NCBI GenBank assembly: GCA_965204925.1
Contig: OZ242021.1
Coordinates: forward strand, 652,000-715,999
Direction of reading: 5' to 3'
DNA from: Candidatus Poriferihabitaceae bacterium
GTDB taxonomy: Bacteria > Pseudomonadota > Gammaproteobacteria > Arenicellales > Poriferihabitantaceae
DNA length: 64,000 nucleotides
Shown here: piece after piece, positions 1-64,000 of the stretch
Numbering within the stretch: position 1 is the stretch's first letter
How the letters are laid out: each line of letters starts with the position of its first letter
Translations under genes and position numbers: made by a program
The notes under the pieces: generated by a model
Told to the model about the DNA's origin: nothing
Database searches by the model: none
Seen by the model: the letters and a program-made list of their open reading frames with translations, nothing else

Positions 1-965
<965 letters not shown>

Positions 966-1016
966 TTAGTGTTCAGTAATATCGCAAGGATAGCGTACCA
1001 GATAGCCGACCGACTC

Positions 1017-2375
1017 TCAATCACCGGTTGCAGAAAAACGCGGGCAAATGCCCTCTTCTCCGGTAATGGCGGCGAACCCGTCCGACACTCCGATACCCGG
1101 CGCCCAGGCGATCTCGTCATCAACAACCAGCATTGGCAGCCGGTCTCTTTCCCACGGTGGAACCCGACTGTACTGTAGCAATTTCTTCACGGAAGAACTG
1201 TGCGTTCGATTGGGCAGGCGTATACGCTCCCCGCCTTTTCGCCACACCCATTTCAACCGGGCGCCCCTGATCCTGGACAGGCCAAGTCCCCGGTTCAAGG
1301 CGGTTTCCGCCTGCACGCGGATATGACACTGCGCGATCTCGAGCCTGCACAGGTTCCAGGCGACTGAATCGGGCCGGTTTTTTGTAAACTCCCGGGTCAG
1401 GTACAGACGCGCGCGAAATTTGCGGATAACCTGTCGGCCAAGCGATAATTGCGGATGTTCCGCATGACCGCAAAGCTGGCGGTAAAACTCCGATAACTTC
1501 CTGTTTCCCGGTGAAACACAGCCCGACTCATGCAACCAGCTGCGAATCAGGCCGTTGAATGCAGACGGGGCCAGACTGATCAGACTGTCCACACGAAGAG
1601 GATCCGCCATACAGAAAATCCGCCTGGCGCCAGGGTCAACGCTCTGCCGGCGGAGCCGGTCAAAGGCCCCGGTTTCACGCCCGGCAATGTCACGGCACTG
1701 ATTTGCAGCCGTGTTCAGTCTCTCGATCAAGTCGGGGCAACGCCTGCGCAATGCCGGTATCAGATCGTGGCGCAGCAGATTTCTGTAGCGGGAAACGGAC
1801 TCATTCGAACGATCCTCTATCCAGTCCAGGTTGCGCCGCCGGGCATATTGACAAAGTCCCTGCCGGGTAAATCCCAACAGCGGCCGCACCAGACGGATCG
1901 GGGACCCGTATACAAGCGGACGATGAGGGGCAATACCGGCAAGCTGTGAAAGCCCCTTGCCCTGGAACAGGTTCATCAGAAACGTTTCGGCCTGATCGTT
2001 GGCGTGGTGAGCGGTCAAGACCACATCCCCTTGCCCGGCGATGCGGGACAACCACTGATAGCGTTCATTCCTTGCCCAGGCTTCAACATTTTTTTCCGCT
2101 CCGCAAGCGCCCGGCGACCGCTCTGCCAACGGCTGGCCGGCAACGAAATCAACGCCAAGAGCCGCCGCCCGGCGCCGACAGAGCTCAACCCAGTGAGCGG
2201 ATTCGGGTTGCAGCCGATGATTGAAATGTGCAGCCACTATTCCACATCCTGTCCCCCAAAGAGCGTCTGCCAGACTGTTCAGCAGTACCTGCGAATCGCA
2301 TCCACCGCTGTAAGCGACAATGAAACGGGTATCGCGCGGCAACGCGAAGCGCTGGAATAAAATAGCGGACAACAT
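1017..2375 (-). CDS. tilS: tRNA(Ile)-lysidine synthase
   Basis: PP-loop motif SGGCDS close to the N-terminus (MLSAILFQ...IVAYSGGCDSQVLL). The ATG at 2373-2375 gives 452 aa, a typical TilS length. The 500-aa track ORF extends 5' into accA and is probably over-extended. Sits in accA-tilS-pyrG synteny. Confidence 0.8.
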   Translation of the reverse strand: MLSAILFQRFALPRDTRFIVAYSGGCDSQVLLNSLADALWGTGCGIVAAHFNHRLQPESAHWVELCRRRAAALGVDFVAGQPLAERSPGACGAEKNVEAWARNERYQWLSRIAGQGDVVLTAHHANDQAETFLMNLFQGKGLSQLAGIAPHRPLVYGSPIRLVRPLLGFTRQGLCQYARRRNLDWIEDRSNESVSRYRNLLRHDLIPALRRRCPDLIERLNTAANQCRDIAGRETGAFDRLRRQSVDPGARRIFCMADPLRVDSLISLAPSAFNGLIRSWLHESGCVSPGNRKLSEFYRQLCGHAEHPQLSLGRQVIRKFRARLYLTREFTKNRPDSVAWNLCRLEIAQCHIRVQAETALNRGLGLSRIRGARLKWVWRKGGERIRLPNRTHSSSVKKLLQYSRVPPWERDRLPMLVVDDEIAWAPGIGVSDGFAAITGEEGICPRFSATGD

Positions 2376-2442
2376 TTGCGGACTGTAGGCGTCCCGCGAT
2401 ACCGCTTCGCGCCGCGCCGCGCCGCAGGCAGAGGACAGCGGG

Positions 2443-3405
2443 TTACTGCCTGATTGCGAATCTTCCAAAACCCATGAGTCGGTCATGGCGCAGCGCTTGT
2501 ACTGCCGGGGTCTGCACACCGGAAAAACTCTCCAGAGATGCCGCGAGACTCCGTTTCACGCTTTCGGCAACTTCCCGATAATTTCTGTGCGCCCCGCCCA
2601 GCGGTTCGTCAACAACCTCATCAACGAGACCGAGTCGCGACAACTCCGTTGTCGTCACGCCCATCGCTTCAGCGGCTTCCGCCGCCTTTTCGGCGCTCTT
2701 CCACAGTATCGAGGCACAGCCCTCCGGAGAAATGACCGAATAGGTTGAATACTGCAACATGATCAGCTTGTCGCATACGCCTATGGCGAGGGCGCCGCCG
2801 GAACCGCCCTCACCGATAACGACCGAAATGATCGGCGTGTCGAGGCTGACCATAGCCTCGATCGATCGGGCGATAGCCTCGCTTTGCCCCCTCTCTTCGG
2901 CGCCGATCCCCGGATAAGCGCCCGGAGTGTCTATCAATGTAACGACCGGCAGAGCGAACCGTTCTGCCAGCTTCATGACGCGCTGGGCCTTTCGATAACC
3001 TTCCGGGCGCGGCATACCGAAATTCCGCCGCGTGCGTTCGCGAGTATCCCGGCCTTTTTGATGCCCGATAATGGCCGCCCGCTTTCCGTCGATCAAACCC
3101 AGACCGCAGATAATCGAAGGGTCGTCCGCATACATGCGGTCGCCGTGCAATTCCTGAAAATCCTCAACGATCAGTTTGATGTAGTCAAGCGTATAGGGAC
3201 GTAACGGATGCCGCGCAAGCTGGGTGATCTGCCAGGCGCTCAGTTTGGAAAAAATGTCGCGGGTAAGCTGTGTACTTCGCGCTTCAAGACTGCGGATCTC
3301 CTGTTCGAGGTCCAGTCCGCCTTCGGCGCTGACACGCCTGAGTTCCAGGATTTTCTCTTGCAACTCGGCTACCGGTTTTTCGAATTCGAGATATTCCAGG
3401 CCCAT
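2443..3405 (-). CDS. accA: acetyl-CoA carboxylase carboxyltransferase subunit alpha
   Basis: 320 aa. The N-terminus [23 protein letters not shown] and the body are typical of AccA. ATG at 3403-3405. Confidence 0.9.
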
Positions 3406-3532
3406 TTTCAGGTTCCATAGCTGGGTTGCCGTTCAGCCGCCAATTCTAAACTATTTCCAGACAAGGTATACTGCACTCTTCCAATTCCGGTTTTTGTCCG
3501 GCAACGGACACACTGATAACGACGAGGCTGAT

Positions 3533-4000
3533 ATGGCGATTGAAGAAGGCATGCCCGCACCCGATTTCACACTGACTGACCAGCATAACCGGCCGGTTTC
3601 CCTGAAAGACTTTACAGGACGCGACGTCATCATTTACTTTTATCCGAAAGACGATACCCCGGGATGCACAAGGGAAGCGTGCGGATTCCGCGACATCTGG
3701 CCGCAAATCGAAAAAACCGGAGCGGTGGTCATTGGCGTATCGCCGGACGACGCCGGGTCGCACAGGAAATTCATCGACAAATACCGGCTTCCGCTGACGT
3801 TGCTCAGCGACCCGGGCAAATCCATGATGACCGAATATGAAGCTTACGGCGAAAAAATGATGTATGGGAAAAAAGTGACCGGCATTATCCGTTCCACAGT
3901 CTGGATCGGGCGCGACGGGAATGTCAGGAAGCGCTGGCGCAAGGTGCCGAAGGCGGCGGCCCATCCCGAAAAGGTATTACAGGCATTAACGCAACAGTAA
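3533..4000 (+). CDS. bcp: thioredoxin-dependent thiol peroxidase (Bcp-type peroxiredoxin)
   Basis: MAIEEGMPAPDFTLTDQ...YFYPKDDTPGCTREAC contains the Bcp PGCT and CxxxxC motif. The track ORF 3224..4000 carries a non-homologous 5' extension. The internal ATG at 3533 gives 155 aa. Confidence 0.85.
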   Translation: MAIEEGMPAPDFTLTDQHNRPVSLKDFTGRDVIIYFYPKDDTPGCTREACGFRDIWPQIEKTGAVVIGVSPDDAGSHRKFIDKYRLPLTLLSDPGKSMMTEYEAYGEKMMYGKKVTGIIRSTVWIGRDGNVRKRWRKVPKAAAHPEKVLQALTQQ

Positions 4001-4001
4001 T

Positions 4002-4039
4002 CGGGGCGGCAGTCTGTGTGTTTTTTCGCCGCTCCCCGG
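4002..4039 (+). terminator. possible stem-loop downstream of bcp
   Basis: cggggcggc...gccgctccccg imperfect inverted repeat immediately after the bcp stop codon. The T-run lies in the loop rather than after the stem, so this is weak. Confidence 0.3.
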
Positions 4040-4066
4040 AAGCCCTGAAAATCCGCGGTAACCGGC

Positions 4067-4849
4067 ATGTCGTCACAGGATCGTATCAAACCCCTGTTCG
4101 CGCTGAACGGAAAAGTCGCCCTCGTTACCGGCGCCAGCAAAGGTATCGGTGAAGCCATCGCACGCGGGTTGGCTGAATTTGGCGCGAGGGTCGTGGTCAG
4201 CAGCCGTAACCGGGCGGCGGCAGGGCGGGTCGCAGCCGCGTTTCAGGCGGATGGACTCGATGCGGTCGCCATGGCCGCCAATATCGGGAATCTCCGCGAT
4301 ATAAACCGGCTGGTGGAAGCAACGCTGGAAAGCCGCGGAGGAATCGATATTGTTGTCAACAACGCCGCCGCCAATCCGGTATTCGGCCCGATCCATGAAA
4401 CGGATGAACGCGCATTCGACAAGATTATCGACGTCAACCTGAAAGGGCCTTTTGAACTTTGCAAACGGGTGCGCCCTGTCATGAGGGAACGCGGAGGCGG
4501 CTCAATGATCAATATCAGTTCAATCGGCGGGCTCACTCCTGAACGGTTTATCGGCATTTACAGTGTCAGCAAAGCCGCCGTCAACAACCTGACACAGGCC
4601 ATGGCCCAGGACTGGGGAAAAGACAATATCCGCGTCAACGCCATATGCCCGGGATTGATAAAGACCCGCTTCAGCGAGGCGCTCTGGCGCAATGACGCCA
4701 TTTTGCAACGTTTTGTCGACCACATTCCCCTCGGCAGGGTTGGACAAGCTGGCGATATTGCGGGACTTGCCGTGTTTCTGGCATCGGATGCGAGCGCCTA
4801 CTGCACCGGAGGTATTTACACGGTGGACGGCGGCTATTGTGCGGTCTGA
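4067..4849 (+). CDS. short-chain dehydrogenase/reductase (SDR) family oxidoreductase
   Basis: 260 aa with the TGASKGIG cofactor motif, NNAA and a YSVSK (YxxxK) catalytic motif. Confidence 0.8.
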   Translation: MSSQDRIKPLFALNGKVALVTGASKGIGEAIARGLAEFGARVVVSSRNRAAAGRVAAAFQADGLDAVAMAANIGNLRDINRLVEATLESRGGIDIVVNNAAANPVFGPIHETDERAFDKIIDVNLKGPFELCKRVRPVMRERGGGSMINISSIGGLTPERFIGIYSVSKAAVNNLTQAMAQDWGKDNIRVNAICPGLIKTRFSEALWRNDAILQRFVDHIPLGRVGQAGDIAGLAVFLASDASAYCTGGIYTVDGGYCAV

Positions 4850-6585
4850 ACGTTGTTGCGGGTAATTTCGAGAAGGTACATAACCATCGTGTGCTCGTTT
4901 TCAGAGTACTTGAAATGATAGGCGTCGGAAAGATTTTCCACCGCATAAATCTGTTCCAGGTTATCGTTGAACAACGGGTTGAACGGATACAGATTGAAAT
5001 CAACAACGCGGAATTTGTACCCGTTTTTCTGTAACAGATCGCGGGTGCGTTTGGCTCCGAGCATGGAAACCTGCATGAGGTAAGCCGTGCCGTCCACATT
5101 CAGGTAGCTGCTCAGATTCTTGATAAAATGATCGAGCAGGTTGCGCCCCCAATAGTCGATGTCGCGATATCCCCGGCTCTGCCCTTTTGGATGGGTCGGC
5201 ATCTGATACAGGCTGGCCACGATCACATCGAACTTTTCCTCCGGCAGAAAGGAATACAAATCTGCGGCGATTCCGGTCATGCGCCCGGCAACGCCATTAC
5301 GGAAGGCATTGGTTAATGTGTTGTTGACAGCCTCGGGCAAAATATCGAAAGCGGTCACATTTCGCGCCCCGTTGAGCGCCAACTGTATGGCCAGTATGCC
5401 GACCCCGCAGCCGACATCAAGACAGTTCCTGTCAGCGCCTGTAGCGTGGTTAAACAGATATTTCCAGATCAGGTAACTGCCCTGGGTGGGCACGAATACC
5501 CCGCTGTCAACAACGATTTTCGGCAAGGGCAGTGGATACAATTCGCGGCCGAGCGCATCCACCCAGCCAAACCCGTCCGGCATACGGGGCATACCCGAAA
5601 GCGCCGGCTCCTCTTCCCTGATCTTCCTGCGCTCGCGTCCGCGCGGCGCCCCTTTCATCGCTTGCGCCACAGCGGCTATCTCGGCGGGTCCGACACCACA
5701 GCAGCCCCCGATGATCTGCGCTCCTTCTGCCCGCCACGTCAGGGCTTTGGCGGCAAAATCATGCGGCGCCATCGACTCGTCGAATTTCCAGCCGGAATTG
5801 ACGAATCTGCCGACGTTGGGGTACACGCCCAGAGGCAACGTTGTAAAATCCCTCAACCACGACAACGTTCCGTCCACCCGGTTGATCGGCAGACAGTTGA
5901 TCAACAAAGCCCCGACTCCTATTTTCTCGAACATCCGCGCCAGACGGCCGAAACGGTCGCCCTCGGGTCCTCCCCAAAGCTGACCGTGTATACCGCAAAC
6001 CCCCTTGCGGCACCGTCTGAATGAAACCCAGACCGGAAAACCGGAATCGATCAGCGCCCCGATGGCATCGAAGGTCAGGTTGTCCTCAATAAGAGACAGG
6101 GTTTCAAAGAGGATGAGGTCGGGAGGACAGTCGCGGAATATGCGCAGCAGGAATTCCATCGTATCCTTCTGCTCGTTATTTTCGATCTCCCCGCCAATGC
6201 TGAACGCGACCACCGCATTATGCTCCCGATTCCGCTCGGCGATTGCCTGTCTCGGCAATTCGATTGCGGTGCGCGCCAGATCCATCCAGTGAATCGGGTT
6301 CGGAACATGAATATCGTAATCGGCGGAATAGGAAGGCGCGTCCAGGATCGTGTAGGTATCGGTCGTCAGTATGTGCGCCCCGGCATCCAGATATTGCCTG
6401 TGCACATCAAGAACTGCCTGCGGCGCTACGTGCAGCGCGTCAAACCCCCAGTGAATATCCTCCTTCAAACCCCATCCCCGGATGCCCGGGCGCTGCAACT
6501 CCGTAGCAACGGCGCCGTCCAGTATGACACATTGATCGTTGTCGACAAGTTCTTCGATATGGCCGTATCCCGCAGGATTTTTCAT
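4834..6585 (-). CDS. fusion protein: N-terminal homocysteine S-methyltransferase (Hcy-binding) domain plus C-terminal class I SAM-dependent methyltransferase domain
   Basis: One uninterrupted ORF. The N-terminal half has Hcy-MTase hallmarks (ILDGAVATEL, LINCLP, IIGGCCGVGP zinc-ligand cysteines). The C-terminal ~200 aa has SAM motif I LDVGCGVGILA and an HemK/MTS-like layout (VFVPTQGS...). Start chosen at the ATG at 6583-6585 (MKNPAGYGHIEEL). The track ORF extends to a TTG at 6690. Confidence 0.7.
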   Translation of the reverse strand: MKNPAGYGHIEELVDNDQCVILDGAVATELQRPGIRGWGLKEDIHWGFDALHVAPQAVLDVHRQYLDAGAHILTTDTYTILDAPSYSADYDIHVPNPIHWMDLARTAIELPRQAIAERNREHNAVVAFSIGGEIENNEQKDTMEFLLRIFRDCPPDLILFETLSLIEDNLTFDAIGALIDSGFPVWVSFRRCRKGVCGIHGQLWGGPEGDRFGRLARMFEKIGVGALLINCLPINRVDGTLSWLRDFTTLPLGVYPNVGRFVNSGWKFDESMAPHDFAAKALTWRAEGAQIIGGCCGVGPAEIAAVAQAMKGAPRGRERRKIREEEPALSGMPRMPDGFGWVDALGRELYPLPLPKIVVDSGVFVPTQGSYLIWKYLFNHATGADRNCLDVGCGVGILAIQLALNGARNVTAFDILPEAVNNTLTNAFRNGVAGRMTGIAADLYSFLPEEKFDVIVASLYQMPTHPKGQSRGYRDIDYWGRNLLDHFIKNLSSYLNVDGTAYLMQVSMLGAKRTRDLLQKNGYKFRVVDFNLYPFNPLFNDNLEQIYAVENLSDAYHFKYSENEHTMVMYLLEITRNNVQTAQ

Positions 6586-6717
6586 GATCGAGTCTGCGTT
6601 GCGGCAATCATTGACCACGCCCGATACATAGAACCCGGCCTTTGCGCCGCGGCTGCCAGCGAGCGCTGGACAATCCGCCATCGCCCGCAAAAGGAGCGTC
6701 GGGGCACGGCAACCTGC

Positions 6718-7092
<375 letters not shown>

Positions 7093-7221
7093 TTATACCA
7101 TGTCGGTCTCATGTTACGGTCAAACACCCGGATTCAGCCATGCAACTGCGGGGTAACCTGTGCGCATTGTTGATAACGCCCCAAAGAGGCGAGTATAGCG
7201 CGGCAATTATAACTGACTGCA

Positions 7222-8802
7222 TCATACCTCTCTTGTGGCGCGGAATCTGACATCGGGCCAGCGCTCGGTCACGAGTTGCAGGTTGGCCCGGTTCGGGGCG
7301 ATATAGACCAGTGTTTTTTGCCCGTCCAGGGCCAGGTTATGCTCGTTGCGACGCATGAATTCGGCTTCATCGGCAGAATTTGTAAATTCGACCCAGCGCA
7401 CAGTGGATACGGGCACGGCTTCAAACAGACAATCGACGCCGTATTCTGTTCTGAGGCGGTGAGCGACGACATCGAACTGCAAAATCCCTACCGCGCCAAG
7501 AATGAGGTGGTTGTTCGTCAACGGTTGAAATATCTGGGTAGCGCCTTCTTCATTAAGCTGGATCAGTCCTTTCTGTAACGCCTTGGCGCGCAACGGGTCG
7601 CGCAGGCGGACTCTCCTGAACAATTCGGGAGCAAAATTCGGAATTCCGGTAAATTCAAGCGTTTCTCCCTCGCTGAAAGTATCCCCGATGCGGATGCTGC
7701 CGTGATTGTGCAAGCCGAGTATATCCCCGGCAAAAGCGCTTTCTGTATGTCCTCGTCTGGCCGCCATAAAAGTGTGGGCGTTCTGCACAACCAGCGTCCT
7801 TTGCGCTCGCACATGGCGAATTTTCATGCCTTTCCGGAATTCCCCGGAAGTGATGCGTAAAAAAGCGACGCGGTCATGGTGCGCCGGGTCCATATTGGCC
7901 TGTATCTTGAAAACAAAGCCGCTGAATTTTTCTTCCCCGGCCTGAACCACGCGGGTTTCAGCCGCCCGTGGCCGCGGAGCAGGCGCGTGTTCGACAAAAT
8001 TATCGATCCATTCATGCGTGCCCTGACCGTTCAGCGCGGAACCGAAAAACACTGGAGTGAGTTCCCCGCAACGATAGGCAGCCCGATCGAATTTGTGGCT
8101 GGCCCCCCGGAGCAGTTCCACTTCTTCGCGCAGCGTTTCAGCCAGATCGTCCGCTTTTTCAGCGAGTTCGGGATCATTCAGCCCCTCAATGAACCGATCC
8201 CGTTGCAGTCCCCCGCGCCCCTTGAACAGGTGCACCACATCGTCATACAGACGGTAAACCCCGACGAACCGCCTGCCGGCGCCAACCGGCCAGGTCATCG
8301 GCGCACACCTGATTTTCAGAACCCGTTCAATCTCATCCATGACATCAACCGGATCAAGCCCCTCGCGGTCCATTTTATTGACGAAGGTCATGATTGGCGT
8401 ATCGCGCAGGCGGCAGACCTCCATGAGCTTGACCGTCCGTTCTTCCACCCCTCTGGCAATATCGATCACCATGAGCGCCGAATCCACCGCAGTCAGGGTG
8501 CGATAGGTATCTTCGGAAAAATCCGCATGGCCGGGAGTATCGAGCAAATTTACGATGCGCCCCTTGTAGGGGAACTGCATGACGGAAGCGGTCACCGATA
8601 TGCCTCTCTGCTTCTCCAGCTCCATCCAGTCCGACGTGGCATAGCGATTGCTCTTGCGCGCCTTGACCGTACCGGCCAGCTGAATCGCCCCTCCATATTG
8701 CAACAAACGTTCGGTCAGTGTCGTCTTGCCGGCATCGGGATGCGATATGATTGCGAATGTCCTGCGCCTGGCAATTTGCCCGGCAAGATTTTCATGGCTC
8801 AT
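7222..8802 (-). CDS. prfC: peptide chain release factor 3
   Basis: [19 protein letters not shown] (G1), DTPGHADF (G3), NKMD (G4). 526 aa from the ATG at 8800-8802. Confidence 0.9.
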
Positions 8803-8857
8803 GTCCTGGCTCCCGACACCGCGCGCCCGGCATGGTTGCAAAGAACCCGATTCGCGA

Positions 8858-9637
8858 TCATTTTTTCAGGCAAATGGCGCTCACCTGGCGCCCATAGCGC
8901 TTTTCTCCTCTGTGACATGCGCGGCGGTAACTGAAAAACTGCCGCTCATTGCTACAGGTATCCTCACACCTCCGATCAATGTGCATGATTCCCGCCTTTT
9001 CCAGTCTCTTTTCGATGTATAAAGGCAGATCGAACATTCGTTTGTGATCGACCGCGGCCGCCTTGAAACAGTCCTCGTACCCGCTGCCCGACCGCGCCAG
9101 CGCCTGATCCTCGAACCCGATATCGACTTCACAGGAGCGCGACTGAATGGCAGGACCGATCACGGCACGGATATTTCCGGGTGTGGCGCCGAGTCTGCCC
9201 ATTGCGGCGACAACCTGATCGGTGATGCCGCCGATCGCCCCTTTCCACCCGGCATGGGCCGCTCCGACAATCCGGTTTTGCGGATCGAAAAACAGGACCG
9301 GAGCGCAATCCGCCGCCAATACACCGAGCGCCACGCCCCGCTCGCGAGTAACCATCCCGTCCCCCTGCAACATAGCGCGCGTATGCGCCCCGCCGCCGAT
9401 CTGATGAACCACAGCGCCATGAACCTGCCGGAGACTGACCATGCGCTCGCAGTGCAGCGCAGCGACCACCCTGGCGCGGTTTTCCAGCACATGCCGCCGC
9501 CGATCGCCCGAGTACTGCCCGCAATTCAGGGAGTCGAATTGCCCTTGCGACACCCCGCCCTGGCGGGTGAAAAAACCATGACTGATTTGCGGATGGCGCT
9601 CAAGCAACGGGCTTTGCAAGAAAGGCAACGAGATCAT
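8858..9637 (-). CDS. pgeF: YfiH/PgeF family (DUF152) purine nucleoside phosphorylase / peptidoglycan editing factor
   Basis: Recalled family-level similarity to YfiH (...[11 protein letters not shown]...LRQVHG...DCAPVLF...AHAGWKG...). Start chosen at the ATG at 9635-9637. Confidence 0.75.
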
Positions 9638-9733
9638 AAGGCAAATCTGCGAACAAAACCATAGCGAATTGATTGCCGGTTGGTAGCTTGCCCGGCCGCG
9701 GTCATATATAATCGCTCCAGACACGCCCGAGCC

Positions 9734-9821
9734 GGAGAGTTGGCAGAGCGGTCGAATGCGGCGGTCTTGAAAACCGTTGACTGTAACAGGTCCGGGGGTT
9801 CGAATCCCTCACTCTCCGCCA
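9734..9821 (+). tRNA. tRNA-Ser (anticodon UGA), class II with long variable arm, CCA encoded
   Basis: Hand-folded. Acceptor GGAGAGT/ACTCTCC, 3-bp D stem, anticodon stem GCGGT/ACCGT with loop CTTGAAA (anticodon TGA). Long variable arm GACTG-TAA-CAGGTC, T arm GGGGG-TTCGAAT-CCCTC, discriminator G, CCA. Confidence 0.9.
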
Positions 9822-9845
9822 CATCCATATTCTTGCCGCCGCCGG

Positions 9846-11024
9846 TCAGGGAATCCTGATTCCCGCTCGTGTCTCTGCAAGCAACCCGTCGACTACGCGG
9901 AGCAATGCTTCCTCATGAGTGTCTCCTTCGAGGCGGCGCAGACTGTAGAGGTCCAACTGGCGGTCTGCGCTGGAACCCTCGCGGATGATCGTCATTGCGC
10001 GGCGCATCTCGGGCTCGCACCCAAGCGCCCGCGCATCACAAGCCAGCTCCTCGACAAGCCCGCCCAGATAGTCCTGGATATCGATTCTGGCGCCCGTTCC
10101 ACTGCGGTCCCCGAAAAAGGAAAACACGCCATAGCGCTGTGCAATCCAGCGGTCCTGCGAGATCAGCTCGGTCAAAGGCTCGGCAGGCAAGTCGCCAGCC
10201 CTGTCGCGGCGTACCAGCCACCGGATCAGGGAGGCATAGAGCGCGGCCACGCTCACCGCATCCTCCAACCGCGTACAGACATCGCAAATGCGCATCTCCA
10301 CCGTCGGATAAGCGTGCGAGGGGCGGATATCCCACCACAATTCGCTGCCATTCGTGATGTACTTGCAACGCTGAAACTCGGCAAGCAGGCGGTTATATTC
10401 CGCCGCCGAATGAAACGGAGAGGGCATACCGGTGCGCGGCAGGCCGCCGAAGATGGTCAGCCTCCAGGATTTGTACCCGGTGCCGCGCCCGTCGCTGAAC
10501 GGCGAAGATGTGGACAAGGCATGCAGCAACGGCAGATACTGCCGGATCGCCGTCATCACCCGAACGCGCGTGTCCATATCGGCGAACCCGGCATGGACGT
10601 GCATACCGCCAGCCAGGAAGCGGCGCAGATTGTCCTGGTGCATGGCTATAAATTTTTCATAGCGCTCCCTCGCTGTAGTTATCTGCGCCTGCCAGCGCGC
10701 AAACGGATGGGTGGAGGCAGCCATGACCACCGCCCCGTAGCGCTCGGCCGCCGAGATGACGATGCGCCGGGTTTCGATCAACGCCTCGCGCAACTCGGCG
10801 ACAGAAGCGCACACTCGGGTATTGATTTCGATCTGGGAGCGCAACAGCTCGCGCACGATCTTGTGCGCTCCGCGTGTCTTTTCGCACATTTCGAAGATTC
10901 GCGGATCGGGATCAACGAGAAGACCACGGGTTTTCGGGTCGACGAGGAAGCACTCTTCCTCGACTCCGAGTGTGATCTTCAGGTCATCAGGATGCGCCGT
11001 CGTCGCGGAGCCAGGCGGATTCAT
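9846..11024 (-). CDS. carboxylate-amine ligase, YbdK / glutamate-cysteine ligase family 2
   Basis: N-terminal LGVEEECFLVD and overall layout are typical of the GCS2/YbdK family. ATG at 11022-11024 is preceded by GGGAGGA. Confidence 0.75.
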   Translation of the reverse strand: MNPPGSATTAHPDDLKITLGVEEECFLVDPKTRGLLVDPDPRIFEMCEKTRGAHKIVRELLRSQIEINTRVCASVAELREALIETRRIVISAAERYGAVVMAASTHPFARWQAQITTARERYEKFIAMHQDNLRRFLAGGMHVHAGFADMDTRVRVMTAIRQYLPLLHALSTSSPFSDGRGTGYKSWRLTIFGGLPRTGMPSPFHSAAEYNRLLAEFQRCKYITNGSELWWDIRPSHAYPTVEMRICDVCTRLEDAVSVAALYASLIRWLVRRDRAGDLPAEPLTELISQDRWIAQRYGVFSFFGDRSGTGARIDIQDYLGGLVEELACDARALGCEPEMRRAMTIIREGSSADRQLDLYSLRRLEGDTHEEALLRVVDGLLAETRAGIRIP

Positions 11025-11197
11025 ATCTGTCCTCCCTCTATTCAATTCACTTCATTTTACAACAAATCCATACTCCACCGGGTAACGGGCGCGGACCGTC
11101 CGATTGCATCAGGGGCGGCCGCGGCTCACTATATTCCATGGCCCCGCGTTGTCTCGCCGAAACGTCGCGCCTTGAGAAATCCTCATCGCCGCTGCCT

Positions 11198-11980
11198 CTA
11201 GCGTCCTTTCCAGACCGGTTCCCTTTTCTCGGCAAAAGCCAGCGCTCCTTCGTGCATATCCTCACTGTTGTAAAGCCTCTTGACGGTGGCGAGTCCCTCG
11301 GCGTTGAGCAGGTCAAGCGACTCCTGAAAGTTCATATTTTCCGTTGCCCGCACGGTCTCCTTGATCGCGGCGAAAACCAGCGGCGGCCCGTTGGCGAGGC
11401 GCCGCGCGATCTCCCTCGCCCGAACCAGCAGATTGTCGGCGCTGGTAATTTCATTGACCAGCCCCCACCTGCGGGCTTCTCCGGCATCTATCCAGCGCCC
11501 GGTCAGCAGCAATTCCATGGCTACGTGATACGGAACACGCCGCGGCAGCTTCAGCGTTGCCGCATCCGCCAGTGTACCGACATTGATCTCCGGCAGGGCG
11601 AACGTCGCATGCTCGGCCGCGATAATGATGTCCGTGGAAAGCATCAGTTCGAATCCGCCGCCGCAGGCAATGCCGTTGACCGCTGCAATGACCGGTTTAT
11701 TCATATCGGGAAGTTCCTGCAACCCCCCGAATCCGCCGACCCCGAAGTCACTGGTCACGCCCTCCCCTGCGGCGGCGGCCTTCAAATCCCATCCGGCGCA
11801 AAAAAACTTCTCGCCGCCTCCGGTAATGATCGCCGCCCGCAAGTCGGGATCATCCCGGAAATTCGCAAACGTCCTGCCCAGCTCCTGGCTGAGCGGCGCA
11901 TCTATGGCATTGGCTTTGGGGCGGTCCAGCGTAACTTCAAGCACGCCGCCGTCAATCACTGTTCTCACTGCATCGGACAT
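11198..11980 (-). CDS. crotonase-family enoyl-CoA hydratase (CaiD/carnitinyl-CoA dehydratase-like)
   Basis: 260 aa, VLEVTLDRPKANAID...ITGGGEKFFCAGWDLK...VNGIACGGGFEL. The crotonase oxyanion-hole motifs are present. Subfamily assignment is from memory only. Confidence 0.8.
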   Translation of the reverse strand: MSDAVRTVIDGGVLEVTLDRPKANAIDAPLSQELGRTFANFRDDPDLRAAIITGGGEKFFCAGWDLKAAAAGEGVTSDFGVGGFGGLQELPDMNKPVIAAVNGIACGGGFELMLSTDIIIAAEHATFALPEINVGTLADAATLKLPRRVPYHVAMELLLTGRWIDAGEARRWGLVNEITSADNLLVRAREIARRLANGPPLVFAAIKETVRATENMNFQESLDLLNAEGLATVKRLYNSEDMHEGALAFAEKREPVWKGR

Positions 11981-12016
11981 GGTCTTCTCACCTTCAGGGT
12001 TAACTTGTCAACAGGT

Positions 12017-14086
12017 TCAATTTCGCACCCGAATCAGCGCATCGGCAACTACAGCTCCCTGTTGTTGCGGCCTGACAATCAGCGGGTTGATCTCCAGTTC
12101 GACGATCTCGTCGCGGCGCCTTTCGATGAGCTCGGCTACAGCCATTACAGTATCCACAACCGCTTCGACATCAGCCGGCGGCCGCTTGCGGAATCCGTCC
12201 AGCAAAGGCCGCGTTTTCAGTCTCCCGAGAGCAGCGTTTATGGCAGCGCGGTCGACCGGAAACAGCAATATTTCCCGATCCCTGATCAATTCGACAAGCA
12301 TGCCGCCAAAGCCGAGAACGAGGTAATGGCCAAACACCCGATCATAACCGACTCCGATCAACAATTCAGCGACAGCATCGGCAACAACCTGCTCCACCAG
12401 CAGGGTATCGGACAACCCGAACAGGCGGGCGCCTTGCTCGTCCAGGGTTTCCTCATCGTGGATTCCGAGCGCCACAGCGCCCGCTTCGGACTTGTGCGCG
12501 ATAAACCGGGATACGGCCTTCAATACCACAGGATAGCCGATTTTTTCCGCGGCCGCCCTGACCTCGTCCATGGTCCTCGCGGTGGTCGAGTCCGGCGCTC
12601 TGATACCCCAGGACCTTAAAAATTGCTTGGCCTCATTTTCATCCATACTGCGGGCGAGTTCAGGCTCGGCCGCTGTCGACAACCCGGGCGCTGCGGGCAT
12701 TGACCAGCCCCTGCCCCATGCTGCGCCGATTCTGCTGACCGTTTCAATCGCCGCGAGGGCCTGTTCCATACCGTGCAGGGGCGCCACGCCATTGTCCATG
12801 AGCCATGAACGGATTTCGGGATTGAGGTTTTCCGACAGACAGGTGACAACCGCGCCCCGGCAACCCGTCTGCCGGCAAGCTGTGACAAACGCCCGGGCCG
12901 CCTCCAGCCAATCGTCGATCACACAATCGTTGACAATGGGGAAGTCGATGACGAGCAGGGTCAGGTCATAGTTTGCGGACATCATGGCCGTGAACGCCGC
13001 ACTCATACGTTGCCGATCACCCCAGATAAAAGTGTGATAATCCAGCGGGTTATCAATGGCGACATATTCATTCAACGTTACCCGCAAGCGTGCCCGCTGA
13101 GCCTCCCCGATGGCCGGAAAAACCAGTTCCCGCCCGACAGCCAGATCTGCAATGAGCGCCGCCTCTCCGCCGGAACAACTCATTGACGCAATGCGGTTGC
13201 CGGGCAACGGGCCCACGACAAGAGCCAGTTTCAGCGCTTCCAGGAATGTTTCCATGTTGCCGGCAATACCGATACCGAGGCGGTTGAACAAGGCCGTATA
13301 AAGTCCCTCTTGTCCGGTCAGCGTAGCGGTATGGCTGAACGCGATACGCGCCCCGAGGCCCGACTTGCCCGTTTTCAGGACAATGACCGGCACCCTGCGC
13401 GCGCGCGCGCGGGCAGCCAGTTCGATAAACAGGGGCAAATTTCGCAGACCTTCAATGTACAGGCCGATCGCCTTTATCCTTTCGTTCTCAAGCGCCGCCG
13501 CCATGACCTCCTCGATACCGATCACGGCCTGGTTGCCCACGGTGACCAGCCAGGAAACCGACAATCCTCTTTGCTGCAACGTGAAATTGATGCCGATGTT
13601 TCCACTCGATGAAATGATCGCGGCGCCCTGTTCCACAGCCTGAAGCCCATGCTGATCCGGAAACATGGCCGCGCCCAGCAGAGCATTGATATATCCATAA
13701 CAATTCGGCCCCAATACCGGCATGTCTACGGCCGCCTCCCGCAATCTGCGCTGACGGACTACGCCCTCGTCCCCCACTTCGCTGAACCCCGAAGCGAGGC
13801 AGACCGCTCCACCCGCGCCGATGCGGTTCAGCTGATCGACGATACCGATCGCCGCTTCGGCCGGCGCCCCGATGAATACGGCATCGGGCGCTTCGGGCAA
13901 CAGACGGCAGTCAGCCAGACAGGCAATGCCGGCCATCGACTCTCTTTTCGGATTGACCGCCCACATCTTGCCCGCGAAGCCGAGCTTGCGGCATTGAACC
14001 AGGGCCTGCCCGGCTTCGCGCCCCCCGACCACCGCGACCGAGCGTGGATTCAAAAACCGGATCAGCCGATCGATGTCAACCCGCAC
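12017..14086 (-). CDS. ADP/NDP-forming acyl-CoA synthetase (fused CoA-binding, ligase-CoA and ATP-grasp domains)
   Basis: 689 aa, PRSVAVVGG...GPNCYGYIN...C-terminal ATP-grasp. GTG start at 14084-14086. Confidence 0.8.
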   Translation of the reverse strand: MRVDIDRLIRFLNPRSVAVVGGREAGQALVQCRKLGFAGKMWAVNPKRESMAGIACLADCRLLPEAPDAVFIGAPAEAAIGIVDQLNRIGAGGAVCLASGFSEVGDEGVVRQRRLREAAVDMPVLGPNCYGYINALLGAAMFPDQHGLQAVEQGAAIISSSGNIGINFTLQQRGLSVSWLVTVGNQAVIGIEEVMAAALENERIKAIGLYIEGLRNLPLFIELAARARARRVPVIVLKTGKSGLGARIAFSHTATLTGQEGLYTALFNRLGIGIAGNMETFLEALKLALVVGPLPGNRIASMSCSGGEAALIADLAVGRELVFPAIGEAQRARLRVTLNEYVAIDNPLDYHTFIWGDRQRMSAAFTAMMSANYDLTLLVIDFPIVNDCVIDDWLEAARAFVTACRQTGCRGAVVTCLSENLNPEIRSWLMDNGVAPLHGMEQALAAIETVSRIGAAWGRGWSMPAAPGLSTAAEPELARSMDENEAKQFLRSWGIRAPDSTTARTMDEVRAAAEKIGYPVVLKAVSRFIAHKSEAGAVALGIHDEETLDEQGARLFGLSDTLLVEQVVADAVAELLIGVGYDRVFGHYLVLGFGGMLVELIRDREILLFPVDRAAINAALGRLKTRPLLDGFRKRPPADVEAVVDTVMAVAELIERRRDEIVELEINPLIVRPQQQGAVVADALIRVRN

Positions 14087-14108
14087 CAGCCTGTCTCCCG
14101 TCCAGTCT

Positions 14109-15281
14109 TCACGATTTGCTTTCCAACGGTCGCAATAGCGCGCGGGAAATAATCAGACGCTGGATTTCACTCGTTCCTTCCCAGATACGCTCTACCCGGG
14201 CATCGCGCCAGATTCTCTCCAAAGGGAGGTCCGACATCAGACCCATGCCGCCAAATATCTGTAGCGCCTCGTCGGCTATGAAAGCCAGCGCTTCGCTCGC
14301 CGACAGCTTGGCAAGAGCCGCGTCCATATCGGTCATTTCATTGTTACAGGCACGCGCGCCGGCCCGGTAGGTAATCAACTCGGCTGACCTGAGCTTCAGC
14401 GCCATATCCGCCAATTTGAAACTGACCCCCTGAAACTTCCCGATGGTCTGGTTGAACTGGATGCGGCCGGCGGCATGCTCACAGGCCAGCTCGAAGGCGC
14501 GATCACAACGACCCAGGCAGATCGCCGCCACTTGCAGCCTGGTATTGCCCAGCCAGTCATTGGCCACCTCAAACCCCTTGTCCACCTCGCCCAATACCTG
14601 GCTTGCCGGAATGCGGCATCGATCGAATTCAAGAATGCAATTATGATATCCGCGATTGGACACACTCCGGTAACCCGGACGTATGACATAGCCGGGCGTA
14701 CCGGTATCGACAAGAAATGCAGTGATTCTCTTTCTCGGGCCTCTCGGCGTATGATCGACTCCCGTAGCGGCGAACAGGATCACGAAATCGGACACATCCG
14801 CATGGCTGATGAAATGCTTGGTACCCTGAATCATGAAATCGCCGCCGTCCCTGTGCGCCCGGCATGACATGGAACGGACATCGGAGCCGGCGCCCGGTTC
14901 GGTCATGGCCAGACAGTCGATCTTCTCTCCGCGTATGCACGGATACAGGTATTTTTCCCTCTGCTCCGCGGTACAGGCCTGCAGGATATTACTGGGACGC
15001 CCAACGGCGTACTGCAATGCGTAGCTGGCCCTGCCCAGTTCGCGGTCAAGCATGCACATCGACAGCGGGTCCAGTCCGCCGCCGCCCAACTCCGCGGGCA
15101 TCGCCGCGGCGTACAGCCCCGCCTCGATCGAGCGCCCGATAATCTGTTGGCGAAGTTCAGGGCGAACGTCACCGCACTGCTCGACTTCCTGTTCAAACGG
15201 ATACAGTTCCCGCTCGACGAAACGTTTGGCCGTCTCGATCAGCATCCGTTGCTCTTCGCTGTAATCGAAGTTCATGATCAT
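14109..15281 (-). CDS. acyl-CoA dehydrogenase
   Basis: 390 aa, ...LAMTEPGAGSD...GTSEIQRLIISR. The start ATG overlaps the stop codon of the upstream gene (ATGA at 15278-15281). Confidence 0.85.
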   Translation of the reverse strand: MIMNFDYSEEQRMLIETAKRFVERELYPFEQEVEQCGDVRPELRQQIIGRSIEAGLYAAAMPAELGGGGLDPLSMCMLDRELGRASYALQYAVGRPSNILQACTAEQREKYLYPCIRGEKIDCLAMTEPGAGSDVRSMSCRAHRDGGDFMIQGTKHFISHADVSDFVILFAATGVDHTPRGPRKRITAFLVDTGTPGYVIRPGYRSVSNRGYHNCILEFDRCRIPASQVLGEVDKGFEVANDWLGNTRLQVAAICLGRCDRAFELACEHAAGRIQFNQTIGKFQGVSFKLADMALKLRSAELITYRAGARACNNEMTDMDAALAKLSASEALAFIADEALQIFGGMGLMSDLPLERIWRDARVERIWEGTSEIQRLIISRALLRPLESKS

Positions 15282-16369
15282 ACCCTCCCGTGTCCCGTTG
15301 CCGGCGTTCCGTTATCGGCGCCCTCGAGCGTTGTGGCATGGACAGCGTCGCCGTTTGTCTGCAAAGCGTCCTCGCGCGAGAGTCGCAAGAGCGATTCCTG
15401 ATATCGGGTCAGCGCCTTGCCCGCGGCGTAATCGTTTGCCTGCAATGCCCGCAGTATGGCGACGATACAGTCATCCCTTTTCCTTTCCAGTTCAGCGATA
15501 CTGCGCCCCTCAGCCTGCTGGTCGGACTGCGCCGATATTTTGTCGAGCAACTGATCGGTCAGCTCGGGGCCATCAAACCGGGCCCACGGCCATTTCAGCG
15601 ACGCGCCGAACTGGGACATGAAATGGCGTATCCCGCCCTCGCCGCCGGCAATGCGAAAAGTCTCGAACGGTCCCATGAATGCCCAGCGGATACCCGGACC
15701 ATACGCGATCGCCTGATCCAGTTCATCGCAGGTAGCGACATCCTCATTCAAAAGGTGCAGAGCTTCCCGCCACAGGGCTTCCATGAGGCGGTCGGCAATA
15801 AACGCCTCGACCTCCTTGCGCACAACGAGGGGGTGCATACCGATCCCCGCATAAAACGCGCGCGCGCGGTCAACAACGCGGCGGCTGGTGGCATTGCCCG
15901 CCACGATTTCAACGAGCGGCATGAGATAGACCGGATTGAACGGGTGGCCGACGATTACGCGCTCGGGATGCTCGACGCCTTCCTGCATTTCTCCCGGCAA
16001 CAAGCCGGAAGAGGAAGAGGCCACGATCACCGCAGCGCCCGTATGCTTGCAAATTTCCTGCATCAATACCTTCTTGACCTTGATGCGCTCGGGTCCGCTC
16101 TCCTGAACGAAATCGGTGCCGGACACGGCCGCCTCAATACTGTCGACCAGACATAACCGCCCCCTGACACGCACCGGAGCCGAAGTCATGCTGCGACAGG
16201 CGCGCAACGCATGATCAAGCACCTGATCGATACGCTTTCCGATCCCCGGCGCCGGGTCATACAGGTTGACGTCGATATTATTGATCAACAAGCGGGCAGC
16301 CCACGCCGAGCCGATGACCCCGCCGCCGACCAGCCCGACCGTCTTGACTTTGCCATTTGCCTCGCTCAC
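15278..16369 (-). CDS. 3-hydroxyacyl-CoA dehydrogenase family, L-carnitine dehydrogenase (LcdH)-like
   Basis: VGLVGGGVIGSAWAARL Rossmann motif, HPFNPVYLMPLVE, FIADRLMEALWREALHL, RHFMSQFG, SIAELERKRDDC. As I recall it, this pattern is characteristic of LcdH rather than generic FadB. GTG start. Confidence 0.7.
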   Translation of the reverse strand: MSEANGKVKTVGLVGGGVIGSAWAARLLINNIDVNLYDPAPGIGKRIDQVLDHALRACRSMTSAPVRVRGRLCLVDSIEAAVSGTDFVQESGPERIKVKKVLMQEICKHTGAAVIVASSSSGLLPGEMQEGVEHPERVIVGHPFNPVYLMPLVEIVAGNATSRRVVDRARAFYAGIGMHPLVVRKEVEAFIADRLMEALWREALHLLNEDVATCDELDQAIAYGPGIRWAFMGPFETFRIAGGEGGIRHFMSQFGASLKWPWARFDGPELTDQLLDKISAQSDQQAEGRSIAELERKRDDCIVAILRALQANDYAAGKALTRYQESLLRLSREDALQTNGDAVHATTLEGADNGTPATGHGRV

Positions 16370-16563
16370 CGGACTTATCCTCTTTGTTTGCCGTTCGGGG
16401 TCCTCCCCGGCAACGATCGGGCCGGCGACAGTCGGCGTTGATCGCTTACCGGAAATAACCGCACAAGTGATAAATACGTTATAGTTCGGGACTGAAGCTC
16501 CCGAATAATCTGACGGGGAAATTCTCCATCTTTAATAGCGAAGTTGCAAGAAATTTTACTGCT

Positions 16564-17058
16564 TTGGATTGCCCCCGTTGTTGCCGATCGTATCCGGTGA
16601 ACGGGGAAATCCATATCCGCAAAGCCACCCCGCATGACGCCCGGCGAATCGCCGGTTTCAACCGGGAAATGGCGTTTGAGACCGAAGGCGCAAGGCTGGA
16701 CCCGAACGTCGCTCTGGCCGGCGCCCGGCGGATCATCGGGGAGCCGAGCCTCGGTTTTTATCTGGTCGCCGAACATCAACGGGAAGTGGTCGCCTCGTTA
16801 ATGATTACGAGCGAATGGAGCGACTGGCGAAACGGGGTTTTCTGGTGGGTACAGAGTGTTTATGTCATACCGCCGTGGCGGCGCAAGGGAATCTACCGCC
16901 GTCTCTATGAAAAAGTGAAGGAGCTGGCTGCGCAGAACCCCGACGTCTGCGGCTACCGCCTCTATGTGGAAAGGGGAAACCGCGCCGCCCGCTCAACCTA
17001 CCGCAGCGTCGGCATGGTGGAGACTCATTACCGGATGTACGAAGAGTTGAAACGATAA
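16564..17058 (+). CDS. GNAT family N-acetyltransferase
   Basis: IHIRKATPHDARRIAGF...VYVIPPWRRKGIYRRLYEKV (acetyl-CoA binding R/Q-x-x-G-x-G/A-like). Start uncertain: TTG at 16564 or GTG at 16597. Confidence 0.65.
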   Translation: MDCPRCCRSYPVNGEIHIRKATPHDARRIAGFNREMAFETEGARLDPNVALAGARRIIGEPSLGFYLVAEHQREVVASLMITSEWSDWRNGVFWWVQSVYVIPPWRRKGIYRRLYEKVKELAAQNPDVCGYRLYVERGNRAARSTYRSVGMVETHYRMYEELKR

Positions 17059-17064
17059 AGCCGT

Positions 17065-18216
17065 TCACACGCGCCCTTGCCATGCCGGGGCGCGCACGCG
17101 CTGCCACCTGCGTGTCACCACTTCCGCCTGCCGGCGCTGCCCGCGCCCGATGTCCATAGACAGGACACTGCCCGCCGCGCTGAACCCGATGTTGACCTTC
17201 GCAAAGGCGATATTGGAGCCGTATTTGCGGGAGTACGCCAGGCTCGTCACAATTCCCACCCGGTTATCGTTGCCATCGAGCAAATCCCGGGTATGACGCA
17301 ACGGACACAATGGCTCACCACTGACAAACAGGTAAACGAGGGCATTCCTGATACCCTCCCGCAAAATCCGCTCGAGCGCTTTCGCAGACAGGCACTCGGC
17401 TGTCTTCGCCGGCTGGAAAAAGCGATCGAGCCCGATTTCATAAGGATTGTCCTCAAGCGTCATATCACTGCCGTAAGACAATAACCCGCGCTCCATGCGG
17501 TCCACGAGATTGGGGCAACCGGCGCGAATATGGTACTTCTGTCCAACTTCCCAAATCGCGTCCCACAAGGCAAGGCCTTGCGCAGAATCCTCAAGATAAA
17601 TTTCGTATCCCCCCTGCCCGCTCCAGCCCGATCTGGCTACGATCAGCTCCATGCCCGCGATAGCGGCGCGGACATACCGGAAAAACTTCAGTTCCCGGAT
17701 CTCCTCACCCACCATTTCCGCGATCAGATCATCGGCTTTCGGGCCCTGCACCGCCAGAGGGCTGACATCGGGCATGAATACGTCGACATCCAGGTTGCGC
17801 CCGCAGGCAATACCCTTCAGCCACAACAGGACACCGGAATCGGAGATCGACAGCCAGTAGCGATCGTCGGCCAGTTTGAGCAGCACCGGATCATTGACAA
17901 TCCCGCCCCGCTCATCGACGAGAACGACATACATGCACTGGCCAATACGGCAGCGCGACAGATCCCTCGGCGTGACCAGTTCGACCAGTTTCAGGGCATC
18001 GGGGCCGGCCACCTCGACCTGACGCTGACACGACACATCCCAGATCTGCACATGTCGGCACAGATGTTCGTAATCTTCCTCATGGGAGCGGAACACAGAG
18101 GCGAGCGGCGCATGATTGTAAACGGTAAACACCCGCGCGCCCTGCTCGAACACGCGCTCTTCAAAGGGAGTTTTCCCGATTCGCCGGGACAAAACCAGTT
18201 CGGGGGGCGCCTTCAT
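17065..18216 (-). CDS. GcvT-family aminomethyltransferase/demethylase, DmdA (DMSP demethylase)-like
   Basis: 383 aa from the ATG at 18214-18216, a stand-alone GcvT fold with no FAD domain. TVYNH, VQIWDVS, DVSPLAVQGP, FFRY, VARSGWSGQGGYEIY and RAGCPN...GLLSYGSDM match my recollection of the DmdA clade. Substrate is unproven. Confidence 0.6.
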   Translation of the reverse strand: MKAPPELVLSRRIGKTPFEERVFEQGARVFTVYNHAPLASVFRSHEEDYEHLCRHVQIWDVSCQRQVEVAGPDALKLVELVTPRDLSRCRIGQCMYVVLVDERGGIVNDPVLLKLADDRYWLSISDSGVLLWLKGIACGRNLDVDVFMPDVSPLAVQGPKADDLIAEMVGEEIRELKFFRYVRAAIAGMELIVARSGWSGQGGYEIYLEDSAQGLALWDAIWEVGQKYHIRAGCPNLVDRMERGLLSYGSDMTLEDNPYEIGLDRFFQPAKTAECLSAKALERILREGIRNALVYLFVSGEPLCPLRHTRDLLDGNDNRVGIVTSLAYSRKYGSNIAFAKVNIGFSAAGSVLSMDIGRGQRRQAEVVTRRWQRVRAPAWQGRV

Positions 18217-18330
18217 AAGATTCCGAATCCTTGCATGCGATAACGAAAAACAGGCGGGGATTATGCACCGAAAACGGTCATCACGGGAAACAAATTGCCA
18301 TGTTGTCGCCTCATGGAGTATAGTTGCCGC

Positions 18331-19974
18331 ATGAAAGAAAACTACGATGTCCTGGATCGGGTGAATGGTCTCAACCATGTGGAACTCACCCCCATTTCTT
18401 TCCTGCAGCGCGCCAGCGAGGTTTATGCAGACGCTGCCGGGATCATTTACGGCAGCCGCGTCTCAACCTGGAAAGAAGTGTCGAAACGGTGCCGTAGCCT
18501 GGCGGACGGACTTGGCAAACTGGGAGTAAAAAAGGGAGATACCGTATCAATAATGGCTGCCAATACCCCGCAACTGGCAGAAGCCCACTTCGGGGTTCCC
18601 ATGTCGGGAGGCGTATTGAATACGATCAACACGCGGCTTGACGTCGATACGATCGCCTTTATTCTCGCGCACAGCGACGCCCGCGTCCTGATCACCGACA
18701 CCCGGTTCTCCGATGTCGTTTCCAGGGCCCTGTCGGCGCTTGACGACCCGCCTGTCGTTATTGACATTATCGATAGCGAGGCGCCGCCCCCGCAGGCCGG
18801 CGGTCAGCGCCTCGGCAACATGACATACGAGGAATTGCTCGACAGCGGAGATGAAAACGGCGGCTGGGGCATGCCCCAATCGGAATGGGACGCGCTGACG
18901 CTGAACTACACTTCAGGCACCAGTGGGCAGCCCAAGGGCGTCGTCTACCATCATCGCGGCGCTTACCTGATGTCCCTGGGTACGGTCGCGGCCTGGCAAA
19001 TCCCGAGATTCGCACGCTATTTGTATACGGTTCCGATGTTCCACTGCAATGGCTGGGGGCATGTCTGGAGCATGGCGCTCATGGGCGGCGCCCTCGTCTG
19101 CAACCGCGCAGTCAGCGCCGAAAATATCTTTGCCGCGATACGCGAACAGCGCATTACCCACTTCGGAGCGGCGCCGATTGTCCTCGCCATGCTGGCCAAT
19201 GCGCCGGATTCGATCAAATATATCCCGGACTACACCGTTCAGGTGATGACGGCAGGCGCCCCGCCACCGAGCAAGATACTGGAAAAGACCCAGCGACTTG
19301 GACTCAATGTCATTCATGTATACGGCCTCACCGAAACCTTCGGCCATGTCGTTTTCTGTGACTGGAAAACCCGATGGTCGGAGCTGACCCCCGAAGAACA
19401 GGCCGAAATCAAGGCCCGGCAGGGAGTCCGCTTCCCGATCATGCAGGCAGCCCGGGTCATGGACGTCCACTCCGGCGAAATGGCGCCGGCTGACGGGCGC
19501 ACGATCGGGGAAATCGTCCTGCGCGGCAATGCGATCATGAAAGGTTACTACAAAAATCCCGGGGCGACCGCCGAAGCGTTCCGGGACGGCTGGTTCCATA
19601 GCGGCGATCTGGCCGTTGTACATGCCGATGGCTATATGGAAATCAAGGACAGACTGAAGGACATTATCATATCCGGCGGAGAAAACATTTCTTCGATCGA
19701 GATCGAATCGACGCTTTACAAATTCCCGAAAGTAGCCGCTGCCGCAGTCGTCGCAAAGCCGGATGAAAAATGGGGAGAAACCCCTTGCGCGTTTATCGAA
19801 CTGAAACCCGGCATGCAATCGACCGAAGAGGAGATCATTGCCTTTTGCAGGCAGAACATGGCCGGCTACAAACGTCCGAAACAGGTCATATTCCTCGAAT
19901 TGCCAAAGACCTCCACCGGAAAAATCCAGAAATTCAAGCTGCGTGAAATGGTCGCCGCCGGCGCTATGACGTGA
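18331..19974 (+). CDS. AMP-forming acyl-CoA synthetase (DmdB / short-medium chain acyl-CoA ligase-like)
   Basis: LNYTSGTSGQPKGV (AMP motif I), VYGLTET, DRLKDIIISGGENI, TSTGKIQK. ATG at 18331. Confidence 0.85.
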   Translation: MKENYDVLDRVNGLNHVELTPISFLQRASEVYADAAGIIYGSRVSTWKEVSKRCRSLADGLGKLGVKKGDTVSIMAANTPQLAEAHFGVPMSGGVLNTINTRLDVDTIAFILAHSDARVLITDTRFSDVVSRALSALDDPPVVIDIIDSEAPPPQAGGQRLGNMTYEELLDSGDENGGWGMPQSEWDALTLNYTSGTSGQPKGVVYHHRGAYLMSLGTVAAWQIPRFARYLYTVPMFHCNGWGHVWSMALMGGALVCNRAVSAENIFAAIREQRITHFGAAPIVLAMLANAPDSIKYIPDYTVQVMTAGAPPPSKILEKTQRLGLNVIHVYGLTETFGHVVFCDWKTRWSELTPEEQAEIKARQGVRFPIMQAARVMDVHSGEMAPADGRTIGEIVLRGNAIMKGYYKNPGATAEAFRDGWFHSGDLAVVHADGYMEIKDRLKDIIISGGENISSIEIESTLYKFPKVAAAAVVAKPDEKWGETPCAFIELKPGMQSTEEEIIAFCRQNMAGYKRPKQVIFLELPKTSTGKIQKFKLREMVAAGAMT

Positions 19975-20148
19975 AGCCCGGCATGGCGGGGAAATTGCTG
20001 CTTGTTCGCTCTTGACGCCGCCCGGTTGCCATTTACAGGCTGGCGGATTAGAATGCAAACAATCGTTCCGCCGCCTGCGACAAACGATCGGTATTGCGCC
20101 CCGCGGCGGCGCGAGGTTTTCTTTTTGTCAGATAAACACGTGAGAGGA

Positions 20149-21501
20149 ATGATGACCACGCGCGTTGCAATTATCGGAGCCGGACCCAGCGGGCTGGCTC
20201 AACTCAGGGCTTTCAAATCCGCCCGTGAAAAAGGGACTGAAATTCCGGAAATTGTCTGCTTTGAGAAGCAATCCGACTGGGGGGGCTTGTGGAACTACAC
20301 GTGGCGTACCGGGCTGGATGAGTATGGAGAACCGGTACATGGCAGCATGTACCGCTACCTGTGGTCGAATGGACCCAAGGAAGGACTGGAATTTGCCGAT
20401 TATTCCTTTGAGGAACATTTTGGCAAGCCGATCGCGTCATACCCGCCGCGCGCCGTCCTGTTCGACTACATCGCCGGGCGCGTCAAAAAAGCCGGAGTTC
20501 GCAGCCTCATCCGCTTCCGGTCAACAGTCAGGCATGTCACGTATGATGACGCCAGCGAGAAGTTTACGGTGACCGTCGAGGATCATGCGCAAGACCGCGA
20601 ATACAGCGAGCCATTCGACTGTGTGATCGTTGCCACCGGTCATTTCTCCATTCCCCATGTCCCCCATTTCGATGGCTTCGATTCCTTCCCCGGGCGCATC
20701 CTGCACGCCCATGATTTCCGCGACGCCGTGGAGTTCCGCGGGCAGGACATTCTCATTATCGGGACCTCTTATTCGGCGGAAGATATCGGTTCGCAATGCT
20801 GGAAGTACGGGGCAAGGTTCATCACCGTATCCCATCGTACGGCGCCGACCGGGTATCACTGGCCGGACAACTGGCAGGAAGTCCCCCTGCTGCAAAAGGT
20901 GGAGGGCAATACGGCGACATTCAAGGACGGCAGTACCCGCGACGTCGATTCGATCATTATATGCACCGGCTATCTCCACCACTTCCCGTTCATGGAGGCA
21001 AAACTGAGACTGAAAACGAACAACCGCCTGTATCCGGTCAATCTGTACAACGGCGTGGTCTGGGAACACAACCCGAAACTGATGTATCTGGGCATGCAGG
21101 ATCAATGGTATACGTTCAACATGTTCGACGCCCAGGCCTGGTATGCGCGCGACCTCATTCTCGGCAGGCTGCAAGTCCCCTCACAACCCGAAATGCACGC
21201 GGACATTGAAAAATGGCGCGAAGCCGAGGACAACATTGCGGACGATTACGGTGCGATCAAATACCAGGGGGACTATACGCTGCACTTGATGGGCATGACC
21301 GATTATCCGCGTTTCGACATAAAAGAGGCCAACCGGGCTTTCTATGAATGGAAGAAAAACAAGAAGAAGGACATCATGACATTTCGTGATTTCGGACACC
21401 GCTCACCGTTAACGGGAACGATGGCCCCGGCCCACCATACCCCGTGGAAAGACGCGCTCGACGATTCTCTCGGTAGTTACCTCGATATTCGGCGAGATTG
21501 A
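20149..21501 (+). CDS. tmm: flavin-containing monooxygenase, bacterial trimethylamine monooxygenase type
   Basis: 450 aa. Contains IIGAGPSG (FAD), the FMO-identifying motif [11 protein letters not shown] (FxGxxxHxxxY/F) and [10 protein letters not shown] (NADPH GxSxxA). GAGAGGA lies upstream of the ATG at 20149. Convergent with tdm. Confidence 0.8.
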
Positions 21502-21539
21502 ATTGTGCGGGTCATTCTCCTTGACTGGCGAGGCTTGGC

Positions 21540-23906
21540 TCATGAAGAGGGGCGGTAATTCCCCCGCACCCGTTCCTTTCCGGGGTCGAAATGGGGGAAC
21601 GGGACGACCGTTGCCGGAATACGCTTCTGATGTCCGTCCAGCTTTCCGACCTCCACTTGCGTTCCCGGTGCGCAATGAATGATCTTGATTCTGCACAAGG
21701 CAATATTTTTCCCGAGAAAAGGCGAGATCATGGCGCTCGTAATGGCGCCCACCTGCTCGCGGCCGACAAACACAGGGTCGCCGTGGGCAGCGGCTTCTCC
21801 GCCGTTCACATCCAGCCCGACCAGCTTCTGGCGGGGATTTTTCTTGCGTTCGATCAGTTGCTCGCGGCCGATAAAGTCATCCTGCTTGGATTTCAGGGGA
21901 ACGGTAAAGCCGATGCCGGCCTCAAACGGGTCGGTCTGATCGCAAAACTCGTAACCGGCGAAAACGAGACCGGCCTCGATGCGCAACAGATCCAGCGCCT
22001 CCAGACCGAGCGGGGCTATGCCAAATTCCTGTCCGGCATCCCGCACCGCGTCCCAGACCGCTTCTGCATCACGGGGATGGCAGAATATCTCATACCCCCG
22101 CTCACCGGTATAGCCCGTTCGCGAGCAGACGATCGGAACCCCGTCCGCGCCGCCGATACGGGCGATGGAAAACCGAAACCAGTCGAGTTCTTCGAGGCGA
22201 GCCTGGTCAGGACGGGTCCACACACATTTCGCCAGCGTTTCCATGCTTTTCGGTCCCTGCACCTGCAAGTTATGAAGCTGTGAGGTCGAGTCCTTCACCC
22301 AGACCCGCAGCTTGCGCCTTGCAGCCTGCTCGCGAATCCACAACCCTGAGGTATCGTTGCCCCCTATCCATCGAAAATTGCGGTCGCCGAGCCTGAATAC
22401 GGTGCCGTCATCGATCATACCGCCCGACTCATAGCACATCGCGGTATAGACGACCTGCCCGATCGACATCTTGCGGACATCCCGCGTAACGCAGGTCTGC
22501 ATCAACAGCTCAGCGTCCGGGCCGGTTACTTCGTATTTTCTCAACGGCGACAGGTCGGTCATGACGACCCGTTCCCGGCATGCCCAATACTCCGCGACCG
22601 CGCCGAGGTTGGTAAAGTTGTCTGCCAGCCAGTAACCATTGTACTCGGAGAAATTGCGGGTCAGTCGAGAGGTTCTGTTGTGAAAACTGGTCTCTTGTGT
22701 CATTTGAGGCTCCGCGTCGGTGGTTTTCCTGAATGCAATGGCGCGTTTGAACAGGTTTTTACCCGTATACGTTCGCACATGAATATCCGTTGGCGCCCAC
22801 CCGTTGGCAGGGTCGATATCACAGGGGCAAGCGGACGAAACACAAACGAGGTCGGTCAATGCCTGCATCAATACATAGTCCCCCGGTCTCGACCAGGGGT
22901 CGTCAAACAGGTACAGGTATGAATCATCAAAAAACGTATTGAAGAACAGGTTCATGGCATGCCACCCTGCCCTCGGTTCGATCGGCCACGCGGCCAGCGC
23001 CCGATTGAAGTTTTCCGAACAGTTGACGTGTCCGGGATAACCGGCCTCGTCATAGTACTTGCTGGTACAGGCTATGCCAAAACTGTCGTGGCGGCCGCAG
23101 GTATCCTGCACGACTTCCACGAGCGGTTTGAAATCAATGTCATAGAACCTCGAATAAAGCCCCGGAGCGGGCCACGCGCTACCCATCAGGGAACGGGTCG
23201 TGGTGGCGCTCAGGTTGCGGGTCTTGCCCGCGTCCAGCGCGCCCTGATCGAAGCACTGGAAATCGGAGCACTGGCGGCCATCGACATCGATGATCTGGAT
23301 GTACTCCCCGGCCCGCACCTCGTAGCCTTGCGCCGTAGCGGCGTCAATACGAAAGCTCTGCGCTTCGTCAGCGAGCGGCTCGGGCAGATCGTGTTCGGTA
23401 AGGCAACCGGGGTTCGCGCGAGTAATATAAACAACGAGATCGGTCGGCGGGTCATTGGCGCCGTCCACGGCCATGGCATTGCCGGGAGCGCAGATCAGGC
23501 CGATCGATTCTCGCTCCGCCGTCAGTTTCACCGCTGAACCGGGCGCGGTTTCCCCGCACAGCAGTTCGGCGCCCCGGCAACCTGCCAAATCAACAGAAAA
23601 AGAGCGCAGCTTGCGGCGGATTTTCGCTGCGCCGGCGTTACCGGTATCCAGCATTTCGGCAATCGGCGCCGCGCCGGCAGAAGGTTCGACCCCGAGAGAG
23701 GCGGTCACATTGGCTCCGGTTGCATCGAACGCAAAGACAAGCGCCGGCTGACGCCCTTCCCGATCGACGATCTCCAGCTGATCACCCGCCATGATCGGTA
23801 CGGCAATGACGGCGCCGCCACGCACCACGCAGCGCTCCCTGCCAAGCCACCGCTCACCCAGTCCGGGCTCCCTCAGACGAATTACAGAGCTGATGTCTGT
23901 CGTCAT
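21540..23906 (-). CDS. tdm: trimethylamine-N-oxide demethylase type protein (N-terminal DUF1989 plus C-terminal GcvT/THF-binding domain)
   Basis: 788 aa. The N-terminal half resembles urea-carboxylase-associated DUF1989 (...IIDVDGRQCSDF...CSENFN...). The C-terminal half is a GcvT aminomethyltransferase fold. This two-domain architecture is the one described for Tdm. Confidence 0.8.
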   Translation of the reverse strand: MTTDISSVIRLREPGLGERWLGRERCVVRGGAVIAVPIMAGDQLEIVDREGRQPALVFAFDATGANVTASLGVEPSAGAAPIAEMLDTGNAGAAKIRRKLRSFSVDLAGCRGAELLCGETAPGSAVKLTAERESIGLICAPGNAMAVDGANDPPTDLVVYITRANPGCLTEHDLPEPLADEAQSFRIDAATAQGYEVRAGEYIQIIDVDGRQCSDFQCFDQGALDAGKTRNLSATTTRSLMGSAWPAPGLYSRFYDIDFKPLVEVVQDTCGRHDSFGIACTSKYYDEAGYPGHVNCSENFNRALAAWPIEPRAGWHAMNLFFNTFFDDSYLYLFDDPWSRPGDYVLMQALTDLVCVSSACPCDIDPANGWAPTDIHVRTYTGKNLFKRAIAFRKTTDAEPQMTQETSFHNRTSRLTRNFSEYNGYWLADNFTNLGAVAEYWACRERVVMTDLSPLRKYEVTGPDAELLMQTCVTRDVRKMSIGQVVYTAMCYESGGMIDDGTVFRLGDRNFRWIGGNDTSGLWIREQAARRKLRVWVKDSTSQLHNLQVQGPKSMETLAKCVWTRPDQARLEELDWFRFSIARIGGADGVPIVCSRTGYTGERGYEIFCHPRDAEAVWDAVRDAGQEFGIAPLGLEALDLLRIEAGLVFAGYEFCDQTDPFEAGIGFTVPLKSKQDDFIGREQLIERKKNPRQKLVGLDVNGGEAAAHGDPVFVGREQVGAITSAMISPFLGKNIALCRIKIIHCAPGTQVEVGKLDGHQKRIPATVVPFPHFDPGKERVRGNYRPSS

Positions 23907-24656
23907 TTATATATGAGCGATTGAGGCCGACCCGGCGCAGATCGCAAGGTAGCGGGGTATGACATTTTCGATACCATGGAAGAGGCACTCGACAGTGAGC
24001 GCGTGACCGATCGACACTTCCAGAATACCCGGTATCTCAAGAAATCGGGCAATATTATCAAGATCAAGGTCATGACCCGCGTTGACCCCGACCCCAAGTT
24101 CGTTTGCCTGCATGGCCGCTTCCAGATATTGATCGAAAACGGGTTGTTCATACGGGCCGCCGGACGCGCTGGCCCAGGCTTCGGTATACAACTCGATCCT
24201 GTCCGCCCCCGCTCTGGCAGCCGCTTCAACGCGCTGTACAACCGGATCAACAAACAGGGAGCTGCGAATTCCGGCATCGGCGAGACGTTGCAGGGCAGGT
24301 TCCAGGATTGCCGCGGCGCAGTCAATATCCCAGCCATGATCCGACGTCAACTGATTTGCGTCATCCGGCACGAGCGTGCATTGATCGGGCTTTACGTCCT
24401 CGACCATTGCCAGGAAATCCTGCGCAGGATACCCTTCGATATTGAATTCTGTCTGCGCATACTGTTTGCGCAGCGCCACAAGATCATAAACATCCCGCTT
24501 TCTGGCGTGGCGTTCGTCCGGACGGGGGTGTACCGTGATGCCGTCGACCCCGAGATCGATACATTTGCGCGCATACTCAACGACGTTGGGATAATCACGG
24601 CCGCGGGAATTTCGCAGAAGCGCGATCTTGTTCAGATTGACACTGAGTTTCGTCAC
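23907..24656 (-). CDS. pdxJ: pyridoxine 5'-phosphate synthase
   Basis: LSVNLNKIALLRNSRG...DGITVHPRPDERH...VNAGHDL...SIGHAL. Colinear with PdxJ, 249 aa. Its TAA stop directly abuts the tdm ATG (TAAATG). Confidence 0.85.
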   Translation of the reverse strand: MTKLSVNLNKIALLRNSRGRDYPNVVEYARKCIDLGVDGITVHPRPDERHARKRDVYDLVALRKQYAQTEFNIEGYPAQDFLAMVEDVKPDQCTLVPDDANQLTSDHGWDIDCAAAILEPALQRLADAGIRSSLFVDPVVQRVEAAARAGADRIELYTEAWASASGGPYEQPVFDQYLEAAMQANELGVGVNAGHDLDLDNIARFLEIPGILEVSIGHALTVECLFHGIENVIPRYLAICAGSASIAHI

Positions 24657-24670
24657 ATCAGAGCGGATCG

Positions 24671-25054
24671 TCAGAATTTTCTGTAGGCGTTCATCAGATC
24701 AACCATGGGATGGGAACCCGACATCTGGAATTTGACGAGCAATTCGCGCGCGATCATATCGCGGTCCTGCTGGTTATCCGGCAATTCCACGCTTTTCGGG
24801 ATTTGCACCCAGCCGTTGATATTGCGGTCGAATACGGCCGGCTTGCCCTCTTCGTACCCCATGTGTACATCTTCCAGCCAGTTCAGATCCTGCCAGCCCA
24901 TGATTTTCATATAGGTTTTCAAAAATTCGGTACAGCGCTCCATGTCCGGCGCGAGATTGACGTCATAGCGGTAACCGATATGCTGGCCGATAGCCTTCTC
25001 GCGATCAGAATCAAGGCCGTCCGATTCGATAAACTTGTCCACATCATTATTCAT
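24671..25054 (-). CDS. hypothetical protein (127 aa, acidic, no recognisable motif)
   Basis: The ORF has GGAG 8 nt upstream of the ATG at 25052-25054. It is wedged between mgsC (stop 25080) and pdxJ (start 24656) on the same strand. No family recognised. Confidence 0.5.
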   Translation of the reverse strand: MNNDVDKFIESDGLDSDREKAIGQHIGYRYDVNLAPDMERCTEFLKTYMKIMGWQDLNWLEDVHMGYEEGKPAVFDRNINGWVQIPKSVELPDNQQDRDMIARELLVKFQMSGSHPMVDLMNAYRKF

Positions 25055-25079
25055 GTTGATCTCCAACGCTCCGCCTCAT

Positions 25080-26420
25080 TCAAAAACGGGTCATATCGGG
25101 TCGCCCGACTGTGTACTGGGTACCGGCAAGGGGGACCTGTGCCAATGCCGAGGCCTCCATGGTGAGCGCCGCCAGGTCTTCCGGTTCCAGCGAATGGATA
25201 TTGGTTTTGCCGCAGGCGCGCGCCAGAAGCTGCGCCTCGATCGTCAACGTATGCAGGAAGTTGTAGACCCGCTCTGCGGCCGTGTCCGGGTCCAGGCGTT
25301 TGCGCAGAACCGGGTCCTGCGTGGCAACGCCGACCGGACAGCGGCCGGTATGGCAATGGTAGCAGTAGCCCGCTTCAACGCCGATCTCATTTTCAAAATC
25401 GGCTTCCGGAATATCCTTGTTGCAGTTCAACGCCATCAATGCGGCGTGGCCGATGGCAACGGCGTCGGCGCCCAGCGCCAGCGCTTTGGCGACATCGCCG
25501 CCATTGCGTATTCCACCGGCATAAACGAGCGAGATTTCATCCGCCTTGCCGACATCCTCAAGGGCGCGACGCGCCTGGCGAATGGCGGCGATGCCCGGCA
25601 CGCCCGTTTCTTCGGTCGCCAGATGAGGGCCGGCGCCGGTGCCGCCCTCCATGCCGTCAATATAGATCGAGTCGGGCCCGGTCTTGGCGGCCATACGCAC
25701 GTCATCATATACCCGCGCCGCGCCCAGCTTCAGCTGGATCGGGATTTCACCGTTGGTGGCTTCACGCACCTCGTTGATTTTCAGCGCAAGGTCATCAGGT
25801 CCCAGCCAGTCCGGGTGGCGCGCCGGCGAACGCTGGTCGATTCCGGCCGGCAGGGAGCGCATTTCGGCAACCTGATCGGTGACTTTCTGCCCCATGAGGT
25901 GCCCGCCCAACCCCACTTTGCAGCCCTGTCCGATGAAAAATTCGACACAGTCCGCCAACCGCAGATGGTTGGGGTTGAAGCCGTAGCGCGACTGGATACA
26001 TTGATACATCCACTTTTCCGAGTATCGGCGTTCATCCGGTATCATGCCGCCTTCACCGGAACAGGTGGCCGTTCCGGCCATCGTCGCCCCCCGCGCCAGC
26101 GCCGTCTTCGCCTCATAGGACAAGGCGCCGAAGCTCATGCCCGTGATATAGACAGGAATGTCGAGTTCCAGCGGACGTTTCGCTTTCGGGCCGATCACGG
26201 TGCGCGTCAGGCATTTCTCGCGGTATCCCTCGATTACGAACCGCGTCAATGTGCCGGGCATGAATGTCAAGTCGTCCCAGCTCGGGATTTTCTTGAACAG
26301 GGAAAAACCGCGCATGCGGTAGCGTCCGAGTTCCGACTTGATATGGATGTCATCAATGACCTCCGGCGGGAATATAAAACTCTGTCCCAGATGGTTGGGA
26401 TTTCTTTTTTCTTTTGACAT
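25080..26420 (-). CDS. mgsC: N-methylglutamate synthase subunit C type (FMN-binding glutamate-synthase domain protein)
   Basis: 446 aa, ITGMSFGALSYEAK...GMEGGTGAGP. GltB central FMN-domain homology. Context is with mgsA, mgsB and gmaS. Confidence 0.8.
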   Translation of the reverse strand: MSKEKRNPNHLGQSFIFPPEVIDDIHIKSELGRYRMRGFSLFKKIPSWDDLTFMPGTLTRFVIEGYREKCLTRTVIGPKAKRPLELDIPVYITGMSFGALSYEAKTALARGATMAGTATCSGEGGMIPDERRYSEKWMYQCIQSRYGFNPNHLRLADCVEFFIGQGCKVGLGGHLMGQKVTDQVAEMRSLPAGIDQRSPARHPDWLGPDDLALKINEVREATNGEIPIQLKLGAARVYDDVRMAAKTGPDSIYIDGMEGGTGAGPHLATEETGVPGIAAIRQARRALEDVGKADEISLVYAGGIRNGGDVAKALALGADAVAIGHAALMALNCNKDIPEADFENEIGVEAGYCYHCHTGRCPVGVATQDPVLRKRLDPDTAAERVYNFLHTLTIEAQLLARACGKTNIHSLEPEDLAALTMEASALAQVPLAGTQYTVGRPDMTRF

Positions 26421-26451
26421 TTCTGTTATCGCTTACCGCTGTTTTGCCGTT

Positions 26452-27291
26452 TCAAAGGATCAGTTTTTTCTCGGTCGGTTCGAGATTGTCGTAGTTCCAC
26501 AGACTCTTGCCGGAAACGAACTTCTTCATGTTCTCCACCCCGCACGCCGGCGCAATATCGTACATTGCCAGCTTCTGCGTGAGCCACTTCAACTCTGTTT
26601 CATTTATTTCCGACCCAACGCAATCGACGCCGAGTTCCTGTACTTTTCCACCGACATAAATGACGCCGTCGTACATTGAATCTCCCAGGTTCTTGCCCGC
26701 GTCTCCACAAATCACCATGCGTCCGCGTTGCATCATGAACCCGGAAAAAGCGCCCGTCCTGCCGCCGACAATAATCGTGCCCCCCTTCTGGTCGATACCG
26801 GTTCTGGAACCGACATCGCCCTTGCATACGAGGTCTCCACCCCGTATGGCAGCCCCGAAAGTCGAACCGGCATTGCCTTCGACAACGACTGTTCCGGCCA
26901 TCATGTTCTCGGCGCAGGACCAACCCACGCGGCCGCTGATGCGGATATTCGGACCATCGATCAGGCCACAACCGAAATAACCGAGAGAACCTTCGAAATG
27001 CATGTTGGCGCGATTCAATATTCCCACTCCGACGGCATGGCGCGCGCGCGGATTGCGCACCGTGACAGCGCCATACCCCTGGCGCATCAATTCCCGGATT
27101 TTCAGGTTGATCGCGGTTGCCTCCATGTCCACGGCGTCGAACGCCGCCGCCCGCTCCATATCGACTTCAAACGCCCACGGATACGTATAGTTCTCTTCCT
27201 CCGTAGCGCTGAAAAAACGCTGCTGGGTGCGCCCTTTCAGCCGCTCCTCATGCAACCCCATATTATGGGATCTGTGATCTACGCCTGCCAT
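26452..27291 (-). CDS. mgsB: N-methylglutamate synthase subunit B type (GXGXG beta-helix domain protein)
   Basis: Repeated G-x-x-G-x-x-x-G beta-helix segment (VVEGNAGSTFGAAIRGGDLVCKGDVGSRTG...IIVGGRTGAFSGF), as in the GltB C-terminal domain. Confidence 0.8.
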   Translation of the reverse strand: MAGVDHRSHNMGLHEERLKGRTQQRFFSATEEENYTYPWAFEVDMERAAAFDAVDMEATAINLKIRELMRQGYGAVTVRNPRARHAVGVGILNRANMHFEGSLGYFGCGLIDGPNIRISGRVGWSCAENMMAGTVVVEGNAGSTFGAAIRGGDLVCKGDVGSRTGIDQKGGTIIVGGRTGAFSGFMMQRGRMVICGDAGKNLGDSMYDGVIYVGGKVQELGVDCVGSEINETELKWLTQKLAMYDIAPACGVENMKKFVSGKSLWNYDNLEPTEKKLIL

Positions 27292-28214
27292 ACCCTGACC
27301 TCCCCTTCATAAGGATCGAATGTGTGGATTTCATCGGGGAAGATGCTGCGGATTGAAACCTCCTCGGAAGCCAGCCCGACAAAATCCTCGCTCTCATACA
27401 ACACCATCGGCTTGGCGGCCATGACATCCTTTGCCATGCCGAGTTGATCGCTGGTAGCGACAAGATAGGTGAATACGCCGTCGAGTTCCTCCACGGAACG
27501 GGTCATTGCCGTCTCGAGATCATCACCCTTACCGATGCGATCCGCAATGTATACGGCGATCAGTTCGGAGTCGCAATTCGACATGAAGCGGTGTCCGCGC
27601 CGTTCCATTTCCCGCCGGAAACTCCAGTAGTTGGTCAGCTGTCCATTGTGTACGACCGACACATCGTTGAATGGGTAGGCCCAGTAAGGGTGCGCCGAAC
27701 GAATATCCACATCGGACTCGGTCGCCATGCGCGTATGACCGATCGCATGGGTGCCGGCAAAACCCGACAGGCCGTACTGCCGTGATACCCGTTCGGCATC
27801 GCCGAGGTCCTTGACAAGTTCCAGACTCTTGCCGATCGACAGGATTTCCACCCCGTCTATATCTTCGACGTAATCGGCGAGACGACGCATATCGCCCTCG
27901 AAAAAAAAGGCATAGCGATGAGAATAATCGGTGACGCGATCACGCCCGCAGACCGTGGCGCCCAGCTTGTCGAGGCGCGCGTCGACTTCCCGCTGACGGT
28001 CGACAACCTTTTCATGGATATCGAATCCGCTTGCCATGTCCTCCTGTTCAGCGACCTTGAAGCGCATCACATACTGACCGCTGACGGGATTGCCATAGAG
28101 CGCGAACCCGGTGGAATCGGGTCCCCGATGTTTCAGCGATTGAAGCATGGACGTCATTTCCGATCCGACATCGGAACTCTTGCCGCGGTGGATAAGCCCT
28201 GCGATACCACACAT
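27279..28214 (-). CDS. mgsA: N-methylglutamate synthase subunit A type (class II, Ntn glutamine amidotransferase)
   Basis: N-terminal MCGIAG nucleophile cysteine and the class II GATase fold. Overlaps the mgsB start by 13 nt. Confidence 0.8.
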   Translation of the reverse strand: MCGIAGLIHRGKSSDVGSEMTSMLQSLKHRGPDSTGFALYGNPVSGQYVMRFKVAEQEDMASGFDIHEKVVDRQREVDARLDKLGATVCGRDRVTDYSHRYAFFFEGDMRRLADYVEDIDGVEILSIGKSLELVKDLGDAERVSRQYGLSGFAGTHAIGHTRMATESDVDIRSAHPYWAYPFNDVSVVHNGQLTNYWSFRREMERRGHRFMSNCDSELIAVYIADRIGKGDDLETAMTRSVEELDGVFTYLVATSDQLGMAKDVMAAKPMVLYESEDFVGLASEEVSIRSIFPDEIHTFDPYEGEVRVWQA

Positions 28215-28271
28215 GATAATTCCTCACTTAACGGGTTTCCGGTTTTGATGTCTAACCCCCGGCAAAAGGCG

Positions 28272-29810
28272 TCAGGGCAGACAGTCGAGATAGTTGGCAA
28301 GGTCCCAATCGGACACGGCATGATTGAAACGCTCCCATTCGTCATTCTTGTAGTGGTGGTAGACGCGGTACATGTCGCCCGGCATTGACGAACGTATGAC
28401 CTCATCGTTTTCCAGTTCCCTGAGAGCGTCCCCCAGAGTCATCGGCAGCTTTTTGACCTTCTTGCCCGCATCCATCGCTTCGTAAATATTGCGTTCTTCC
28501 GGTTCCCCCGGATCGAGGTTGCGGCTGATGCCGTCGTCAAACGCCTTCAGCAGCGCGCCCGCCATCAGGTACGGATTGACCATGGAATCAACGGAACGGT
28601 ACTCAAACCGCCCCGGCGCCGATACCCGCAGTGCGCAGGTTCTGTTCTGGAAACCCCAGTCGGCAAAGACCGGAGCCCAGAAACCGGTATCCCACAACCG
28701 TCTGTACGAGTTGACCGTGGACGAGCCGACCGAGGTCAGGGCGCCGAGATGCTCGATCACGCCCCCTATGGCCTTCAATCCGATCGCACCCGGCTTGACC
28801 TCGTCAATGGCAAAATCCGGCATGAAATGATTGACCCCGCCTTGCAGGTAGGTAAATACGCCGTCCAGCCCCGGAAGCGTTTCATGATGCAACCGATTGA
28901 CGACTTCCTCACCGCCGGACCACAGCGAAACATTATGGTGGCAGCCGGAGGCGGACACATTCATGAACGGCTTGGACATGAAGCAGGCATGCAGCCCTTT
29001 CTCACGGGCGACCTGGGCGCAGATCTGGCGATAAGTGGTCAGACGGTCCGAGTTCCTGAGCGCATCGTCGAACATCCAGTTCAGCTCCAGTTGCCCCGGC
29101 GCGTCCTCATGGTCGCCCTGGATCATGTCAAACCCCATTTTCTGGCCGTATTCGATCACCTGCATGAAGGCCGGACGCAATTCCTCGAACTGATCGATGT
29201 GGTAACAGTTGGGCTTCGTTACGCCGCCCCTGAGCTGGCGGTTTTCATCCAGTCTGAGCCACATCATCTCCGGCTCGGTACCGGCGCGCATGTGCATATT
29301 GTGCTTTTCTGCGAACTCTCGCTGGATGATTTTCAGGTTTCCGCGGCAGTCCGATGTCAGGTGGGCGCCCGGGTCGATGCGCTCCTCGCGGTTACGGTAG
29401 CAAGTACAGAATACGCGGCCAATGCGCTTGTCCCAGGGCAGTTGGACAAATGTTTCCGGATCCGGGATGCCGACCAGCTCCGACGATTCGGGACCGTAGC
29501 CGATGTAATTGCCGTGACGGTCGACATAGAGGTTGGCCGTTGAACCATAAACCAGTTGAAACCCTCTCTCCGATACCCTCTCCCAGTGATCGGCGGGAAT
29601 CCCCTTGCCGACAATTCGGCCGGTCACGGAAACAAACTGGAAATAGACATAGGTAACGCCCGTTTCACGGATTTTCTCACTGACCTGCCTGACCAGTTCG
29701 GCGCGCCCCGGCGCATTGACGCAGCGCTCAAGATCGGTCGATGAGCGGCTGGGGGCAACCGAGCGCGCGGAGGTCGTGTTTTGTCCTGCAGGCCTGTTCT
29801 CTTTAACCAT
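28272..29810 (-). CDS. gmaS: gamma-glutamylmethylamide synthetase type (glutamine synthetase family)
   Basis: Glutamine synthetase catalytic-domain homology throughout. Lies directly upstream of mgsABC. ATG at 29808-29810 is preceded by GGAG. About 40 N-terminal residues are low-complexity, so the true start may lie further in. Confidence 0.75.
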   Translation of the reverse strand: MVKENRPAGQNTTSARSVAPSRSSTDLERCVNAPGRAELVRQVSEKIRETGVTYVYFQFVSVTGRIVGKGIPADHWERVSERGFQLVYGSTANLYVDRHGNYIGYGPESSELVGIPDPETFVQLPWDKRIGRVFCTCYRNREERIDPGAHLTSDCRGNLKIIQREFAEKHNMHMRAGTEPEMMWLRLDENRQLRGGVTKPNCYHIDQFEELRPAFMQVIEYGQKMGFDMIQGDHEDAPGQLELNWMFDDALRNSDRLTTYRQICAQVAREKGLHACFMSKPFMNVSASGCHHNVSLWSGGEEVVNRLHHETLPGLDGVFTYLQGGVNHFMPDFAIDEVKPGAIGLKAIGGVIEHLGALTSVGSSTVNSYRRLWDTGFWAPVFADWGFQNRTCALRVSAPGRFEYRSVDSMVNPYLMAGALLKAFDDGISRNLDPGEPEERNIYEAMDAGKKVKKLPMTLGDALRELENDEVIRSSMPGDMYRVYHHYKNDEWERFNHAVSDWDLANYLDCLP

Positions 29811-30172
29811 TTTATTCTCCAATGGGGCATTTAATGGATACGCGACCTGTTATTAAACAGGATGAGAAACCGCTTTGCAACCGGTAGACGGTGGACGATT
29901 GCAATTTCGTGACAGTTCGGGAAGCGGCGAAGCGGCTCTTCCGCCCGCGGGCGGACACGGCAACCCGTCCGCGCCACAGTTCCGGTTCACGGCATATTCT
30001 TGCGGGTAGCGGGGCAGTAAACGGACAGGCGGACAACAGACGCTGGAAGCGCCGGGTCAGGAATCTCGCCAAAATAAACTGTTTGTTCAGGCGGCCGGTA
30101 TGTCACCGTTTCGGTGGGGGTGTTTCTGGACGGGCAGAGCCACCGGGGCGGTCCGCAAGAGCGCAGGACATT

Positions 30173-31150
30173 TCAACGATAGTCATAAAACCCGACTCCG
30201 GTTTTCCTGCCCAGCTTGTTGGCGTCCACCATTTTGATCAACAGGGGGCAGGGTCTGAATTTGGGGTCGCCCATACCTTCCCTTATCACTCTCAGCGCCG
30301 ACAACACCACATCCAGCCCGACGAGGTCAGCCAGCGCCAGCGGCCCGATCGGGTGATTGGCTCCGAGCTTCATGATCTCGTCAATCGCTTCGGCCGTGGC
30401 GACGCCTTCGTGCAGGGCGAAGATGGCCTCGTTGATCATCGGCACAAGGATGCGGTTGGCGACGAAGCCCGGGCTGTCATTGGCGAGTAACGGGGTCTTG
30501 CCGAGGTCTGAAGCCAGCCGGCGGGCAAGGTCGCAAGTACGGTCATCGGTTTGCAGCGCGCGGATGATTTCAACGAGTTTCATGATCGGCGCGGGGTTCA
30601 TGAAGTGCATGCCGATAACCCGCTCCGGTCTGCCCGTTTGCGCGGCCAGCCGGGTCAGTGAAATGGATGATGTATTGGACGCGAACGGGGTTTGCGCCGG
30701 GCAAATGCGATCGAGCTGCCCAAGGACGGCCGACTTGACGGCCAAGTCCTCCGGAACGGCCTCGACCACGAATTGCGCCGCCGACAACGTCCCGAGCGAG
30801 GTCGCCGTAGTGATCCGCGACAGCGTGTCCGCCTTGTCCCGCTGTGTGATCGATGCCTTGCCCGCCATCCTGCCGAGGCTGTCGGTAATGGCGGCCATGC
30901 CCCGTTCCAGGGCTTGCTCGCTGACATCAACGAGGGTGACGGTGAAGCCTGCGGCGGCGAAAACCTGGGCAATGCCATTGCCCATGGCGCCGGCGCCGAC
31001 TACACCCACGTTTTTAACGCCCTCGCCAGCGTATCCATGGCGGCGGGCATATCCACCTTGCGCTCCAGCGCGCTCGCCCGACCGGTAACCGGAATCGAAT
31101 GGCGGCGATTCGGGCTGCCCGGTTTTGCGTTGTCTGGTCATCAGTCTCAT
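30173..31150 (-). CDS. 3-hydroxybutyryl-CoA / 3-hydroxyacyl-CoA dehydrogenase
   Basis: NVGVVGAGAMGNGIAQV Rossmann motif plus the 3HCDH C-terminal domain. Start ambiguous. The only in-frame ATG/GTG/TTG codons are at 31150 and 31141 (a 40+ aa non-homologous leader) or a GTG at 31009 that would clip the first beta-strand. Confidence 0.75.
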   Translation of the reverse strand: MRLMTRQRKTGQPESPPFDSGYRSGERAGAQGGYARRHGYAGEGVKNVGVVGAGAMGNGIAQVFAAAGFTVTLVDVSEQALERGMAAITDSLGRMAGKASITQRDKADTLSRITTATSLGTLSAAQFVVEAVPEDLAVKSAVLGQLDRICPAQTPFASNTSSISLTRLAAQTGRPERVIGMHFMNPAPIMKLVEIIRALQTDDRTCDLARRLASDLGKTPLLANDSPGFVANRILVPMINEAIFALHEGVATAEAIDEIMKLGANHPIGPLALADLVGLDVVLSALRVIREGMGDPKFRPCPLLIKMVDANKLGRKTGVGFYDYR

Positions 31151-31219
31151 TACCCGAAAAGGGTATGGAATTTAACGGATTTGTAAGATACATTGCGCTT
31201 ACGTAAACGTCAATCGCCA

Positions 31220-31630
31220 ATGTCATCAAAAACCACCTACAGTATTTCGGATCTGGCCAGACACTTCGATATTACGACCCGCGCCATCCGCTTTTATGAA
31301 ACCGAAAAGTTACTGTCACCGCGGCGGGAAAACAACAAACGGGTGTACGGCGAACGGGACCGGGTACGGCTGCAACTGATCCTGAGAGGAAAGAGAATCG
31401 GTTTTTCCCTGGAAGAGATTAAAACCACGATGGAGCTGTATGATACCCATCCGAACGAGTCGGCGCAGCTGGAATTCGTGTTGCATACCATCCGCATACA
31501 CAAACGGGAGCTGAAACAAAAGCAGGCCGATATCTCCGACACACTGGATGACATGGACTCGGTGGCGAAGAAAGTGCGTACGAAACTTGAAAGTATCCAA
31601 TCCGCGGAAAAACGTTATGAGTCAATATAG
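31220..31630 (+). CDS. MerR family transcriptional regulator (LiuR-like)
   Basis: YSISDLARHFDITTRAIRFYETEKLL is a MerR HTH. 136 aa. Overlaps the downstream ACAD by 14 nt. Confidence 0.8.
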   Translation: MSSKTTYSISDLARHFDITTRAIRFYETEKLLSPRRENNKRVYGERDRVRLQLILRGKRIGFSLEEIKTTMELYDTHPNESAQLEFVLHTIRIHKRELKQKQADISDTLDDMDSVAKKVRTKLESIQSAEKRYESI

Positions 31631-33419
31631 GGTACCGGCGCGCGACATCCTGTTTGCCATCGAGCATGTCGCCGACCTGGAAGGCGTGAACCGTCTGCCG
31701 GGTTGTCAGGAAGCGACGCCGGAGGCGATCAGCGCCATTCTTGTCGAGGCCGGGAAACTCGCGGAAAAAGTGCTGGACCCGCTCAACCGGATCGGCGACA
31801 AGCAGGGAGTCCGGCTACAGGACGGCAAGGTGCGTACGCCGGACGGCTGGGGCGCGGCATGGCGGCAGTTCATCGCCGGCGGCTGGAATGGCATACCGTT
31901 CGACCCGAAGCGCGGCGGCATGGGTCTGCCCTGGCTGGTAGCCGCCGCGGTGCAGGAAATCTGGCATTCATCGAACATGGCGTTTTCGCTCTGTACGCTG
32001 CTCAACCAGGGCGCTATCGCAGCCATCGACCGGCACGGTTCCAGCGCACAGAAGGATACTTTCCTCGGCAATCTGATCCATGGCAACTGGTGCGGCACGA
32101 TGAACCTGACCGAACCCCAGGCCGGCTCCGATTTGGGGCTGGTCAAGACCCTGGCGACCCCGCATGGCGATCACTACCTGCTCAGCGGTCAGAAGATATT
32201 CATCACCTACGGCGACCACGACATGACCGACAATATCGTTCACCTGGTGCTGGCGCGCACGCCGGCGGCGCCGCGCGGAGTAAAAGGTATCTCACTGTTC
32301 ATCGTGCCCAAGTACCTGCCTGACGAAGACGGCAACTGGACGGTGCGCAACGATGTCGAGACCCTTTCCCTTGAGCGCAAGCTCGGCATTCACGGCAGTC
32401 CGACCGCGGTTCTGGGCTATGGTACCGGCCGCTACCGCGACCCTGCGGGCGCCGTTGGCTGGCTGGTCGGAGAGGAAAACCGCGGCATGGCATGTATGTT
32501 CACGATGATGAATGTTGCGCGGCTGGCCGTCGGTCTGGAAGGCAACGGGGTGGCGGAACGGGCCTATCAGCAGGCCGTCTGGTTCGCCGGTGAGCGGGTA
32601 CAGGGTTGCGCAATCGGGAATACGGACGGCGAACGGGTGGCAATCATCGATCATCCTGACGTCAAGCGTATGCTGATGTTGCAGAAATGCCGCATCGAAG
32701 GGCTGCGTTCTCTGGGGCTGGCGCTGGGCGGCTCACTGGACAAGGCGCTCAAATCCCCCGACCCGCAGACACGGGAACCGGCGCAGGCCATGGTCGATAT
32801 ACTGACCCCGATAGTCAAGGGGTACATGACAGAGATGGGCCTCGAGAATGTGTCATTGGCGTTGCAGGTACACGGCGGCATGGGGTTCATCGAGGAAACC
32901 GGCGCGGCGCAGTATTACCGCGACCAGCGCATTACCCCGATTTATGAAGGCACCAACGGGATTCAGGCGCTCGACCTGATCGGGCGCAAACTGGTGCGCG
33001 ATAACGGCCGTACCGCGCGGATTGTGATCGGCCATATGCGTAACGATATGTCGAATGTGCATCAGAGCGAGTTGAATGATCTGCGTGACCGCGCGCTGGC
33101 CGGCATTGATGATTTGGAAGCCGTCATTGAAAGCATACTGGTCATGGCGGCCGATGACATGCGCAAGCCGGCCAGCATCGCCGACCCGTATTTGCGGCTG
33201 TGGGGCGTCGTGTGCTGTGCGTGGCAACTGGCGCGGGCAGCGTCCGCCGCGATGGCGCTGGGCGCCGACAGCGACCGCTTCTATGCCGCCAAAATCGAGA
33301 CCGCCCGTTTCTATTTCGCTTGCGAGATGCCGAAGGCGGCCTGTTACCGCAGCATCATTACACAAGCGGCCGGCGCCGTTGCGCGGCTTGACGCCGGCCT
33401 GTTCGAAACCTTGCAATAA
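31617..33419 (+). CDS. long (600 aa) acyl-CoA dehydrogenase with C-terminal extension (FadE/DmdC-type)
   Basis: ACAD N, middle and C domains (MNLTEPQAGSDLG...IYEGTNGIQ) plus a ~150-aa C-terminal extension. ATG at 31617. Confidence 0.8.
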   Translation: MSQYRVPARDILFAIEHVADLEGVNRLPGCQEATPEAISAILVEAGKLAEKVLDPLNRIGDKQGVRLQDGKVRTPDGWGAAWRQFIAGGWNGIPFDPKRGGMGLPWLVAAAVQEIWHSSNMAFSLCTLLNQGAIAAIDRHGSSAQKDTFLGNLIHGNWCGTMNLTEPQAGSDLGLVKTLATPHGDHYLLSGQKIFITYGDHDMTDNIVHLVLARTPAAPRGVKGISLFIVPKYLPDEDGNWTVRNDVETLSLERKLGIHGSPTAVLGYGTGRYRDPAGAVGWLVGEENRGMACMFTMMNVARLAVGLEGNGVAERAYQQAVWFAGERVQGCAIGNTDGERVAIIDHPDVKRMLMLQKCRIEGLRSLGLALGGSLDKALKSPDPQTREPAQAMVDILTPIVKGYMTEMGLENVSLALQVHGGMGFIEETGAAQYYRDQRITPIYEGTNGIQALDLIGRKLVRDNGRTARIVIGHMRNDMSNVHQSELNDLRDRALAGIDDLEAVIESILVMAADDMRKPASIADPYLRLWGVVCCAWQLARAASAAMALGADSDRFYAAKIETARFYFACEMPKAACYRSIITQAAGAVARLDAGLFETLQ

Positions 33420-33491
33420 AGTCCGCGGTATCGGCCGGAAAATCGACCTCCCTTGCAGTCGGGGACGGCATCCTGCCGGGCCGGTCGCCGG

Positions 33492-33851
33492 TCAACCGCC
33501 GACCAGCATCGAAATCAGGCTCGCCAGACCACGAGCGAACTCGCTTTCCAGCGGGAAGGAAAGCATGCCCAGCACCGAATAACCGAGCAGCCAGGGCATC
33601 AGGTAAAAGCGGATCATATAGAAAAACCAGGCTACATACAGGGGGACGAGCGCGTCAACGAGGAAGCCGGGCGTGATCGGAGAAAACAGTTTCAGGATCG
33701 GATCGGTATATTTGACGAATACGCGCATGAAAAAGAAGGAACTGTCCTCGCGCAGGAAAATACTCATACCGAAGCGCCCGATCAGGGTCCACATAACCAT
33801 GCCCATGAGGTAATCGAGCGTCAGTACCCAGCCCGGAAATTCGCTATACAT
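33492..33851 (-). CDS. small integral membrane protein, YggT-like
   Basis: 119 aa with several hydrophobic helices. TDPILKLFSPITPGFLVDALVPL resembles the YggT T-E-P-x-L...P...D-x-S-P motif, a weak assignment from memory. Confidence 0.45.
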   Translation of the reverse strand: MYSEFPGWVLTLDYLMGMVMWTLIGRFGMSIFLREDSSFFFMRVFVKYTDPILKLFSPITPGFLVDALVPLYVAWFFYMIRFYLMPWLLGYSVLGMLSFPLESEFARGLASLISMLVGG

Positions 33852-33898
33852 ATTCAGACGATTGCGGACAACTTCGCGCCGGCGTCAGCCGGAGGCGC

Positions 33899-33927
33899 AA
33901 AAAAAATGCCGGGGACAAGCCCCGGCA
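33899..33927 (-). terminator. Rho-independent terminator downstream of the symporter gene
   Basis: On the minus strand there is an 8-bp perfect stem (tgccgggg / ccccggca) and a small loop. It is followed directly by T8 (A8 at 33899-33906 on the + strand), 35 nt after the stop at 33962. Confidence 0.65.
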
Positions 33928-33961
33928 CAGTCACGACTGAAAACAATTTCAGTAAACCGGA

Positions 33962-35782
33962 TCAGTGGGAAGAACCCAGTATCGTCTTGCCCGCAGGCAC
34001 ACGGATCTCATCGACCATGGCCTGGGTCTCGGCGTCGGGTTCCGCCGTCATCAGCGAGACCACAACCATGGCAACCAGGCTCACCGGCATACCGATCATT
34101 CCGAAGCGCAGATGGTCGATACCGATCCACGGATCCATGCCGGCGAAGCGCACCATGTACAGATACCAGGTTCCCGCGAGGAAACCGCATACCATACCGG
34201 CAATAGCGCCGGGGCGGTTGGCCCGTTTCCACCAGATACCGAGAACGATCGGGAACAGCAGTCCGGAACAGGCGAAGTCGAATGCCCATGCCACCGCTCC
34301 CAGGATACTGGTGAGTTTCAGGCTCGCTACAAAGGCGCCCGCGGCTCCGATCAACAACAGCAGGGCGCGCGCTACCAGCAGGCGTTTTTTTGTTTCTGCG
34401 GCCGGATCGATGATTTTGTAGTACAGGTCATGAGACAGGGCGTTTGCAATCGCCAGCAGCAGGCCGTCCGCCGTTGACATCGCGGCCGCCATACCGCCGG
34501 CGGCGACGAGACCGGAGATGACATACGGCAGCCCGGCAATTTCCGGGGTGGCCAGCACGACAATGTCACCGCGCATGAAAAACTCGTTGAGTTGCAGTAT
34601 GCCGTCCGCGTTGCCGTCTATAACCTGCAGGAAGCCGACGCTGCTCCACTTCTGCACCCATTCCAGCGCATTCACTTCCGTGATCGCCTTGCCGATGATA
34701 CCCGTTGCCAATTCAGGGTTGAGCAACTGCAACTTGGTAAATGTCGCCAGCGCCGGAGCCGTGAAATACAGCAGGAAAATGAAGAACAGGGACCAGGCAA
34801 CGGACTGTCTGGCCGCCCTCACCGTAGGAGTCGTAAAGTAACGCATGAGGATATGCGGCAATGACGCCGTACCGGCCATCATGCACAATACCAGGGTAAC
34901 GAACTTCCAACTGTCGCCGGCAGCCGCGAAAGGAACGCTCAACGCCTTGAGGCCGGCTTTCGCGCCACTGACCGCTTCCAGGGTACCGAGACCGTGCAAC
35001 GCCTCGAGTTCGGTGATTTTCATGACGGCATCGCCGTAGACCAGCTGCGGAACGAGGCCGAAACCCTGTTTGTTGGACATCCAGAATACCGGCACCAGAT
35101 AGGCGATGATCAGTACGATGTACTGCGCGACCTGGGTCCACGTTACCGCTCGCATGCCGCCGAGCATCGAACACAGCAGGATACCGAGCAGTCCGAACCA
35201 GACCCCGACCTCGAACGGAATCTGAAGCGCGCGCGCGGCGATCGTTCCGGTAGCATTGATCTGCGCGGTCACATAAGTGAACGAAGTAACGACCAGCACC
35301 ACCACGGCGCAGAAACGGGCGAGGTTGCCGCCGTATCGTGTACCGATGAAATCCGGCACCGTGTAACAGCCGAACTTGCGCAGATAAGGCGCCATGAGCG
35401 CCGCGACCAGTACATAGCCGCCGGTCCAGCCAACCACGAACGCCAGGTAACCGTGTCCCCCGAAGTAGATGCCGCCGGCCATGGCAACGAACGAAGCGCC
35501 CGACATCCAGTCTGCGGCGGTGGCCATACCATTGAAGACGGTGGGCACCTGTCGACCGGCGACATAGTAGGCATCGACCTTCATCGTCCGCGACAGCCAG
35601 CCGATAGCGGCATAGATCAGAACGGTAAAGGCAACGAAAAGGATACCGATGGTATCAGCCGCCATGCCCATTTGTTCGAACAGAGCCATAATGAGGATGA
35701 ATACCAGGAAGCCCCCGGTATACAACCCGTAGATTTTTGGCAAATTCTCGACAAAATTGCCTTTTAACAAGTTGTCTTTCAT
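33962..35782 (-). CDS. sodium:solute symporter family transporter (ActP/cation-acetate symporter-like)
   Basis: 606 aa and multi-spanning, with SSF-family similarity. Paired with an upstream DUF4212 small subunit, as is usual for this subfamily. Confidence 0.85.
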   Translation of the reverse strand: MKDNLLKGNFVENLPKIYGLYTGGFLVFILIMALFEQMGMAADTIGILFVAFTVLIYAAIGWLSRTMKVDAYYVAGRQVPTVFNGMATAADWMSGASFVAMAGGIYFGGHGYLAFVVGWTGGYVLVAALMAPYLRKFGCYTVPDFIGTRYGGNLARFCAVVVLVVTSFTYVTAQINATGTIAARALQIPFEVGVWFGLLGILLCSMLGGMRAVTWTQVAQYIVLIIAYLVPVFWMSNKQGFGLVPQLVYGDAVMKITELEALHGLGTLEAVSGAKAGLKALSVPFAAAGDSWKFVTLVLCMMAGTASLPHILMRYFTTPTVRAARQSVAWSLFFIFLLYFTAPALATFTKLQLLNPELATGIIGKAITEVNALEWVQKWSSVGFLQVIDGNADGILQLNEFFMRGDIVVLATPEIAGLPYVISGLVAAGGMAAAMSTADGLLLAIANALSHDLYYKIIDPAAETKKRLLVARALLLLIGAAGAFVASLKLTSILGAVAWAFDFACSGLLFPIVLGIWWKRANRPGAIAGMVCGFLAGTWYLYMVRFAGMDPWIGIDHLRFGMIGMPVSLVAMVVVSLMTAEPDAETQAMVDEIRVPAGKTILGSSH

Positions 35783-35785
35783 GTT

Positions 35786-36043
35786 CTATTCCTCCGCGAA
35801 ACCGGTTTCCTGATCAATTTTATGCTGTGCCCAGGCAAACCAGAAGATCAGGATTACAAAAATGACTTCCGAACCCTGTGCGGCCATGTAAAAACCCAGC
35901 GGGAAACCCATGAACGAAACCGCGTTCAGGGCGCCGGCAAACCAGTGCACGACGAAAGAAAAAATGAACCATAAAACCAGGGTGATGATCATGAGACGCC
36001 TGGTGCGCGTCCAATGTTCCACCCTTCGGCTGGTGTCAGTCAT
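35786..36043 (-). CDS. DUF4212 small membrane protein (solute symporter accessory subunit)
   Basis: 85 aa from the ATG at 36041-36043 (GGAGG upstream), two TM helices (MTDTSRRVEHWTRTRRLMIITLVLWF...). The 178-aa track ORF is an over-extension. Confidence 0.7.
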   Translation of the reverse strand: MTDTSRRVEHWTRTRRLMIITLVLWFIFSFVVHWFAGALNAVSFMGFPLGFYMAAQGSEVIFVILIFWFAWAQHKIDQETGFAEE

Positions 36044-36352
36044 ACTAACCTCCGGTATGTGTAGTAGAAAATGTTGTCCCTGTGAAGCAGTCAGGGGAAG
36101 ACATGATATTAAACAGCACAGGGAAAAATAGCAACCGGCAGAATGATCCTGTGTCAAGAGCAACCAGATTGTCCGGTTGAAAGTGAGCCTGAAGGATGAG
36201 CGGTATTTCCAACGGAAGATGAGCTTCTCAACATTGGAAAATGTTCGGCGACCTGCACAATTTTTTGCGCTTTTTGTTAAATGTATTCCGCTTTCAGGGG
36301 AACGAGCGAACAGGCCACTCAACCCGTCCGCAGGAGCGCCGTGCGCCGTTTG

Positions 36353-37930
36353 TCAGCCCGCTTGTGTTTCAAGCAGCGCCAGATTGCGTTTCTTGCGACT
36401 GAATATGGCAGCAAGCAGGTGGATTCTCCGATTGTCTGTACGGTACTTGTCGGCATAGCCGCGCTCGTTCATCTGCACAAGCGCCTGTCTTGCCTTTGCC
36501 TTCGTTTCTGACTCATCCGCTACCTTGAACTCGAATACGAATACCTGTCCCTCGTAAATCACCGCCATATCCGCTCGACCATGACTGGACGCGTCCTCTA
36601 CCCGAATATCCAGATTCAGAGCATTGAAACTGGAAAACAGCATACTGGCATAATACCCCTCATAACGAGCCATGTCATTCTGATCATGCCAGGCATGCGG
36701 CATACCGGCAAACAGCGATTGCAACTGTTCGGCAAGGGTCGTGAAGTCATTGTCGGCAAGCAGATGGATTAGCGTTCCGCCCTGCTTCAGGACGTGTGCT
36801 GTCGACCGACCACTGACCGCAGTCAGCAACTGCCGGTTCAGGCTCAAACGCACCTCATGGTTGGGATAATCAAGAAGGTAGAACGTCTCCCCGTACTGCT
36901 CTGACTCACCGGCAATGGTCAGATAGCCGCACTGGAATAACAGGGCATTGAGGTCGATGTTCTCAACCTCAAAGCGGGCCAGGTCTGCTCTGGGCATTTC
37001 CAGGTTCTGCAACTGCCGCGTATTGATTTCTCCACTGGCCATGCGCTGGTACAGGAATGAGGGCGTGCCGGTCTCATACCACCACGGGATGAACTCGCGG
37101 TTCCTGAAATACAGCAGAATATCGAACGGGTTGTAGACTTTCTCTTGCCCGCGCCAGTGATAGCCGTTGTACCAGTGGCGGATATTCTCGCGCTCTGTAT
37201 CGGCCAGACCTTCCATTTCCGGGGCGAATACTGTTTCCAGGTCGTTCTGCGTATACCCGCACAGTGTGGCATATTCGGGGTCCAGGCTCAGATCGTACAG
37301 ATTATTCAGGTTCGAGAACAAACTGACCTTCGAGTACATACTGATGCCGGTAACAAAGACAAAGCGAATCATATCCGCGCAGTCCTTGATGACCCCGTAG
37401 AAGCCACGCAGATAATCGCGGTTGGCTTGCGCCAGTTCCTGATTCTCCAGCGTATCAAGGACCGGCTTGTCATATTCATCTACGAGAACGACAACCTGCT
37501 GCCCGGTCTCATAATAAAGACGCTCTATGAGGCTGCGAAGGCGCGTCGGACCGGTATCCGCTTCCGTGTCCGGCTCAAGATCCTGACGGCGCTCAATATC
37601 TCTCAACTGCAACATGACGTCCTTTCCCAGTTCTCCCGACTCATTGTATTTGCCGCCGAAGCTCAGGCGTATCACCGGATGCTGGATACTCCAGTCCCGA
37701 TTCTCATGAATATGAAGCCCGCGGAACAGTTCTTCGTTGCCCTCGAAAAGTTCCTTCAGCGTGGAAATCAGCAAACTCTTGCCGAAACGGCGCGGGCGCG
37801 ACAGGAAGTAGTATCGACCTCCGCCTTTCGTCAAATTCCACAGATGGGTGGTCTTGTCCACATAGTAGCAGTTGGATGTGCGAATGTTGCCAAACGAAGC
37901 ATCTCCGATCGGTAATTCCAGTCTGTCCAT
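36353..37930 (-). CDS. AAA-ATPase-like domain plus C-terminal PD-(D/E)XK nuclease domain protein (PF09820 + PF08011-type architecture)
   Basis: The N-terminus FGNIRTSNCYYVDKT...YFLSRPRRFGKSLLISTL is typical of the 'predicted AAA-ATPase' family. The C-terminus has GRADMAVIYEGQVFVFEFKV (D...E-x-K). Family names are from memory. Confidence 0.7.
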   Translation of the reverse strand: MDRLELPIGDASFGNIRTSNCYYVDKTTHLWNLTKGGGRYYFLSRPRRFGKSLLISTLKELFEGNEELFRGLHIHENRDWSIQHPVIRLSFGGKYNESGELGKDVMLQLRDIERRQDLEPDTEADTGPTRLRSLIERLYYETGQQVVVLVDEYDKPVLDTLENQELAQANRDYLRGFYGVIKDCADMIRFVFVTGISMYSKVSLFSNLNNLYDLSLDPEYATLCGYTQNDLETVFAPEMEGLADTERENIRHWYNGYHWRGQEKVYNPFDILLYFRNREFIPWWYETGTPSFLYQRMASGEINTRQLQNLEMPRADLARFEVENIDLNALLFQCGYLTIAGESEQYGETFYLLDYPNHEVRLSLNRQLLTAVSGRSTAHVLKQGGTLIHLLADNDFTTLAEQLQSLFAGMPHAWHDQNDMARYEGYYASMLFSSFNALNLDIRVEDASSHGRADMAVIYEGQVFVFEFKVADESETKAKARQALVQMNERGYADKYRTDNRRIHLLAAIFSRKKRNLALLETQAG

Positions 37931-38131
37931 GGTGCGTCCTTATGTCAGGAAAGTCTGCTCATTATAGCGCCTTCATTAATAAAGACTCTCGCGGATAACC
38001 CTGCGCCGGCCGTGAAGCAGGGCGCCACGCGGAAACTGTTAGCCCAATTTGGTAATGTCCTCTTTTTTCTTCAGGGGATCTAATGACGAGCGGGACAATT
38101 ACGATCGGTTATCAGGAACTGGATGGCGCAG

Positions 38132-39667
38132 TCAGACCGCTCCCGGAGCCAGTTTCAGGTTGAGCATTCTCAGTGTCGCCTCGATACCGGCGAATACCTG
38201 GTTGGCATTGACACCGCGAGTCCTGATTTTGCGTTCACTGTCCTGCCACGTGATAAAACATTCGACGAGGGCGCTGGTCTTGCCGCCTTTGGGTATGCGC
38301 ACCTGGTAGTCGATCAGCTCGGGGAACCCGAATCCGGTTCCGTCCAGAATTTTCTTCACGGCAACGATAAAGGCATCGAAACCGCCGTTGCCGGTACCGG
38401 TCGATTTCAGCGTTTTGTCGAACAGGCGCACACTGATACTGACCACGGACTCAAGTCCCAGCACGCTGGTAATCGAACAGTTCAATAATTCGATCACCTT
38501 CTCGTCGCCGGTCTCCAGCACCTCGGCTATGATCAGGGGCAGGTCTTCCGGAGTAATGCTTTCCTTGGAATCGCCCAACTCGACCACACGCGCAAGCACC
38601 TTCGACTGGTTATCGGGAGAAAGGCTGATGCCCAGCGTCTCAAGGTTTTTCTGCAGTGATGCCTTGCCGCTCATCTTTCCCAGCGCATAGGAACGGGTGC
38701 GGTTGAAGCGGCGCGGACTGAGGCGGGTCTGGTACAGGTCTCCTTTCTGGTCGCCATCGGCGTGGATGCCGGCAGTTTGCGTAAACACATCGGCGCCGAT
38801 AACGGGAGTATTTCCGGCCACTATTTTTCCGGAGAAATTTTCCACCATGCGGCTGATGTTGTAGATCTCGTGCTCCTCGATCCGCAAGCGCGCTCCCAGC
38901 TTGTCCTTGAGTACCAGGCAGATTTCCGCCAGAGAAGCGTTGCCGGCGCGCTCACCGAGACAGTTGACCGTACAATGGACGGAAGCCGCGCCAGCGCGCA
39001 CGGCCGCCATACAGTTCGCCGTCGCCAGACCATAGTCGTTGTGCGGGTGGAAGTCGAACCGGCAGTCGGGAAAGCGGTCGAGCATGTCGCAAAAACTGTC
39101 GTATACCTCGCCCGGGGACATCACGCCGAGCGTATCGGGTAACATGAAATACCCGATCGGCAACGATTGCAGCTGCTTCATCATGTCGAAAACATACTGC
39201 GGACTGTCGGCGTAGCCATTCGACCAGTCCTCAAGATAAACATTGACCGCCAGCCCCTGGCCGCAGGCATAATCGATCGTTCGCGATATGTCGTTGAGAT
39301 GCTGCGCCAGAGTTTTGCCCAGTTGATTCCTGCAATGCTTTTCACTGCCCTTGGCAAGCAGATTGATCACTTTTCCACCGACCTCCGAAATCCAGTCGAC
39401 ACTGCGCTTGTGATCGACGAATCCGAGTACCTCGACCCGCTCCAGGTAACCCTTGCGGCTCGCCCACCGGTTGATGCTGCGCACAGCTTCGCGTTCACCA
39501 CAGGATATACCGGCAGAAGCGACTTCGATACGGTCGACGCCGAGCGAGTCGAGCAGCGCCCGGGCAATACTCTCTTTTTCGGAACGGGAAAACGAGACGC
39601 CCTGCGTCTGTTCCCCGTCGCGCAGGGTTACATCGACAATCTTGACGGCGGGATCGACTGCTGACAT
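38132..39667 (-). CDS. cimA: citramalate synthase / 2-isopropylmalate synthase family (with LeuA-dimerisation regulatory domain)
   Basis: DVTLRDGEQT HMGL-like N-terminus. 511 aa with a C-terminal LeuA allosteric domain. Size and layout fit CimA better than long LeuA. The choice between the two is unresolved. Confidence 0.75.
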   Translation of the reverse strand: MSAVDPAVKIVDVTLRDGEQTQGVSFSRSEKESIARALLDSLGVDRIEVASAGISCGEREAVRSINRWASRKGYLERVEVLGFVDHKRSVDWISEVGGKVINLLAKGSEKHCRNQLGKTLAQHLNDISRTIDYACGQGLAVNVYLEDWSNGYADSPQYVFDMMKQLQSLPIGYFMLPDTLGVMSPGEVYDSFCDMLDRFPDCRFDFHPHNDYGLATANCMAAVRAGAASVHCTVNCLGERAGNASLAEICLVLKDKLGARLRIEEHEIYNISRMVENFSGKIVAGNTPVIGADVFTQTAGIHADGDQKGDLYQTRLSPRRFNRTRSYALGKMSGKASLQKNLETLGISLSPDNQSKVLARVVELGDSKESITPEDLPLIIAEVLETGDEKVIELLNCSITSVLGLESVVSISVRLFDKTLKSTGTGNGGFDAFIVAVKKILDGTGFGFPELIDYQVRIPKGGKTSALVECFITWQDSERKIRTRGVNANQVFAGIEATLRMLNLKLAPGAV

Positions 39668-39734
39668 GGAGGATCGATAAAATTTCGGACAAGCGGGGTA
39701 TTATCAACGGTCCGCATTGATATGTCCATGATTA

Positions 39735-39773
39735 AAAAAGTGTCCCCCCCCCCCTGCTTCGGGAACAGCGGGG
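39735..39773 (-). terminator. possible terminator of the mug/lipoprotein transcript
   Basis: On the minus strand cccc-gc...gc-a-gggg forms a bulged stem, followed by a G-run, ACAC and T6. The geometry is imperfect. Confidence 0.25.
39745..39754. repeat. homopolymeric C10 (G10 on the minus strand) tract
   Basis: Counted directly: gtgtCCCCCCCCCCtgc. Lies 78-87 nt upstream of the cimA start codon, at the edge of the lower-GC islet. Confidence 0.9.
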
Positions 39774-39936
39774 CTATCCGTCCGTATTGGGCTTGGGTAA
39801 GCTCCACCGGTTTGATTCTCAACTACGGTTCCAGCCAAAGGCGACAAGGGCAAAGAGTATTATACTTCAGTCAAGTTGCGCTAACACGTCCTAATCTTGT
39901 TATGACCCGTCGAACGGAAAATGAGCATATTCGAAA

Positions 39937-40449
39937 TTATCGATTCCCGAGTTTTTCTGAGATATCCAGCATCATTTGGTTTGCAGTCTCCTTTTTTTCG
40001 TACGGCCCCGGCATTCTGAGAGTTGCAAATCCTGCATCCCTCAAAGCGGATTCACATTCTTTGGCAGCTTTGGCGTAAACAAAGACAACAATCGGTCTCG
40101 GGTCGCCAAGTTCAACAAGCCTTTGTATCAGAAGCTTCGCCCTTTCACGAATTTCAGTCGATGACAGGTCTTGCCCTGAGAAAGTTGGCCTGCGAACCAT
40201 ATCTGCAAAACCAATTCCCTGCTGAAAAGCAAATTCATCTTCTCTTCCGCTTTCCATAAATTTAACGATTCCACTGTCTCGTAACCGTTTCCATAACCTT
40301 TGGCCATGCCGTCCCTGATAATAATGCCCTGCACTGACTGATTTCGGCGACGGGTTGATGCCAACAAAAACGGCTCGAAGTCCGGGCCGAAGAAGTTCTT
40401 TCAAAGTTACGCAATGTCTGCCGTCAATCAGGATTTGTTCTATGGGCAT
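39937..40449 (-). CDS. mug: G:T/U mismatch-specific DNA glycosylase (UDG family 2, Mug/TDG)
   Basis: 170 aa. AVFVGINPSPKS carries the family-2 GINPS motif, followed by a typical downstream layout. Confidence 0.8.
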   Translation of the reverse strand: MPIEQILIDGRHCVTLKELLRPGLRAVFVGINPSPKSVSAGHYYQGRHGQRLWKRLRDSGIVKFMESGREDEFAFQQGIGFADMVRRPTFSGQDLSSTEIRERAKLLIQRLVELGDPRPIVVFVYAKAAKECESALRDAGFATLRMPGPYEKKETANQMMLDISEKLGNR

Positions 40450-40587
40450 TTCTTCAGTTTCTCCAAATTACTGGATAGTACCCGACCCTGCGCTTGAATA
40501 TTTTCCGGTTTGGTCTGAGTGTTTCCTCAAAAGTAGTCGCGGTTTCATGTGGGATAATCAAATTTGGGGCAATCACGGCTGAACACA

Positions 40588-40935
40588 TCAACAATCTTTC
40601 TCCAAAAAAGCTGTGTCGAGTGCGTCATGCTGGCCTTTCAATGCGGCGATCTGGGCTTCATTGCCACCGCCATCGGCCAAAAAAAGCAGCGCAGGCCAAA
40701 ACAAGATCATCCCAGCACCAGTTGCAACAGCATCTTCCTCTGCTTCTTTTTTCTGAGCCGCACTGAGTTGATTGACCTGCAACAGAACCCTGTTCTTTTC
40801 TCTCATAATCTGCTCGCACGAATAATGTTTGTAGTTGTCCGGACTGACGTACATGGCCGCAATGTTTTCCGGATTGGTAGCGCAACCAGCAGCGAATACC
40901 GTAACTCCAAGACAGACAACGACTTTTAATAACAT
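40588..40935 (-). CDS. putative lipoprotein
   Basis: MLLKVVVCLGVTVFAAGC is a signal peptide with a lipobox-like AAGC. 115 aa, no family recognised. Confidence 0.6.
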   Translation of the reverse strand: MLLKVVVCLGVTVFAAGCATNPENIAAMYVSPDNYKHYSCEQIMREKNRVLLQVNQLSAAQKKEAEEDAVATGAGMILFWPALLFLADGGGNEAQIAALKGQHDALDTAFLEKDC

Positions 40936-41292
40936 TTTCTCCTCAAGGCAGGTTGATCAACTCTTCAATTACGAGGTTACATCATGGCAGCAGTGTAAAG
41001 TATTTTCCAAACGGTCTCGGGCGATTATATCGAAACACCGTTATGGGCAGAAGGCCAAACGAACAACTTTTTGCCTTGTTAATAGAAATGTCCGTCATAG
41101 CCCAGATTTCCCCTACTGAAAAGTAATCTTTTCAAATCAGTGGGATAGTGAGAGCAAACTATCGCTGTAGCGTTACAAAGGTATGGCTATATAATGGCCT
41201 TCCCAAGAGAGTCCATTTGACGCCGCCCGGACGCTTGATGTCATCAGCAGCAAGCGCTCCATCTGCGAAAACGCTACCACTCATCGTCCTTA

Positions 41293-41308
41293 CAGCAATT
41301 CCCGCTAA
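41293..41308. repeat. IS left terminal inverted repeat
   Basis: CAGCAATTCCCGCTAA, matching 16/16 with the reverse complement of 42891-42906. Confidence 0.9.
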
Positions 41309-41422
41309 ATCCGGGAAGCCAGTAAATTCGGGGGTTTCAGGGGGTTATTAGACAATCTTTTCGCAGATTTTTCATGGAAAAGCGGTAGAATAAGGGCCGT
41401 TTCTTCATAGTCGGAGGATACC

Positions 41423-42733
41423 ATGCCCAGGACCCTGTTTCGCAAGACCCTCAGCGCGCCGGGCCTCCTGCGGCTGGTGCGTGGGGATTTCGATCGCATC
41501 GAAGACCCCGTAGCAAGCCGTGGCCTGGGTCTGACGGACTGCCTGATGTCGGCTTTGGCGATGTTCAGCCTGAAGTACCCGTCGCTGCTGAGCTTTGAAA
41601 AGGATGCGCGCGACGAGGACCGTATCCGGTCGAACCTCAAAAACCTGTACGGGGTGGTTCGCGCGCCATCGGATACGGCCATGCGTGAGCGTCTGGATCT
41701 GGTAGACCCGCGCTCGCTCCGCCGTGTTTTCAAGAGCGTGTTTGCCGCTTTGCAACGGGGCAAGGGTTTGGAGGGTTTCACCTGGTTGGGTCACCATCTG
41801 CTGTCGGTAGACGGCACCGGGTATTTCTCATCGAAGAAGGTGCATTGTGAGCGCTGTTGCGAGAAGCATCACCGCGATGGCAGCACGACCTGGTACCACC
41901 AGATGCTGGCGGCGGTGCTGGTTCACCCGCAACACCGGGAGGTATTTCCGCTCGCCCCGGAGCCGCTCCTGCGGGCAGACGGGTCGCGCAAGAACGATTG
42001 CGAACGCAATGCCGCCAGGCGGCTGTTGCGGGACGCGCGACGGGAGCATCGGCGCCTGAAGTTGCTGGTGGTGGAAGATGCGCTGGCCTCGAACGGCCCG
42101 CACATCCGGCTGCTGGAGGAACTGGATATGCGATATGTGCTGGGGGTGAAGCCGGGAGATCATGGGGAACTGTTCCACTGGGTGGGCGTCACGGCGGCGA
42201 CCCGTAGCGTGGAGATGGAGAAGGACGGCGCCCGCTTCCGCTTCCGATTCCTGAACGGCGTGCCGTTGAATGACGCGAATTTCGATTTGGAGGTGAACTT
42301 CCTGGAATGCCAGGAGACCCGCGCGGACGGTCGGATACTGCATTTCTCCTGGGTCACGGACCTGGAAGTCACGGAATCCAACGCATACGAACTGATGCGG
42401 GCGGGACGTGCTCGCTGGCGCATCGAGAATGAAACATTCAATACCCTGAAGAACCAAGGCTACGGCTTTGAACACAATTTCGGTCACGGCCGGCAACATC
42501 TGGCGACGGTGTTCGCCCACCTGATGATGTTGGCGTTCCTCATGGATCAGGTGCAGCAACGGCGCTGCTCGCTGTTCCGCGCCGCGCGCGCCAAGGCGGG
42601 CAGTTTGAGGTCCCTGTGGGAGCGGCTGCGCGGGCTGTTCTCGGGATTCCACGTTGCGGACTGGGAGACGCTGTACCGGGGTATCGCGTTCGGGCACCGC
42701 AAGCCTGAGCTGGAGCCCTTCGACACATCCTGA
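41423..42733 (+). CDS. DDE transposase (IS4-superfamily-like)
   Basis: 436 aa. GGAGGA lies upstream of the ATG. Candidate catalytic residues are in LLSVDGTGYF, LVVEDALASNG and RWRIENETFNTLK (a Y-R-E-K-like C-terminal block, recalled as IS4-type). The exact IS family was not determined. Confidence 0.8.
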   Translation: MPRTLFRKTLSAPGLLRLVRGDFDRIEDPVASRGLGLTDCLMSALAMFSLKYPSLLSFEKDARDEDRIRSNLKNLYGVVRAPSDTAMRERLDLVDPRSLRRVFKSVFAALQRGKGLEGFTWLGHHLLSVDGTGYFSSKKVHCERCCEKHHRDGSTTWYHQMLAAVLVHPQHREVFPLAPEPLLRADGSRKNDCERNAARRLLRDARREHRRLKLLVVEDALASNGPHIRLLEELDMRYVLGVKPGDHGELFHWVGVTAATRSVEMEKDGARFRFRFLNGVPLNDANFDLEVNFLECQETRADGRILHFSWVTDLEVTESNAYELMRAGRARWRIENETFNTLKNQGYGFEHNFGHGRQHLATVFAHLMMLAFLMDQVQQRRCSLFRAARAKAGSLRSLWERLRGLFSGFHVADWETLYRGIAFGHRKPELEPFDTS

Positions 42734-42890
42734 CCCGGTGCCGTGACCGAGTGTGTGAAAGGCCGGTTCTTCAGGAAAACCCATGGCCAACCGCCGATCC
42801 GGCAATCCGCCGGAGGGGTGGCCTTGTCCGCATACCCTTAACGCCTGCGTTTGCATCCGAAAATCCCGCCGAATCCATGTGGGGATGTCC

Positions 42891-42906
42891 TTAGCGGGAA
42901 TTGCTG
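42891..42906. repeat. IS right terminal inverted repeat
   Basis: TTAGCGGGAATTGCTG, matching 16/16 with the reverse complement of 41293-41308. Confidence 0.9.
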
Positions 42907-43162
42907 GCGTCCTTATGACGGCATTGGCTTACTCACTCCCGTGGGGTATTATCGGTAATTCACACAGGCCAAACCATAATCTCATATGCTTGCGCCTGAA
43001 CATAATAATCCGCACACAGTCAAGAGACAGACCAATGCTGAAACGAGTGGCCGAAACCGTCAGCACCACTCGGCTTCTCCACCAGTTCGACAGTCAGGTC
43101 GAATGCCTGAAGCGGCTTGGGCAAGGTCATGCGAGGCGGATTTCCTACAAAGACCTGACTTC

Positions 43163-44047
43163 ATGAGTGAATTCGGTAGCACATTCCCGAGCCATGCCGA
43201 GCTGAGCAGGGAACGGAAAGTAACCGGAAGAAAAGAAAAAGAAATCAGGCGGGTCAAGCATCATTATTCCAATGGATTTGCCGTAGAGGAAAACCCTCTT
43301 CCCCCGGCATATCGGAACAAGATCGTTACGGGAGACAGTCTGGCTGAATTGAAGAAGCTACCGGACAACTGCATTGACCTGATTTTCACTTCACCGCCCT
43401 ACAATTTCGGTCTCGACTACGAAAAGAAAGATGATGCGGTATTCTGGGAAACCTATTTTTCCCGGCTGTTCAGTATATTCGATCAGTGCATCCGTGTCCT
43501 GAAACATGGAGGACGCCTGATTGTTAACGTTCAACCCCTTTTTTCTGACTACATTCCGAGTCATCATATTATCTCCAGTCACATGTTGGACAGGGGCATG
43601 ATATGGAAAGGAGAAATACTGTGGGAGAAGAACAACTACAACTGCAAATACACCGCCTGGGGAAGCTGGAAAAGCCCGGGCAGCCCGTATCTGAAATACA
43701 CATGGGAGTTTGTCGAGGTGTTCTGCAAGGGGTCTCTGAAAAAGGCGGGCAAACCGGAAGATGCGGATATACTGGGAGATGACTTCAAGAAATGGGTCTA
43801 TGCAAAGTGGTCCATTGCCCCTGAACGGAGGATGAAGGAGTTTGACCACCCTGCCGTATTCCCGGAAGAACTGGCAAGGCGGGTGATCCAGTTATTCAGC
43901 TTCCGCAATGACATTATTCTGGATCCATTCAACGGGGTCGGAACGACAACCCTGGTTGCGCACCAGTACAGCAGAAGGTATCTCGGTATTGATATCTCGG
44001 CAAAGTACAACCGCGTGGCCAGGTGGAGGATCAAGGAGTGTCTCTAA
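43163..44047 (+). CDS. beta-class N4/N6 DNA methyltransferase, probably N4-cytosine (SPPY)
   Basis: Motif IV DLIFTSPPYN precedes motif I ILDPFNGVGTT (beta-class order), and HPAVFPEELARRVI is typical of the N6_N4_Mtase family. SPPY rather than DPPY favours m4C, which is a rule of thumb and not proof. Confidence 0.85.
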   Translation: MSEFGSTFPSHAELSRERKVTGRKEKEIRRVKHHYSNGFAVEENPLPPAYRNKIVTGDSLAELKKLPDNCIDLIFTSPPYNFGLDYEKKDDAVFWETYFSRLFSIFDQCIRVLKHGGRLIVNVQPLFSDYIPSHHIISSHMLDRGMIWKGEILWEKNNYNCKYTAWGSWKSPGSPYLKYTWEFVEVFCKGSLKKAGKPEDADILGDDFKKWVYAKWSIAPERRMKEFDHPAVFPEELARRVIQLFSFRNDIILDPFNGVGTTTLVAHQYSRRYLGIDISAKYNRVARWRIKECL

Positions 44048-44841
44048 GTGCAGAACAGATGTCCTGGCTGGAGAAGATCAAGAAAGATGGCGGCTGTCAC
44101 GCCAGTAACATTCTTGCCAAGAGGAACAGCCCGGATATAGGCCGGTTCATTGACGAATATATCCGATTCAGCGATACCCTGAAGGGCTCACTGGATGGGG
44201 CTGTCAACGCTCTGAACAGATACAAGGATTACGTCGATGAGCATAACGTTTATACCGCTCAATCGAAGTTTGCTCCGACGATAATCGAAGAGTTCCTCTG
44301 CAGGATATTGAAAAAGGAGTTTGGAAACGACGTTTTGCAGTACGGCCCGGTTTCAGCCTACAGCAGCCTTTACTTCTCTTGGTCCGATAAGGCGGAGTTC
44401 AAGGAAGGAATTGAGATCAAGCTGAACGTCAAGGATCAGGATGTTGGCATCTACAAGAAAGAAACCCTCACCACCAGCACTGGAGGAGAGCACGAAATCT
44501 CAATCCCCATTGTCTGTATCGAGTGCAAGATCTATCTGGATAAAACCATGTATGAAGGAAGCGTTGCTACAGCAACCAGGATCAAGACGGGAAATCCATA
44601 CTGTCTGTTCTTCATCGTGACAGAGACGTATGACGTAAGAAAGGACGTGGATATCGAAACGACGCAGATTGACAACATCTATGTTCTCCGCAAGCAACGG
44701 AGAAGCCGAAAAAACTCACCGATAAACCCGATCTGCACGGATGTAATGCAACATCTTCTGGACGCCGTCCGAACAAAGCTGGATTCCATCCGCATGACTG
44801 TTGATGAACGCATTACCTCTCCTGGATACATCCGCCAGTAG
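44023..44841 (+). CDS. putative type II restriction endonuclease (PD-(D/E)XK candidate)
   Basis: Overlaps the methylase 3' end by 25 nt (GTG at 44023; alternative starts GTG 44038 and ATG 44059). VKDQD...x28...IECK fits a D...E-x-K pattern. No family recognised; the call rests mainly on position. Confidence 0.55.
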   Translation: MEDQGVSLSAEQMSWLEKIKKDGGCHASNILAKRNSPDIGRFIDEYIRFSDTLKGSLDGAVNALNRYKDYVDEHNVYTAQSKFAPTIIEEFLCRILKKEFGNDVLQYGPVSAYSSLYFSWSDKAEFKEGIEIKLNVKDQDVGIYKKETLTTSTGGEHEISIPIVCIECKIYLDKTMYEGSVATATRIKTGNPYCLFFIVTETYDVRKDVDIETTQIDNIYVLRKQRRSRKNSPINPICTDVMQHLLDAVRTKLDSIRMTVDERITSPGYIRQ

Positions 44842-45027
44842 AATCCATGCCAGGGAAACAGGGTGCCAGGAAGTGATCGGCGTATACGGGAAACGGCAAG
44901 AAATCACTCACTTCATACTTTGCCACCCATGAACGGACTGCGGCGGGAGTATCCGGCTTGGGGTCGGTTTCGTTCCACCGTTCCCGGAATGCCACAGTCC
45001 GGCGGTGATTACGAGAGCGCGACCACC

Positions 45028-45744
45028 TCACACACGGCATAATGCCATGAAATTATCGTAAAGCTGTCTGGCGTTATCGGCGAACGAATCCATGCTGGCA
45101 TCGCTGTGCGCCTTGATATCCTTGAGAGCGGTCGGTCCCAGGGAATTTTCCAGCGCCTGTCTGTAAGCCGCAATTTCTCCCCAGTCGCTGACCGTGTGCG
45201 GCTCGATCTCGACATGATACTGCATGGACCAGGCGCGCTTGCCGACCCGCATCGCCTGCACACGGCACAGGTCGGAAGAAGCCAGCACGACGGCGTTTTC
45301 CGGCGGCTGGGCCACCCGAACCGAATGCCATTGCAGGCATTTCTGAATGGCGGGCATATTCCTGAAAATCGGATCCGACCGCCCTTCTTCGGTCAGTTCG
45401 ACCTCCATTACGCCAATCTCGGGCGGGTTCTGCGGTCCGCAGGTGCCGCCAAGCGCATCCGCCAGCAGCTGATGCCCCAGACACAGGCCCAGAAAAGGCC
45501 TGTTCAAGTCGTTTACCCATTTGCGAATGGCCTGTTTCTCGGCGATCATCCAGGGGTTCTCATCGACATCCCATACATCCATGGGTCCGCCCATCACCCA
45601 TAGCGCATCGTAGCGCGAAAGATCGGGAATCGGCTCGCCCGCATCCAGTTCCACGGCCTGCCATCCAATCCCGTCCTGTTTGAGGAAATTTCTCAAAATT
45701 CCGGGGTGCTCACAGTCTATATGTTGAAAAACCAGCAGATTCAC
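45028..45744 (-). CDS. class I glutamine amidotransferase (stand-alone GuaA-N-like GATase1)
   Basis: GLCLGHQ nucleophile elbow and QYHVE (His/Glu) give an intact Cys-His-Glu triad. GTG start. Lies 50 nt downstream of hdrB on the same strand. Confidence 0.8.
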   Translation of the reverse strand: MNLLVFQHIDCEHPGILRNFLKQDGIGWQAVELDAGEPIPDLSRYDALWVMGGPMDVWDVDENPWMIAEKQAIRKWVNDLNRPFLGLCLGHQLLADALGGTCGPQNPPEIGVMEVELTEEGRSDPIFRNMPAIQKCLQWHSVRVAQPPENAVVLASSDLCRVQAMRVGKRAWSMQYHVEIEPHTVSDWGEIAAYRQALENSLGPTALKDIKAHSDASMDSFADNARQLYDNFMALCRV

Positions 45745-45794
45745 AGTTATCGGGCGCGTGGTCAGGGTTTGTCGGGGATTGTTCGGGCGATGAG

Positions 45795-46706
45795 TTATGC
45801 GCCTGCGATTTTTTCCAGTTTTTTCGCGCGGATCACCTGACCGTCAAGACCGGCTTCTCTGGCGGTGCCGCCGTAAGCCACGGTCATCAACTGGCTGTAA
45901 TAAACGACCGGCATTTTGAATTTCGTGCTGTACGTCTTGTTGATCCGCTCCTGGTAAACCTCGACATTCATCTGGCAAACCGGGCACGGGGTAACGATCA
46001 TGTCGGCATCGTGATCATATGCCGATTCAACGATTTCCTTGATCTGCGCCTGGCTTTTCTCAGGTTCGGAGAAAGCCAGGGCGCCGCCGCAGCAGGTGAC
46101 TTTCTGCTCATATTTGTCAGCCGCCTCGGCGCCCATCGTCTCAACCATTTTATCCAGATATTTGGGGTTCTCGAACGACTCGCCGTCGATGCCGAACGGG
46201 CGGTTGGTCTGGCAGCCGACATAACCCGCGATTTTCAATCCGTCCAGCGGCTTTTTAACCGGCGCCTCAAGCTCGTCGTAGCCGAAATCCTCGATAAGCA
46301 CCTCGACCATGTGGCGAACCCCCTTCGCGGTGTCCTTGTTGATGTCTACGTTGAGACCGGCGTCGGCGAGAATGTTCCGGGTGTCGGCCAGCAGCTGCTC
46401 CGATTTTGACAGACGTTCCACCGATTCTTTCGCGCCGAGCCAGCAGGCGGCGCAGGTGGCGACGATATCCTGACCCGCATTATGCTGTTGCGACAGGGCA
46501 ATGTTTCTCGCATTCATGACATGGCGGGGCAATTCCCCGCCTTCGCTATAACCGATCGATGCGCCGCAGCAATTCCAGTCGGGAATCTCGTTGAGCTTGA
46601 TATCGAGGGTCTTGCACATCGATTCCACAGATACCATATAGTTGGAGGCCGATGCGTTGCGTTCTGACGAACAACCCGGGTAAAACGAATATTCTTTTCT
46701 GGCCAT
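45795..46706 (-). CDS. hdrB: heterodisulfide reductase subunit B-like (two CCG domains)
   Basis: YPGCS...NCCGA...CAAC and GCQ...TCCGG...CPVC form two CCG cysteine-rich domains. Start chosen at the ATG at 46704-46706 (MARKEYSFYPGC). Confidence 0.85.
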   Translation of the reverse strand: MARKEYSFYPGCSSERNASASNYMVSVESMCKTLDIKLNEIPDWNCCGASIGYSEGGELPRHVMNARNIALSQQHNAGQDIVATCAACWLGAKESVERLSKSEQLLADTRNILADAGLNVDINKDTAKGVRHMVEVLIEDFGYDELEAPVKKPLDGLKIAGYVGCQTNRPFGIDGESFENPKYLDKMVETMGAEAADKYEQKVTCCGGALAFSEPEKSQAQIKEIVESAYDHDADMIVTPCPVCQMNVEVYQERINKTYSTKFKMPVVYYSQLMTVAYGGTAREAGLDGQVIRAKKLEKIAGA

Positions 46707-46722
46707 TTGGGGCAAACCTCGT

Positions 46723-47367
46723 TTAATTGAATCCTTTGCGTTTATCTTCGATCTCGCGAGCCTTTTTAAGCATCCGCCGAAGCTGGGATTTTTGCCGGAT
46801 TCCCCCGGAGCGGAAAAGGGCGAAAGGGTTGAGGCGGCGGGTCAGTAACATTCCGAGCCCGATGTTGCGCATCGCGAAAGCGGTTTTGATTCCCTCGATC
46901 GGACCATTCATGAAATACAGCTTCATGGACAGCCGGGTTTCATTGACGCGCCCGGTCGTGCTGATATTATCCCAGAAAATTCTGGCAAACCGTCTGGTCG
47001 GATTCATCCTGGGCGCCAGACCGAGCCGATTGGCATAGTTCGCCAGACCGTGCATGATATGGGTGATCGGAAGGCCTCTCGGACAACGCACAATACAGTT
47101 GTAACAGGACGTACACATCCACATCGACTCGCTGGCGAGCACCTCTTCCCGCTGCCCCGCCCGAATCATCATGAACAATTCCTGCGGGGGGCGCTCCCAG
47201 GCATCTCCCAGTGGGCAGGAACCGGAACAGACCCCGCACTGCATGCACATTTTCACCCACTCCCCTTCCTCGACATTGGCTTCGACTTCTCGCAGGAAAC
47301 TGTTTCGATATTTCTCGATCATCGACGTATTGACGGCGGACGGAGACGGCGCGCTGGCGGAAAGCAT
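46723..47367 (-). CDS. hdrC: heterodisulfide reductase subunit C-like (2x[4Fe-4S])
   Basis: CMQCGVCSGSCP and CTSCYNCIVRCP ferredoxin-type motifs. 214 aa. Confidence 0.8.
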   Translation of the reverse strand: MLSASAPSPSAVNTSMIEKYRNSFLREVEANVEEGEWVKMCMQCGVCSGSCPLGDAWERPPQELFMMIRAGQREEVLASESMWMCTSCYNCIVRCPRGLPITHIMHGLANYANRLGLAPRMNPTRRFARIFWDNISTTGRVNETRLSMKLYFMNGPIEGIKTAFAMRNIGLGMLLTRRLNPFALFRSGGIRQKSQLRRMLKKAREIEDKRKGFN

Positions 47368-47369
47368 CA

Positions 47370-49610
47370 CTAAAAGCCCTTGAACGGGTTCATGCCGATT
47401 TCCTCAATGCGTGCGGCATATTCATTGATCAGACGCGGTATACGATCGATGTCGGTGATTTCCACTTCATATGTCTGTACACGCTCCGGCTCAAGCTGCA
47501 ACTGGGCCAGCGTATCATCAACCTTGCTCATGCGCTCATGGGCCAGTCCCGAACCGTCTACGAAATGGCACTGATAGTCCTCGCCTTTTTTGCAGCCCAT
47601 CAACAGGATACCATCGAATCCCGAATTGAGCGCATCGGTTATCCAGATCAGGTTGACCGATCCCAGACAACGAATCGGTACGACACGTACAAACGCGCTG
47701 TATTCGATGCGGTTATGCCCCGCCATATCCAGCGCCGGATAGGCGTCATTCTCACAGGCCAGAACGAGAATTCGCGGTTTTTCATCAAATTCATCGGGCA
47801 TATCAATGCTTTTGATCTGCTGGCCCACCGTATCGACCGAATAGTTTTCAAAGGAAATGACCCGTACCGGACAGGCGCCCATGCACGTGCCGCAACGCCG
47901 GCAGCGGGATTCGTTGAAAACAGGGTAGCCGTCCCCGTCTTCATCAATGGCGCCGAACGGACACTCGACTGTACAGCGCTTGCATTGTGTGCAACCGTCG
48001 CGGCGAAAAGAAGGCCAGGACAAATCCCCCGACCTTGGATGGGCCGCGCGCCCCATTGCCGCGCCTTCCACAGCCTGTATGGCTTTCATGGCCGCGCCGG
48101 TAGCGTCTTCAACCGACTGGACGATGTCCATCGGACGGCGCACCGGGCCACAACTGTAAATACCGGTGCGGCGGGTTTCATACGGGAAGCAGATAAAATG
48201 CGAATCACTGAAACCGTGTTTAAGGTGGGGCAGGTCCGCTCCCTGCCGATAGTCGAGGTTCAGGATCGAATCGACGCTCACCCGCGCCTGGCCTGCGCTG
48301 CCCGCGGGCTCGGCAGGCGCCTGGATGTCAACCCCGGAATTGGGCGCCTGTCCCGTTGCCAGAACGACCAAATCGGCATGCGCCACCACTTCCTCGTCCA
48401 GAATATGGTCATGCAGTACGACCTCCAGCGATACCGAACCGGACGCAGCCGCAATCTCGCTGACCGATTGCACCGTGCCGTTGGTAAAGATCACGCCTTT
48501 CGTTTGCGCAGAACGGTAGAAGTCCTCCCCGTTGCCGGGCACGCGCAGGTCGCTGTAGATGATATGGGTCTCGACATCGGGGCTGCGATCCTTGAAATAC
48601 ATGGCCTGCTTGATACTTGCGTTGCAGCAATAACCGGAGCACCAGGGCAGATGCCCCGGTTTGCCGGAGCGTTGCCCGGCACACTGCACGAACACGACGC
48701 TCTCGACCGGTTTGCCGTCAGAAGGGCGTGTGATCGCGTCACCATCCGCCGCGCGGGCCAGAGCTTCGAGTCCAATCTGGTCGACGACATCCTGTGCGCG
48801 GCCATAAGCGAATTCGGGCAGCTGGCTGGCGTCATATCGGTTGAAACCGCTGGCCTGTACGATGGCGCCGACATTTTCAGTGCCGGTTGAGCCGCTCTCT
48901 GTCGAAATATCGACGCTGAACTGCCCGGGAGCGCCGCTGGTGCGGGTCACCGTAGCATTCAGAAAGACGGTGATACCGGCTTCCATCTCCACTTCGCGGA
49001 TGCGCTCCGCAAGCGGGTTGACCTGCGGGTGCGCATACGGCTCCCTGCATGGCAAAACACGATGGAGCTCCCTGACCCACCCCCCCAAAGCGGACTCTTT
49101 CTCGACCAGCAATACTTCGTAACCGGCTTTGGCCGCTTCCAGCGCTGCGGTGATGCCGCTGATGCCGCCGCCGACAACGAGTATGCGCCTGTTCACGCCA
49201 CGCGCCGGATTGGCGGCGGGCTGCTGCATGAATCTGGCTTCGGCACAGGCCATGCGCACATAGTCGTCCGCCATATCCTGGGTCAATTCCCGGGCTTCCT
49301 CCGTATCCGGCTGGCTCCAGATCACCCCTTCCCGCAGATTCGCTCTGGCGACAGCTGCGTCTTCCAGGTTGAATGCGTCCGTTTTCGCCCTTGGCGAGCA
49401 GGCTCCCAGCACAACATGGGTGACGCCTTCCTGTTCGATATCGCGGCGAATGAGGGAGATGCCGTCGTCACTGCATAAATAATCGTGACATGTGGCGAGG
49501 TCGGCGCCGCCCTGCGATTTGGCGATATGAACCAGCTGGTCAATATCAAGCCGCTCTCCCAGGCCACAGCCCTTGCACATGTACGCCGCCGTTTTCATCG
49601 TGTCCGTCAT
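47370..49610 (-). CDS. qmoB: QmoB-like protein: HdrA-type FAD/FeS oxidoreductase fused to a C-terminal MvhD (FlpD) domain
   Basis: 746 aa. Contains VVGGGISGITAAL (FAD), the HdrA-like CSGYCC cluster, two ferredoxin CxxCxxCxxxCP motifs, and C-terminal ILVLACENDAY...RCLG...LLMGC typical of MvhD. Confidence 0.75.
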   Translation of the reverse strand: MTDTMKTAAYMCKGCGLGERLDIDQLVHIAKSQGGADLATCHDYLCSDDGISLIRRDIEQEGVTHVVLGACSPRAKTDAFNLEDAAVARANLREGVIWSQPDTEEARELTQDMADDYVRMACAEARFMQQPAANPARGVNRRILVVGGGISGITAALEAAKAGYEVLLVEKESALGGWVRELHRVLPCREPYAHPQVNPLAERIREVEMEAGITVFLNATVTRTSGAPGQFSVDISTESGSTGTENVGAIVQASGFNRYDASQLPEFAYGRAQDVVDQIGLEALARAADGDAITRPSDGKPVESVVFVQCAGQRSGKPGHLPWCSGYCCNASIKQAMYFKDRSPDVETHIIYSDLRVPGNGEDFYRSAQTKGVIFTNGTVQSVSEIAAASGSVSLEVVLHDHILDEEVVAHADLVVLATGQAPNSGVDIQAPAEPAGSAGQARVSVDSILNLDYRQGADLPHLKHGFSDSHFICFPYETRRTGIYSCGPVRRPMDIVQSVEDATGAAMKAIQAVEGAAMGRAAHPRSGDLSWPSFRRDGCTQCKRCTVECPFGAIDEDGDGYPVFNESRCRRCGTCMGACPVRVISFENYSVDTVGQQIKSIDMPDEFDEKPRILVLACENDAYPALDMAGHNRIEYSAFVRVVPIRCLGSVNLIWITDALNSGFDGILLMGCKKGEDYQCHFVDGSGLAHERMSKVDDTLAQLQLEPERVQTYEVEITDIDRIPRLINEYAARIEEIGMNPFKGF

Positions 49611-49616
49611 TTCCCG

Positions 49617-50909
49617 CTACGCCGACACGCGATTGACCACCTGGATTGCGCGCAACGCCGCAGCGGTCGCGTTCTGCACGGAGCGGTTCACGTCAAGAGC
49701 GTTCGTTGCGCAGCCGGCGCCGAAAACCCCTCCGTTGGCAGGATCCAGCTCGATGAAACCACTACGGTCGGTACTCAGGCCGTGCGCGGTTTTCATGATC
49801 GACGCGGGGTTCAGGTTCGGTTCCATGCCGACTGCCAGCACGACCAGATCATGGGGGTTTGCATATCGCTTGCAGCCATGGGTATCGACTCCGTGCAAAA
49901 CCGGTTTTCCGCTTTTTGGGTCCCTGACGATACTGGCCACCTTGGATTTGATGAAATGCACTTTTTCATCGGCGCGCACTTTCTTCTCGAAATCCTCGAA
50001 GCGGTCGATCGTGCGGATATCGATATAGTAAATCGTTGCCCGGGCGCGCTCATCGTCACCGAACTGCTCGCCAACATAGGTACTTTGTTTCAATGATGCC
50101 ATACAACAGATTCTCGAGCAATGCGACAGGTGATTGCGGTCGCGCGAACCGGCGCACTGAATAAAGGCAATATCCCTGGCAGGCTCTCCGTTGGACGGCC
50201 GGATCAGCTTGCCGCCGGTCGGGCCATAGGGGTCCATGATGCGTTCGAGTTCGACACTGGTGATGACATCTTCATATCGCTCATAGCCGTAGGGTTCGAT
50301 ACGGGCAGCGTCATAGGGACGCCAGCCGGTCGCGAATACGACAGCGCCGCAGTGAATGTCGATCGTGCGCTCCTGCATTTCGAGATCGATCGCATCCACA
50401 GGACAGGCCGCTTTCGCCTTCTGTCCCTGTTCATTGCCGACGATAGACGGGTGCAGAACATAGCGCTGTGGATAGGCCATGTTATGGGGCAGCCAGGCCG
50501 CCTTGATCTTGCTCAGCCCGTAGTTGTGAGGATCGTCGATTTCGGCGTCGACCGCTCTTGCGCAGTTCCCGCAGGCCGTGCAGTTTTCCCTGACATAGCG
50601 CGGGCGCAGCCTGATCGATGCCGTATAGTTTCCCGCATGCCCGCTTAACGTGGTTATTTCAGCCATCGTCAGAATACGCAGGCTCCGGTTGGCCTTGATC
50701 CTGCGAAAATTGATTTCCTGTCCGCAAGACGGGCGGCACAGCTTGGGGAAGTACTTGTAGAGCTGGGAGACACGGCCGCCCAGCGCCGGATTTTTTTCGA
50801 CCAGAATAACGTCTTTGCCGCATTCAGCGGCCTCGAGAGCGGTCGTCATGCCGCTGATGCCGCCGCCGACAACGAGGATCGTTTCATTTGTGGCAACGAT
50901 ATCGTTCAT
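49617..50909 (-). CDS. qmoA: QmoA-like protein: HdrA-type FAD-dependent oxidoreductase
   Basis: 430 aa. Contains VVGGGISGMTTAL, FIQCAGSRD and CSRICC. Size and gene order (A then B then hdrC, hdrB) fit the qmoAB-hdrCB arrangement. Confidence 0.75.
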   Translation of the reverse strand: MNDIVATNETILVVGGGISGMTTALEAAECGKDVILVEKNPALGGRVSQLYKYFPKLCRPSCGQEINFRRIKANRSLRILTMAEITTLSGHAGNYTASIRLRPRYVRENCTACGNCARAVDAEIDDPHNYGLSKIKAAWLPHNMAYPQRYVLHPSIVGNEQGQKAKAACPVDAIDLEMQERTIDIHCGAVVFATGWRPYDAARIEPYGYERYEDVITSVELERIMDPYGPTGGKLIRPSNGEPARDIAFIQCAGSRDRNHLSHCSRICCMASLKQSTYVGEQFGDDERARATIYYIDIRTIDRFEDFEKKVRADEKVHFIKSKVASIVRDPKSGKPVLHGVDTHGCKRYANPHDLVVLAVGMEPNLNPASIMKTAHGLSTDRSGFIELDPANGGVFGAGCATNALDVNRSVQNATAAALRAIQVVNRVSA

Positions 50910-51231
50910 ATCATATCAAAGTTGAACCGTCCGAACCCCGGCTTGTGTTTACAAATCCCGACTATACGGGTTTTCCGCGCAACAGGCTAGAGCGCAGCCG
51001 AATTTGTTCCCAAAAGTATTCCGATACAGCGATAGAGAATATGTATTCCCATCAGCGGCAGGCTCTGTCTTGTGAATTACGGAGCCATGTCATAGTGAAT
51101 TTCATGGCGTGACAACTTGTTCGGGTTGCCGACCAGTTGAATGTCGAATTTCAGCGAGGGGATTATTTTTGTCTCGGCGTTGTGGATACGAAATGACACT
51201 TGCCAGCCCGAACTCCCAGACTCTGCCGCTG

Positions 51232-51771
51232 TCAGTCTGGCTTATTCCAGGCATTCACGATCAATAATTCCTTTGAATACTTGCTGGCTGACATACCGTA
51301 AGCCCATTCGGGCTTGATCATACAATGTCCGCAATACAAATCCCGAATCAGAGCGCAATCATTATAGGACAACACCCAGCCATCTCTTTTGTTCAAATGA
51401 GCCGCCAGTTCCTCATGACTGAAACTTTCGTGCATATCCCTTCTTTGTCCATACAGTTTGCCTCCATTGGCATAAGGTGGATCCAGATACAGGAATCGAT
51501 CCTTGTGAATGTCGAGGGCATCCCTGTAGTCCAGACATTCGACAAACAGATTGCCGGATTTGAAGTCGCGTAATCGCTTGATTGCAGAAGGGGTAAACCT
51601 CGGATGCCCGGGAGACATACCTCCGGACAACGTTGTTCCTGAAAATGAAGATCGGTTCAGGACAAAGAACACGGCCGCTTTCTCAGCGTTGTCAGGCAAA
51701 TTGTCGTATCGCTTTTGGAGATCATAAGATGTGAGGCTCGGGTTTCGGCTACTTAAGTTCTTGTAAAGATA
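51232..51771 (-). pseudogene. 5'-truncated Dam-type (D12 class) N6-adenine DNA methyltransferase remnant
   Basis: Contains AAVFFVLNRSSFSG and the catalytic LYLDPPYANG. The homologous frame stays open upstream to a stop at 51772-51774. There is no ATG and no N-terminal SAM-binding (FxGxG) region, and only ~40 nt remain before the next gene. Confidence 0.65.
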
Positions 51772-51810
51772 CTATACAGGGATTTTCAAATCCAGCGCCG
51801 ATTCTGAACC

Positions 51811-52806
51811 TCATGGGCGCGGTATCTGTTCGGGGGCAATCTCCGGTTTGCGTTTATGGTGCTCATAAAGGACTGACTGGTCGGTCGATATGAATCTGAA
51901 CGCTATCGTCTGCGGGCGGGCTTCTATCTCGAGGAATCCGTATGTGACCGCGCCGAAATGGTGCTGCGGATTTTCCCGGAGCGGGTACAGCACCGCTCCG
52001 CCAGCCCCTGAAATGAACTGGTCTGCCTGACAGTTATCAATATCGATATGTTCCAGGTGATGGGAATGACCGGACAGGAATGTATCGACATGATCGCAAA
52101 TGGCGCGGCGCACGATCATTCCGCCGAGGCCGCCTCCGCGGTGCCTGCCGCCGCTTGCGCTCGCCGAGTTCAGGGGATGATGGCCGTACGCAATGGACCA
52201 CGGCGTCGAACGCTGTTCAAGGGCGGGAAGCGCTGTGTGTATGAACAGGGGATTGGTTGTATCGATCACATAGAGCGCCAGAAGGTCTTCGAAAAGCGCT
52301 TCGTAGTGTCGATGCGGGAACCACCAGCGAGCATTGATCTCGCCCGCTTGCGTCCAGATACGCGGGTCGCCGTTATAGTCATGATTGCCCAAAGCCGGAA
52401 AGATTGGAAGACCCGCGAGGCACTCACTGCCATACATGTCGAAAATACGCTCATTCCAGTGCGGGTGCTGTAACGTTTGCGTACCATCCGGATAAATCAG
52501 GTCACCGAGCAAAAGCAAGGCGTCGGGTTCCTGTTTTTTACATCTTTCTTCCATCGCTCTGGCGACATCACGCTGTGAAACGGACCCTGAGCCGGAGTCA
52601 CCCAGAGCGAACAACACGACACGCTGGTCATGGGGCATGACGCGGGTCGCGGGAGTATCGACAAATCGCGGATACTTCGCCAGCTTTTCCCGGTATTTGA
52701 CAAACACGATCATCACAATGACAATAATCAGGACAATCAATGTGATCGACACTCTTTTCAGCAGCCGTACCAGCATATTCCAAGGCTTGTTTGTCTTGGT
52801 TTTCAT
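51811..52806 (-). CDS. calcineurin-like metallophosphoesterase with N-terminal membrane anchor
   Basis: GDSGSG, GDLIYPDG, GNHDY, GHHP and GHSHH metallophosphatase motifs. An N-terminal hydrophobic helix is present. Confidence 0.8.
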   Translation of the reverse strand: MKTKTNKPWNMLVRLLKRVSITLIVLIIVIVMIVFVKYREKLAKYPRFVDTPATRVMPHDQRVVLFALGDSGSGSVSQRDVARAMEERCKKQEPDALLLLGDLIYPDGTQTLQHPHWNERIFDMYGSECLAGLPIFPALGNHDYNGDPRIWTQAGEINARWWFPHRHYEALFEDLLALYVIDTTNPLFIHTALPALEQRSTPWSIAYGHHPLNSASASGGRHRGGGLGGMIVRRAICDHVDTFLSGHSHHLEHIDIDNCQADQFISGAGGAVLYPLRENPQHHFGAVTYGFLEIEARPQTIAFRFISTDQSVLYEHHKRKPEIAPEQIPRP

Positions 52807-52982
52807 GGCGCGGGATTGTATACTATTGCGCCCTTGAATAACGACAGCCGGACGGGCAATACCCGTCCGCGTACCGAATCGGATTCAACCCGAATGCCGC
52901 GGTTCGATAAAAAGGACGGGAAAGTGATACACTTGCCGCCATTCCCGGACTCTTGTGACGAACAACCAGACCCCTGCGAACG

Positions 52983-53792
52983 ATGAGCGCTGACCCCGAC
53001 CTCAAGGAATACCGGATTGTCGACGAGCCGTTCTACTCGCCCCGCAGAAACGAGGTGGAGTTGTTCGAGGCCGCCTGTAAAAACACGATCCCGGTATTGC
53101 TGAAAGGTCCGACAGGATGCGGCAAGACCCGCTTCATGGAACACATGGCGTGGAAACTCGAACGCCCCCTCATTACCGTTTCCTGCCATGACGATCTGAC
53201 CGCGTCGGACCTCGTTGGCCGCTATCTGATCATCGGCGGCGAGACGCGCTGGGCGGACGGCCCCCTGACGCGGGCGGTGCGCGGCGGCGGCATCTGCTAT
53301 CTTGATGAAATCGTCGAGGCGCGCAAGGATACCACCGTGGTCATCCATCCTCTGGCCGATGATCGCAGGGTTCTGCCAATCGACAAAACCGGCGAGCTGC
53401 TGACTGCCTCCGATCAGTTTTGTCTGTCCATATCGTATAACCCCGGCTACCAGAGCGTACTCAAGGACCTCAAACAAAGCACTCGGCAACGCTTCGTTTC
53501 CATTGAATTCGACTACCCTCCGGCGCGGCGTGAAACGGACATTGTCATACAGGAATCCGGCCTCGACGAAGCAATGGCGGCACGTCTCGTGAAGTATGCG
53601 GGAATGACCCGAAACCTCAAGGGCAGCGGTCTGGAAGAGGGGGCCAGCACCCGCCTGCTGGTGCATGCGGCGAAGCTGATCGTCAGTGGTATCAGCCCGC
53701 AGGACGCCTGTCGCGGCGCCATATCGGAAACGTTGAGCGACGACCCGGACATGCTGAAAGCGGTGAGTGAACTCAGCGCCTCACTGTTTTGA
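52983..53792 (+). CDS. CbbQ/NirQ/NorQ/GpvN family MoxR-like AAA+ ATPase
   Basis: 269 aa, Walker A GPTGCGKT, Walker B ICYLDEI. The family-typical length and C-terminus are present. The antisense ORF 52803..53666 is rejected. Confidence 0.8.
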   Translation: MSADPDLKEYRIVDEPFYSPRRNEVELFEAACKNTIPVLLKGPTGCGKTRFMEHMAWKLERPLITVSCHDDLTASDLVGRYLIIGGETRWADGPLTRAVRGGGICYLDEIVEARKDTTVVIHPLADDRRVLPIDKTGELLTASDQFCLSISYNPGYQSVLKDLKQSTRQRFVSIEFDYPPARRETDIVIQESGLDEAMAARLVKYAGMTRNLKGSGLEEGASTRLLVHAAKLIVSGISPQDACRGAISETLSDDPDMLKAVSELSASLF

Positions 53793-53846
53793 TATGCAGG
53801 CAGAAATACCCTCAACGAACCTCCCGTTACCGAATCGCAAGCCACG

Positions 53847-54503
53847 ATGCCGATAGCCGGTCAGAAAGAACAGGCCGCCAATGCCGCCCTTGATTACATC
53901 CAGTCGGGGGATATCGTCGGCATCGGTACCGGCTCCACCGTGAACTGCTTTATTGACGCCCTGTCGCGCATCAAGGGCAAAATAGATGGCGCGGTAGCCA
54001 GTTCCGAAGCGAGCGCACAGCGGCTGCGCGCTCACCGCATTCCGGCGCTGGACCTGGGACAGGTCGGTACATTGCCAGTCTGTGTCGACGGGGCCGATGA
54101 AGCCACCCGGCATCTGCACCTGATAAAGGGCGGCGGCGGAGCGCTTACCCGGGAAAAGATCGTGGCCCAAGCGGCGGAAAGATTTGTCTGCATTGTCGAC
54201 GAGGGCAAGCTGGTCGACCGGCTGGGCGCTTTCCCGTTACCCGTTGAAGTCATACCCATGGCGCAGAGTCTGGTCGCCCGCGAGATGTTCAGGTTCGGTG
54301 GACAGCCGGTATTGCGCGCCGGCTGCGTCACGGACAACGGCAATGTCATTCTCGATATCAGGAATCTCGATATCGAAAACCCGGTGGACATGGAAAGGCG
54401 CATGAACCAGGTTCCCGGGGTGGTCACGGTCGGCCTGTTCGCGCTGCGCGGCGCCGATGTGCTGCTGATTGGAACCGACTCCAGTGTCAGGAAACTGCCA
54501 TGA
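53847..54503 (+). CDS. rpiA: ribose-5-phosphate isomerase A
   Basis: 218 aa, GIGTGSTV...DGADE...[14 protein letters not shown]. Canonical RpiA. Confidence 0.9.
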
Positions 54504-55960
54504 ACCCCTTTATTTCCCGGTTGAAGCCTGCAAGGCGGACCGCGCTGGCTGTCCTGCTGGCCATTTCACTGGCATCGACCGCGCCGCCAGCCCACGCAGA
54601 TGACCTGCCGGAACTGGGCGACAGCTCGACACAGTATCTCGACCCTCTCCAGGAAAAACGGATCGGACAAGCGTTCCTGCGTCGTCTGATCGGGGATCGC
54701 TCGTTTCTCGCGGATTATGAATTACAACATTATCTGCAAACGCTGGGAGACCGTATCGGACAACACGCCGACCTGCGCGAGACCTCGCTTTCGTTCAACC
54801 TCGTACGCAACAATGACCTCAACGCATTTGCCGTACCGGGCGGTTACATCACTTTCCATAGCGGACTGATTCTGGCGACTGGCAACGAAAGTGAACTGGC
54901 CGCGGTGATTGCGCACGAAATCGCCCACCTGACCCAACGCCATCTGCCCAAACTCGTTGCCAGAGCCAACCAGAACAAACTTCCGGCCATAGCGGCCATT
55001 ATCGGCTCGATACTGGTCGGTGGACAGGCGGGCACGGCAGGAATCACATTGACCGGGGCTGCGCTGGAATCGGACAGGCTTGCCTTTACCAGGGATTTTG
55101 AAAGAGAGGCGGATGCGATTGGCATCAGGATACTGGCCCAATCCGGTTATGATCCGAAAGCCATGGTCACATTTTTCGGCAAACTGGAACGGCATAACCG
55201 GATTGACAGCGGCGTGCCGGGATTCCTGCGTACCCACCCGCTTTCCTACACCCGCATCGCTGAATCGGAAGCGCGCGCGAACAGCTATCCCGAACGCGAA
55301 TACTCAAGCAGTTTCGAGTATTTTCTCGCCAGGGCCCGCATCCGGGCGCTTTATGTGGATCGTCAAAAAAACCCGATTCCCTGGTTTCTCGAGCAACTCG
55401 AAACCGGTTCGCCCGAGGTCAGGGACGCTGCGCAATACGGCATCGCCATTACGCATCTGTACAATCGGGATTTTGCCCGCGCCCGGGAAGCGCTGGCTGC
55501 GGTACTCGCCAGACACCCGCATCATCCCTGGATCCAGTCTGCCCGCGCCGAGATCGACCTTGCGGATAATCGGGCGGAAGAGGGCATCGGGAGATACCTG
55601 GCTGCCATTACACGCCATCCCGATGATCGTTACCTGATCTATCGGCTGGCGGAAGCCCGGCTCGCCAACAACGAGCCCGCTCTTGCAAAAAAGGTTTTGC
55701 GCCATCAGATCAGGAGGCATCGCGATGACTACAGGCTGTACCGGCTGCTGTCGCGGGCCGCTGCCGCTCTGGGCCAGGTTGCACAGGCCCATCAGGCCAG
55801 GGCGGAGTACTTTGCCGTACTGGGGGATGACGAGAAAGCCCTCGCGGCCATTGAACTGGCTTTGAAGGAGGTCGGTTCCGACCGATACCTCGAACAGAGT
55901 CTGGATGCGCGGCTCAGGGACCTGCAAGCGAAAATCGATCGGCAGAAAAAAAGCGGGTAG
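54500..55960 (+). CDS. bepA: M48 family metalloprotease with TPR region (BepA/YfgC-like)
   Basis: Signal peptide, an HEIAH zinc motif and C-terminal TPR-like repeats. The start overlaps the rpiA stop (ATGA at 54500-54503). Confidence 0.8.
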
Positions 55961-56131
55961 CCCGCGCGGGCAGTCAACGCATACGCCCGGGAACGCAGCG
56001 TACCGGGGATTATATTGCGGCATCGCCGGAACGGCGGGGCAACACGACGGCGCGGCGGTTTCCCTTGTGATTTTTTTCGATTAAAATCCCGCGCTGATGG
56101 TCGTTAACAAAAAACCAGCCTCTACTGAAAT

Positions 56132-56575
56132 ATGAAAATTCCGAGTATCGCCACGTTGTCCGGTTTCGCCCTGTTGTTTTCCCTGCAAGCGGTTGCAAAC
56201 CACGAATCCATGGAATCCCTGCAAGCACGCATCTCTGCGGTGGGCGTATTGAACGTGGACAAAAACGCGGCAGTCGTATCAGGCACGGATGAAGACGGAA
56301 GCGCCGTAGTTGCCTCGCCTCCTGCAGACGGTGAATCCGTCTATCAGACGAGTTGTGCAGCCTGCCATAACGCCGGAATTGCAGGATCACCGGTAGTGGG
56401 AGATGTTGATGCCTGGGTGGTACGGTTAGAACAGGGTCTGGAAACACTGGTCAGGCATGCTATCGAAGGCTATACCGGAGAAAGCGGGTTCATGCCCGCA
56501 AAAGGCGGCAATCCGGCGCTCAGCGATGAAGCCGTCGCAGCCGCCGTACAATTCATGGTCGATCAATCCAGATAG
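56132..56575 (+). CDS. class I c-type cytochrome (cytochrome c5-like)
   Basis: Signal peptide, a single CAACH haem-binding motif and a distal Met region (GFMPAKGG). Confidence 0.8.
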   Translation: MKIPSIATLSGFALLFSLQAVANHESMESLQARISAVGVLNVDKNAAVVSGTDEDGSAVVASPPADGESVYQTSCAACHNAGIAGSPVVGDVDAWVVRLEQGLETLVRHAIEGYTGESGFMPAKGGNPALSDEAVAAAVQFMVDQSR

Positions 56576-56604
56576 TCCGCCGGCGGACAGGATCACACGG
56601 ATCA

Positions 56605-57408
56605 ATGAACACCGCCCATAGCGCCCGCGCGACCGCAGATCGGCATCTGATCGTGGAAACCGATCGATCGGTTTCCACCCTGACACTGAATCGCCCGCGC
56701 CAGTATAACGCCCTGTCCGCGGAGTTGCTTGAATCAATCTGTAACACCCTGGACATCATTGCCGGGGACGATACGGTGCGCGCAGTGATCATTGCCGCTA
56801 ACGGCAAAGCCTTTTGCGCCGGACACGATCTCAGGCAGATGCGCCAAAGCGCAGAAAAGGCGGCGCACCGCAAGCTGTTCGGCAAATGCAGCGAAATGAT
56901 GCAGAAGATAGTCCATCTGCCACAGCCGGTTATCGCCCGGGTGCAGGGAATAGCTACCGCCGCCGGTTGTCAGCTGGTCGCGGCCTGCGACCTGGCGGTA
57001 GCTTGCGAAACGGCGCAATTTGCCGTATCGGGAATCCGCGCCGGACTGTTCTGTTCAACCCCGGCTGTCGCGCTGAGCCGCAATATATCCCGCAAGCGCG
57101 CCCTGGAAATGCTCATGACCGGCGATTTTATCAGCTCTTCCGCGGCGCTGGAATACGGTCTCGTCAACCGCGTAGTCAAACCACAGATGCTGAACGAGGC
57201 AACCGATGAACTGGCCAGGAAGATCATCCGCCACCCTGCGCGAGTGGTCAGTCTGGGAAAAAAGATGTTCTATGAGCAACTCGACGAGGACCTCGCGAGC
57301 GCCTACCGCGGCGCGACTGAAACTATTTCCGGCAACATGATGCTTGAGGAAACGATTGAGGGTATTGATGCCTTCATCGAAAAACGTCGACCCGACTGGG
57401 CGGTTTAA
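56605..57408 (+). CDS. enoyl-CoA hydratase/isomerase family protein
   Basis: 267 aa, LTLNRPRQYNAL...GKAFCAGHDL...ATAAGCQL crotonase motifs. Confidence 0.8.
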   Translation: MNTAHSARATADRHLIVETDRSVSTLTLNRPRQYNALSAELLESICNTLDIIAGDDTVRAVIIAANGKAFCAGHDLRQMRQSAEKAAHRKLFGKCSEMMQKIVHLPQPVIARVQGIATAAGCQLVAACDLAVACETAQFAVSGIRAGLFCSTPAVALSRNISRKRALEMLMTGDFISSSAALEYGLVNRVVKPQMLNEATDELARKIIRHPARVVSLGKKMFYEQLDEDLASAYRGATETISGNMMLEETIEGIDAFIEKRRPDWAV

Positions 57409-57430
57409 CCGAAAAATCAGACAGCGATTC

Positions 57431-58519
57431 GTGAATACATACAATATCGCCCTGATGCCCGGAGACGGCATCGGCCCGGAAATCATGAAGCAGGGGGTCA
57501 AGGTACTCAGGGCGGTCGAGCGCCGCGCCGGGGTCAGGTTCAATTTGATACCGGCGGCTTTTGGCGCCTCCGCCTGGTTTGAAACCGGCAGCAGTTTCCC
57601 CGCAGAGTCGATCGCCGTCTGCGACCGCGCGGACGCGATCCTGAAAGGCACGATCGGTCTTGGTCACGAGGAGTCGAAAAAAATTCCCGTTGACGAGCAA
57701 CCCGAACGCGGCGCCTTGCTGCCGATGCGCCGCCGCTACGATACCTTTGCCAATTTCAGGCCGGTTTACCTGCCCCCTTCACTCGGCCATTTCTCTCCAC
57801 TGAAACCCCGGGTCGTGAGCGATGGCATTGACATCATGATTATCCGCGAACTGGTTGGCGGGATTTATTTCGGCGACAAGGAAACCGGGGTCAATGAACA
57901 GGGATTGCGTTACGTCCGGGAAACGCTCGAATACGATGAACGGCTGATCAAAAGAATCGTCGATGTCGCTTTTTCCACAGCCATGAAGCGCAGAAAGAAA
58001 CTGCACAACATCCACAAGAGCAATGTCCTGAAATCCAGCATACTGTGGACCGACATAATCGAACAGACGGCCGCGGATTTTCCGGAAGTTGAAGTCGCCC
58101 ACATGCTGGTTGACGCTGCCGCGACCCATCTGTGCCTCAACCCCGGTCAATTCGATGTCATGCTCATGGAAAACATGTTTGGCGATATTCTGAGCGACCA
58201 GGCCGGCGGCATACTCGGCTCGCTGGGGCTGATGCCTTCTGCCTGTATGGGGGCGGACAAATCCTATTACGAACCTTCGCATGGCTCCGCGCCCGATATT
58301 GCCGGCAGGAACATTGCCAACCCATATGCCATGATCGGCTCGGTAGCCATGATGCTCGACATGAGTTTCAACATGGCCGATCAGGCCAGAAATGTGTGGG
58401 CGGCCATGGAGTCTGTCTTTGCTGCCGGTTATTCGACTGCCGATTTGTCCGGGTCTGACACGAGCGTGACCATGGTCAGTACCGATGAGTTCGGTGACCG
58501 GGCGGCAGACGCCCTTTAG
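57431..58519 (+). CDS. isocitrate/3-isopropylmalate dehydrogenase family (LeuB- or tartrate dehydrogenase-like)
   Basis: IALMPGDGIGPEI and NMFGDILSDQAGG. GTG start at 57431 gives 362 aa. Substrate not resolved. Confidence 0.7.
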   Translation: MNTYNIALMPGDGIGPEIMKQGVKVLRAVERRAGVRFNLIPAAFGASAWFETGSSFPAESIAVCDRADAILKGTIGLGHEESKKIPVDEQPERGALLPMRRRYDTFANFRPVYLPPSLGHFSPLKPRVVSDGIDIMIIRELVGGIYFGDKETGVNEQGLRYVRETLEYDERLIKRIVDVAFSTAMKRRKKLHNIHKSNVLKSSILWTDIIEQTAADFPEVEVAHMLVDAAATHLCLNPGQFDVMLMENMFGDILSDQAGGILGSLGLMPSACMGADKSYYEPSHGSAPDIAGRNIANPYAMIGSVAMMLDMSFNMADQARNVWAAMESVFAAGYSTADLSGSDTSVTMVSTDEFGDRAADAL

Positions 58520-58583
58520 CGGCTATCCGCGCCAGATTACCAACCGTTCGCGGTTTTGCAAAACACCCGACCAGACGTTTCAT

Positions 58584-59543
58584 ATGAAAATCCTTATTGC
58601 TGACAGTTTTCCCGCATCCCATATCGACCGATTGACCCGCCTCGGCCATGAAGTGAACTCGAATCCGGCGCTTGACGGCGCTGCCCTGCCACAGGCGGTC
58701 CTCGATCATTCCGTTCTGGTCGTGCGCAGCACTCAGGTAACGGCGAACACTCTGGCATCCGGCAAATCATTGAAACTGGTAGTGCGGGCGGGCGCCGGAA
58801 CCAATACCATAGACAAATCCGGCGCCGCGGATCGGGGTATCCGGGTATGCAATGTCCCGGGGGCGAACTCGATTGCCGTTGCCGAGCTGGTGATCGGCCT
58901 GATCATCGCGATCGACCGCAATATCGCAGCCGCGGCGGCAGATCTGAAAAACCGGGTATGGAACAAAAAGAAATATTCCACGGGGCGTGGATTGTATGGC
59001 CGGAAAATCGGCATACTGGGCCTCGGGGCCATCGGTTTCGCGGTAGCCGAACGGGCCCGGGCATTCGGCATGGGAGTCCATGCAATCGCCAAACCTGGTC
59101 GCTCGGACCAAGCTTCAGCCAGGATTGCGAAAGCCGGGATCATACAACTCGATTCACAGGACGAACTCCTGGAAACCTGCGATATCGTTACCCTGCACAT
59201 GCCCTCCACCGACAGCGCCAGAAACATGGTCAACCACTCATTTCTGGGCAAAATGAAGAACGGCGCCACACTGATCAACACCTCGCGCGGTGATCTGATC
59301 GATGAGGCGGCGCTGATTGAAGCCATGCAAAGCAAAGGCATTCGCGCGGGACTGGATGTCTACAGGAACGAACCGGATTCCGCAAGCGCCGCTTTCGAGT
59401 CGGCTCTGGCCAATCACGAATCGGTATGCGGCACCCATCACATTGGCGCCTCGACCACCCAGGCGCAGACGGCGGTCGCCAACGGCGTTATTGATGTGAT
59501 CGATTCTTTCGTAAACGGAAAATTGATAAACTGCGTCAACTGA
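58584..59543 (+). CDS. serA: D-isomer-specific 2-hydroxyacid dehydrogenase, short-form phosphoglycerate dehydrogenase-like
   Basis: ILGLGAIGFAVAERA NAD motif and a catalytic R/E/H layout. 319 aa from the ATG at 58584. Lies immediately upstream of serC. Confidence 0.65.
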   Translation: MKILIADSFPASHIDRLTRLGHEVNSNPALDGAALPQAVLDHSVLVVRSTQVTANTLASGKSLKLVVRAGAGTNTIDKSGAADRGIRVCNVPGANSIAVAELVIGLIIAIDRNIAAAAADLKNRVWNKKKYSTGRGLYGRKIGILGLGAIGFAVAERARAFGMGVHAIAKPGRSDQASARIAKAGIIQLDSQDELLETCDIVTLHMPSTDSARNMVNHSFLGKMKNGATLINTSRGDLIDEAALIEAMQSKGIRAGLDVYRNEPDSASAAFESALANHESVCGTHHIGASTTQAQTAVANGVIDVIDSFVNGKLINCVN

Positions 59544-59573
59544 ACAAAAAGACCCGCAAACGGAAACAGACTG

Positions 59574-60662
59574 ATGAACTACCGGAAACACAATTTCAGC
59601 GCCGGGCCGTGTACGTTGCCCCTGGAAGCGCTGGAAGAAACGCAAGATGAATTGATCGACTACCGCGGGGCCGGAATGTCCCTGATGGAAATGAGTCATC
59701 GCGGCAAGCGCTTTATTGAGGTCGCGGAAGAAGCCGCCAGCTTGGCCATGCAGGCATTCGAGGCGCCCGACGATTTCAGCGTCCTGTTCCTGCAGGGCGG
59801 CGCCATGTTGCAATTCTCGATGGTTCCCATGAATTTGTTGAAGCCGGGGCAGAAAGGGGCTTACATCCACTCGGGCAGTTGGGCCGGGGGGGCGATCACG
59901 GACGCCCGGCAATATGGCGATATCTATATACCCTGGGACGGCGGCGAACACAATTTCACGCGGATGCCCTTGTCGAACGAGCTGGGAGACCTGCGGGACA
60001 ACACCCGCTATCTCCACATAACGACCAATGAAACGATCGGAGGGATACGCTTTTCCGAATGGCCGGATGTCGAAGTTCCACTGGTCGGCGACGTATCCTC
60101 GGAGTACATGGCTCGTCCGTTGCCCTGGGAAAAGTTCGACCTCGTTTACGGCGGGGCGCAGAAAAACCTCGGGCCTGCCGGGATGGCGGTCGTCTTCATC
60201 AGGAACTCGATTCTCGAATCCTGCAACCGCAACATGGGGCGCTATCTCCGATACGACATTCAGCAATCGAAAGGCTCCATGCTCAATACCCCGCCGATGT
60301 TCCAGATCTACCTGTTCGGAAAGGTCCTCAAATGGATGATACGACAAGGAGGGCTGGCGGCCATGGAAGCGGCGGCGTCTGAAAAGGCGGGCATCCTGTA
60401 CGACACGATTGACGCCAGCGACGGATACTACAACTGTCCGGTGGAGACGGCGAGCCGTTCGCACATGAACGTTGTGTTCCGGCTCGCGAACGAAGACCTT
60501 GAACGGAAATTTCTGAACCAGGCCGAGCGAGCCGACCTCATGAATCTGAAGGGTCACCGCAGCGTGGGAGGCTGTCGGGCCAGTATTTATAATGCCATGC
60601 CAAAATCCGGCGTTGAAACGCTGGCCCGCTTCATGCGTGAATTCGAACGGGACAACCGCTGA
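59574..60662 (+). CDS. serC: 3-phosphoserine/phosphohydroxythreonine aminotransferase
   Basis: 362 aa, NFSAGPCTLP...GGAQKNLGPAG...LKGHRSVGGCRASIYNAM. Canonical SerC. Confidence 0.9.
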   Translation: MNYRKHNFSAGPCTLPLEALEETQDELIDYRGAGMSLMEMSHRGKRFIEVAEEAASLAMQAFEAPDDFSVLFLQGGAMLQFSMVPMNLLKPGQKGAYIHSGSWAGGAITDARQYGDIYIPWDGGEHNFTRMPLSNELGDLRDNTRYLHITTNETIGGIRFSEWPDVEVPLVGDVSSEYMARPLPWEKFDLVYGGAQKNLGPAGMAVVFIRNSILESCNRNMGRYLRYDIQQSKGSMLNTPPMFQIYLFGKVLKWMIRQGGLAAMEAAASEKAGILYDTIDASDGYYNCPVETASRSHMNVVFRLANEDLERKFLNQAERADLMNLKGHRSVGGCRASIYNAMPKSGVETLARFMREFERDNR

Positions 60663-60676
60663 CAAACCGCCTTTCC

Positions 60677-61924
60677 ATGCCGGAAATAAAACCATTCGAC
60701 GGCTTTCTCGTCAACCCCGGCCATGCCCGGGAAATCGTCTCTCCGGCCTATGATTCCGTTTCACCGCGACAACGCCGCATATTCGCGCAAGGCAACCCGC
60801 GCAATTTCCTGAATACCATGCGGTTACTCGAGGACCTGCCTGAAGAAAACCGTCCGACCACCGGACAACTTCTGTTATCGAACAGGAAAAACCTGGATAA
60901 GCTGCTATCGGACGGATCGTTCGATGTTCTGGAACAACCCTGTATGTTCGTTTACCAGCTTGATACCGGCGAGCATGTACAAACCGGCGTCGTTTGTGAA
61001 GTTCCGGTACGCGAATATGAACAGGGCGCCATGCGCAAACACGAAAACACCCGCAGCGACCGGGAGGACCTGCTTGCGCAATACCAGGTCGTCGTGGGGG
61101 CATCGTCGAGTCCGATCTGTCTGACCTACAGTCAGCGCCCGGACATCGACCGGTTTGTCGGGAAAATAATCGAAAATCGTCCCGAACTGGAGTTTTCCGG
61201 TACGGACGGCGTCCTCCAGAGAATCTGGCGTATCGCAGACCATGAGACCCAGAGGCGACTGGCCGAGTTGTTCGCTGCGGTCGAAACCACCTATCTCACC
61301 GATGGTCATCACCGCGCCGCCTCCGGGTACCGTTACGCCAGGATCATGCGCGACAAATACGGCAACACGGGGAACGAACCCTGGAACCAGTTACTGGTAG
61401 CCCTGTTCCCCGACAACCAGCTCAGACTACTGCCTTTTCATCGTTGTGTCAGGGGGTTGAACGGCTTGACTGACACGGCCATCATTGAGGCGCTGAAAAC
61501 CGCTTTCGAGGTCCGCGACCTCTCCACTCAAACCGGGCTGCGGCCCTCCCGGCATGGTGAGTTCGGTATGTATCTGAACAATGGCTGGTATCAACTGAAT
61601 GTCAAACCCGAATATCTGTGGCGGGACAGCCCGGTAGAATCGCTGGATGTCATGATTCTGCAAAATCTCATTCTTGACCCGATTCTGGGGATCACGGATA
61701 TGCGCGGCAACCCGCGTCTCGACTACATTGCCGGGGTCCATACAGACGCAGACATAAAACGAAAATGCAAAGAGGGCTGGGACATTGTATTTGCCTGCCA
61801 CGCGACTTCAATGAAGCAACTGATGGATGTTGCCGATTCCGGCGCATTGATGCCGCCCAAGTCTACGTATTTCGATCCCAAATGCCGTTCCGGAATTTTT
61901 GTCCGGTTAAAACGGGATTCGTAA
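60677..61924 (+). CDS. DUF1015 family protein
   Basis: 415 aa. Contains the family-typical ...PAYDSVS... and YLTDGHHRAAS motifs. Lies 14 nt downstream of serC. Confidence 0.7.
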   Translation: MPEIKPFDGFLVNPGHAREIVSPAYDSVSPRQRRIFAQGNPRNFLNTMRLLEDLPEENRPTTGQLLLSNRKNLDKLLSDGSFDVLEQPCMFVYQLDTGEHVQTGVVCEVPVREYEQGAMRKHENTRSDREDLLAQYQVVVGASSSPICLTYSQRPDIDRFVGKIIENRPELEFSGTDGVLQRIWRIADHETQRRLAELFAAVETTYLTDGHHRAASGYRYARIMRDKYGNTGNEPWNQLLVALFPDNQLRLLPFHRCVRGLNGLTDTAIIEALKTAFEVRDLSTQTGLRPSRHGEFGMYLNNGWYQLNVKPEYLWRDSPVESLDVMILQNLILDPILGITDMRGNPRLDYIAGVHTDADIKRKCKEGWDIVFACHATSMKQLMDVADSGALMPPKSTYFDPKCRSGIFVRLKRDS

Positions 61925-61973
61925 ATTCCGGCAAGGATACCGGGACGCCGGCCGGCCCGCCGGATCTCCGCCT

Positions 61974-63242
61974 TCAGTGCAACTCGGAATCGATTCGCTC
62001 CTGTACCGGCAGGCCGAACAGGTAACGTCTCAGACAATCCAGCGTCAGTTCCACAGCCCCCAGCCGCACCCATTCAGGGCTGCCCGGCAGACGGGATATC
62101 CGACAGGCGCTGGTCTTTCCGTCCGCTATCGCAACAGCGACGTCCGCCGCGTATTTGACCCCGTCCTGCCTGTACAACGGCTCGGTCAGCGCCACAAGGG
62201 CATGCGACGAGTCAAAACGCGCCTGAATAGCCTCGGCCAGGCAAACCGCCAGCCGCTGATCCGGCTCCCGCGACGGCGGCGGAACAATACCCGCATATTC
62301 CAGCAGTTGATCGACCTCGACTGATACCATTCCACTTTTTATCCATTCAGCGCTGTCCGCGGCGCCCACAAGACGCGCGGCCACCCTTCCCGCAGTGTGC
62401 ATTTCCACGATACGGACGCTACCCCCGATCCGTTGCAATGCGCCAATGATTTCTTTTTCCAGCGATTGATCGTCCTCATAAAGAATAAAGTTTCCCAGCC
62501 GCTTGCGGACTTCATTCTCCACGGGCATGATTTTCCGGTCGAGTTCCTCGTGTGAGCGGCCATGCAGTGTCAACTTGATTTCAAGCTGCGGGTAGTGCGA
62601 CTGGAACCCGAGTTTGACCGAGCCGTTGGTGGCCAGCGCTTCAACCCCATGCAATATGCGGTCCGCCCGCGCCTCACCGATACCGAACGTGTGGAAGCGC
62701 TTTACCCGGATAAAAATCGCTTCACCGCGCATCGCCTGCAAGCGGGGCAGAACCTGCTCTTCAAACATGCGCCGCAACTCCGCGGGCACTCCCGGAGTGA
62801 AGAAAAAGCGGGCGCCGCCAATATCGATCACAAACCCGCAAGCGGTGCCAACCGGATTGTCTATCCATTGCGCACCGGCCGGCAGCATGGCCTGCTTGAC
62901 ATTGCTGGAAGGCATCTGCCGGTTCCTGGCGGCGTACCACGCTTCAATTCTGTCCAGCCATGGCTGGACCAGTTCGAGCTCGACCCCCGCCGCCTGCGCC
63001 GCCGCCTGCTGGGACAGATCATCGACCGTTGGTCCCAGACCACCATTGACGATCACGATATCCGCCCTTTGCGCGGCCAGATGGAACGACTGCGCCAGGC
63101 TGGCAAGATCGTCGCCCACCACGGTTCCCCATATCGTATTGAATCCGTTTTCAGTCAGCCGTCTGGCGATATGGCTGTAATTGGTATTGACTGTCTTGCC
63201 GCTCAGAATCTCATCGCCGGTACACAGAATTTCGATTTTCAT
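61974..63242 (-). CDS. cinA: CinA family protein (MoCF-biosynthesis-like domain plus nicotinamide-nucleotide amidase domain)
   Basis: MKIEILCTGDEILSGKTVNTNYSHIARRL is a typical CinA N-terminus. 422 aa. Confidence 0.8.
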   Translation of the reverse strand: MKIEILCTGDEILSGKTVNTNYSHIARRLTENGFNTIWGTVVGDDLASLAQSFHLAAQRADIVIVNGGLGPTVDDLSQQAAAQAAGVELELVQPWLDRIEAWYAARNRQMPSSNVKQAMLPAGAQWIDNPVGTACGFVIDIGGARFFFTPGVPAELRRMFEEQVLPRLQAMRGEAIFIRVKRFHTFGIGEARADRILHGVEALATNGSVKLGFQSHYPQLEIKLTLHGRSHEELDRKIMPVENEVRKRLGNFILYEDDQSLEKEIIGALQRIGGSVRIVEMHTAGRVAARLVGAADSAEWIKSGMVSVEVDQLLEYAGIVPPPSREPDQRLAVCLAEAIQARFDSSHALVALTEPLYRQDGVKYAADVAVAIADGKTSACRISRLPGSPEWVRLGAVELTLDCLRRYLFGLPVQERIDSELH

Positions 63243-63360
63243 GAGCCTCGCCCGATTAACGTGCGCAGATAGTATCCCGATAACGGATTATCTGACAACC
63301 GCTTGAAATAAAACCGGTTCACTGTCAGGATAGGGGAAACACCGAAAAAGAGAGAAGTCC

Positions 63361-64000
63361 ATGAGCAAAGGTCAATGTTTATGCGGCGAGGTATCGTGGG
63401 AGTTTTTCGAAAAGCCCCGATTCTCCTGCCACTGCCATTGCCGGATGTGCAGAAAAGCGCACGGCGCGGCGTACGGCTCTTACTATTTTGTAACGGGAGA
63501 ACGGTTCTGCTGGATCAGCCGCCCGGCGGACATCACGGCGGATTATCAATCCTCTCCCACATTGACCCGCTCCTTCTGCCGGATCTGCGGCTCGGTGGTT
63601 CCCCATGAGGATGATACGCGCCGGTTCATGTATGTCCCGGCCGGGTCTCACGATGACGGTCCTGAAATTTCCAGACATATTTTTGTGGCGTCCAAAGCGC
63701 CCTGGCTCGACATTACCGGCGACCTGCCGCAACATGACGGCTATCCACCGGGTGTTCCCGGGTCCGCATATGATAACCCGCCGCTATCCGAACCCACTGC
63801 GGGGATAGCCAGGGGAAGCTGCCTGTGCGGGGAAGTCCGCTTCGAGGTGACCCTGCCGTTCAGTGTAGTGCATAACTGTTACTGTTCCCGATGCAGGAAA
63901 CAGCGCGCAGCGGCGTTTACCACCAACGGGTTCACAACGCGCGATGCCGTCGCCTTTACGCAGGGAAGCGACTGCCTGGACGTTTACAAGATGCCTTCCG
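63361..64000 (+). CDS. GFA (glutathione-dependent formaldehyde-activating / CENP-V) family protein with two tandem GFA domains (3' end beyond the window)
   Basis: Translated by hand from the ATG at 63361: MSKGQCLCGEVSWEF...CHCHCRMCRKAHGAAY...CRICGS, then a second copy GSCLCGEVRFEV...CYCSRCRKQRAAAF. Not in the track because it runs off the right edge. Confidence 0.7.
   Translation, partial: MSKGQCLCGEVSWEFFEKPRFSCHCHCRMCRKAHGAAYGSYYFVTGERFCWISRPADITADYQSSPTLTRSFCRICGSVVPHEDDTRRFMYVPAGSHDDGPEISRHIFVASKAPWLDITGDLPQHDGYPPGVPGSAYDNPPLSEPTAGIARGSCLCGEVRFEVTLPFSVVHNCYCSRCRKQRAAAFTTNGFTTRDAVAFTQGSDCLDVYKMPS

Follow-up and report, generated by a model that had tools for sequence, protein, structure and literature searches.

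The window analysed here is a 64,000-nt stretch of the genome of Candidatus Poriferihabitaceae bacterium (assembly GCA_965204925.1, contig OZ242021.1, forward-strand positions 652,000–715,999). On the minus strand, an uninterrupted open reading frame (ORF) runs from an ATG at window position 6585 to a stop codon at 4836–4834 and encodes a 583-aa protein, in which a PF02574 barrel (N-domain) is joined to a class I SAM methyltransferase (C-domain) (Table 1). A TTG at position 6690 is a possible longer start, yet homologues (575–590 aa) align from residue 1. The sequence-only reading of this locus had described a continuous single-polypeptide fusion located 132 nt downstream of glnB on the same strand. 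Both statements were borne out, and every motif that it quoted was found (those in Table 1, together with LINCLP at residues 228–233 and GGCCG at residues 293–297). A search of the 132 nt between glnB and the fusion gene revealed nothing resembling a promoter or a terminator. Close relatives have other genes next to this pair or separating it, and the glnB neighbourhood is not conserved; the link to glnB appears to be incidental. The convergent SDR gene at the other end of the fusion gene is conserved in Arenicellales and a few other lineages, being adjacent in 10 of 12 loci. TMA/DMSP genes are present in the window, and prfC lies two genes upstream of the fusion gene, in a neighbourhood that is not conserved.

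The host, a sponge symbiont, encodes neither MetH nor MetE, and BHMT is its only methionine synthase. BHMT is also the only other PF02574 gene in the genome and scores 437 bits on the BHMT model. The genome further carries two Sox clusters and six DMGDH-like paralogues, and its set of methyl-oxidising enzymes is large.

Table 1. Positions in the window of the fusion gene, its parts and its immediate neighbours.
Feature	Position (nt)	Strand	Basis
SDR gene (short-chain dehydrogenase/reductase), convergent, 16-nt overlap with 3′ end of fusion gene	4067..4849	+	Pfam adh_short_C2, E 2e-68
Fusion CDS, 583 aa plus stop	4834..6585	-	Translation; full-length homologues 575–590 aa
C-domain, class I SAM-dependent methyltransferase, residues 361–583, HemK2/MTQ2-derived by homology	4837..5505	-	hhalign, PDB profile search, AF2 and Foldseek
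Motif IV VIVASLYQMP, residues 454–463	5197..5226	-	S458-L-Y-Q461 on NPPY (HemK2-like) and on C121-L-P-Q124 (MmtN)
Motif I LDVGCGVGILA, residues 389–399, SAM-binding glycine loop	5389..5421	-	Aligned to GxGxG of HemK2 and MmtN
Inter-domain linker, residues ~311–360, variable, predicted disordered	5506..5655	-	pLDDT <50 at residues 323–341 and 350–364
N-domain, PF02574 TIM barrel, residues 20–310, MmuM-like	5656..6528	-	Pfam, E 9.5e-40
Cys295-Cys296 in GGCCG, predicted second and third zinc ligands	5698..5703	-	G293 through G297 invariant; aligned to GGCC of MmuM and MetH
Cys231 in LINCLP, predicted first zinc ligand	5893..5895	-	N230 and C231 invariant; aligned to INC of MmuM
Insert FRRCRxGVCGIHGQLWGGPEGDxFG, residues 189–213, family-specific, almost invariant	5947..6021	-	Alignment of 66 members
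DGAVATEL, residues 23–30, homocysteine-site motif shared with MmuM (LLDGAMATELE)	6496..6519	-	phmmer alignment to E. coli MmuM, PDB 5dml
glnB (P-II), upstream neighbour on the same strand	6718..7056	-	Pfam P-II, E 6.8e-33

Architecture and distribution of the fusion

A search with the fusion protein retrieved 2,632 protein clusters at E<=1e-3. Nearly all of the best 120 are full-length two-domain proteins, the exceptions being two truncated ones (445 and 512 aa), and relatives are encoded on 345 metagenome stretches. The survey of the architecture that the sequence-only reading had called for thus showed the two-domain layout to be widespread, with over 2,600 protein clusters and 345 loci from metagenomes sharing it. 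Carriers belong to Pseudomonadota, Planctomycetota, Acidobacteriota, Actinomycetota and other groups, and come from marine, sponge and soil samples. An alignment of 66 diverse members contains about 120 invariant positions spread across both domains. The linker between the domains is poorly conserved save for W341, D343, P351 and P355, and the AlphaFold model of the full-length protein reached a pTM of only 0.66.

The fusion is a genuine and widespread bacterial enzyme and not an assembly artefact, because full-length homologues, metagenome relatives and invariant residues in both halves all attest to it. The halves are separate in a few assemblies, such as that of locus L019, and several C-domain-only entries of 230–250 aa occur on long contigs; however, L019 lies in a long-read assembly that also breaks up many of the genes nearby, the full-length fusions among the best 120 homologues come from many sources and phyla, and stop-free frames of 584–647 aa are present in 15 of the 16 genomes of relatives in the order (the remaining one, G037, has two internal stops). 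The joining of two adjacent genes by a sequencing frameshift, which had been raised as a possible refutation, was rejected on this conservation of the two-domain architecture and has next to no probability.

Members of the family are currently annotated only as “homocysteine S-methyltransferase family protein”, and we found neither a publication on this fusion nor biochemistry on any family member. With thousands of sequences, it is a highly conserved family that is unstudied.

The N-terminal domain

The N-domain covers the entire 283-position PF02574 model with 137.7 bits, against a cut-off of 22 bits. The three zinc cysteines, C231 after strand 6 and the C295-C296 pair after strand 8, are invariant in the 66 members, as are D23, G24, T28 and E29 of DGAVATEL. 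The best NCBIfam match was the MmuM model NF007020, whose score of 110.5 bits lies under the 215-bit equivalog cut-off and marks MmuM as the closest family, not one of which the N-domain is a member. The BHMT model NF005718 gave 42 bits against a cut-off of 338 bits, which places the N-domain outside BHMT. Foldseek matched MmuM at 25% identity with a TMt (TM-score normalised to the target) of 0.72–0.78, and also matched BHMT and the MetH barrel. The MmuM/BHMT-type assignment with zinc and homocysteine motifs, made earlier from the letters of the sequence, therefore stands, with MmuM as the nearest relative; PF02574, the zinc cysteines and DGAVATEL establish the N-domain as a predicted MmuM-type zinc-dependent homocysteine S-methyltransferase (HMT) domain.

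With MmuM, plant HMT and yeast Mht1/Sam4, the N-domain shares the fold, the Cys3 zinc site (INC...GGCC) and the DGAxATEL motif, and they supplied its best NCBIfam and PDB matches. It differs from them in sequence (~25% identity), in an invariant 25-residue insert (FRRCR...WGGPEGD) and in the 220-aa SAM methyltransferase that follows. To our knowledge, no characterised HMT carries a fused SAM methyltransferase. The insert is absent from MmuM, BHMT and MetH, and the region aligned to no PDB homologue; its invariant columns are R190, R191, G195, G201, Q202 and W204 through G213, and pLDDT is low at residues 198–203. BHMT and Bmt have the fold and zinc site in common with the N-domain, whereas BHMT has a DGG motif in place of the MmuM-type DGA. 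In YitJ-type homocysteine S-methyltransferase/MTHFR and in MetH, a homocysteine barrel is likewise joined to a second methyl-metabolism module that links steps of the methionine cycle, but the partner modules there bind folate, pterin or cobalamin, whereas that of the fusion is a SAM-consuming class I methyltransferase.

The C-terminal domain

Residues ~360–540 matched the Pfam class I methyltransferase models PrmA, MTS and Methyltransf_25. In hhalign, the C-domain aligned with standalone, NPPY-bearing HemK2-like proteins over 179 columns (probability 100%, E 2.5e-42), and the homology covered both the Rossmann core and the N-terminal SAM lid. A PDB profile search placed N6AMT1/HemK2 on top, tied with a partial PrmA match, and across the greater part of the domain N6AMT1/HemK2 matched best. 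PrmA matched the SAM-binding core only (residues 384–458), without its N-terminal substrate domain (Pfam, 46.8 bits; TIGR00406, 50 bits against a cut-off of 183). The isolated domain was modelled by AF2 with a pLDDT of 82.5 and a pTM of 0.82. As judged from these profile alignments, the C-domain can be shown to descend from the HemK2/MTQ2 methyltransferases.

Within motif I, G392, C393, G394 and G396 are invariant in the 66 members. At motif IV, S458-L-Y-Q461 sits exactly on the N-P-P-Y columns, both in the HemK2-like profile alignment and in the PDB alignment to N6AMT1. The C-domain thus lacks the (D/N)PPY motif that binds the target nitrogen in HemK2/MTQ2/PrmC and that is required for glutamine and adenine N-methylation. 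S458, Q461, M462 and P463 of motif IV and, further along the acceptor side, R474, D477 and W479 are invariant across phyla. All HemK-type family cut-offs were missed (TIGR00537, 61.4 of 87 bits; PRK14968, 91.5 of 162; TIGR03534, 46 of 199). These results agree with the earlier description of a HemK-like C-domain with SLYQ in place of N/DPPY, and they did not place it in a known protein or rRNA methyltransferase family: it is related to HemK2/MTQ2, lies under every NCBIfam cut-off and has lost NPPY. With HemK2/MTQ2/N6AMT1 (KMT9) and archaeal PRK14968, it shares ~180 homologous residues, including the (Y/F)xP(T/A)(Q/E)(G/D)(S/T) lid and the GR...D that follows motif IV; it differs from them in SLYQ for NPPY and in an extra 45-residue C-terminal extension, and is joined to an HMT, whereas HemK2/MTQ2 work with Trm112.

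Comparison with MmtN and plant MMT

The sequence-only reading had speculated that the C-domain resembles MmtN or the N-domain of plant MMT and makes S-methylmethionine (SMM), and had named these and PrmC/HemK for comparison. By sequence profile, the relationship to HemK2 was clear; by structure prediction, MmtN came first in a near tie. Foldseek with the isolated C-domain put MmtN chains on top, covering almost the full length of the domain at 14–16% identity, and with the full-length model MmtN was third among distinct proteins. However, this search does not discriminate, because the E-values for MmtN, METTL5, Asc-Orf2 and KMT9 hardly differ (1.3e-10 to 3e-10) and KMT9 has a higher TMt (0.71) than MmtN (0.57). 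In hhalign, the MmtN sequence (PMC9135737, supplement 3) matched the C-domain with a probability of 68% and an E-value of 4.8e-5 over the N-terminal 96 columns only, that is, the SAM-binding half. This alignment sets S458-L-Y-Q461 on C121-L-P-Q124 of MmtN, with L and Q shared and C and P replaced by S and Y, and sets D414, invariant in the fusion family, on the SAM-binding D69. In MmtN/MMT enzymes, motif IV reads C-(L/I)-P-Q and its Cys touches SAM; a standalone relative (P0336) has S-L-P-Q at motif IV.

phmmer found nothing significant between the C-domain and MmtN, MmtN was missing from the top 60 PDB profile matches, and the C-terminal halves of the two showed no significant similarity. The Met-binding residues of MmtN (E127, R132 and E250) have no clear equivalents in the fusion, and the loop after motif IV differs in length. 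The family consensus D465-P466 faces E127-P128 of MmtN, and D465 is the nearest candidate equivalent, although residue 465 is His in the present protein; R474 and D477, which do not vary in the family, would at most be candidate counterparts of the Met-binding residues. By sequence, with the ~30% identity between the MmtN/MMT groups as yardstick, the C-domain falls outside the MmtN family.

Both the C-domain and MmtN or the plant MMT N-domain (PDB 7VVV/7VVW/7VVX) have a class I fold related to HemK-like enzymes, MmtN itself being a distant relative of HemK2-like proteins, and both have lost NPPY from motif IV. Functionally, MmtN and MMT each have an HMT as partner: in plants the two are distinct enzymes, and in CPR/DPANN their genes are neighbours. 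On the other side, identity is ~15%, and MmtN, a standalone protein, assembles as a trimer and carries a cap domain. The C-domain is much closer to NPPY-bearing HemK2-like proteins, and the resemblance to MmtN may therefore be convergent. MmtN needs no catalytic residues and acts by ‘proximity and desolvation’; the location of group II mmtN genes next to putative HMTs led to the prediction of an SMM cycle in prokaryotes (PMC9135737).

Gene neighbourhoods in other lineages

Operons of the orders metK-pfkB-fusion-ahcY, metK-pfkB-ahcY-fusion and fusion-metK occur, with gaps of 21–130 nt, and the pfkB gene in the metK/ahcY operons is adenosine-kinase-like. The metK/pfkB/ahcY neighbour state changes at least 5 times on the fusion tree. 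Short MetE-like synthases adjoin the fusion gene in at least 5 lineages. SoxB-family genes lie 6–110 nt from it, beside soxA-family genes, in L062 and L070, and DMGDH-like genes lie within 2–7.5 kb in L011, L044/L049 and L078. Proximity to DAO/GcvT-type genes is only mildly enriched, because such genes are numerous in these genomes, and they are absent from most loci. In L044, an ArsC-like gene is directly upstream of the fusion gene, a link to arsenic seen in that one lineage. On account of its metK, adenosine-kinase-like, ahcY, MetE-like and sarcosine-oxidase-type neighbours, we assign the fusion to the activated methyl cycle; its probable task is to move methyl groups around the methionine/SAM cycle.

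Possible roles of the fusion protein

The reading that we prefer, with a probability of roughly 40%, is that the C-domain makes SMM from methionine and SAM, and the N-domain spends it on the methylation of homocysteine, giving an SMM cycle in one protein. Both halves of this bifunctional enzyme would be catalytically competent. The N-domain would activate the homocysteine thiol on its Cys3 zinc site and transfer a methyl group to it from a sulfonium (onium) donor to yield methionine. The C-domain would have given up the methylation of amide or amine nitrogen and would use SAM to methylate the thioether sulfur of free methionine, yielding SMM and SAH. SMM would then be handed to the N-domain, homocysteine would be methylated, and two methionines would be released. 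A polypeptide that both makes and uses SMM would be an SMM cycle, with the net reaction SAM + homocysteine -> SAH + methionine. In concert with MetK, AhcY and adenosine kinase, it may store and buffer methyl groups and methionine as SMM and set the SAM/Met/Hcy balance. Such a role has been proposed for the MMT/HMT cycle of plants and, in CPR bacteria and DPANN archaea, for the paired mmtN and HMT genes. In the present host, the fusion would act beside BHMT in a cell living on methylated osmolytes. If this reading is true, a plant-type SMM cycle is widespread in free-living and symbiotic bacteria, and the fusion offers a compact enzyme for its study. The speculation gains genuine though indirect backing from the top Foldseek rank of MmtN, the CLPQ/SLYQ alignment and the published mmtN-HMT pairs, and has the null result of phmmer and an hhalign probability of just 68% against it. 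It is further weakened by energetics: a closed cycle combined with MetK and AhcY would burn ATP futilely, and a dedicated operon is hard to rationalise.

The main rival is an open route in which methyl groups come in and go out. Here the N-domain would load onium methyls (from SMM, DMSP, glycine betaine or similar), MetK would convert the methionine to SAM, and the C-domain would unload the methyl onto a separate small acceptor, whose methylated form would then be oxidised by sarcosine-oxidase/DMGDH-type enzymes or released. The loop would be completed by AhcY and adenosine kinase, and the fusion would unite the entry and the exit of a dedicated catabolic methyl cycle. Mammalian liver has an analogue in BHMT -> MAT -> GNMT -> sarcosine dehydrogenase. 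Such a route is favoured by operons, found in two gene orders, whose full content is the fusion gene, metK, ahcY and a pfkB-family kinase: with no methyl groups flowing in and out, these genes would encode a futile loop. The SoxB/soxA-family and DMGDH-like neighbours in some lineages fit an open route better than the SMM cycle, as does the host's equipment with BHMT only, Sox clusters, DMGDH-like paralogues and TMA/DMSP genes. The betaine-linked methyl shuttle named as an alternative in the sequence-only reading gains support from the sarcosine-oxidase- and DMGDH-type neighbours in those lineages. Bmt, a standalone PF02574 enzyme, takes DMSP and betaine directly (PMC12366255). Against the open route, MetK would need to act between two fused domains, though fused domains usually catalyse consecutive steps; the loss of NPPY speaks against an amine acceptor such as glycine; DAO/GcvT-type genes are not regular neighbours; and the sequence names no candidate acceptor. 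We regard it as a tentative second choice. A correspondingly doubtful extension would make the fusion the signature enzyme of a four-gene cycle (metK, adenosine kinase, ahcY and the fusion) that moves methyl groups from onium osmolytes (SMM, DMSP, glycine betaine) through methionine and SAM to a dedicated acceptor, from which they would be oxidised or released. If true, sponge symbionts and marine and soil bacteria would possess a catabolic pathway for onium methyls that has not been described. If the fusion is the entry and exit of a methyl conduit, it would also account for the fate of the methyl group in bacteria whose demethylation of betaine or DMSP runs via homocysteine, a matter of marine one-carbon and sulfur cycling. 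Whether the SMM cycle or the open route applies, the C-domain would represent a second HemK-like lineage that gave up NPPY, which helps to predict methyl-acceptor chemistry from sequence.

Less probable, and in our view unlikely, is a composite SAM:thiol methyltransferase, which would use SAM to methylate some other thiol, or a selenol, in place of homocysteine, or would methylate homocysteine itself from SAM bound to the C-domain, either through a relay of bound Met/SMM or directly from the Rossmann domain to the zinc thiolate, in detoxification (selenium, sulfide or arsenic) or in SAM-pool repair. MmuM-type enzymes (MmuM, SMT, Mht1/Sam4) can take SAM as donor and have selenohomocysteine and selenocysteine among their methyl acceptors, two cysteines in motif I (C388 and C393) are invariant with C192 and C197 nearly so, and the ArsC-like gene in L044 would suit such a role. 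However, the homocysteine-site motifs are conserved with MmuM, the class I domain retains a strongly conserved acceptor side of its own, and the arsenic link is limited to one lineage.

Slightly less probable still is that the C-domain is a non-catalytic sensor of SAM/SAH that controls an otherwise conventional homocysteine methyltransferase dependent on SMM or betaine, as the SAM-binding regulatory domain does in eukaryotic MTHFR. The loss of the catalytic NPPY, the intact SAM-binding motifs and the occurrence in SAM-cycle operons are consistent with a sensor. Catalysis is nevertheless favoured over SAM sensing alone, because the invariance of the seven acceptor-side residues, S458 to W479, is unexpected in a dead acceptor site, and MmtN S-methylates without catalytic residues (PMC9135737).

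Finally, the C-domain is very unlikely to be a protein or RNA methyltransferase fused incidentally to a homocysteine methylase: HemK2/MTQ2, PrmA and PrmC are its nearest families by sequence and prfC lies close by in the window, but NPPY is absent, all curated cut-offs were missed, the prfC and glnB neighbourhood is not conserved, and the fusion is ancient and universal within the family, with Met/SAM genes as its conserved neighbours.

A conserved two-domain protein with an accessory distribution

The sequence-only reading described a 583-aa ORF as the continuous fusion of an N-terminal homocysteine S-methyltransferase domain and a C-terminal SAM methyltransferase domain. This was borne out, since the same architecture is conserved throughout the homologues; every motif cited in that reading was found at the expected place, and glnB ends 132 nt upstream of the fusion on the same strand. 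The ATG at 6585 is the likely start codon, because homologues are 575–590 aa long and can be aligned from residue 1; starting instead from the in-frame TTG at 6690 would lengthen the protein by 35 residues.

When the fusion was compared with 5.8 billion proteins, 2,632 clusters were retrieved at E ≤ 1e-3. Apart from two truncated entries, of 445 and 512 aa, the best 120 of these were 570–656 aa long, and all 120 had the two-domain Pfam pattern in common; their names were either “homocysteine S-methyltransferase family protein” or composite JGI labels. A metagenome scan yielded 345 stretches encoding relatives of the fusion. Approximately 120 invariant positions were spread across both domains in an alignment of 66 members (52–87% identity to the query), and strong purifying selection on both domains is well supported. 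The conservation of the architecture everywhere rules out a frameshift or annotation artefact joining two genes. Apparent naturally split versions were also rejected: the split at locus L019 occurred in a long-read assembly with many neighbouring genes also fragmented, and most short matches to the C-domain only were on 1–2-kb contigs. A full-text literature search found no paper on this fusion.

The source genome is that of a sponge-symbiont gammaproteobacterium (Arenicellales, Candidatus Poriferihabitaceae). The fusion was present in 16 of the 151 genomes of the order, being found in every sampled genome of the genus, patchily across the family and rarely elsewhere. In one genome of the family (G037) the gene contains two internal stop codons (TGA and TAG) and looks like a pseudogene, which fits an accessory, dispensable role. 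This distribution indicates that the fusion is a conserved accessory gene.

Its immediate neighbourhood in the window consists of housekeeping genes, in the order pyrG, tilS, accA, an AhpC-type peroxiredoxin gene, a convergent SDR gene, the fusion, glnB, prfC and a yfiH-like gene. No promoter or terminator was seen between glnB and the fusion, and the adjacency of these two genes is not conserved. The SDR gene, whose 3′ end overlaps that of the fusion by 16 nt, is the neighbour retained most constantly in Arenicellales, and this adjacency recurs in loci L030/L033 and L067. Neither the window (searched at E ≤ 1) nor 11 diverse loci showed a riboswitch or other RNA element upstream of the fusion.

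Coordinates of the fusion and of related features in the window, in other loci (L) and in genomes (G; G000, own genome)
Feature	Location	Strand	Remarks
Fusion ORF	window, ATG 6585 to stop codon 4836-4834	minus	583 aa
PF02574	fusion residues 20-310		complete domain, Pfam E 9.5e-40
Class I SAM-methyltransferase models	fusion residues ~360-540		Pfam
glnB	window 7056..6718	minus	
Fusion/SDR 3′ overlap	window 4834-4849		
Fusion gene with stop codons	G037 C1:649275-650963		
P0336	L102:542-1228		
metK-pfkB-fusion-ahcY operon	L057:5363-11300		soil/other metagenome
metK-pfkB-ahcY-fusion operon	L075:4127-9713		soil/other metagenome
Sarcosine-oxidase-like set	L062:1199-7983		
ArsC/LMW-PTP-like gene	L044:3418-4014		also in L049
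BHMT entry	G000 C1:247598-248614		no other hits
Two SoxB/SoxA-like clusters	G000 C1 ~530-535 kb and ~1408-1412 kb		
Six DMGDH-like paralogues	G000 C1 ~292-294, 612-614.5, 1064-1067, 1559-1561.5, 2244-2247, 2324-2326.5 kb		DAO + GcvT, ~830 aa

The N-domain is of the MmuM type

MmuM was the best NCBIfam model for the N-domain (110 bits against a cut-off of 215), and the YitJ, MetH and BHMT models scored lower. Foldseek with an AF2 model of the full-length fusion (pLDDT 81, pTM 0.66) returned, in order, the MetH homocysteine barrel, MmuM and BHMT; the MmuM match had 25% identity and a TM-score normalised to the target of 0.72–0.78. In phmmer alignments with PDB homologues, DGAVATEL of the fusion corresponded to LLDGAMATELE of MmuM, and the zinc-site segments INC, YPN.G and GGCC were aligned. 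Residues C231, C295, C296, D23, E29 and E161 were invariant in the 66-member alignment. The predicted assignment of the N-domain to the MmuM-type, zinc-dependent homocysteine methylases is well supported. An almost invariant segment of 25 residues (189–213, FRRCRxGVCGIHGQLWGGPEGDxFG) has no counterpart in solved homologues. Two proteins, P0255 and P0256, form a divergent, actinobacterial-looking branch of the fusion family (43% identity) with S-L-E-Q-P-A at motif IV; DGAxATEL and PTQGS are lost and the zinc cysteines kept, and this branch may be a functional variant.

The C-domain derives from HemK2 and partly resembles MmtN

With a profile built from 19 C-domains, the top PDB match was human N6AMT1/HemK2, tied with a short L11-methyltransferase match. 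N6AMT1/HemK2 was the best match over most of the domain length, its NPPY falling on SLYQ (residues 458–461). When 1.8 billion representatives were searched exhaustively, the C-domains formed a tight family of 38 clusters at E ≤ 1e-30, the next relatives of which are standalone 190–240-aa proteins with NPPY. The alignment of the C-domain profile with 16 of these relatives (hhalign probability 100%, E 2.5e-42), together with the position of NPPY on SLYQ, indicates that the C-domain is a HemK2/MTQ2 derivative without the N-methylation motif. It scored below every curated family cut-off. That it would bind SAM and carry a conserved acceptor site of a non-NPPY type is well supported. One of these next relatives, P0336, a standalone 228-aa HemK2-like methyltransferase, has the motif IV S-S-L-P-Q-M-P, intermediate between NPPY, SLYQ of the fusion and CLPQ of MmtN (methionine S-methyltransferase), and may represent an unrecognised small S-methyltransferase family; the gene context on its 2.4-kb contig is uninformative.

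MmtN had been proposed as a relative of the C-domain alongside HemK. The first PDB matches of the isolated C-domain model (pLDDT 82.5, pTM 0.82) were indeed MmtN structures 7VVX and 7VVW (Foldseek E 1.3e-10; TM-score normalised to the query 0.59–0.63, ~275 aligned columns), but METTL5, Asc-Orf2 and KMT9 followed with nearly equal E-values. In supplement 3 of the MmtN study, motif IV is given as V-I-V-G-C121-L-P-Q124-V-G-E127 (PMC9135737). Alignment of the C-domain profile with six MmtN sequences (hhalign probability 68%, E 4.8e-5) paired S458-L-Y-Q461 with C121-L-P-Q124, and D414 with D69, which binds SAM in MmtN; HemK2-like proteins aligned with MmtN at a probability of 94.6% (E 7e-8), with NPPY on CLPQ. 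No significant similarity between the C-domain and MmtN was found past motif IV, nor by pairwise phmmer. These profile alignments suggest that MmtN and the C-domain are two HemK-lineage enzymes in which N-P-P-Y was replaced by small-L-x-Q, and the replacements may have been independent. A supposed common C-terminal motif, Q-I-x6-[ST]-D-x2-[FH]-F, was discarded, as it had no hhalign support and the predicted secondary structures differ. Methionine binding by MmtN takes two monomers. The enzyme requires no catalytic residues (PMC9135737). No canonical MmtN was found in the own genome or in the loci.

Genes of the activated methyl cycle adjoin the fusion at other loci

Gene context was compared at ~95 fusion loci. 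The order metK-pfkB-fusion-ahcY is complete in L057 and L065, and parts of it occur in L054 and L055 (without a pfkB match), in L072, L093 and L061 (fusion-ahcY only) and in L056 (metK-pfkB only); the pfkB-family gene is adenosine-kinase-like. L075 has metK-pfkB-ahcY-fusion, an order also followed by metK and an ahcY-like gene in L101, and fusion-metK is found in L080 and L085 (adjacent) and L087 (2.7 kb apart). Gaps within these operons are 21–130 nt, and MetK and AhcY of the fusion loci exceed curated cut-offs. Each compact four-gene operon (L057, L075) is a complete activated methyl cycle. A conserved 507-aa neighbour of no known family in high-GC loci turned out to be the antisense frame of ahcY.

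Genes for short MetE-like methionine synthases (350–440 aa) are located near the fusion in L013/14, L019, L020, L027, L029/39 and L044/49, and SoxB/SoxA-family or dimethylglycine-dehydrogenase-like (DMGDH-like) genes in L062, L070, L078, L044/49 and L011. The L062 set, which is sarcosine-oxidase-like (a DAO-type gene, a 108-aa ORF and soxA-family, GcvT-like and soxB-family genes), ends 6 nt before the fusion on the same strand. On the tree of the fusion, a minimum of five changes was counted for each of the three neighbour states (metK/ahcY/pfkB, MetE-like and Sox/DMGDH). The recurrence of single-copy metK and ahcY beside the fusion is far beyond chance, and membership of the fusion protein in the activated methyl cycle is well supported. 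In L044 and L049, an ArsC/LMW-PTP-like (arsenate reductase/low-molecular-weight phosphatase) gene overlaps the fusion start, and 15 nt downstream of the fusion lies the short MetE-like gene in convergent orientation; this arrangement hints at a link to arsenic/thiol chemistry in this single lineage.

A possible one-protein S-methylmethionine cycle

The sequence-only interpretation held for a homocysteine-methylating N-domain and a HemK-like C-domain without NPPY; its further proposal, a closed S-methylmethionine (SMM) cycle within one protein, is tentative, with a probability of about 0.4. The C-domain would methylate the thioether sulfur of methionine, and the resulting SMM would link the two active sites. 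This cycle is favoured because fusions usually join consecutive reactions, because the N-domain is MmuM-like and the C-domain is MmtN-like in its motif and its fold ranking, and because of a published gene pairing: in CPR/DPANN organisms, Group II mmtN adjoins genes for putative HMTs, and an SMM cycle in prokaryotes was predicted on this basis (PMC9135737). However, the sequence link between the C-domain and MmtN is weak, the Foldseek scores are nearly tied, and a closed cycle would be futile, above all in an operon that already contains MetK, AhcY and adenosine kinase. This futility and the Sox/DMGDH neighbours argue for the main alternative, an open conduit, in which the N-domain would take in methyl groups from onium donors and the C-domain would hand them on to a different acceptor; we consider this conduit rather unlikely. 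A composite thiol/selenol methylase, a regulatory SAM sensor and a macromolecular methyltransferase share the remaining probability.

Methionine and methyl metabolism of the symbiont

Neither MetH nor MetE, nor any PF01717 match, was found in the own genome (2.62 Mb), where PF02574 is represented solely by the fusion and by a true BHMT, which scored 437 bits (cut-off 338). It therefore appears that the symbiont, like SAR11, relies on betaine-type methyl donors to regenerate methionine. metK and ahcY are adjacent to each other, away from the fusion. Among the 61 genomes of symbiont family f1, full-length MetH is present in only 5, and up to eight PF02574 paralogues of 300–375 aa occur per genome, which suggests diversified methyl donors for homocysteine. 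The short MetE-like gene showed no clear correlation with the fusion in the symbiont family (18/25 carriers versus 22/36 non-carriers). With its two Sox clusters and six DMGDH-like paralogues in 2.6 Mb, the own genome is unusually rich in N-methyl-oxidising enzymes.

Follow-up and report, generated by a model that had tools for sequence, protein, structure and literature searches.

The window, i.e., the whole 64,000-nucleotide stretch of DNA that was analysed, belongs to the 2.62 Mb genome of an uncultured sponge-associated gammaproteobacterium. It carries four minus-strand open reading frames which a preliminary description had read as a CoA-dependent operon, and all four are present in full. 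The first gene, lcdH (15278..16369; GTG start), encodes a 363-residue L-carnitine dehydrogenase domain (Pfam 3HCDH_N and 3HCDH) that lacks the usual C-terminal thioesterase domain; Pfam detected no 4HBT_2 domain in it. Its top NCBIfam match is carnitine 3-dehydrogenase (417.7 bits, profile positions 3-333 of 495), followed by L-carnitine dehydrogenase (363.6 bits). Its GGGVIG motif is invariant in the alignment, as are His142 and Glu154; going by 3-hydroxyacyl-CoA dehydrogenase-fold enzymes in general, we take them to be the NAD motif and the His/Glu catalytic pair. The second gene (14109..15281) encodes a BcoC-type ACAD of 390 residues with three ACAD Pfam domains, whose top solved-structure matches are short-chain ACADs and which is predicted to convert gamma-butyrobetainyl-CoA (GBB-CoA) to crotonobetainyl-CoA.

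The third gene (12017..14086) encodes a BcoAB-type protein of 689 residues with the domain composition of an ADP-forming acyl-CoA synthetase (CoA_binding_2, Succ_CoA_lig and ATP-grasp_5), predicted to form GBB-CoA from GBB, ATP and CoA. An alignment with the ligase of Rhizobium sp. Kim5 shows conservation of its SHTA motif, the histidine of which is presumably the phospho-histidine. The last gene (11198..11980) encodes a 260-residue ECH_1 protein of the BcoD/CaiD type, a predicted crotonobetainyl-CoA hydratase; this is also its top NCBIfam match (321.9 bits), and both crotonase catalytic glutamates are present (in GGGFE and ALPE). Though these families score highest for LcdH and the hydratase, none of the proteins reaches a curated NCBIfam equivalog cut-off: LcdH stays below the 592 bits of NF005716 (carnitine 3-dehydrogenase), a model that spans the thioesterase domain missing here, and below the 414 bits of NF005471 (L-carnitine dehydrogenase), and the hydratase stays below the 500 bits of NF002936 (crotonobetainyl-CoA hydratase).

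The ATGA reported at the lcdH stop and ACAD start is indeed in the sequence (15281-15278), but it is probably not a true overlap. Homologues of the ACAD begin with MNF, which corresponds to the second in-frame ATG (15275), and a GGAGG sits 8 nt upstream of that ATG and just 2-3 nt from the first one. Given both observations, ATG 15275 is probably the true start, and the real junction probably reads TGAtcATG, tightly packed yet without overlap. We found no regulator, clear promoter or terminator for the operon. A candidate promoter (TTGCAA-17 nt-GAGAAT; 16521..16549, minus strand) may lie in a block conserved with the region upstream of the BKACE gene in the relative L007; its hexamers match at 8 of 12 positions, which is below the scanner threshold, and the scan reported no site there.

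Relationship to the rhizobial GBB/carnitine cluster

Comparison of each protein with the rhizobial GBB genes and LcdH placed the closest matches in the carnitine cluster of Sinorhizobium and Rhizobium. Specifically, LcdH shares 50% identity with its S. meliloti counterpart (over 303 aa), the ACAD shares 59% with the cluster ACAD of that species (over 384 aa), the hydratase is 65% identical over its full length to the S. meliloti gene product annotated as CaiD, and the ligase is 44% identical (515 bits) to the cluster ligase of Rhizobium sp. Kim5 and about 45% identical to its counterpart at the S. meliloti locus. The gene order lcdH-ACAD-ligase-hydratase is the same in both rhizobia, where the complete layout is a regulator followed by BKACE, LcdH-thioesterase, ACAD, ligase, CaiD and an ABC transporter. 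Sister species of our genome contain a second, paralogous module, whose LcdH, ACAD, hydratase and ligase are 37%, 53%, 48% and 35% identical to the rhizobial proteins (against 50%, 59%, 65% and 44% here). As this second module is consistently further from the rhizobial proteins, the module of the operon is the orthologous one.

We infer that the S. meliloti locus used here corresponds to the published SM2011_c01637-41 genes. Published work confirms that GBB-CoA is the product of BcoAB in S. meliloti and that the LcdH of this species acts both as dehydrogenase and as thioesterase; the bco/cdh cluster as a whole is reported to lead from GBB via L-carnitine to glycine betaine (Bazire et al. 2019, J Bacteriol 201:e00772-18, as cited there). 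Like that cluster, the operon combines LcdH, an ACAD, an ADP-forming ligase and a CaiD-type hydratase in the same order (44-65% identity), and both genomes encode a homologous ABC transporter with a family-5 binding protein. Unlike it, the operon has no clustered BKACE, no thioesterase domain on LcdH and no GlxA-type regulator, and its host is a sponge-associated gammaproteobacterium rather than a rhizobium. Judged by gene content, order and similarity, the operon is a reduced new member of an already characterised GBB/carnitine pathway. The proposed route from GBB through GBB-CoA, crotonobetainyl-CoA, L-carnitinyl-CoA and L-carnitine to 3-dehydrocarnitine is thereby supported. The roseobacter-like setting implied in the preliminary description is wrong: the closest loci are found in sponge-associated MAGs of Arenicellales and Ca. 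Poriferihabitaceae.

Two other known systems resemble the operon in part. The caiX-cdhCAB-hocS operon of P. aeruginosa likewise uses LcdH and BKACE to turn carnitine into glycine betaine, and its carnitine dehydrogenase is, as in our operon, short and not fused to a thioesterase; however, it lacks the CoA-dependent steps from GBB to carnitine (ligase, ACAD and hydratase), and a regulator belongs to the gene cluster. The E. coli caiTABCDE operon, which interconverts carnitine, crotonobetaine and GBB anaerobically, shares a CaiD-type hydratase and a CaiA-type ACAD acting on betainyl-CoA esters. By contrast, it relies on the CoA transferase CaiB and the AMP-forming ligase CaiC, runs in the reductive direction and has no LcdH, and the proteins studied here score below the CaiD and CaiA cut-offs.

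Deletion scars and unlinked candidate genes

In several sister species the same locus encodes BKACE, an LcdH-thioesterase fusion, an SDR, the ACAD, the ligase, the hydratase and an M24 hydrolase. DNA alignments with L007 indicate that three in-place deletions pruned this ancestral cluster to four genes in our genome. The first removed the BKACE gene. Its 5' remnant (16456..16489, minus strand) preserves the codons N-Y-N-V-F-I-T-C-A-V behind a start that has changed from TTG to CCG; in the alignment, the spacer between GNAT and BKACE is retained along with some 11 codons from the beginning of BKACE. Its 3' remnant (16375..16423, minus strand) lies directly upstream of the lcdH start and matches, in L007, the final ~50 nt of BKACE with its stop codon and the lcdH start. 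The preliminary description had noted that no BKACE or thiolase for cleavage of dehydrocarnitine is present. This holds for intact genes in the window, and whole-genome family searches put all matches elsewhere; the scars, however, show that the locus did carry a BKACE gene, which an in-place deletion has removed.

The second deletion fused lcdH to the end of the former SDR gene (15278..15366, minus strand). Homology to the L007 lcdH linker ends near position 15367 and picks up again at the 3' end of the SDR gene and the beginning of the ACAD gene, so that the last ~29 lcdH codons derive from the former SDR 3' end and the SDR-ACAD spacer. The last ~22 of these have no protein homology to the LcdH of the relative, and the protein alignment diverges after residue ~341. 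The third deletion left a 5' remnant (11091..11186, minus strand) of an M24/creatinase-like gene, whose place in sister species is behind the hydratase gene; the remnant matches the L007 hydratase stop and the initial ~100 nt of M24 and contains an indel and a premature stop. Across the genus, LcdH has no thioesterase domain in three of eight species, two of which also lack the cluster BKACE, and the boundaries of the deletion differ between species. These losses are of modest wider interest, as a natural experiment on a small scale that may tell which pathway components can be dispensed with or exchanged.

The genes that were retained are well conserved. LcdH is 81% identical over residues 1-341 to the 512-residue LcdH-thioesterase of a sister species, the corresponding values for the ACAD and the hydratase are 91% and 92%, and for the ligase identity across the eight genomes of the genus is 75-80%. 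Compared with sister species, identities are 80-92% for the retained operon genes and 75-89% for the flanking genes and tmm. By this measure the operon is conserved as highly as its surroundings, or more so.

Three unlinked loci are candidates for the missing steps. The only BKACE gene in the genome (contig C1, 115625-116509) is a paralogue that belongs to a different module in relatives; its product is 54% identical to the S. meliloti enzyme (52-54% to rhizobial enzymes), against 66% for the cluster-type BKACE of sister species, and that it acts on dehydrocarnitine is our guess. A stand-alone LcdH-type 4HBT_2 thioesterase (C1, 2065172-2065627) is 28-36% identical to the fused LcdH domains, reaching 36% with the C-terminal domain of S. 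meliloti LcdH, and has that domain as its top NCBIfam match. Finally, an ABC transporter with a family-5 binding protein is encoded from C1 position 104537 onward, and its binding protein is 44% identical to that encoded next to the S. meliloti cluster. The orthologous BKACE, the second module and a third BKACE paralogue are all absent from this genome.

Predicted pathway and competing readings

We consider it likely, on the basis of orthology and the alignments above, that the four genes are the core of an S. meliloti bco/cdh-type GBB/carnitine cluster which was pruned by deletion and whose lost steps are supplied in trans. In this pathway the ligase would form GBB-CoA, the ACAD would oxidise it to crotonobetainyl-CoA, the crotonase would hydrate this to L-carnitinyl-CoA, a thioesterase would release L-carnitine, and LcdH would oxidise L-carnitine to 3-dehydrocarnitine. 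The operon is probably still driven from the old BKACE promoter region, and the BKACE paralogue, the stand-alone thioesterase and the family-5 transporter may take over the lost steps from their unlinked loci. If so, the route would end in glycine betaine, which could be demethylated by the betaine-homocysteine methyltransferase (BHMT) of this genome (score above the curated cut-off). Carnitine and GBB from the host are the likely substrates; that sponge symbionts use carnitine is well documented. At the level of genes, the operon confirms the CoA-dependent GBB/carnitine route for an abundant type of sponge symbiont, in line with the reported use of host-derived carnitine.

Two variants concern how the gaps are bridged. 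The milder one, for which we would put the chances somewhat below even, is a chimeric pathway in which one module contributes its enzymes, while transporter and BKACE come from the second, paralogous module that is absent here; the two BKACE paralogues would then be interchangeable. The other is considerably less probable and, in our view, a long shot: in species without an LcdH thioesterase domain, LcdH may act directly on L-carnitinyl-CoA as a 3-hydroxyacyl-CoA dehydrogenase. GBB would then be broken down by beta-oxidation without a break, through the ligase, ACAD, hydratase, LcdH and a housekeeping thiolase, to betainyl-CoA and acetyl-CoA, bypassing both the thioesterase and the BKACE steps.

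Among the rival explanations, the one that survives best, unlikely as we judge it, is that the pathway is truncated or decaying and no longer reaches glycine betaine after the loss of BKACE and thioesterase. The four genes might then interconvert GBB, crotonobetaine and carnitine (e.g., with carnitine as an osmolyte), stop at 3-dehydrocarnitine, or be on their way out of a shrinking symbiont genome. Three deletions at a single locus, the small genome, the absence of three further components (orthologous BKACE, second module and third BKACE paralogue) and the fact that the remaining BKACE and thioesterase are unlinked, distant relatives of the lost ones would all fit such decay. Yet the four reading frames are intact and no less conserved than their neighbours, two other species independently retain an LcdH without thioesterase, no genome of the genus is without both BKACE-A and BKACE-B, and transporter, thioesterase and BHMT are all present.

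Less plausible still is that the operon acts, together with the adjacent DmdA-like and DmdB-like genes, on another onium or short-chain acid, such as a dimethylsulfonium analogue of GBB or carnitine or a DMSP-derived acyl-CoA. In its favour, a sister species also has dmdB, dmdA and GNAT in synteny with the cluster, and the top solved-structure match of the ligase is DddX, the ATP-dependent DMSP lyase of Psychrobacter (PDB 7CM9), which shares the ADP-forming acyl-CoA synthetase architecture and an onium carboxylate substrate. DddX is, however, a lone lyase, whereas this ligase sits with a dehydrogenase and a hydratase and scores 202 bits against DddX but 515 against the rhizobial enzyme; all four proteins are far closer to rhizobial GBB/carnitine enzymes (with a CaiD-type hydratase and an LcdH-type dehydrogenase), the BKACE of sister clusters is of the dehydrocarnitine type, and the operon forms a transcription unit of its own that diverges from the GNAT gene. 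The MMPA-CoA alternative of the preliminary description is rejected on the same ligase scores, the ADP-forming nature of the enzyme and the presence next door of a separate DmdA-like/DmdB-like pair (DmdB-like gene, AMP-binding, 18295-19974). Against DMSP demethylation through DmdB, DmdC and DmdD stand the ADP-forming ligase and, among the NCBIfam families and rhizobial proteins compared, top matches of the hydratase and the ACAD to CaiD and the rhizobial BcoC type.

Generic short-chain or branched-chain beta-oxidation with no link to quaternary amines, to which the standard folds, the short-chain ACAD structure matches and the unreached equivalog cut-offs might point, deserves hardly any credence against the rhizobial gene order and top matches, an ADP-forming ligase and an LcdH-type free-acid dehydrogenase that are foreign to ordinary beta-oxidation, and relatives with BKACE and LcdH-thioesterase in the same operon.

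The proximity of tmm (20002-21501) and tdm (21540-23906) to the operon was noted correctly: they lie 3.6-7.5 kb away, beyond a divergent GNAT gene, the DmdA-like gene and the DmdB-like gene. Together with the missing BKACE, this had raised the idea of a trimethylammonium route ending in TMA release and feeding Tmm and Tdm, and an anaerobic gut bacterium is known to have an ACAD-like enzyme that splits TMA off GBB-CoA. We regard such a route as very improbable. The other seven species of the genus have tmm on another contig or some 0.2-1.75 Mb from the operon; since the adjacency is restricted to one species in eight, it lends no support to TMA release. The absence of BKACE reflects a recent deletion with a visible scar rather than design, and the ACAD (59% identical to the rhizobial dehydrogenase) is 91% identical to orthologues in complete sister clusters that would form glycine betaine. 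An attractive connection to TMA production thus turns out to have no basis. The bbu cluster of Emergencia timonensis, which converts GBB to TMA anaerobically, also starts from GBB-CoA and uses an ACAD-like flavoenzyme; its enzyme, which is accompanied by CoA transferases, eliminates TMA, whereas the operon ACAD, judged by its comparison with the rhizobial proteins, is orthologous to the rhizobial dehydrogenase, and the host of the operon is of the aerobic type. Aerobically, TMA is formed from carnitine by the monooxygenase CntAB, whose CntA is a Rieske-type oxygenase; a whole-genome family search for Ring_hydroxyl_A Rieske oxygenases returned none in the window and four proteins outside it, which are distant relatives of CntA, GbcA and Stc2 (121-145 bits; two against solved structures, four against NCBIfam).

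Gene content of the operon and its rhizobial counterparts

All four open reading frames of the operon were found on the minus strand, exactly where the preliminary description had placed them. Specifically, lcdH (15278-16369) encodes a 363-aa protein with two 3-hydroxyacyl-CoA dehydrogenase domains, and is followed by genes for a standard three-domain acyl-CoA dehydrogenase (ACAD; 14109-15281, 390 aa), a ligase (12017-14086, 689 aa) in which CoA_binding_2, Succ_CoA_lig and ATP-grasp_5 form the architecture of an ADP-forming acyl-CoA synthetase, and a crotonase-type hydratase (11198-11980, 260 aa). The best NCBIfam families were carnitine 3-dehydrogenase (417.7 bits) and L-carnitine dehydrogenase (363.6 bits) for LcdH and crotonobetainyl-CoA hydratase (321.9 bits) for the hydratase, all below the curated equivalog cut-offs, which none of the operon proteins reached. 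The ATGA overlap reported earlier between the lcdH stop and the ACAD start is present in the sequence, but the real junction is more likely TGA-tc-ATG, given that homologues start with MNF..., encoded from the second ATG, which has a GGAGG 8 nt upstream. The remaining spacers within the operon measure 22 and 36 nt. A GNAT gene (16564-17058, plus strand) lies between the operon and a DmdA-like gene and is divergent from lcdH; the operon is its own (predicted) transcription unit. Our promoter and terminator scan found fewer sites in the real sequence than in shuffled sequences, and the repeats of the upstream region look like chance.

Searching the translated ligase against plasmid and megaplasmid records returned Rhizobium and Sinorhizobium as top matches (44-47% identity). 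The cluster found in S. meliloti (locus L003) and Rhizobium sp. Kim5 comprises a GlxA-type regulator together with genes for BKACE, carnitine 3-dehydrogenase (496 aa), ACAD, ADP-forming ligase, CaiD and an ABC transporter; from carnitine 3-dehydrogenase to CaiD, the four enzyme genes follow the order of the window. Pairwise identity to the rhizobial proteins was 50% for the LcdH dehydrogenase domain, 59% for ACAD, 65% for the full-length hydratase and 44% for the ligase, and catalytic motifs were conserved in the operon proteins. Orthology and shared gene order thus bear out the earlier proposal of a rhizobial-type route from gamma-butyrobetaine (GBB) to 3-dehydrocarnitine. According to published work, S. 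meliloti BcoAB converts GBB, ATP and CoA into GBB-CoA, and LcdH (SM2011_c01638) is bifunctional, carrying out both carnitine oxidation and betainyl-CoA hydrolysis (Bazire et al. 2019, via a citing paper); we infer that the L003 genes correspond to the published S. meliloti locus tags. Judging from these protein comparisons, we consider it quite probable that the operon belongs to the GBB/carnitine pathway. By analogy with rhizobial biochemistry, the route would run from GBB through GBB-CoA, crotonobetainyl-CoA, L-carnitinyl-CoA and L-carnitine to 3-dehydrocarnitine.

The L003 record (CP090106.1) is labelled ‘plasmid pSymB’ yet is 3.72 Mb long, and is probably a mislabelled chromosome; its ligase gene is unannotated, was matched in two pieces and may be disrupted in that strain. 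The presumed catalytic-base motif of ACAD (residue 368 of the 390-aa open reading frame) is RIWEGTSE, as in a sister species; the ACAD of the S. meliloti cluster and that of the paralogous second module described below have Asp instead (RIWDGTSE).

In-place deletions and the ancestral cluster

The closest loci were found not in roseobacters but in metagenome-assembled genomes labelled Arenicellales and Candidatus Poriferihabitaceae (75-80% ligase identity). We compared eight species genomes of the genus (G000-G007), including the source genome (G000; 2.62 Mb, one contig). Four sister-species loci (L007, L010, L011 and L013) share the order BKACE (296-307 aa), a fusion of LcdH with a 4HBT_2 thioesterase (512-518 aa), SDR (260-275 aa), ACAD, ligase, hydratase and an M24/creatinase-like protein (411-438 aa). 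A GNAT gene comes next after the cluster in at least L007 and L013, and the sister locus has the same surroundings as the window, with DmdB-like, DmdA-like and GNAT genes upstream and a YbdK-type ligase downstream.

As previously noted, the window holds no intact BKACE or thiolase gene. DNA alignments of the window with L007 show that its shorter layout arose via in-place deletions, which left three scars. First, the 194-bp spacer between GNAT and lcdH retains the BKACE upstream region of L007, together with remnants of the BKACE 5′ end (16489-16456; the first ~11 codons, with the start changed from TTG to CCG) and 3′ end (16423-16375; the last ~50 nt), while about 0.8 kb of coding sequence is missing. 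A 134-aa minus-strand open reading frame at 16375-16779 overlaps these remnants and the plus-strand GNAT gene and is not a gene. Second, homology of lcdH to L007 ends near 15367, within the linker that precedes the thioesterase domain, and resumes at the SDR 3′ end and the SDR-ACAD spacer, meaning that a single deletion of ~1.3 kb took both the thioesterase domain and SDR. This former SDR 3′ end and spacer now codes for the last ~29 codons of LcdH, whose final ~22 residues do not align with L007 LcdH. Third, the 152-bp spacer between the hydratase gene and ybdK retains ~100 nt of the 5′ end of the M24 gene, now frameshifted.

LcdH also lacks the thioesterase domain in G002 and G004, where the boundaries differ and SDR is kept; the domain was thus lost with different boundaries, and probably more than once. 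Identity to the G003 proteins is 91% for ACAD, 92% for the hydratase, 80% for the ligase and 81% for LcdH, and for neighbouring genes 75-80% (ybdK, GNAT and dmdA) and 89% (tmm). Argued from these protein identities only, the retained operon genes do not appear to be decaying.

TMA release and DMSP catabolism as alternatives

The proximity of tmm and tdm and the lack of BKACE had previously raised the possibility of a route ending in TMA release. Both genes are real and nearby, but elsewhere in the genus (seven species) tmm is either some 0.2-1.75 Mb distant from the ligase gene or on a separate contig. The adjacency is therefore a rearrangement private to the source genome, and the absence of BKACE is the result of a deletion, so neither observation favours TMA release. 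Among the genus genomes, tmm (20002-21501) adjoins the dmdB-like gene only in the source genome, which places a rearrangement breakpoint between dmdB and tmm relative to sister species. No intact Ring_hydroxyl_A Rieske oxygenase gene was found within the window; four such oxygenases of the CntA/GbcA/Stc2 group (~390 aa) lie outside it, at contig positions C1:2495457, 2000237, 1542089 and 1648228, and are unrelated to the operon. The best NCBIfam match of all four was GbcA, far below the cut-off, and the two compared with solved structures best matched the carnitine monooxygenase CntA (121-123 bits). None of the four could be assigned to CntA, GbcA or Stc2; they may act as demethylases of quaternary amines or as oxygenases.

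An assignment to the MMPA-CoA steps of DMSP catabolism is rejected. Among solved structures the ligase best matches the DMSP lyase DddX, but at only 202 bits, compared with 515 bits to the rhizobial ligase, and a separate, AMP-forming DmdB-like gene adjoins the DmdA-like gene nearby. These two genes are paired divergently (17065-19974). With a score of 440.6, the DmdA-like protein exceeds the NCBIfam cut-off for DMSP demethylase (410), and a sister species has the dmdB-dmdA-GNAT block in synteny with its carnitine cluster.

Unlinked candidates for the lost steps

The GBB/carnitine pathway itself is already known; particular to the source genome are the pruned cluster, its legible scars and an apparent reliance on unlinked paralogues. 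BKACEs of the genus form three paralogue groups (A, B and C), of which the source genome retains only A, encoded by its single BKACE gene (C1:115625-116509) next to an MFS transporter gene. BKACE-A shares 54% identity with the S. meliloti BKACE, compared with 66% for the deleted cluster type, BKACE-B. A 168-aa open reading frame between BKACE-A and the MFS gene, considered as a thioesterase, had no Pfam match, did not resemble the LcdH C-domain and is probably spurious. For a stand-alone thioesterase (C1:2065172-2065627, 151 aa), the sole NCBIfam match was to the C-terminal part of carnitine 3-dehydrogenase, and identity to the S. meliloti LcdH C-domain was 36%; its gene adjoins another family-5 binding protein gene. 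Among the matches listed, most other genus genomes had matches to its domain.

Near BKACE-A, relatives carry a second module, i.e., an ABC transporter together with ligase2, ACAD2, hydratase2 and LcdH2 (37%, 53%, 48% and ~39% identical to the window proteins). These proteins are consistently more distant from the rhizobial enzymes (35-53% identity) than those of the window. The source genome lacks the second-module enzymes, although it keeps the transporter, whose binding protein is 44% identical to that beside the S. meliloti cluster. Upstream of this transporter we found just a tRNA gene and thrS, so that in-place loss of the second module is not demonstrable at that site. In G003 (C1:2300001-2318000 of that genome), LcdH2 is short and BKACE-A lies about 7 kb off.

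Across the genus, LcdH is full length in G001, G003, G005, G006 and G007. An intact ligase2, the marker of the second module, occurs in just four genomes out of eight (G001, G003, G004 and G007); G005 has only a fragment, and G000, G002 and G006 have none. BKACE-B is missing from three genomes (G004, G006 and, with a scar, G000) and BKACE-A from one (G002), while no genome lacks both, a pattern compatible with their being interchangeable, though no proof of it.

With less confidence than for the core route, the stand-alone thioesterase may hydrolyse the CoA esters, BKACE-A may cleave dehydrocarnitine and the retained ABC transporter may mediate uptake. That unlinked genes complement the lost steps in trans is, on the genomic inventory, an evenly balanced proposition. 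The substrates are likely host-derived carnitine and GBB, which fits the carnitine-using guilds reported among sponge symbionts.

For the use of glycine betaine, the source genome has a candidate in a betaine-homocysteine methyltransferase that scores above its cut-off. Beside the stand-alone thioesterase, the same locus (C1:2057001-2074000) encodes a 1223-aa fused hydantoinase/caprolactamase-like protein, pointing to a further catabolic island for host metabolites. In the stretch between ABC transporter and BKACE-A, an SNF2-fragment open reading frame, an Mrr-type restriction endonuclease gene and a Fic gene (5381-8550 of locus L002; C1:111381-114550) resemble a small insertion of defence or mobile origin. 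Finally, a third ADP-forming acyl-CoA synthetase (C1:1011985-1014123), 30% identical to the operon ligase and conserved in seven of the eight genus genomes, may be a further enzyme of the onium-acid or DddX-like type.

Follow-up and report, generated by a model that had tools for sequence, protein, structure and literature searches.

A module of five genes in a gammaproteobacterial genome is a deep paralogue of the GmaS-MgsABC set of the N-methylglutamate (NMG) pathway and is not the canonical set. The module encodes a ligase-like protein (GS'), three subunits (A', B', and C'), and a small protein of a new family (orf127). Sequence comparisons suggest that it may be a previously unrecognised, Dmm-independent pathway for the dimethylamine (DMA) that is released by Tdm, a tentative reading to which we give a little less than even weight. 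The host is a sponge-type member of the Arenicellales (Poriferihabitaceae) with a genome of 2.62 Mb. The window, which is the whole stretch of 64,000 nucleotides that was analysed, is an island of genes for the catabolism of methylated amines and DMSP.

The positions and the layout of the genes in the island are those given in a preliminary description of the window. The tmm gene (trimethylamine monooxygenase; 20149..21501, plus strand) starts at the ATG at 20149, and 38 nt separate its end from that of the convergent tdm gene, which is the last of seven genes in a string on the minus strand. In order, the string contains GS' (28272..29810), A' (27279..28214), B' (26452..27291), C' (25080..26420), orf127 (24671..25054), pdxJ (pyridoxine 5'-phosphate synthase; 23907..24656), and tdm (TMAO demethylase; 21540..23906). 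The intergenic gaps from GS' to tdm are 57, -13, 31, 25, 14, and 0 nt, so that pdxJ abuts tdm. Beyond tmm are dmdA (17065..18216, minus strand, ATG at 18216) and a divergent gene for an acyl-CoA synthetase (18295..19974, plus strand). Promoter and terminator scans gave counts no higher than those for shuffled sequence, and no Rfam RNA family matched across positions 11000-34000.

The identities of Tmm and Tdm were confirmed. Tmm scored 819.3 with NF058570 (cut-off 675), and comparison of this flavin monooxygenase (FMO) with validated Tmm proteins gave 700-727 bits to the bacterial Tmm/mFMO structures 2VQ7, 2XVE, and 5IPY and 580 bits to 6KBW, as against 185 bits to the next FMO family (5NMW). 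Tdm scored 1171.7 with NF053776 (cut-off 1100), contains the Pfam domains DUF1989, GCV_T, and GCV_T_C in the expected order, and is encoded by one copy in the host genome. Tmm converts TMA to TMAO and Tdm converts TMAO to DMA and a C1 unit. PdxJ scored 324.1 with NF003626 / TIGR00559 (cut-off 222), and the gene is found beside the module only in close relatives (L011, L039, L014, and L026; the genus and two relatives). It is a housekeeping gene and the sole tblastn match in the genome, which rules out a second, condition-specific copy. The gene at 17065..18216 had been put forward as a stand-alone GcvT-like protein that might stand in for missing Dmm or Mgd enzymes. Its product, which contains GCV_T and GCV_T_C domains, is instead a DMSP demethylase that scored 440.6 with the DmdA equivalog NF009133 (cut-off 410). 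The neighbouring acyl-CoA synthetase is DmdB-like at best, as it scored 814 with NF006020 (cut-off 677) and merely 315 with the MMPA-CoA ligase model (cut-off 822).

The ligase of the string had been labelled GmaS, but it is not the canonical GmaS. GS' fails the GmaS/type III GS equivalog TIGR03105 with a score of 296.6 (cut-off 469.6). The real GmaS of the host, with a score of 667.8, is encoded in a canonical mgsA-mgsB-mgsC-gmaS operon at C1:2396843-2401137, 1.7 Mb from the window, and is 26.7% identical to GS'. The structure of RhGmaS (7CQL) gave 181 bits to GS' and 659 bits to the canonical copy. In the tree, GS' forms a clade separate from validated GmaS proteins (support 100/100; stem 3.97 changes per column). 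An insertion of ~25 aa is present throughout this clade. The unusual N-terminus of GS' in the preliminary description is also present, as a K/S/T-rich tail of ~27 aa, not ~40 aa, that is limited to the window's family of bacteria. The separate clade of GS', its failure with the equivalog model, and the presence of the real GmaS operon elsewhere count in favour of the DMA route.

The designation of the string as gmaS-mgsABC is correct at the level of protein families, and what it marks is a paralogous module, not the genes of the canonical NMG pathway. As in MgsABC, three adjacent genes encode a class II glutamine-amidotransferase-like subunit (A'; GATase_6 and GATase_7), a GXGXG subunit (B'; PF01493), and an FMN subunit (C'; Glu_synthase, PF01645, E=6.6e-92). 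A' is 31.5% identical to canonical MgsA, B' is 38% identical to MgsB, and C' is 50% identical to MgsC (C1:2398210-2399514), so that A'B'C' are not orthologous to the mgsABC products encoded next to canonical gmaS. The identity of C' among module loci, with SAR11 included, is 79-97%. The canonical GmaS-MgsABC-MgdABCD pathway of Methylocella silvestris, Methyloversatilis universalis, and Ruegeria pomeroyi has the same four protein families per operon, and the module is likewise associated with tmm, tdm, and, in some relatives, sox/mgd-type dehydrogenases. The module differs in that the GS' gene is first (gmaS is last in the canonical order), in the GS' insertion, in orf127, which is obligatory as a fifth gene, and in a DAO flavoprotein gene and a second ORF of unknown function that many lineages have.

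The amine pocket of GS' bears on which substrate the module uses. All seven pocket residues of RhGmaS (Tyr147, Gln175, Asp177, Glu179, Glu186, Asn188, and Lys30') are identical in GS', as they are in the canonical pathway. RhGmaS turns over DMA (Km 16 mM, kcat 2.6 per s) and also accepts ethylamine, hydroxylamine, propylamine, and ammonium (PMC7948447). The small-amine pocket of GS' and the turnover of DMA by RhGmaS are consistent with the DMA route. The same identity to a methylamine-preferring enzyme is a point against that route, since the pocket shows no sign of accommodating a bulkier amine; it fits a second isozyme system for monomethylamine, as does an architecture that equals GmaS plus MgsABC. 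It is also conceivable, at a low probability, that the substrate of the module is a different small amine (ethylamine or hydroxylamine, for instance) or that the module serves ammonia assimilation of the GS-GOGAT kind, and that in either case it is merely co-regulated with TMAO catabolism. Ligases of the GS family are promiscuous, as the substrates of RhGmaS illustrate, and the three subunits are homologous to domains of the glutamate synthase large subunit (GltB): A' to the amidotransferase domain, C' to the FMN domain, and B' to the GXGXG domain. In contrast to GltB, these parts are three separate proteins in the module, which has neither the central domain nor the small NADPH subunit and whose partner ligase is GmaS-like, not of the ammonia type. 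The pocket motif of GS', QxDHEDxxGQxExNW, agrees with that of GmaS, whereas true GS has SHHEVAPGQHEVDF instead. The tight physical and phyletic coupling of the module to Tdm, Tmm, and, in some relatives, the sox/mgd genes also argues against another amine.

The fifth gene, orf127, encodes a protein of 14.9 kDa (pI 4.8) and is preceded by a Shine-Dalgarno sequence, GGAG, 6 nt 5' of the ATG. As had been suggested, it is an accessory gene that is predicted to be co-transcribed with the string. It lies immediately 3' of the C' gene wherever the flank reaches (70/80 loci), and 65 of its 127 columns are invariant among 36 sequences, with nucleotide changes mostly at the third codon position. The family comprises >8000 clusters at 90% identity, and all of the named ones are annotated as 'hypothetical'. 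There was no Pfam or NCBIfam match; the best hit in a PDB profile search was an unrelated Toxoplasma protein (E = 0.0087), and a Foldseek search with the AlphaFold2 model (pLDDT 75.4) gave no match at E <= 0.001. When 1.84 billion representatives were searched with a profile, every sequence found belonged to the family, and neither fusions nor remote relatives were among them. Whatever the substrate of the module, orf127 represents a large, highly conserved, and unannotated family.

Two steps of the pathway had been reported as missing. Profile searches confirmed that the window has neither heme/PAS-type dmm genes nor sox-type mgd genes. Genome-wide, the two gaps differ: candidate genes for a sarcosine-oxidase-like NMG dehydrogenase (MgdABCD, soxBDAG type) are present elsewhere and dmmDABC is absent. 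Two complete soxBDAG operons (sox1 and sox2) are found at C1:530189-535645 and C1:1407655-1412904, with soxB scores of 705.5 and 614.2 (cut-off 529.45). In both, the genes after soxB are soxD, soxA, and an ORF in the soxG position. The mgd gap is therefore trivial. In the host these operons are unlinked to gmaS/mgs genes and are surrounded by housekeeping genes. In the sister genomes L023 and L030, orthologues of sox2 (80-84% identity) lie directly 3' of orf127, and L096 has a sox2-like operon (61% identity) next to dmm and gmaS. The heme/PAS alpha subunit of Dmm (PF11927) had no match in the host genome, and tblastn of that genome with the dmmD, 203-aa, 318-aa, and dmmA proteins of a family member gave nothing specific. 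PF11927 was absent from 8/8 sampled genomes of the genus, including the host's own, and was found in just 2/61 genomes of the family; the model also detects Dmm elsewhere. Lidbury et al. (2017, PMC5520151) described the same gene complement in SAR11, in which Tmm, Tdm, and GmaS are present and Dmm is universally absent. The accepted view is that most ocean bacteria with Tdm are unable to degrade DMA for want of DmmDABC (PMC5520151). A dmmA mutant of Ruegeria pomeroyi is unable to obtain nitrogen from DMA (PMC5520151, PMC13390433).

DMA might be oxidised in the host by a non-orthologous enzyme, with the module unrelated to this step, and this too we consider improbable. The candidates are a single flavoprotein of the TMADH/DMADH/histamine dehydrogenase family, encoded outside the window (C1, ~859.7-861.8 kb), and six open frames for DAO-GcvT fusions of 805-864 aa that resemble dimethylglycine dehydrogenase. 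To our knowledge, the TMADH/DMADH/histamine dehydrogenase family contains the only other enzyme that oxidises DMA. The 690-aa flavoprotein gave 526 bits to trimethylamine dehydrogenase (1DJN), but it is nearer to histamine dehydrogenase, its best match (3K30, 728 bits), and its gene, which is adjacent to ddl, is 145 kb away from the island and unlinked to methylamine genes.

The order GS'-A'-B'-C'-orf127 is kept in 80/80 loci as far as the flanks reach, and tdm is within 8 kb (<=8 kb) of the module in 22 of them; in the window the two are in the same string. Among the 61 genomes of the family, Tdm and the module are both present in 53 and both absent in 7, Tdm alone is present in 1, and the module alone is present in 0 (Fisher p = 1.8e-8, from raw counts that ignore shared ancestry). 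A set of 50 diverse module carriers shows Tdm in 43 and no DmmA in 45, with DmmA in the other 5, again as raw counts in which shared ancestry is ignored. DmmA is lacking in 52 of the 54 Tdm-bearing genomes of the family, and orf127 is lacking in 36/36 DmmA-bearing genomes outside it, including Pseudomonas, Neptuniibacter, and Paraburkholderia; in most of the 36, dmm has tmm, tdm, or canonical mgs-gmaS as a neighbour. In a random sample of 400 genomes of the phylum, orf127 was found in 2, which is too sparse for a cross-table. The module is thus inherited with Tdm in genomes that lack the known DMA enzyme and may be the missing DMA step. The shared operon with tdm, the co-occurrence with Tdm, the distribution complementary to Dmm, and the carriage by SAR11 all favour the DMA route.

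The main rival, which we regard as rather unlikely, is that the module serves monomethylamine as a second set of isozymes, which could differ in affinity or regulation. DMA made by Tdm would then be excreted (the published 'DMA bottleneck'), and the host would use only one methyl group of TMAO together with any external methylamine, a corollary that we hold to be just as doubtful. Canonical GmaS, close to the assayed RhGmaS, is already present in 45 of the 50 carriers, so that methylamine use does not require the module, and a redundant set of five genes would be costly in streamlined genomes of 1.3-2.6 Mb. The module also follows the distribution of Tdm and not that of methylamine genes, and Dmm-bearing Tmm/Tdm genomes outside the family do not have it. 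On the other side, the module is the sole GmaS-like system in five Tdm-bearing genomes of the family and in L083, which has the module and sox genes without Tdm or canonical GmaS and thereby resembles a carrier of a self-contained pathway for methylamine. In three members of the family, the genes for Dmm, for the module, and for the canonical set lie within 10-14 kb of one another, which indicates that the systems are not strictly exclusive. This coexistence, the five of the 50 carriers that have DmmA, and L083 all weigh against the DMA route. A further point against it is that canonical GmaS, like the module, is lost in 7/7 genomes of the family without Tdm, so that the co-loss is not specific to the module. 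Additionally, there is no evidence in the literature for the use of DMA by SAR11 (PMC5520151).

A motif scan showed that SAR11 carries DAO-GS'-A'B'C'-orf127, with 57-80% identity to the module of the window. The module of the window differs in that it is in one string with pdxJ and tdm, has no DAO gene, and belongs to a sponge-type gammaproteobacterium. The DAO gene is present in the congeners L011 and L039, where it precedes GS', and homology to the window begins only at the start of GS'. The DNA upstream of GS' in these genomes corresponds to C1:1741263-1742164 of the host, and the intergenic region upstream of GS' in the window (29811..30172) thus contains a rearrangement breakpoint. In its congeners the module is flanked by the DAO gene and the second ORF; the host genome has neither of them, which is another point against the DMA route.

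In the DMA route as we envisage it, GS' would use ATP to join DMA and glutamate to gamma-glutamyl-dimethylamide. A'B'C', with orf127 as a new and essential extra subunit, would convert this amide to N,N-dimethylglutamate in the manner of NMG synthase. A flavoprotein, probably that of the sox2 operon in the host and the adjacent DAO enzyme in relatives, would then demethylate N,N-dimethylglutamate stepwise to glutamate and methylene-tetrahydrofolate. The canonical GmaS-MgsABC would handle free methylamine. We know of no precedent for a tertiary amide that is formed and then hydrolysed by an Ntn-amidotransferase, which counts against the route. The module would fill the same position in the pathway as DmmDABC, in that it would dispose of the DMA that Tdm produces, and the distributions of the two among Tdm-bearing genomes are largely complementary. 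DmmDABC has no relation to the module in sequence or mechanism: it is a heme/PAS monooxygenase with reductase and GcvT subunits, and the module consists of a predicted ATP-dependent ligase and a glutamate-synthase-like complex. Searches of the literature for a described GmaS paralogue, mgsD, or an alternative DMA route gave no relevant result.

Methylated amines are a major marine pool of nitrogen and C1 units and are precursors of aerosols. The module is an unstudied sister set of the textbook methylamine enzymes with an extra small protein, and, whatever its substrate, reconstruction of methylamine pathways from domain content can choose the wrong paralogue. If the DMA route is true, models of DMA flux and the yields of energy and nitrogen from TMAO would change for both bacterioplankton and sponge symbionts. 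Since SAR11 and many other marine bacteria that have Tdm and lack Dmm carry the module, the 'DMA bottleneck' would then be in part an annotation gap.

The open reading frames of the methylated-amine island lie where the preliminary description had placed them, and the island is real. tmm (20149-21501, plus strand, ATG start) is convergent with a tightly packed minus-strand string of seven genes, in order GS' (28272-29810), A' (27279-28214), B' (26452-27291), C' (25080-26420), orf127 (24671-25054), pdxJ (23907-24656) and tdm (21540-23906), where GS' is the GmaS-like ligase and A', B' and C' are paralogues of MgsA, MgsB and MgsC. The spacings within the string are 57, -13, 31, 25, 14 and 0 nt, 38 nt separate the end of tmm from tdm, and a Shine-Dalgarno GGAG is found 6 nt upstream of the orf127 ATG. 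Promoter and terminator consensus scans gave matches no more numerous than in shuffled sequence, and an Rfam search of the region matched zero families.

Tmm scores 819.3 on its NCBIfam equivalog (cut-off 675) and 700-727 bits against solved bacterial Tmm/mFMO structures versus 185 bits for the next FMO family, which answers the earlier call for a placement of this FMO relative to validated Tmm. Tdm (DUF1989 + GcvT) scores 1171.7 against a cut-off of 1100. PdxJ exceeds the cut-off of its NCBIfam model, and the window pdxJ is a housekeeping gene because it is the sole copy in the 2.62-Mb single-contig genome; a role as a second copy is ruled out. Only congeners (L011, L039) and two further relatives within Arenicellales (L014, L026) have it at this position. 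The stand-alone GcvT-like gene, formerly a candidate stand-in for a missing step, is a DmdA equivalog (440.6 versus 410) adjoined by an acyl-CoA synthetase; a second dmdA-like paralogue, 42.7% identical to the window copy, lies at 2313189-2314280 on C1, the single contig of this genome. Adjoining dmdA and tmm is a carnitine-type four-gene CoA operon (11198-16369) with a crotonobetainyl-CoA-hydratase-like gene, an ADP-forming CoA ligase, an acyl-CoA dehydrogenase and a carnitine-dehydrogenase-like gene, all under equivalog cut-offs; its position suggests a quaternary-amine catabolic island.

The genes previously read as gmaS-mgsABC are not the canonical ones. GS' scores 296.6 on TIGR03105 (cut-off 469.6), while the GmaS of a canonical mgsA-mgsB-mgsC-gmaS operon at C1:2396843-2401137 (L091:8841-13189, minus strand) scores 667.8, and 659 bits to the assayed Rhodovulum GmaS (7CQL). 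That operon is 1.7 Mb away from the tmm/tdm island, flanked by dnaX and by an oligopeptide/nickel-type ABC transporter. Identity between the window proteins and its products is just 26.7% for the ligase, 31.5% for A', 38% for B' and 50% for C'. Maximum-likelihood analysis places the window ligase in a tight clade with counterparts from SAR11, Acidobacteriota and others (100/100 support, stem of 3.97 changes per column), apart from the clade of RhGmaS, the genome's canonical GmaS and SAR11 canonical GmaS. An insertion of ~25 aa is clade-wide, and a K/S/T-rich N-terminal tail occurs in the window's bacterial family; this extension measures ~27 aa, against the ~40 estimated before. The five genes GS'-A'-B'-C'-orf127 are an uncharacterised sister module, a deep paralogue of the front end of the N-methylglutamate (NMG) pathway to which a new fifth subunit is added.

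GS' matches the assayed Rhodovulum GmaS (7CQL, 181 bits) no better than it matches a glutamine synthetase from an archaeon (204 bits). All seven methylamine-pocket residues of RhGmaS are kept in it, and because of this GS' is predicted to be built as a ligase of small alkylamines and not as a glutamine synthetase using ammonia; we consider it unlikely that the substrate of the module is another amine, or ammonia. A third GS-like paralogue (C1:1649312-1650706, 27.6% identity to GS') has a very long branch in the tree and is placed close to the GmaS clade, and many module carriers have a further GS-like gene scoring 340-378 bits on TIGR03105, under the cut-off.

A degenerate-pattern scan confirmed 596 relatives, of which 80 were kept, and the order GS'-A'-B'-C'-orf127 was found in every one of these 80 loci where the flank reaches. 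Among 36 orf127 sequences from Gamma- and Alphaproteobacteria, Acidobacteriota and one actinobacterial MAG, 65 of 127 columns are invariant, and nucleotide differences fall mostly at the third codon position (e.g. 6/6/29 and 21/13/62). Pfam, NCBIfam, PDB sequence and Foldseek searches with orf127 returned no match, and its profile found neither a fusion nor a remote relative among 1.84 billion representatives; at 90% identity the family comprises over 8000 clusters, all named ones being 'hypothetical' and none carrying a Pfam domain. By these comparisons orf127 is a real, new and narrowly diverged predicted protein family and the module's fifth gene. Two copies (L029:8001 and L029:14096; 81% and 77% identical to orf127 of the window) occur 6 kb apart in one gammaproteobacterial MAG. 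In many relatives, including the congeners L011 and L039, a DAO-family flavoprotein gene precedes GS' (447 aa at L011:1880-3223), and in 50 of the 80 loci orf127 is followed by another unknown ORF, 160-200 aa long (in L011 at 8398-8994, between orf127 and pdxJ, 199 aa and without a Pfam family). Both have been lost from the window and its genome. The DNA upstream of the congeners' DAO maps to C1:1741263-1742164, so that a rearrangement has its breakpoint exactly where GS' starts.

The preliminary description also held that the mgd and dmm steps were missing; its observation is partly confirmed and its interpretation partly supported. A whole-genome search found two complete soxBDAG-type operons (C1:530189-535645 and C1:1407655-1412904), both soxB genes exceeding the TIGR01373 cut-off. 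In sister genomes L023 and L030, orthologues of the second operon (sox2; 80-84% identity) come immediately after orf127, and in L096 a sox2-like operon (61% identity) adjoins dmm and gmaS. The NMG dehydrogenase step is therefore very probably encoded elsewhere in the genome, making the mgd gap trivial. Dmm is truly absent: PF11927 (DmmA family) had zero matches in the whole genome, although the model detects Dmm in 2 of 61 family genomes and in others, and tblastn of the genome with the four dmm-operon products of a relative gave nothing specific. This gap is real but follows a published pattern, as Tmm, Tdm and GmaS without Dmm constitute the SAR11 'DMA bottleneck' (PMC5520151).

SAR11 also carries the module. 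A scan for WLEDVHMGYEE in AT-rich codons matched at least 120 Pelagibacteraceae contigs, cultured strains included, and the 80 loci examined (L134-L213) have the module at 57-80% identity, with a DAO gene upstream in 24 (HTCC9565 and HIMB2201 among them) and canonical gmaS, in some with mgsABC, 2-3 kb away. The module lies beside canonical gmaS or mgsABC in cultured HTCC8051, HTCC9565, HIMB1483 and HIMB2201.

The module is co-inherited, and predicted often to be co-transcribed, with Tdm. In the 61 family genomes, 53 have both, one (an 86%-complete MAG) has Tdm only, seven from three genera have neither and none has the module only (Fisher's exact test, p = 1.8e-8, uncorrected for shared ancestry); Tdm is also found in 43 of a taxonomically diverse set of 50 carriers. 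orf127 occurs in only 2 of 400 genomes of a random phylum sample, and these associations are therefore far above background. The module usually coexists with canonical GmaS, present in 48-49 family genomes (absent from all seven Tdm-negative genomes and five with both Tdm and module) and over the cut-off in 45 of the 50 diverse carriers. Its distribution across genomes with Tdm is in large part complementary to that of Dmm: DmmA is found in 5 of those 50, and orf127 in 3 of 39 DmmA-bearing genomes, all three from the window's family with 10-14 kb between module and dmm. The module is missing from the remaining 36, which include Pseudomonas, Neptuniibacter and Paraburkholderia, and in most of the 36 dmm is neighboured by tmm, tdm or canonical mgs-gmaS.

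We tentatively favour a reading in which the module takes dimethylamine (DMA), the product of Tdm. DMA would be converted to gamma-glutamyl-dimethylamide and N,N-dimethylglutamate, which would then be demethylated stepwise by sox2 in the window genome and by DAO elsewhere. Such a ligation is chemically plausible because DMA is a weak substrate of RhGmaS (Km 16 mM; PMC7948447). Against DMA as the substrate are the amine pocket of GS', identical to that of the methylamine enzyme, the joint presence of Dmm and module in some genomes, one carrier with the module and sox genes only, and the loss of DAO from the window genome; that the module is a second methylamine isozyme and DMA is excreted is a more doubtful alternative. 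An oxidation of DMA by other enzymes of the genome, either its one TMADH/histamine-dehydrogenase-family member or any of six DAO-GcvT fusions, is improbable. The former, the sole OYE/Fe-S amine-dehydrogenase-family protein here (690 aa, C1 ~859.7-861.8 kb; L133:436-2508, minus strand; adjoining ddl), matches histamine dehydrogenase 3K30 at 728 bits and trimethylamine dehydrogenase 1DJN at 526 bits and is a possible alternative oxidiser of amines or DMA. The latter are dimethylglycine/sarcosine dehydrogenase-like open frames of 805-864 aa (C1 at 293258, 613365, 1064191, 1559101, 2245707 and 2324130), a large N-demethylase set for a 2.6-Mb genome. The value of the window is that its uncharacterised sister module makes the dimethylamine question directly testable.

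Follow-up and report, generated by a model that had tools for sequence, protein, structure and literature searches.

Gene content of the block

A string of genes for QmoA-, QmoB-, HdrC- and HdrB-like proteins, with a class I glutamine amidotransferase (GATase) behind it and no APS reductase genes beside it, raises the question of which electron chain these proteins serve and whether the amidotransferase belongs to that chain. An earlier note on this DNA had regarded the string as an orphan module, coupled to an amidotransferase in place of AprBA. Accordingly, the gene content, family placement and neighbourhood of the block were analysed in the window, that is, the whole 64-kb stretch of DNA, and in related genomes. 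It was concluded that the redox genes probably encode the QmoAB-HdrCB of proteobacterial sulfur oxidisers, which would serve AprBA encoded elsewhere in sulfite oxidation, with the GATase standing outside the chain.

The five ORFs of the block were located exactly where the earlier note had put them, and their Pfam and NCBIfam domains agreed with its description. The features of the block are as follows.

qmoA, 49617..50909, minus strand: 430 aa; HdrA-like FAD/FeS flavoprotein without an MvhD domain
qmoB, 47370..49610, minus strand: 746 aa, probably 742; HdrA-like flavoprotein, followed by two ferredoxin-type 4Fe-4S motifs and, at the C-terminus, MvhD/FlpD
hdrC-like gene, 46723..47370, minus strand: 215 aa; two 4Fe-4S clusters; stands in for the cytoplasmic part of QmoC
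hdrB-like gene, 45795..46715, minus strand: 306 aa; CCG domain present twice, predicted to bind two non-cubane 4Fe-4S clusters
Stand-alone class I glutamine amidotransferase (GATase), GMP-synthase-like, 45028..45744, minus strand: 238 aa; GTG start; clade-specific fifth gene
Stretch upstream of qmoA, 50910..51050, minus strand: conserved, about 140 nt; presumed promoter and leader of the block

The genes are tightly packed, with 6 nt between qmoA and qmoB, a 1-nt overlap between qmoB and hdrC, 7 nt between hdrC and hdrB, and 50 nt between hdrB and the GATase gene. The start positions could shift by a few codons, as the public copy of QmoB has 742 aa and most close relatives have an HdrC of 212 aa and an HdrB of 303 aa. 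None of the five proteins has a predicted transmembrane helix, and the cofactor cysteine motifs of the redox proteins are intact.

Upstream of qmoA, the blastn similarity to four genomes (L001, L202, L204 and L205) begins at 51047-51053 and continues unbroken into the gene. A consensus promoter scan of this stretch gave no match to the sigma-70 consensus, and the promoter and terminator scan returned counts not above those of shuffled sequence, with nothing useful at the operon ends. The dead Dam methylase named previously as the upstream neighbour was recovered as a truncated D12 (Dam-type) fragment at 51232-51699, which covers only profile positions 109-252 of 253.

Domains and motifs of the redox proteins

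In QmoA, the FAD-binding Pfam domains are restricted to the N-terminus, and a GGGISG motif is present at residue 15. Residues 5-426 matched positions 136-561 of the NCBIfam HdrA2 profile (E 9e-102), which is far under the cut-off of that family. The protein has the composition by which QmoA is recognised, an HdrA-derived flavoprotein of about 410-430 aa with neither ferredoxin nor MvhD domains, and it is 62-79% identical to its counterparts encoded upstream of qmoB in the GTDB genomes. QmoB is likewise an HdrA-derived flavoprotein, with the two ferredoxin-type 4Fe-4S motifs and the fused C-terminal MvhD that characterise its family: CX2CX2CX3C motifs start at residues 540 and 570, Fer4 domains were matched at 536-586 and FlpD at 614-739 (E 5e-39; Pfam). 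Moreover, its homologues carry the JGI name QmoB.

The HdrC-like protein matched Fer4_8/Fer4_17, TIGR03290 HdrC (E 4e-22) and the N-terminus of QmoC (E 8e-14), and it contains two CX2CX2CX3C motifs. The HdrB-like protein contains two PF02754 CCG domains with the intact motifs C15...C49C50G...C88xxC91 and C168...C208C209G...C244xxC247. Its best NCBIfam matches were SdhE of methylmenaquinol:fumarate reductase (E 1.5e-51) and HdrB (E 8.5e-40), and it matched the HdrB chains in the PDB at E 4e-30. As these two proteins directly follow QmoB and lack predicted transmembrane helices, the proposal that this is the qmoAB-hdrCB variant, in which soluble HdrCB takes the place of membrane QmoC, was borne out.

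Family placement and comparison with known systems

The closest relatives of the window QmoB belong to gamma- and betaproteobacterial sulfur oxidisers. Its nearest homologues are those of Ca. Spongiihabitans (74-75% identity) and Thiobacillus (64%), and Poriferihabitaceae and Acidiferrobacteraceae are also among the matches. For comparison, two sets of genomes were used, namely, an immediate clade of five genomes with QmoB at least 85% identical, and 80 more distant GTDB genomes, including T. thioparus DSM 505, with QmoB identities of 62-75% and none closer than 75%. The qmoA-qmoB-hdrC-hdrB string is kept in 72 of these 80, and in the other 8 it is cut by contig ends.

In a neighbour-joining tree, which is a distance tree without support values, the window QmoB fell inside a single clade of proteobacterial sulfur oxidisers. 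The outgroups are QmoB proteins linked to aprA, and the nearest of them (L109) comes from a qmoAB-hdrCB cluster about 3.5 kb from aprA. Moreover, the window QmoB matched aprA-linked QmoB at approximately 730 bits, compared with 212 bits for methanogen HdrA and 97 bits for sHdrA. By the tree and the bit scores, the window QmoB groups with Qmo and not with a characterised non-Qmo Hdr complex, which was the phylogenetic check that the earlier note had called for. Gene content, intact cofactor motifs, family placement and the conserved four-gene string are direct observations of this study.

Two other Hdr systems were rejected. An sHdr locus is recognised by duplicated hdrCB pairs and a lone short HdrA of about 340 aa, together with a hyp gene and a nearby lbpA. 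The lipoate-dependent sHdr (HdrC1B1A-Hyp-C2B2) does not fit, since the block has one hdrCB pair and two HdrA-derived genes, one of them fused to MvhD, and since sHdrA was weakly matched (6tjr; E 9e-27); among the block-flanking ORFs scanned with Pfam, no lipoate-binding protein domain was found. In methanogen-type HdrABC-MvhAGD and Flx-Hdr systems, HdrA is full-length (about 650 aa) and present once, MvhD is a protein of its own, and hydrogenase or flxABCD genes lie alongside. This type was dismissed because the NCBIfam HdrA scores (342 and 394 bits) fall far short of the cut-offs (1100-1400), and Pfam revealed no hydrogenase or Flx genes in the block flanks. The window proteins share the fold families and cofactor motifs of the HdrA core, MvhD, HdrC and HdrB with methanogen HdrABC-MvhAGD (5odc, 7bkb, 8rvu); however, HdrA-derived subunits number two in the window and one in the methanogen complex, MvhD forms part of QmoB, and hydrogenase genes are lacking.

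The closest known system is the proteobacterial QmoAB-HdrBC, or HdrAACB, of Thiobacillus denitrificans, T. thioparus, Thiolapillus brandeum Hiromi 1 and Ca. Taurinisymbion ianthellae, which has the same four genes in the same order and tight packing. As in the window, these genes are not beside aprBA, and QmoC and transmembrane helices are absent. The redox proteins themselves are no different, whereas the window clade adds a class I GATase after hdrB, and the host group is undescribed, with sponge symbionts as its closest named relatives.

The type I QmoABC of Desulfovibrio, Archaeoglobus and Chlorobi, which is the AprBA partner characterised by biochemistry, has homologous QmoA and QmoB with the same domain plan, including the MvhD fusion of QmoB. 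Between the window QmoB and the aprA-linked metagenomic copies, the identity is 38-49%. Unlike QmoABC, the window has soluble HdrC and HdrB for the membrane di-haem QmoC, its genes lie outside any aprBA-qmoABC cluster, and the presumed direction is oxidative. In the case of the qmoAB-hdrCB of Gram-positive sulfate reducers (Desulfotomaculum type), the subunit composition is that of the window, and HdrC and HdrB of the aprA-linked example L109 are 43% and 41% identical to the window proteins, respectively. However, the Desulfotomaculum-type genes stand beside aprBA and act reductively, whereas the window version belongs to a separate clade of proteobacterial sulfur oxidisers and is unlinked.

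Linkage to aprBA and sat

The absence of aprBA and sat alongside the string, as reported earlier, was found to extend over the 64-kb window, in which tblastn queries (six types of AprA, with AprB and Sat represented once each) detected no homologue and the aprA primer motif was not found. Similarly, Pfam detected no dsr, sox or other sulfur-oxidation domains in 43 other ORFs of the window. Nevertheless, the orphan reading does not hold, as the relatives are sulfur oxidisers and aprA lies within 10 kb in just one of the 80 related genomes (L078, about 3 kb from hdrB). The accompanying premise, that the variant is known only from Gram-positive sulfate reducers and always located by aprBA, is wrong for this lineage, in which the relatives are proteobacterial and 79 of 80 are without aprA within that distance. 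The aprA loci were pulled from metagenomes with the AprA-1-FW primer motif, and full AprA sequences were taken from them. When the protein collection was searched with a lineage II AprA, at least 120 matches were obtained, and those listed were all of the Thiobacillus or Sulfuricella type with at least 87% identity.

A qmoAB-hdrBC cluster unlinked to aprAB has already been described (PMC4136832, PMC10356861, PMC10504309, PMC6397845). In Thiolapillus brandeum Hiromi 1, qmoAB-hdrBC is not beside aprAB, and the qmoAB-hdrBC organisation was noted in Thiobacillus denitrificans (PMC4136832); HdrAACB/QmoABHdrCB is itself listed as one of the standard gene sets for sulfur oxidation (PMC6397845). The QmoAB-HdrCB module of the window is of this ordinary kind, which normally lies away from the APS reductase genes. 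Thus, the many sulfur oxidisers with this arrangement gain a further genome, whose group has sponge symbionts as its closest named relatives, and the assumption that QmoAB-HdrCB is restricted to Gram-positive sulfate reducers or obligatorily beside aprBA is corrected.

As qmo is unlinked to aprBA in nearly all sulfur-oxidiser relatives, the partnership of Qmo with AprBA rests on co-occurrence and on homology with sulfate reducers. In published phylogenies, Qmo and AprBA are reported to group consistently, and qmo was found with lineage II apr loci (PMC2211403, PMC10504309). The metaproteome of a sponge symbiont contained all three of AprA, QmoB and HdrB (PMC10356861), and a sponge-associated genome of the genus LS-SOB, kin of Ca. 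Spongiihabitans thiooxidans, has sat, aprAB and dsrAB (PMC12426252). QmoABC binds AprAB with a KD of 90 nM, chiefly via QmoA; this Desulfovibrio complex is the sole known case of interaction, and electron exchange of Qmo with AprBA has not been reconstituted for any organism, Desulfovibrio included (PMC3333476).

Alternatively, QmoAB-HdrCB might operate independently of AprBA, as a soluble and possibly bifurcating heterodisulfide-type reductase that would, for example, recycle DsrC or a low-molecular-weight disulfide and provide reductant for CO2 fixation. The separation from aprBA in 79 relatives is consistent with this, and both CCG motifs of HdrB are intact, the CCG cluster being the disulfide-reducing site in methanogen Hdr. 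Moreover, cbbQ lies divergently upstream of qmoA in the window and in 23 of the 80 GTDB relatives, and the in situ function has been called not clear (PMC4136832). However, cbbQ-cbbO also flank sat-aprBA in a Thiobacillus-type genome, and therefore the cbbQ link does not separate Qmo from Apr. The congruent phylogenies, the aprA-linked cluster as the nearest outgroup of the tree, the aprA gene near hdrB in L078 and the co-expression of AprA, QmoB and HdrB in the sponge symbiont also argue against independence from AprBA, which we consider unlikely.

Our inference on the AprBA partnership, on the direction in which electrons flow and on where they end is as follows. Cytoplasmic sulfite from reverse Dsr or from organosulfonate breakdown would be coupled to AMP by the APS reductase AprBA, presumably encoded elsewhere in the genome. 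The two electrons would pass from AprB to QmoA and QmoB (FAD, FeS and an MvhD-type cluster), and onward via the two HdrC clusters to the pair of CCG clusters in HdrB. The candidate acceptor beyond them is a quinone at the membrane surface, as suggested by the CCG-type SdhE anchors, or a protein or low-molecular-weight disulfide, and flavin-based bifurcation may take part at this step. Sat would then turn APS plus pyrophosphate into ATP and sulfate. Which acceptor HdrB uses in sulfur oxidisers, with a quinone, a disulfide or a bifurcating pair as the candidates, is of wider interest.

The amidotransferase behind hdrB

The product of the fifth gene matched PF00117 (E 1e-18). On alignment to PDB GATases, its Cys-His-Glu triad was confirmed to be intact, with C88 in GLCLGHQ and H177 and E179 in YHVE. 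As noted previously, the gene lies 50 nt downstream of hdrB on the same strand; no terminator was found in this gap. The neighbour is conserved, a point on which the earlier note had made its reading depend: three other genomes of the immediate clade (L202, L204 and L205) have the GATase gene directly after hdrB. Consequently, it is present there in four of the five clade genomes and missing in the fifth, while none of the 80 more distant relatives has it within 10 kb of the string. In this small clade, the gene stands at the 3' end of the block, with which it is probably co-transcribed.

The lower-GC R-M islet reported downstream was recovered at 42986-44841, with an N4/N6 methylase and a Bpu10I-like endonuclease at a GC of 0.48-0.50, compared with 0.57 for the window. 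The GATase gene was ruled out as part of this foreign islet because it matches the qmo genes in GC and GC3 and its position is kept in relatives with different downstream genes.

It was also considered whether QmoAB-HdrCB and the GATase form one unit that replaces AprBA, in a thiol/disulfide or sulfur-nitrogen reaction using glutamine-derived ammonia or a gamma-glutamyl substrate. The shared strand, the short gap (18-50 nt), the missing terminator and the common GC and GC3 are in line with such a unit, and related GATases also adjoin dsrAB and stand upstream of sat-aprBA. Furthermore, the five genes form a single block with sharp, conserved ends in four genomes with otherwise differing flanks, which leaves some room for a functional tie of the GATase. 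However, the gene is absent near the string in all 80 distant relatives and in one of the five clade genomes, and in L206 two unrelated genes lie between hdrB and the GATase gene. Homologues at least 68% identical are widespread in other contexts, an alphaproteobacterium included, and those with 72-77% identity, again including an alphaproteobacterium, occur in contexts without sulfur genes. Among contigs longer than 1 Mb with a listed GATase homologue, only the window's own contig and that of L202 match, by length, a contig with a listed QmoB homologue. A synthetase domain, as expected of a two-component amidotransferase, is absent from the GATase protein and its neighbours in the window, L202, L204 and L205. 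The Qmo proteins are, moreover, typical of the sulfur-oxidiser clade that co-occurs with AprBA (PMC2211403, PMC10504309). The coupling to an amidotransferase in place of AprBA, as proposed earlier, is therefore without support, and we regard a unit of this kind as very unlikely.

Instead, the sequence comparisons predict that the GATase, a native protein of wide distribution, works as a stand-alone amidotransferase or gamma-glutamyl hydrolase outside the electron chain. Several unassigned stand-alone class I GATases (PDB 9xfs, TM1158/1o1y and 3m3p) and the plant enzyme GGP1 (9k7i) resemble it in fold, Cys-His-Glu triad, length (about 240 aa) and the lack of a synthetase domain, and none of them has a known link to sulfur oxidation. 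The characterised gamma-glutamyl peptidase GGP1 itself is a weak match (E 2e-11).

Similar GATases were found next to sulfur operons at least three separate times: after qmoAB-hdrCB in the window clade; directly upstream of dsrAB, in a genome with a dsr operon and an 86%-identical GATase; and before sat-aprBA in Thiobacillus-type genomes, where a 137-aa protein lies between. A literature search for a glutamine amidotransferase linked to aprBA or sat gave no paper with both terms. A GMP-synthase-like class I GATase, possibly a gamma-glutamyl hydrolase, might accordingly be a recurrent accessory of the cytoplasmic sulfur-oxidation machinery, although we consider this distinctly improbable. If true, its substrate might be a gamma-glutamyl thiol carrier (glutathione or glutathione amide persulfide, for example) or alternatively an organosulfur compound that feeds sulfite to Apr/Qmo. 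Since the GATase is absent by qmo in all 80 other relatives and common without sulfur genes, lineage-specific synteny is more likely than an accessory role. The recurrence of stand-alone class I amidotransferases by qmo, dsr and sat-apr operons in separate lineages is nonetheless of wider interest.

Gene content and family placement of the module

The Qmo/Hdr genes and the class I glutamine amidotransferase (GATase) were confirmed by ORF calls, Pfam, and NCBIfam as five open reading frames with the positions and domains assigned earlier.

Genes of the five-gene block (domains from Pfam and NCBIfam)
49617-50909, minus: qmoA, HdrA-like flavoprotein, 430 aa
47370-49610, minus: qmoB, HdrA-like, carrying two clusters of the ferredoxin type plus FlpD/MvhD at the C-terminus, 746 aa
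46723-47370, minus: hdrC, HdrC-like dicluster protein, 215 aa
45795-46715, minus: hdrB, HdrB-like with two CCG domains, 306 aa
45028-45744, minus: class I glutamine amidotransferase, 238 aa

qmoA and qmoB are 6 nt apart, qmoB and hdrC overlap by 1 nt, hdrC and hdrB are separated by 7 nt, and the GATase gene follows hdrB after 50 nt. A sequence motif check found all cofactor cysteine motifs in the block intact, and the intact GATase triad was verified as Cys88/His177/Glu179. No transmembrane helices were predicted in any of the five proteins.

Among the matches listed, the nearest QmoB homologues were from gamma- and betaproteobacterial sulfur oxidisers. The identity was 74–75% to Ca. Spongiihabitans and 64% to Thiobacillus, including T. 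thioparus DSM 505, and homologues from Ca. Poriferihabitaceae, Acidiferrobacteraceae, Sulfuricella, Sideroxydans, and related groups also fell below the Spongiihabitans values. These homologues are annotated as QmoB by JGI. The matches listed also included a 100%-identical copy on a 2.62-Mb public contig and copies 85–86% identical in four further genomes; these five genomes are termed the immediate clade. In a neighbour-joining tree, the window grouped with the four other immediate-clade genomes as sister to Ca. Spongiihabitans, nested in a single proteobacterial sulfur-oxidiser clade. The outgroups were QmoB copies adjoining aprA in metagenomes, and the nearest of them (L109) also belongs to a qmoAB-hdrCB cluster, approximately 3.5 kb from aprA. 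In contrast, methanogen HdrA and sHdrA matched the window protein much more weakly, and the NCBIfam HdrA scores of the window proteins were far under the family cut-offs. Since these results rule out the other Hdr families, the module is assigned by sequence comparison to the Qmo complex of the HdrCB type. The name qmoAB-hdrCB was correct according to both the tree placement and the domains.

Position relative to aprBA

No AprA, AprB, or Sat homologues were found anywhere in the 64-kb window by tblastn and the aprA primer motif, as had been noted for the immediate surroundings of the block, and Pfam detected no dsr, sox, or other sulfur-oxidation domains in 43 other window ORFs. The 10-kb flanks of the cluster were compared in 80 GTDB genomes and searched by tblastn, using AprB, Sat, and six types of AprA as queries. 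The qmoA-qmoB-hdrC-hdrB string was present in 72 genomes and cut by contig ends in the remaining eight, and aprA lay near the cluster in only one (L078). In Thiolapillus brandeum (strain Hiromi 1), the qmoAB-hdrBC cluster does not lie next to the aprAB genes, and the qmoAB-hdrBC organisation was also noted in T. denitrificans (PMC4136832). A published list counts HdrAACB/QmoABHdrCB among the standard gene sets of sulfur oxidation (PMC6397845), and a sponge symbiont carries hdrBC in place of qmoC, with AprA, QmoB, and HdrB proteins detected together (PMC10356861). The arrangement unlinked to aprBA is normal and previously published; the earlier note identified the module correctly, but its "orphan" position is not unusual.

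In L078 (Thiohalomonadales), the contig ends in an aprA fragment (12107-12547, opposite strand, ~3 kb after hdrB) that shares 92% identity with lineage II AprA of the Thiobacillus type. On the metagenome contig L149 (6-4277), aprA is accompanied by an HdrB-like gene with 64% identity to the window HdrB, which lies ~2 kb from aprA on the opposite strand and is apparently frameshifted (two tblastn segments); qmoAB was not detected within the stretch examined.

Proposed electron transfer

From homology and the cited literature, an electron chain can be proposed. AprBA, presumably encoded elsewhere, would oxidise sulfite, with AMP, to APS. Electrons from AprB would enter the complex at QmoA, which in Desulfovibrio is the contact subunit (PMC3333476), and travel by way of QmoB and HdrC to HdrB, whose two CCG clusters would hand them to a further acceptor. 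As the best NCBIfam match of HdrB was SdhE, which anchors a menaquinol:fumarate reductase to the membrane and is of the CCG type, it is plausible that a quinone accepts the electrons at the membrane surface; flavin-based bifurcation or a disulfide acceptor is possible. A related sponge-associated genome, assigned to the genus LS-SOB, carries sat together with aprAB and dsrAB (PMC12426252).

Genes upstream of qmoA

In the window (52983-53792, plus strand) and in 23 of the 80 relatives (among L002-L056), a divergent cbbQ is found at most 1.5 kb upstream of qmoA; this gene encodes an AAA+ protein of the RuBisCO activase type and is often accompanied by cbbO. Also, cbbQ-cbbO follows sat-aprBA in the Thiobacillus-type genome L211 (11667-14616), making the link between Qmo/Apr genes and cbbQO a recurrent one. 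In betaproteobacterial relatives, pyrophosphate- or phosphoester-related genes are often upstream of qmoA: a proton-pumping pyrophosphatase at 7 loci, a soluble pyrophosphatase at 12, and a Metallophos_2 phosphoesterase at 21 (for example, L033 5104-7152, L057 2771-3319, and L069 7742-8293). The Metallophos gene of the window clade (51811-52806) is a different one. These genes may possibly be linked to the pyrophosphate required by Sat.

The amidotransferase neighbour

The GATase gene directly follows hdrB in three other clade genomes (L202, L204, and L205; gaps of 18–27 nt), so the neighbour is conserved in some relatives. It was absent within 10 kb of the cluster in all 80 GTDB relatives, and in L001 of the immediate clade bioY follows hdrB in its place. 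The window and the three genomes share a single unbroken nucleotide-similarity block that begins ~140 nt upstream of qmoA and ends with the stop codon of the GATase gene; beyond it, the flanks differ between genomes on both sides. As the GC and GC3 of the GATase gene equal those of the qmo genes and no terminator was found in the hdrB-GATase gap, membership in the foreign restriction-modification (R-M) islet is ruled out; the gene is therefore native and probably the last of the operon in this clade.

The earlier note read the GATase as functionally coupled to the module. Against this stand the clade genome that lacks it after hdrB, and locus L206, where unrelated RapA and nucleoside deoxyribosyltransferase genes separate hdrB from the GATase. 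Moreover, GATases 72–77% identical occur in unrelated contexts, one in the alphaproteobacterium Denitrobaculum, and when, among the matches listed, large contigs with GATase homologues were compared by length to contigs with QmoB homologues, only the window's own contig and that of L202 agreed. No synthetase partner gene was found nearby, and the nearest solved structures are orphan GATases, with plant gamma-glutamyl peptidase a weaker structural-database match. The neighbour is a clade-specific feature, and redox coupling is unsupported by this evidence.

Amidotransferases also adjoin other sulfur-oxidation operons. In L203 (8361-20361), from a sixth genome (2.99 Mb), a GATase sharing 86% identity with that of the window immediately precedes a dsr operon (dsrAB-dsrC-dsrMK-dsrL-dsrOP-dsrN-like), 200 nt upstream on the same strand, with TauD and DUF924 genes divergent on its other side. 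A second, conserved arrangement occurs in the complete Thiobacillus-type genome L211 and three metagenome contigs: a class I GATase with 35% identity to the window protein is followed by a 137-aa protein, sat, aprB, and aprA, with cbbQ-cbbO further on in L211.

Loci with the order GATase, 137-aa protein, sat, aprBA
L211, 4692-10022
L147, 1360-6927
L160, 2337-6224
L167, 5547-8467

The 137-aa protein has no Pfam domain and no homologue in the window or the qmo loci. Amidotransferases of this type are therefore found next to sulfur-oxidation operons of three kinds, in separate lineages. The association was noticed post hoc and is rare (0/80 qmo loci; 3/120 aprA loci, all from one lineage), and no paper was found tying a glutamine amidotransferase to aprBA or sat. 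A real functional link is very unlikely, and the recurrence is one small open lead.

Surroundings of the block

The dead Dam methylase and lower-GC R-M islet reported beside the block were supported by domain and GC analysis.

Features flanking the block
51232-51699: fragment of a D12 (Dam-type) methylase, truncated; lies between qmoA and the Metallophos gene
42986-44841: lower-GC R-M pair, Bpu10I-like endonuclease and N4/N6 methylase
41423-42733: DDE transposase

The methylase fragment (GC 0.47) is carried by an insertion of ~800 bp (51051-51851); in L001 and L204, the Metallophos and qmoA regions are contiguous without it. The site just 3' of the GATase gene holds R-M genes in both the window (41423-44841) and L204 (14641-22229), but the sets differ, that of L204 comprising two other methylases, a HATPase_c_3 protein, and a ResIII-type (helicase-like) endonuclease. 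This site appears to be an insertion hot spot for defence genes.

By Pfam, the window also carries a methylated-amine utilisation island (20002-29822).

Genes of the methylated-amine island
20002-21501: FMO-like trimethylamine monooxygenase
21540-23906: DUF1989+GCV_T protein, TMAO demethylase-like
25080-28214: N-methylglutamate synthase-like trio
28272-29822: glutamine-synthetase-like GmaS

Two further stretches, 17065-19974 and 31548-33419, encode an aminomethyltransferase of the GCV_T family, a CoA ligase of the AMP-binding type, and a long acyl-CoA dehydrogenase that includes an Acyl-CoA_dh_C domain, a set that may resemble dmdA, dmdB, and dmdC of DMSP demethylation.
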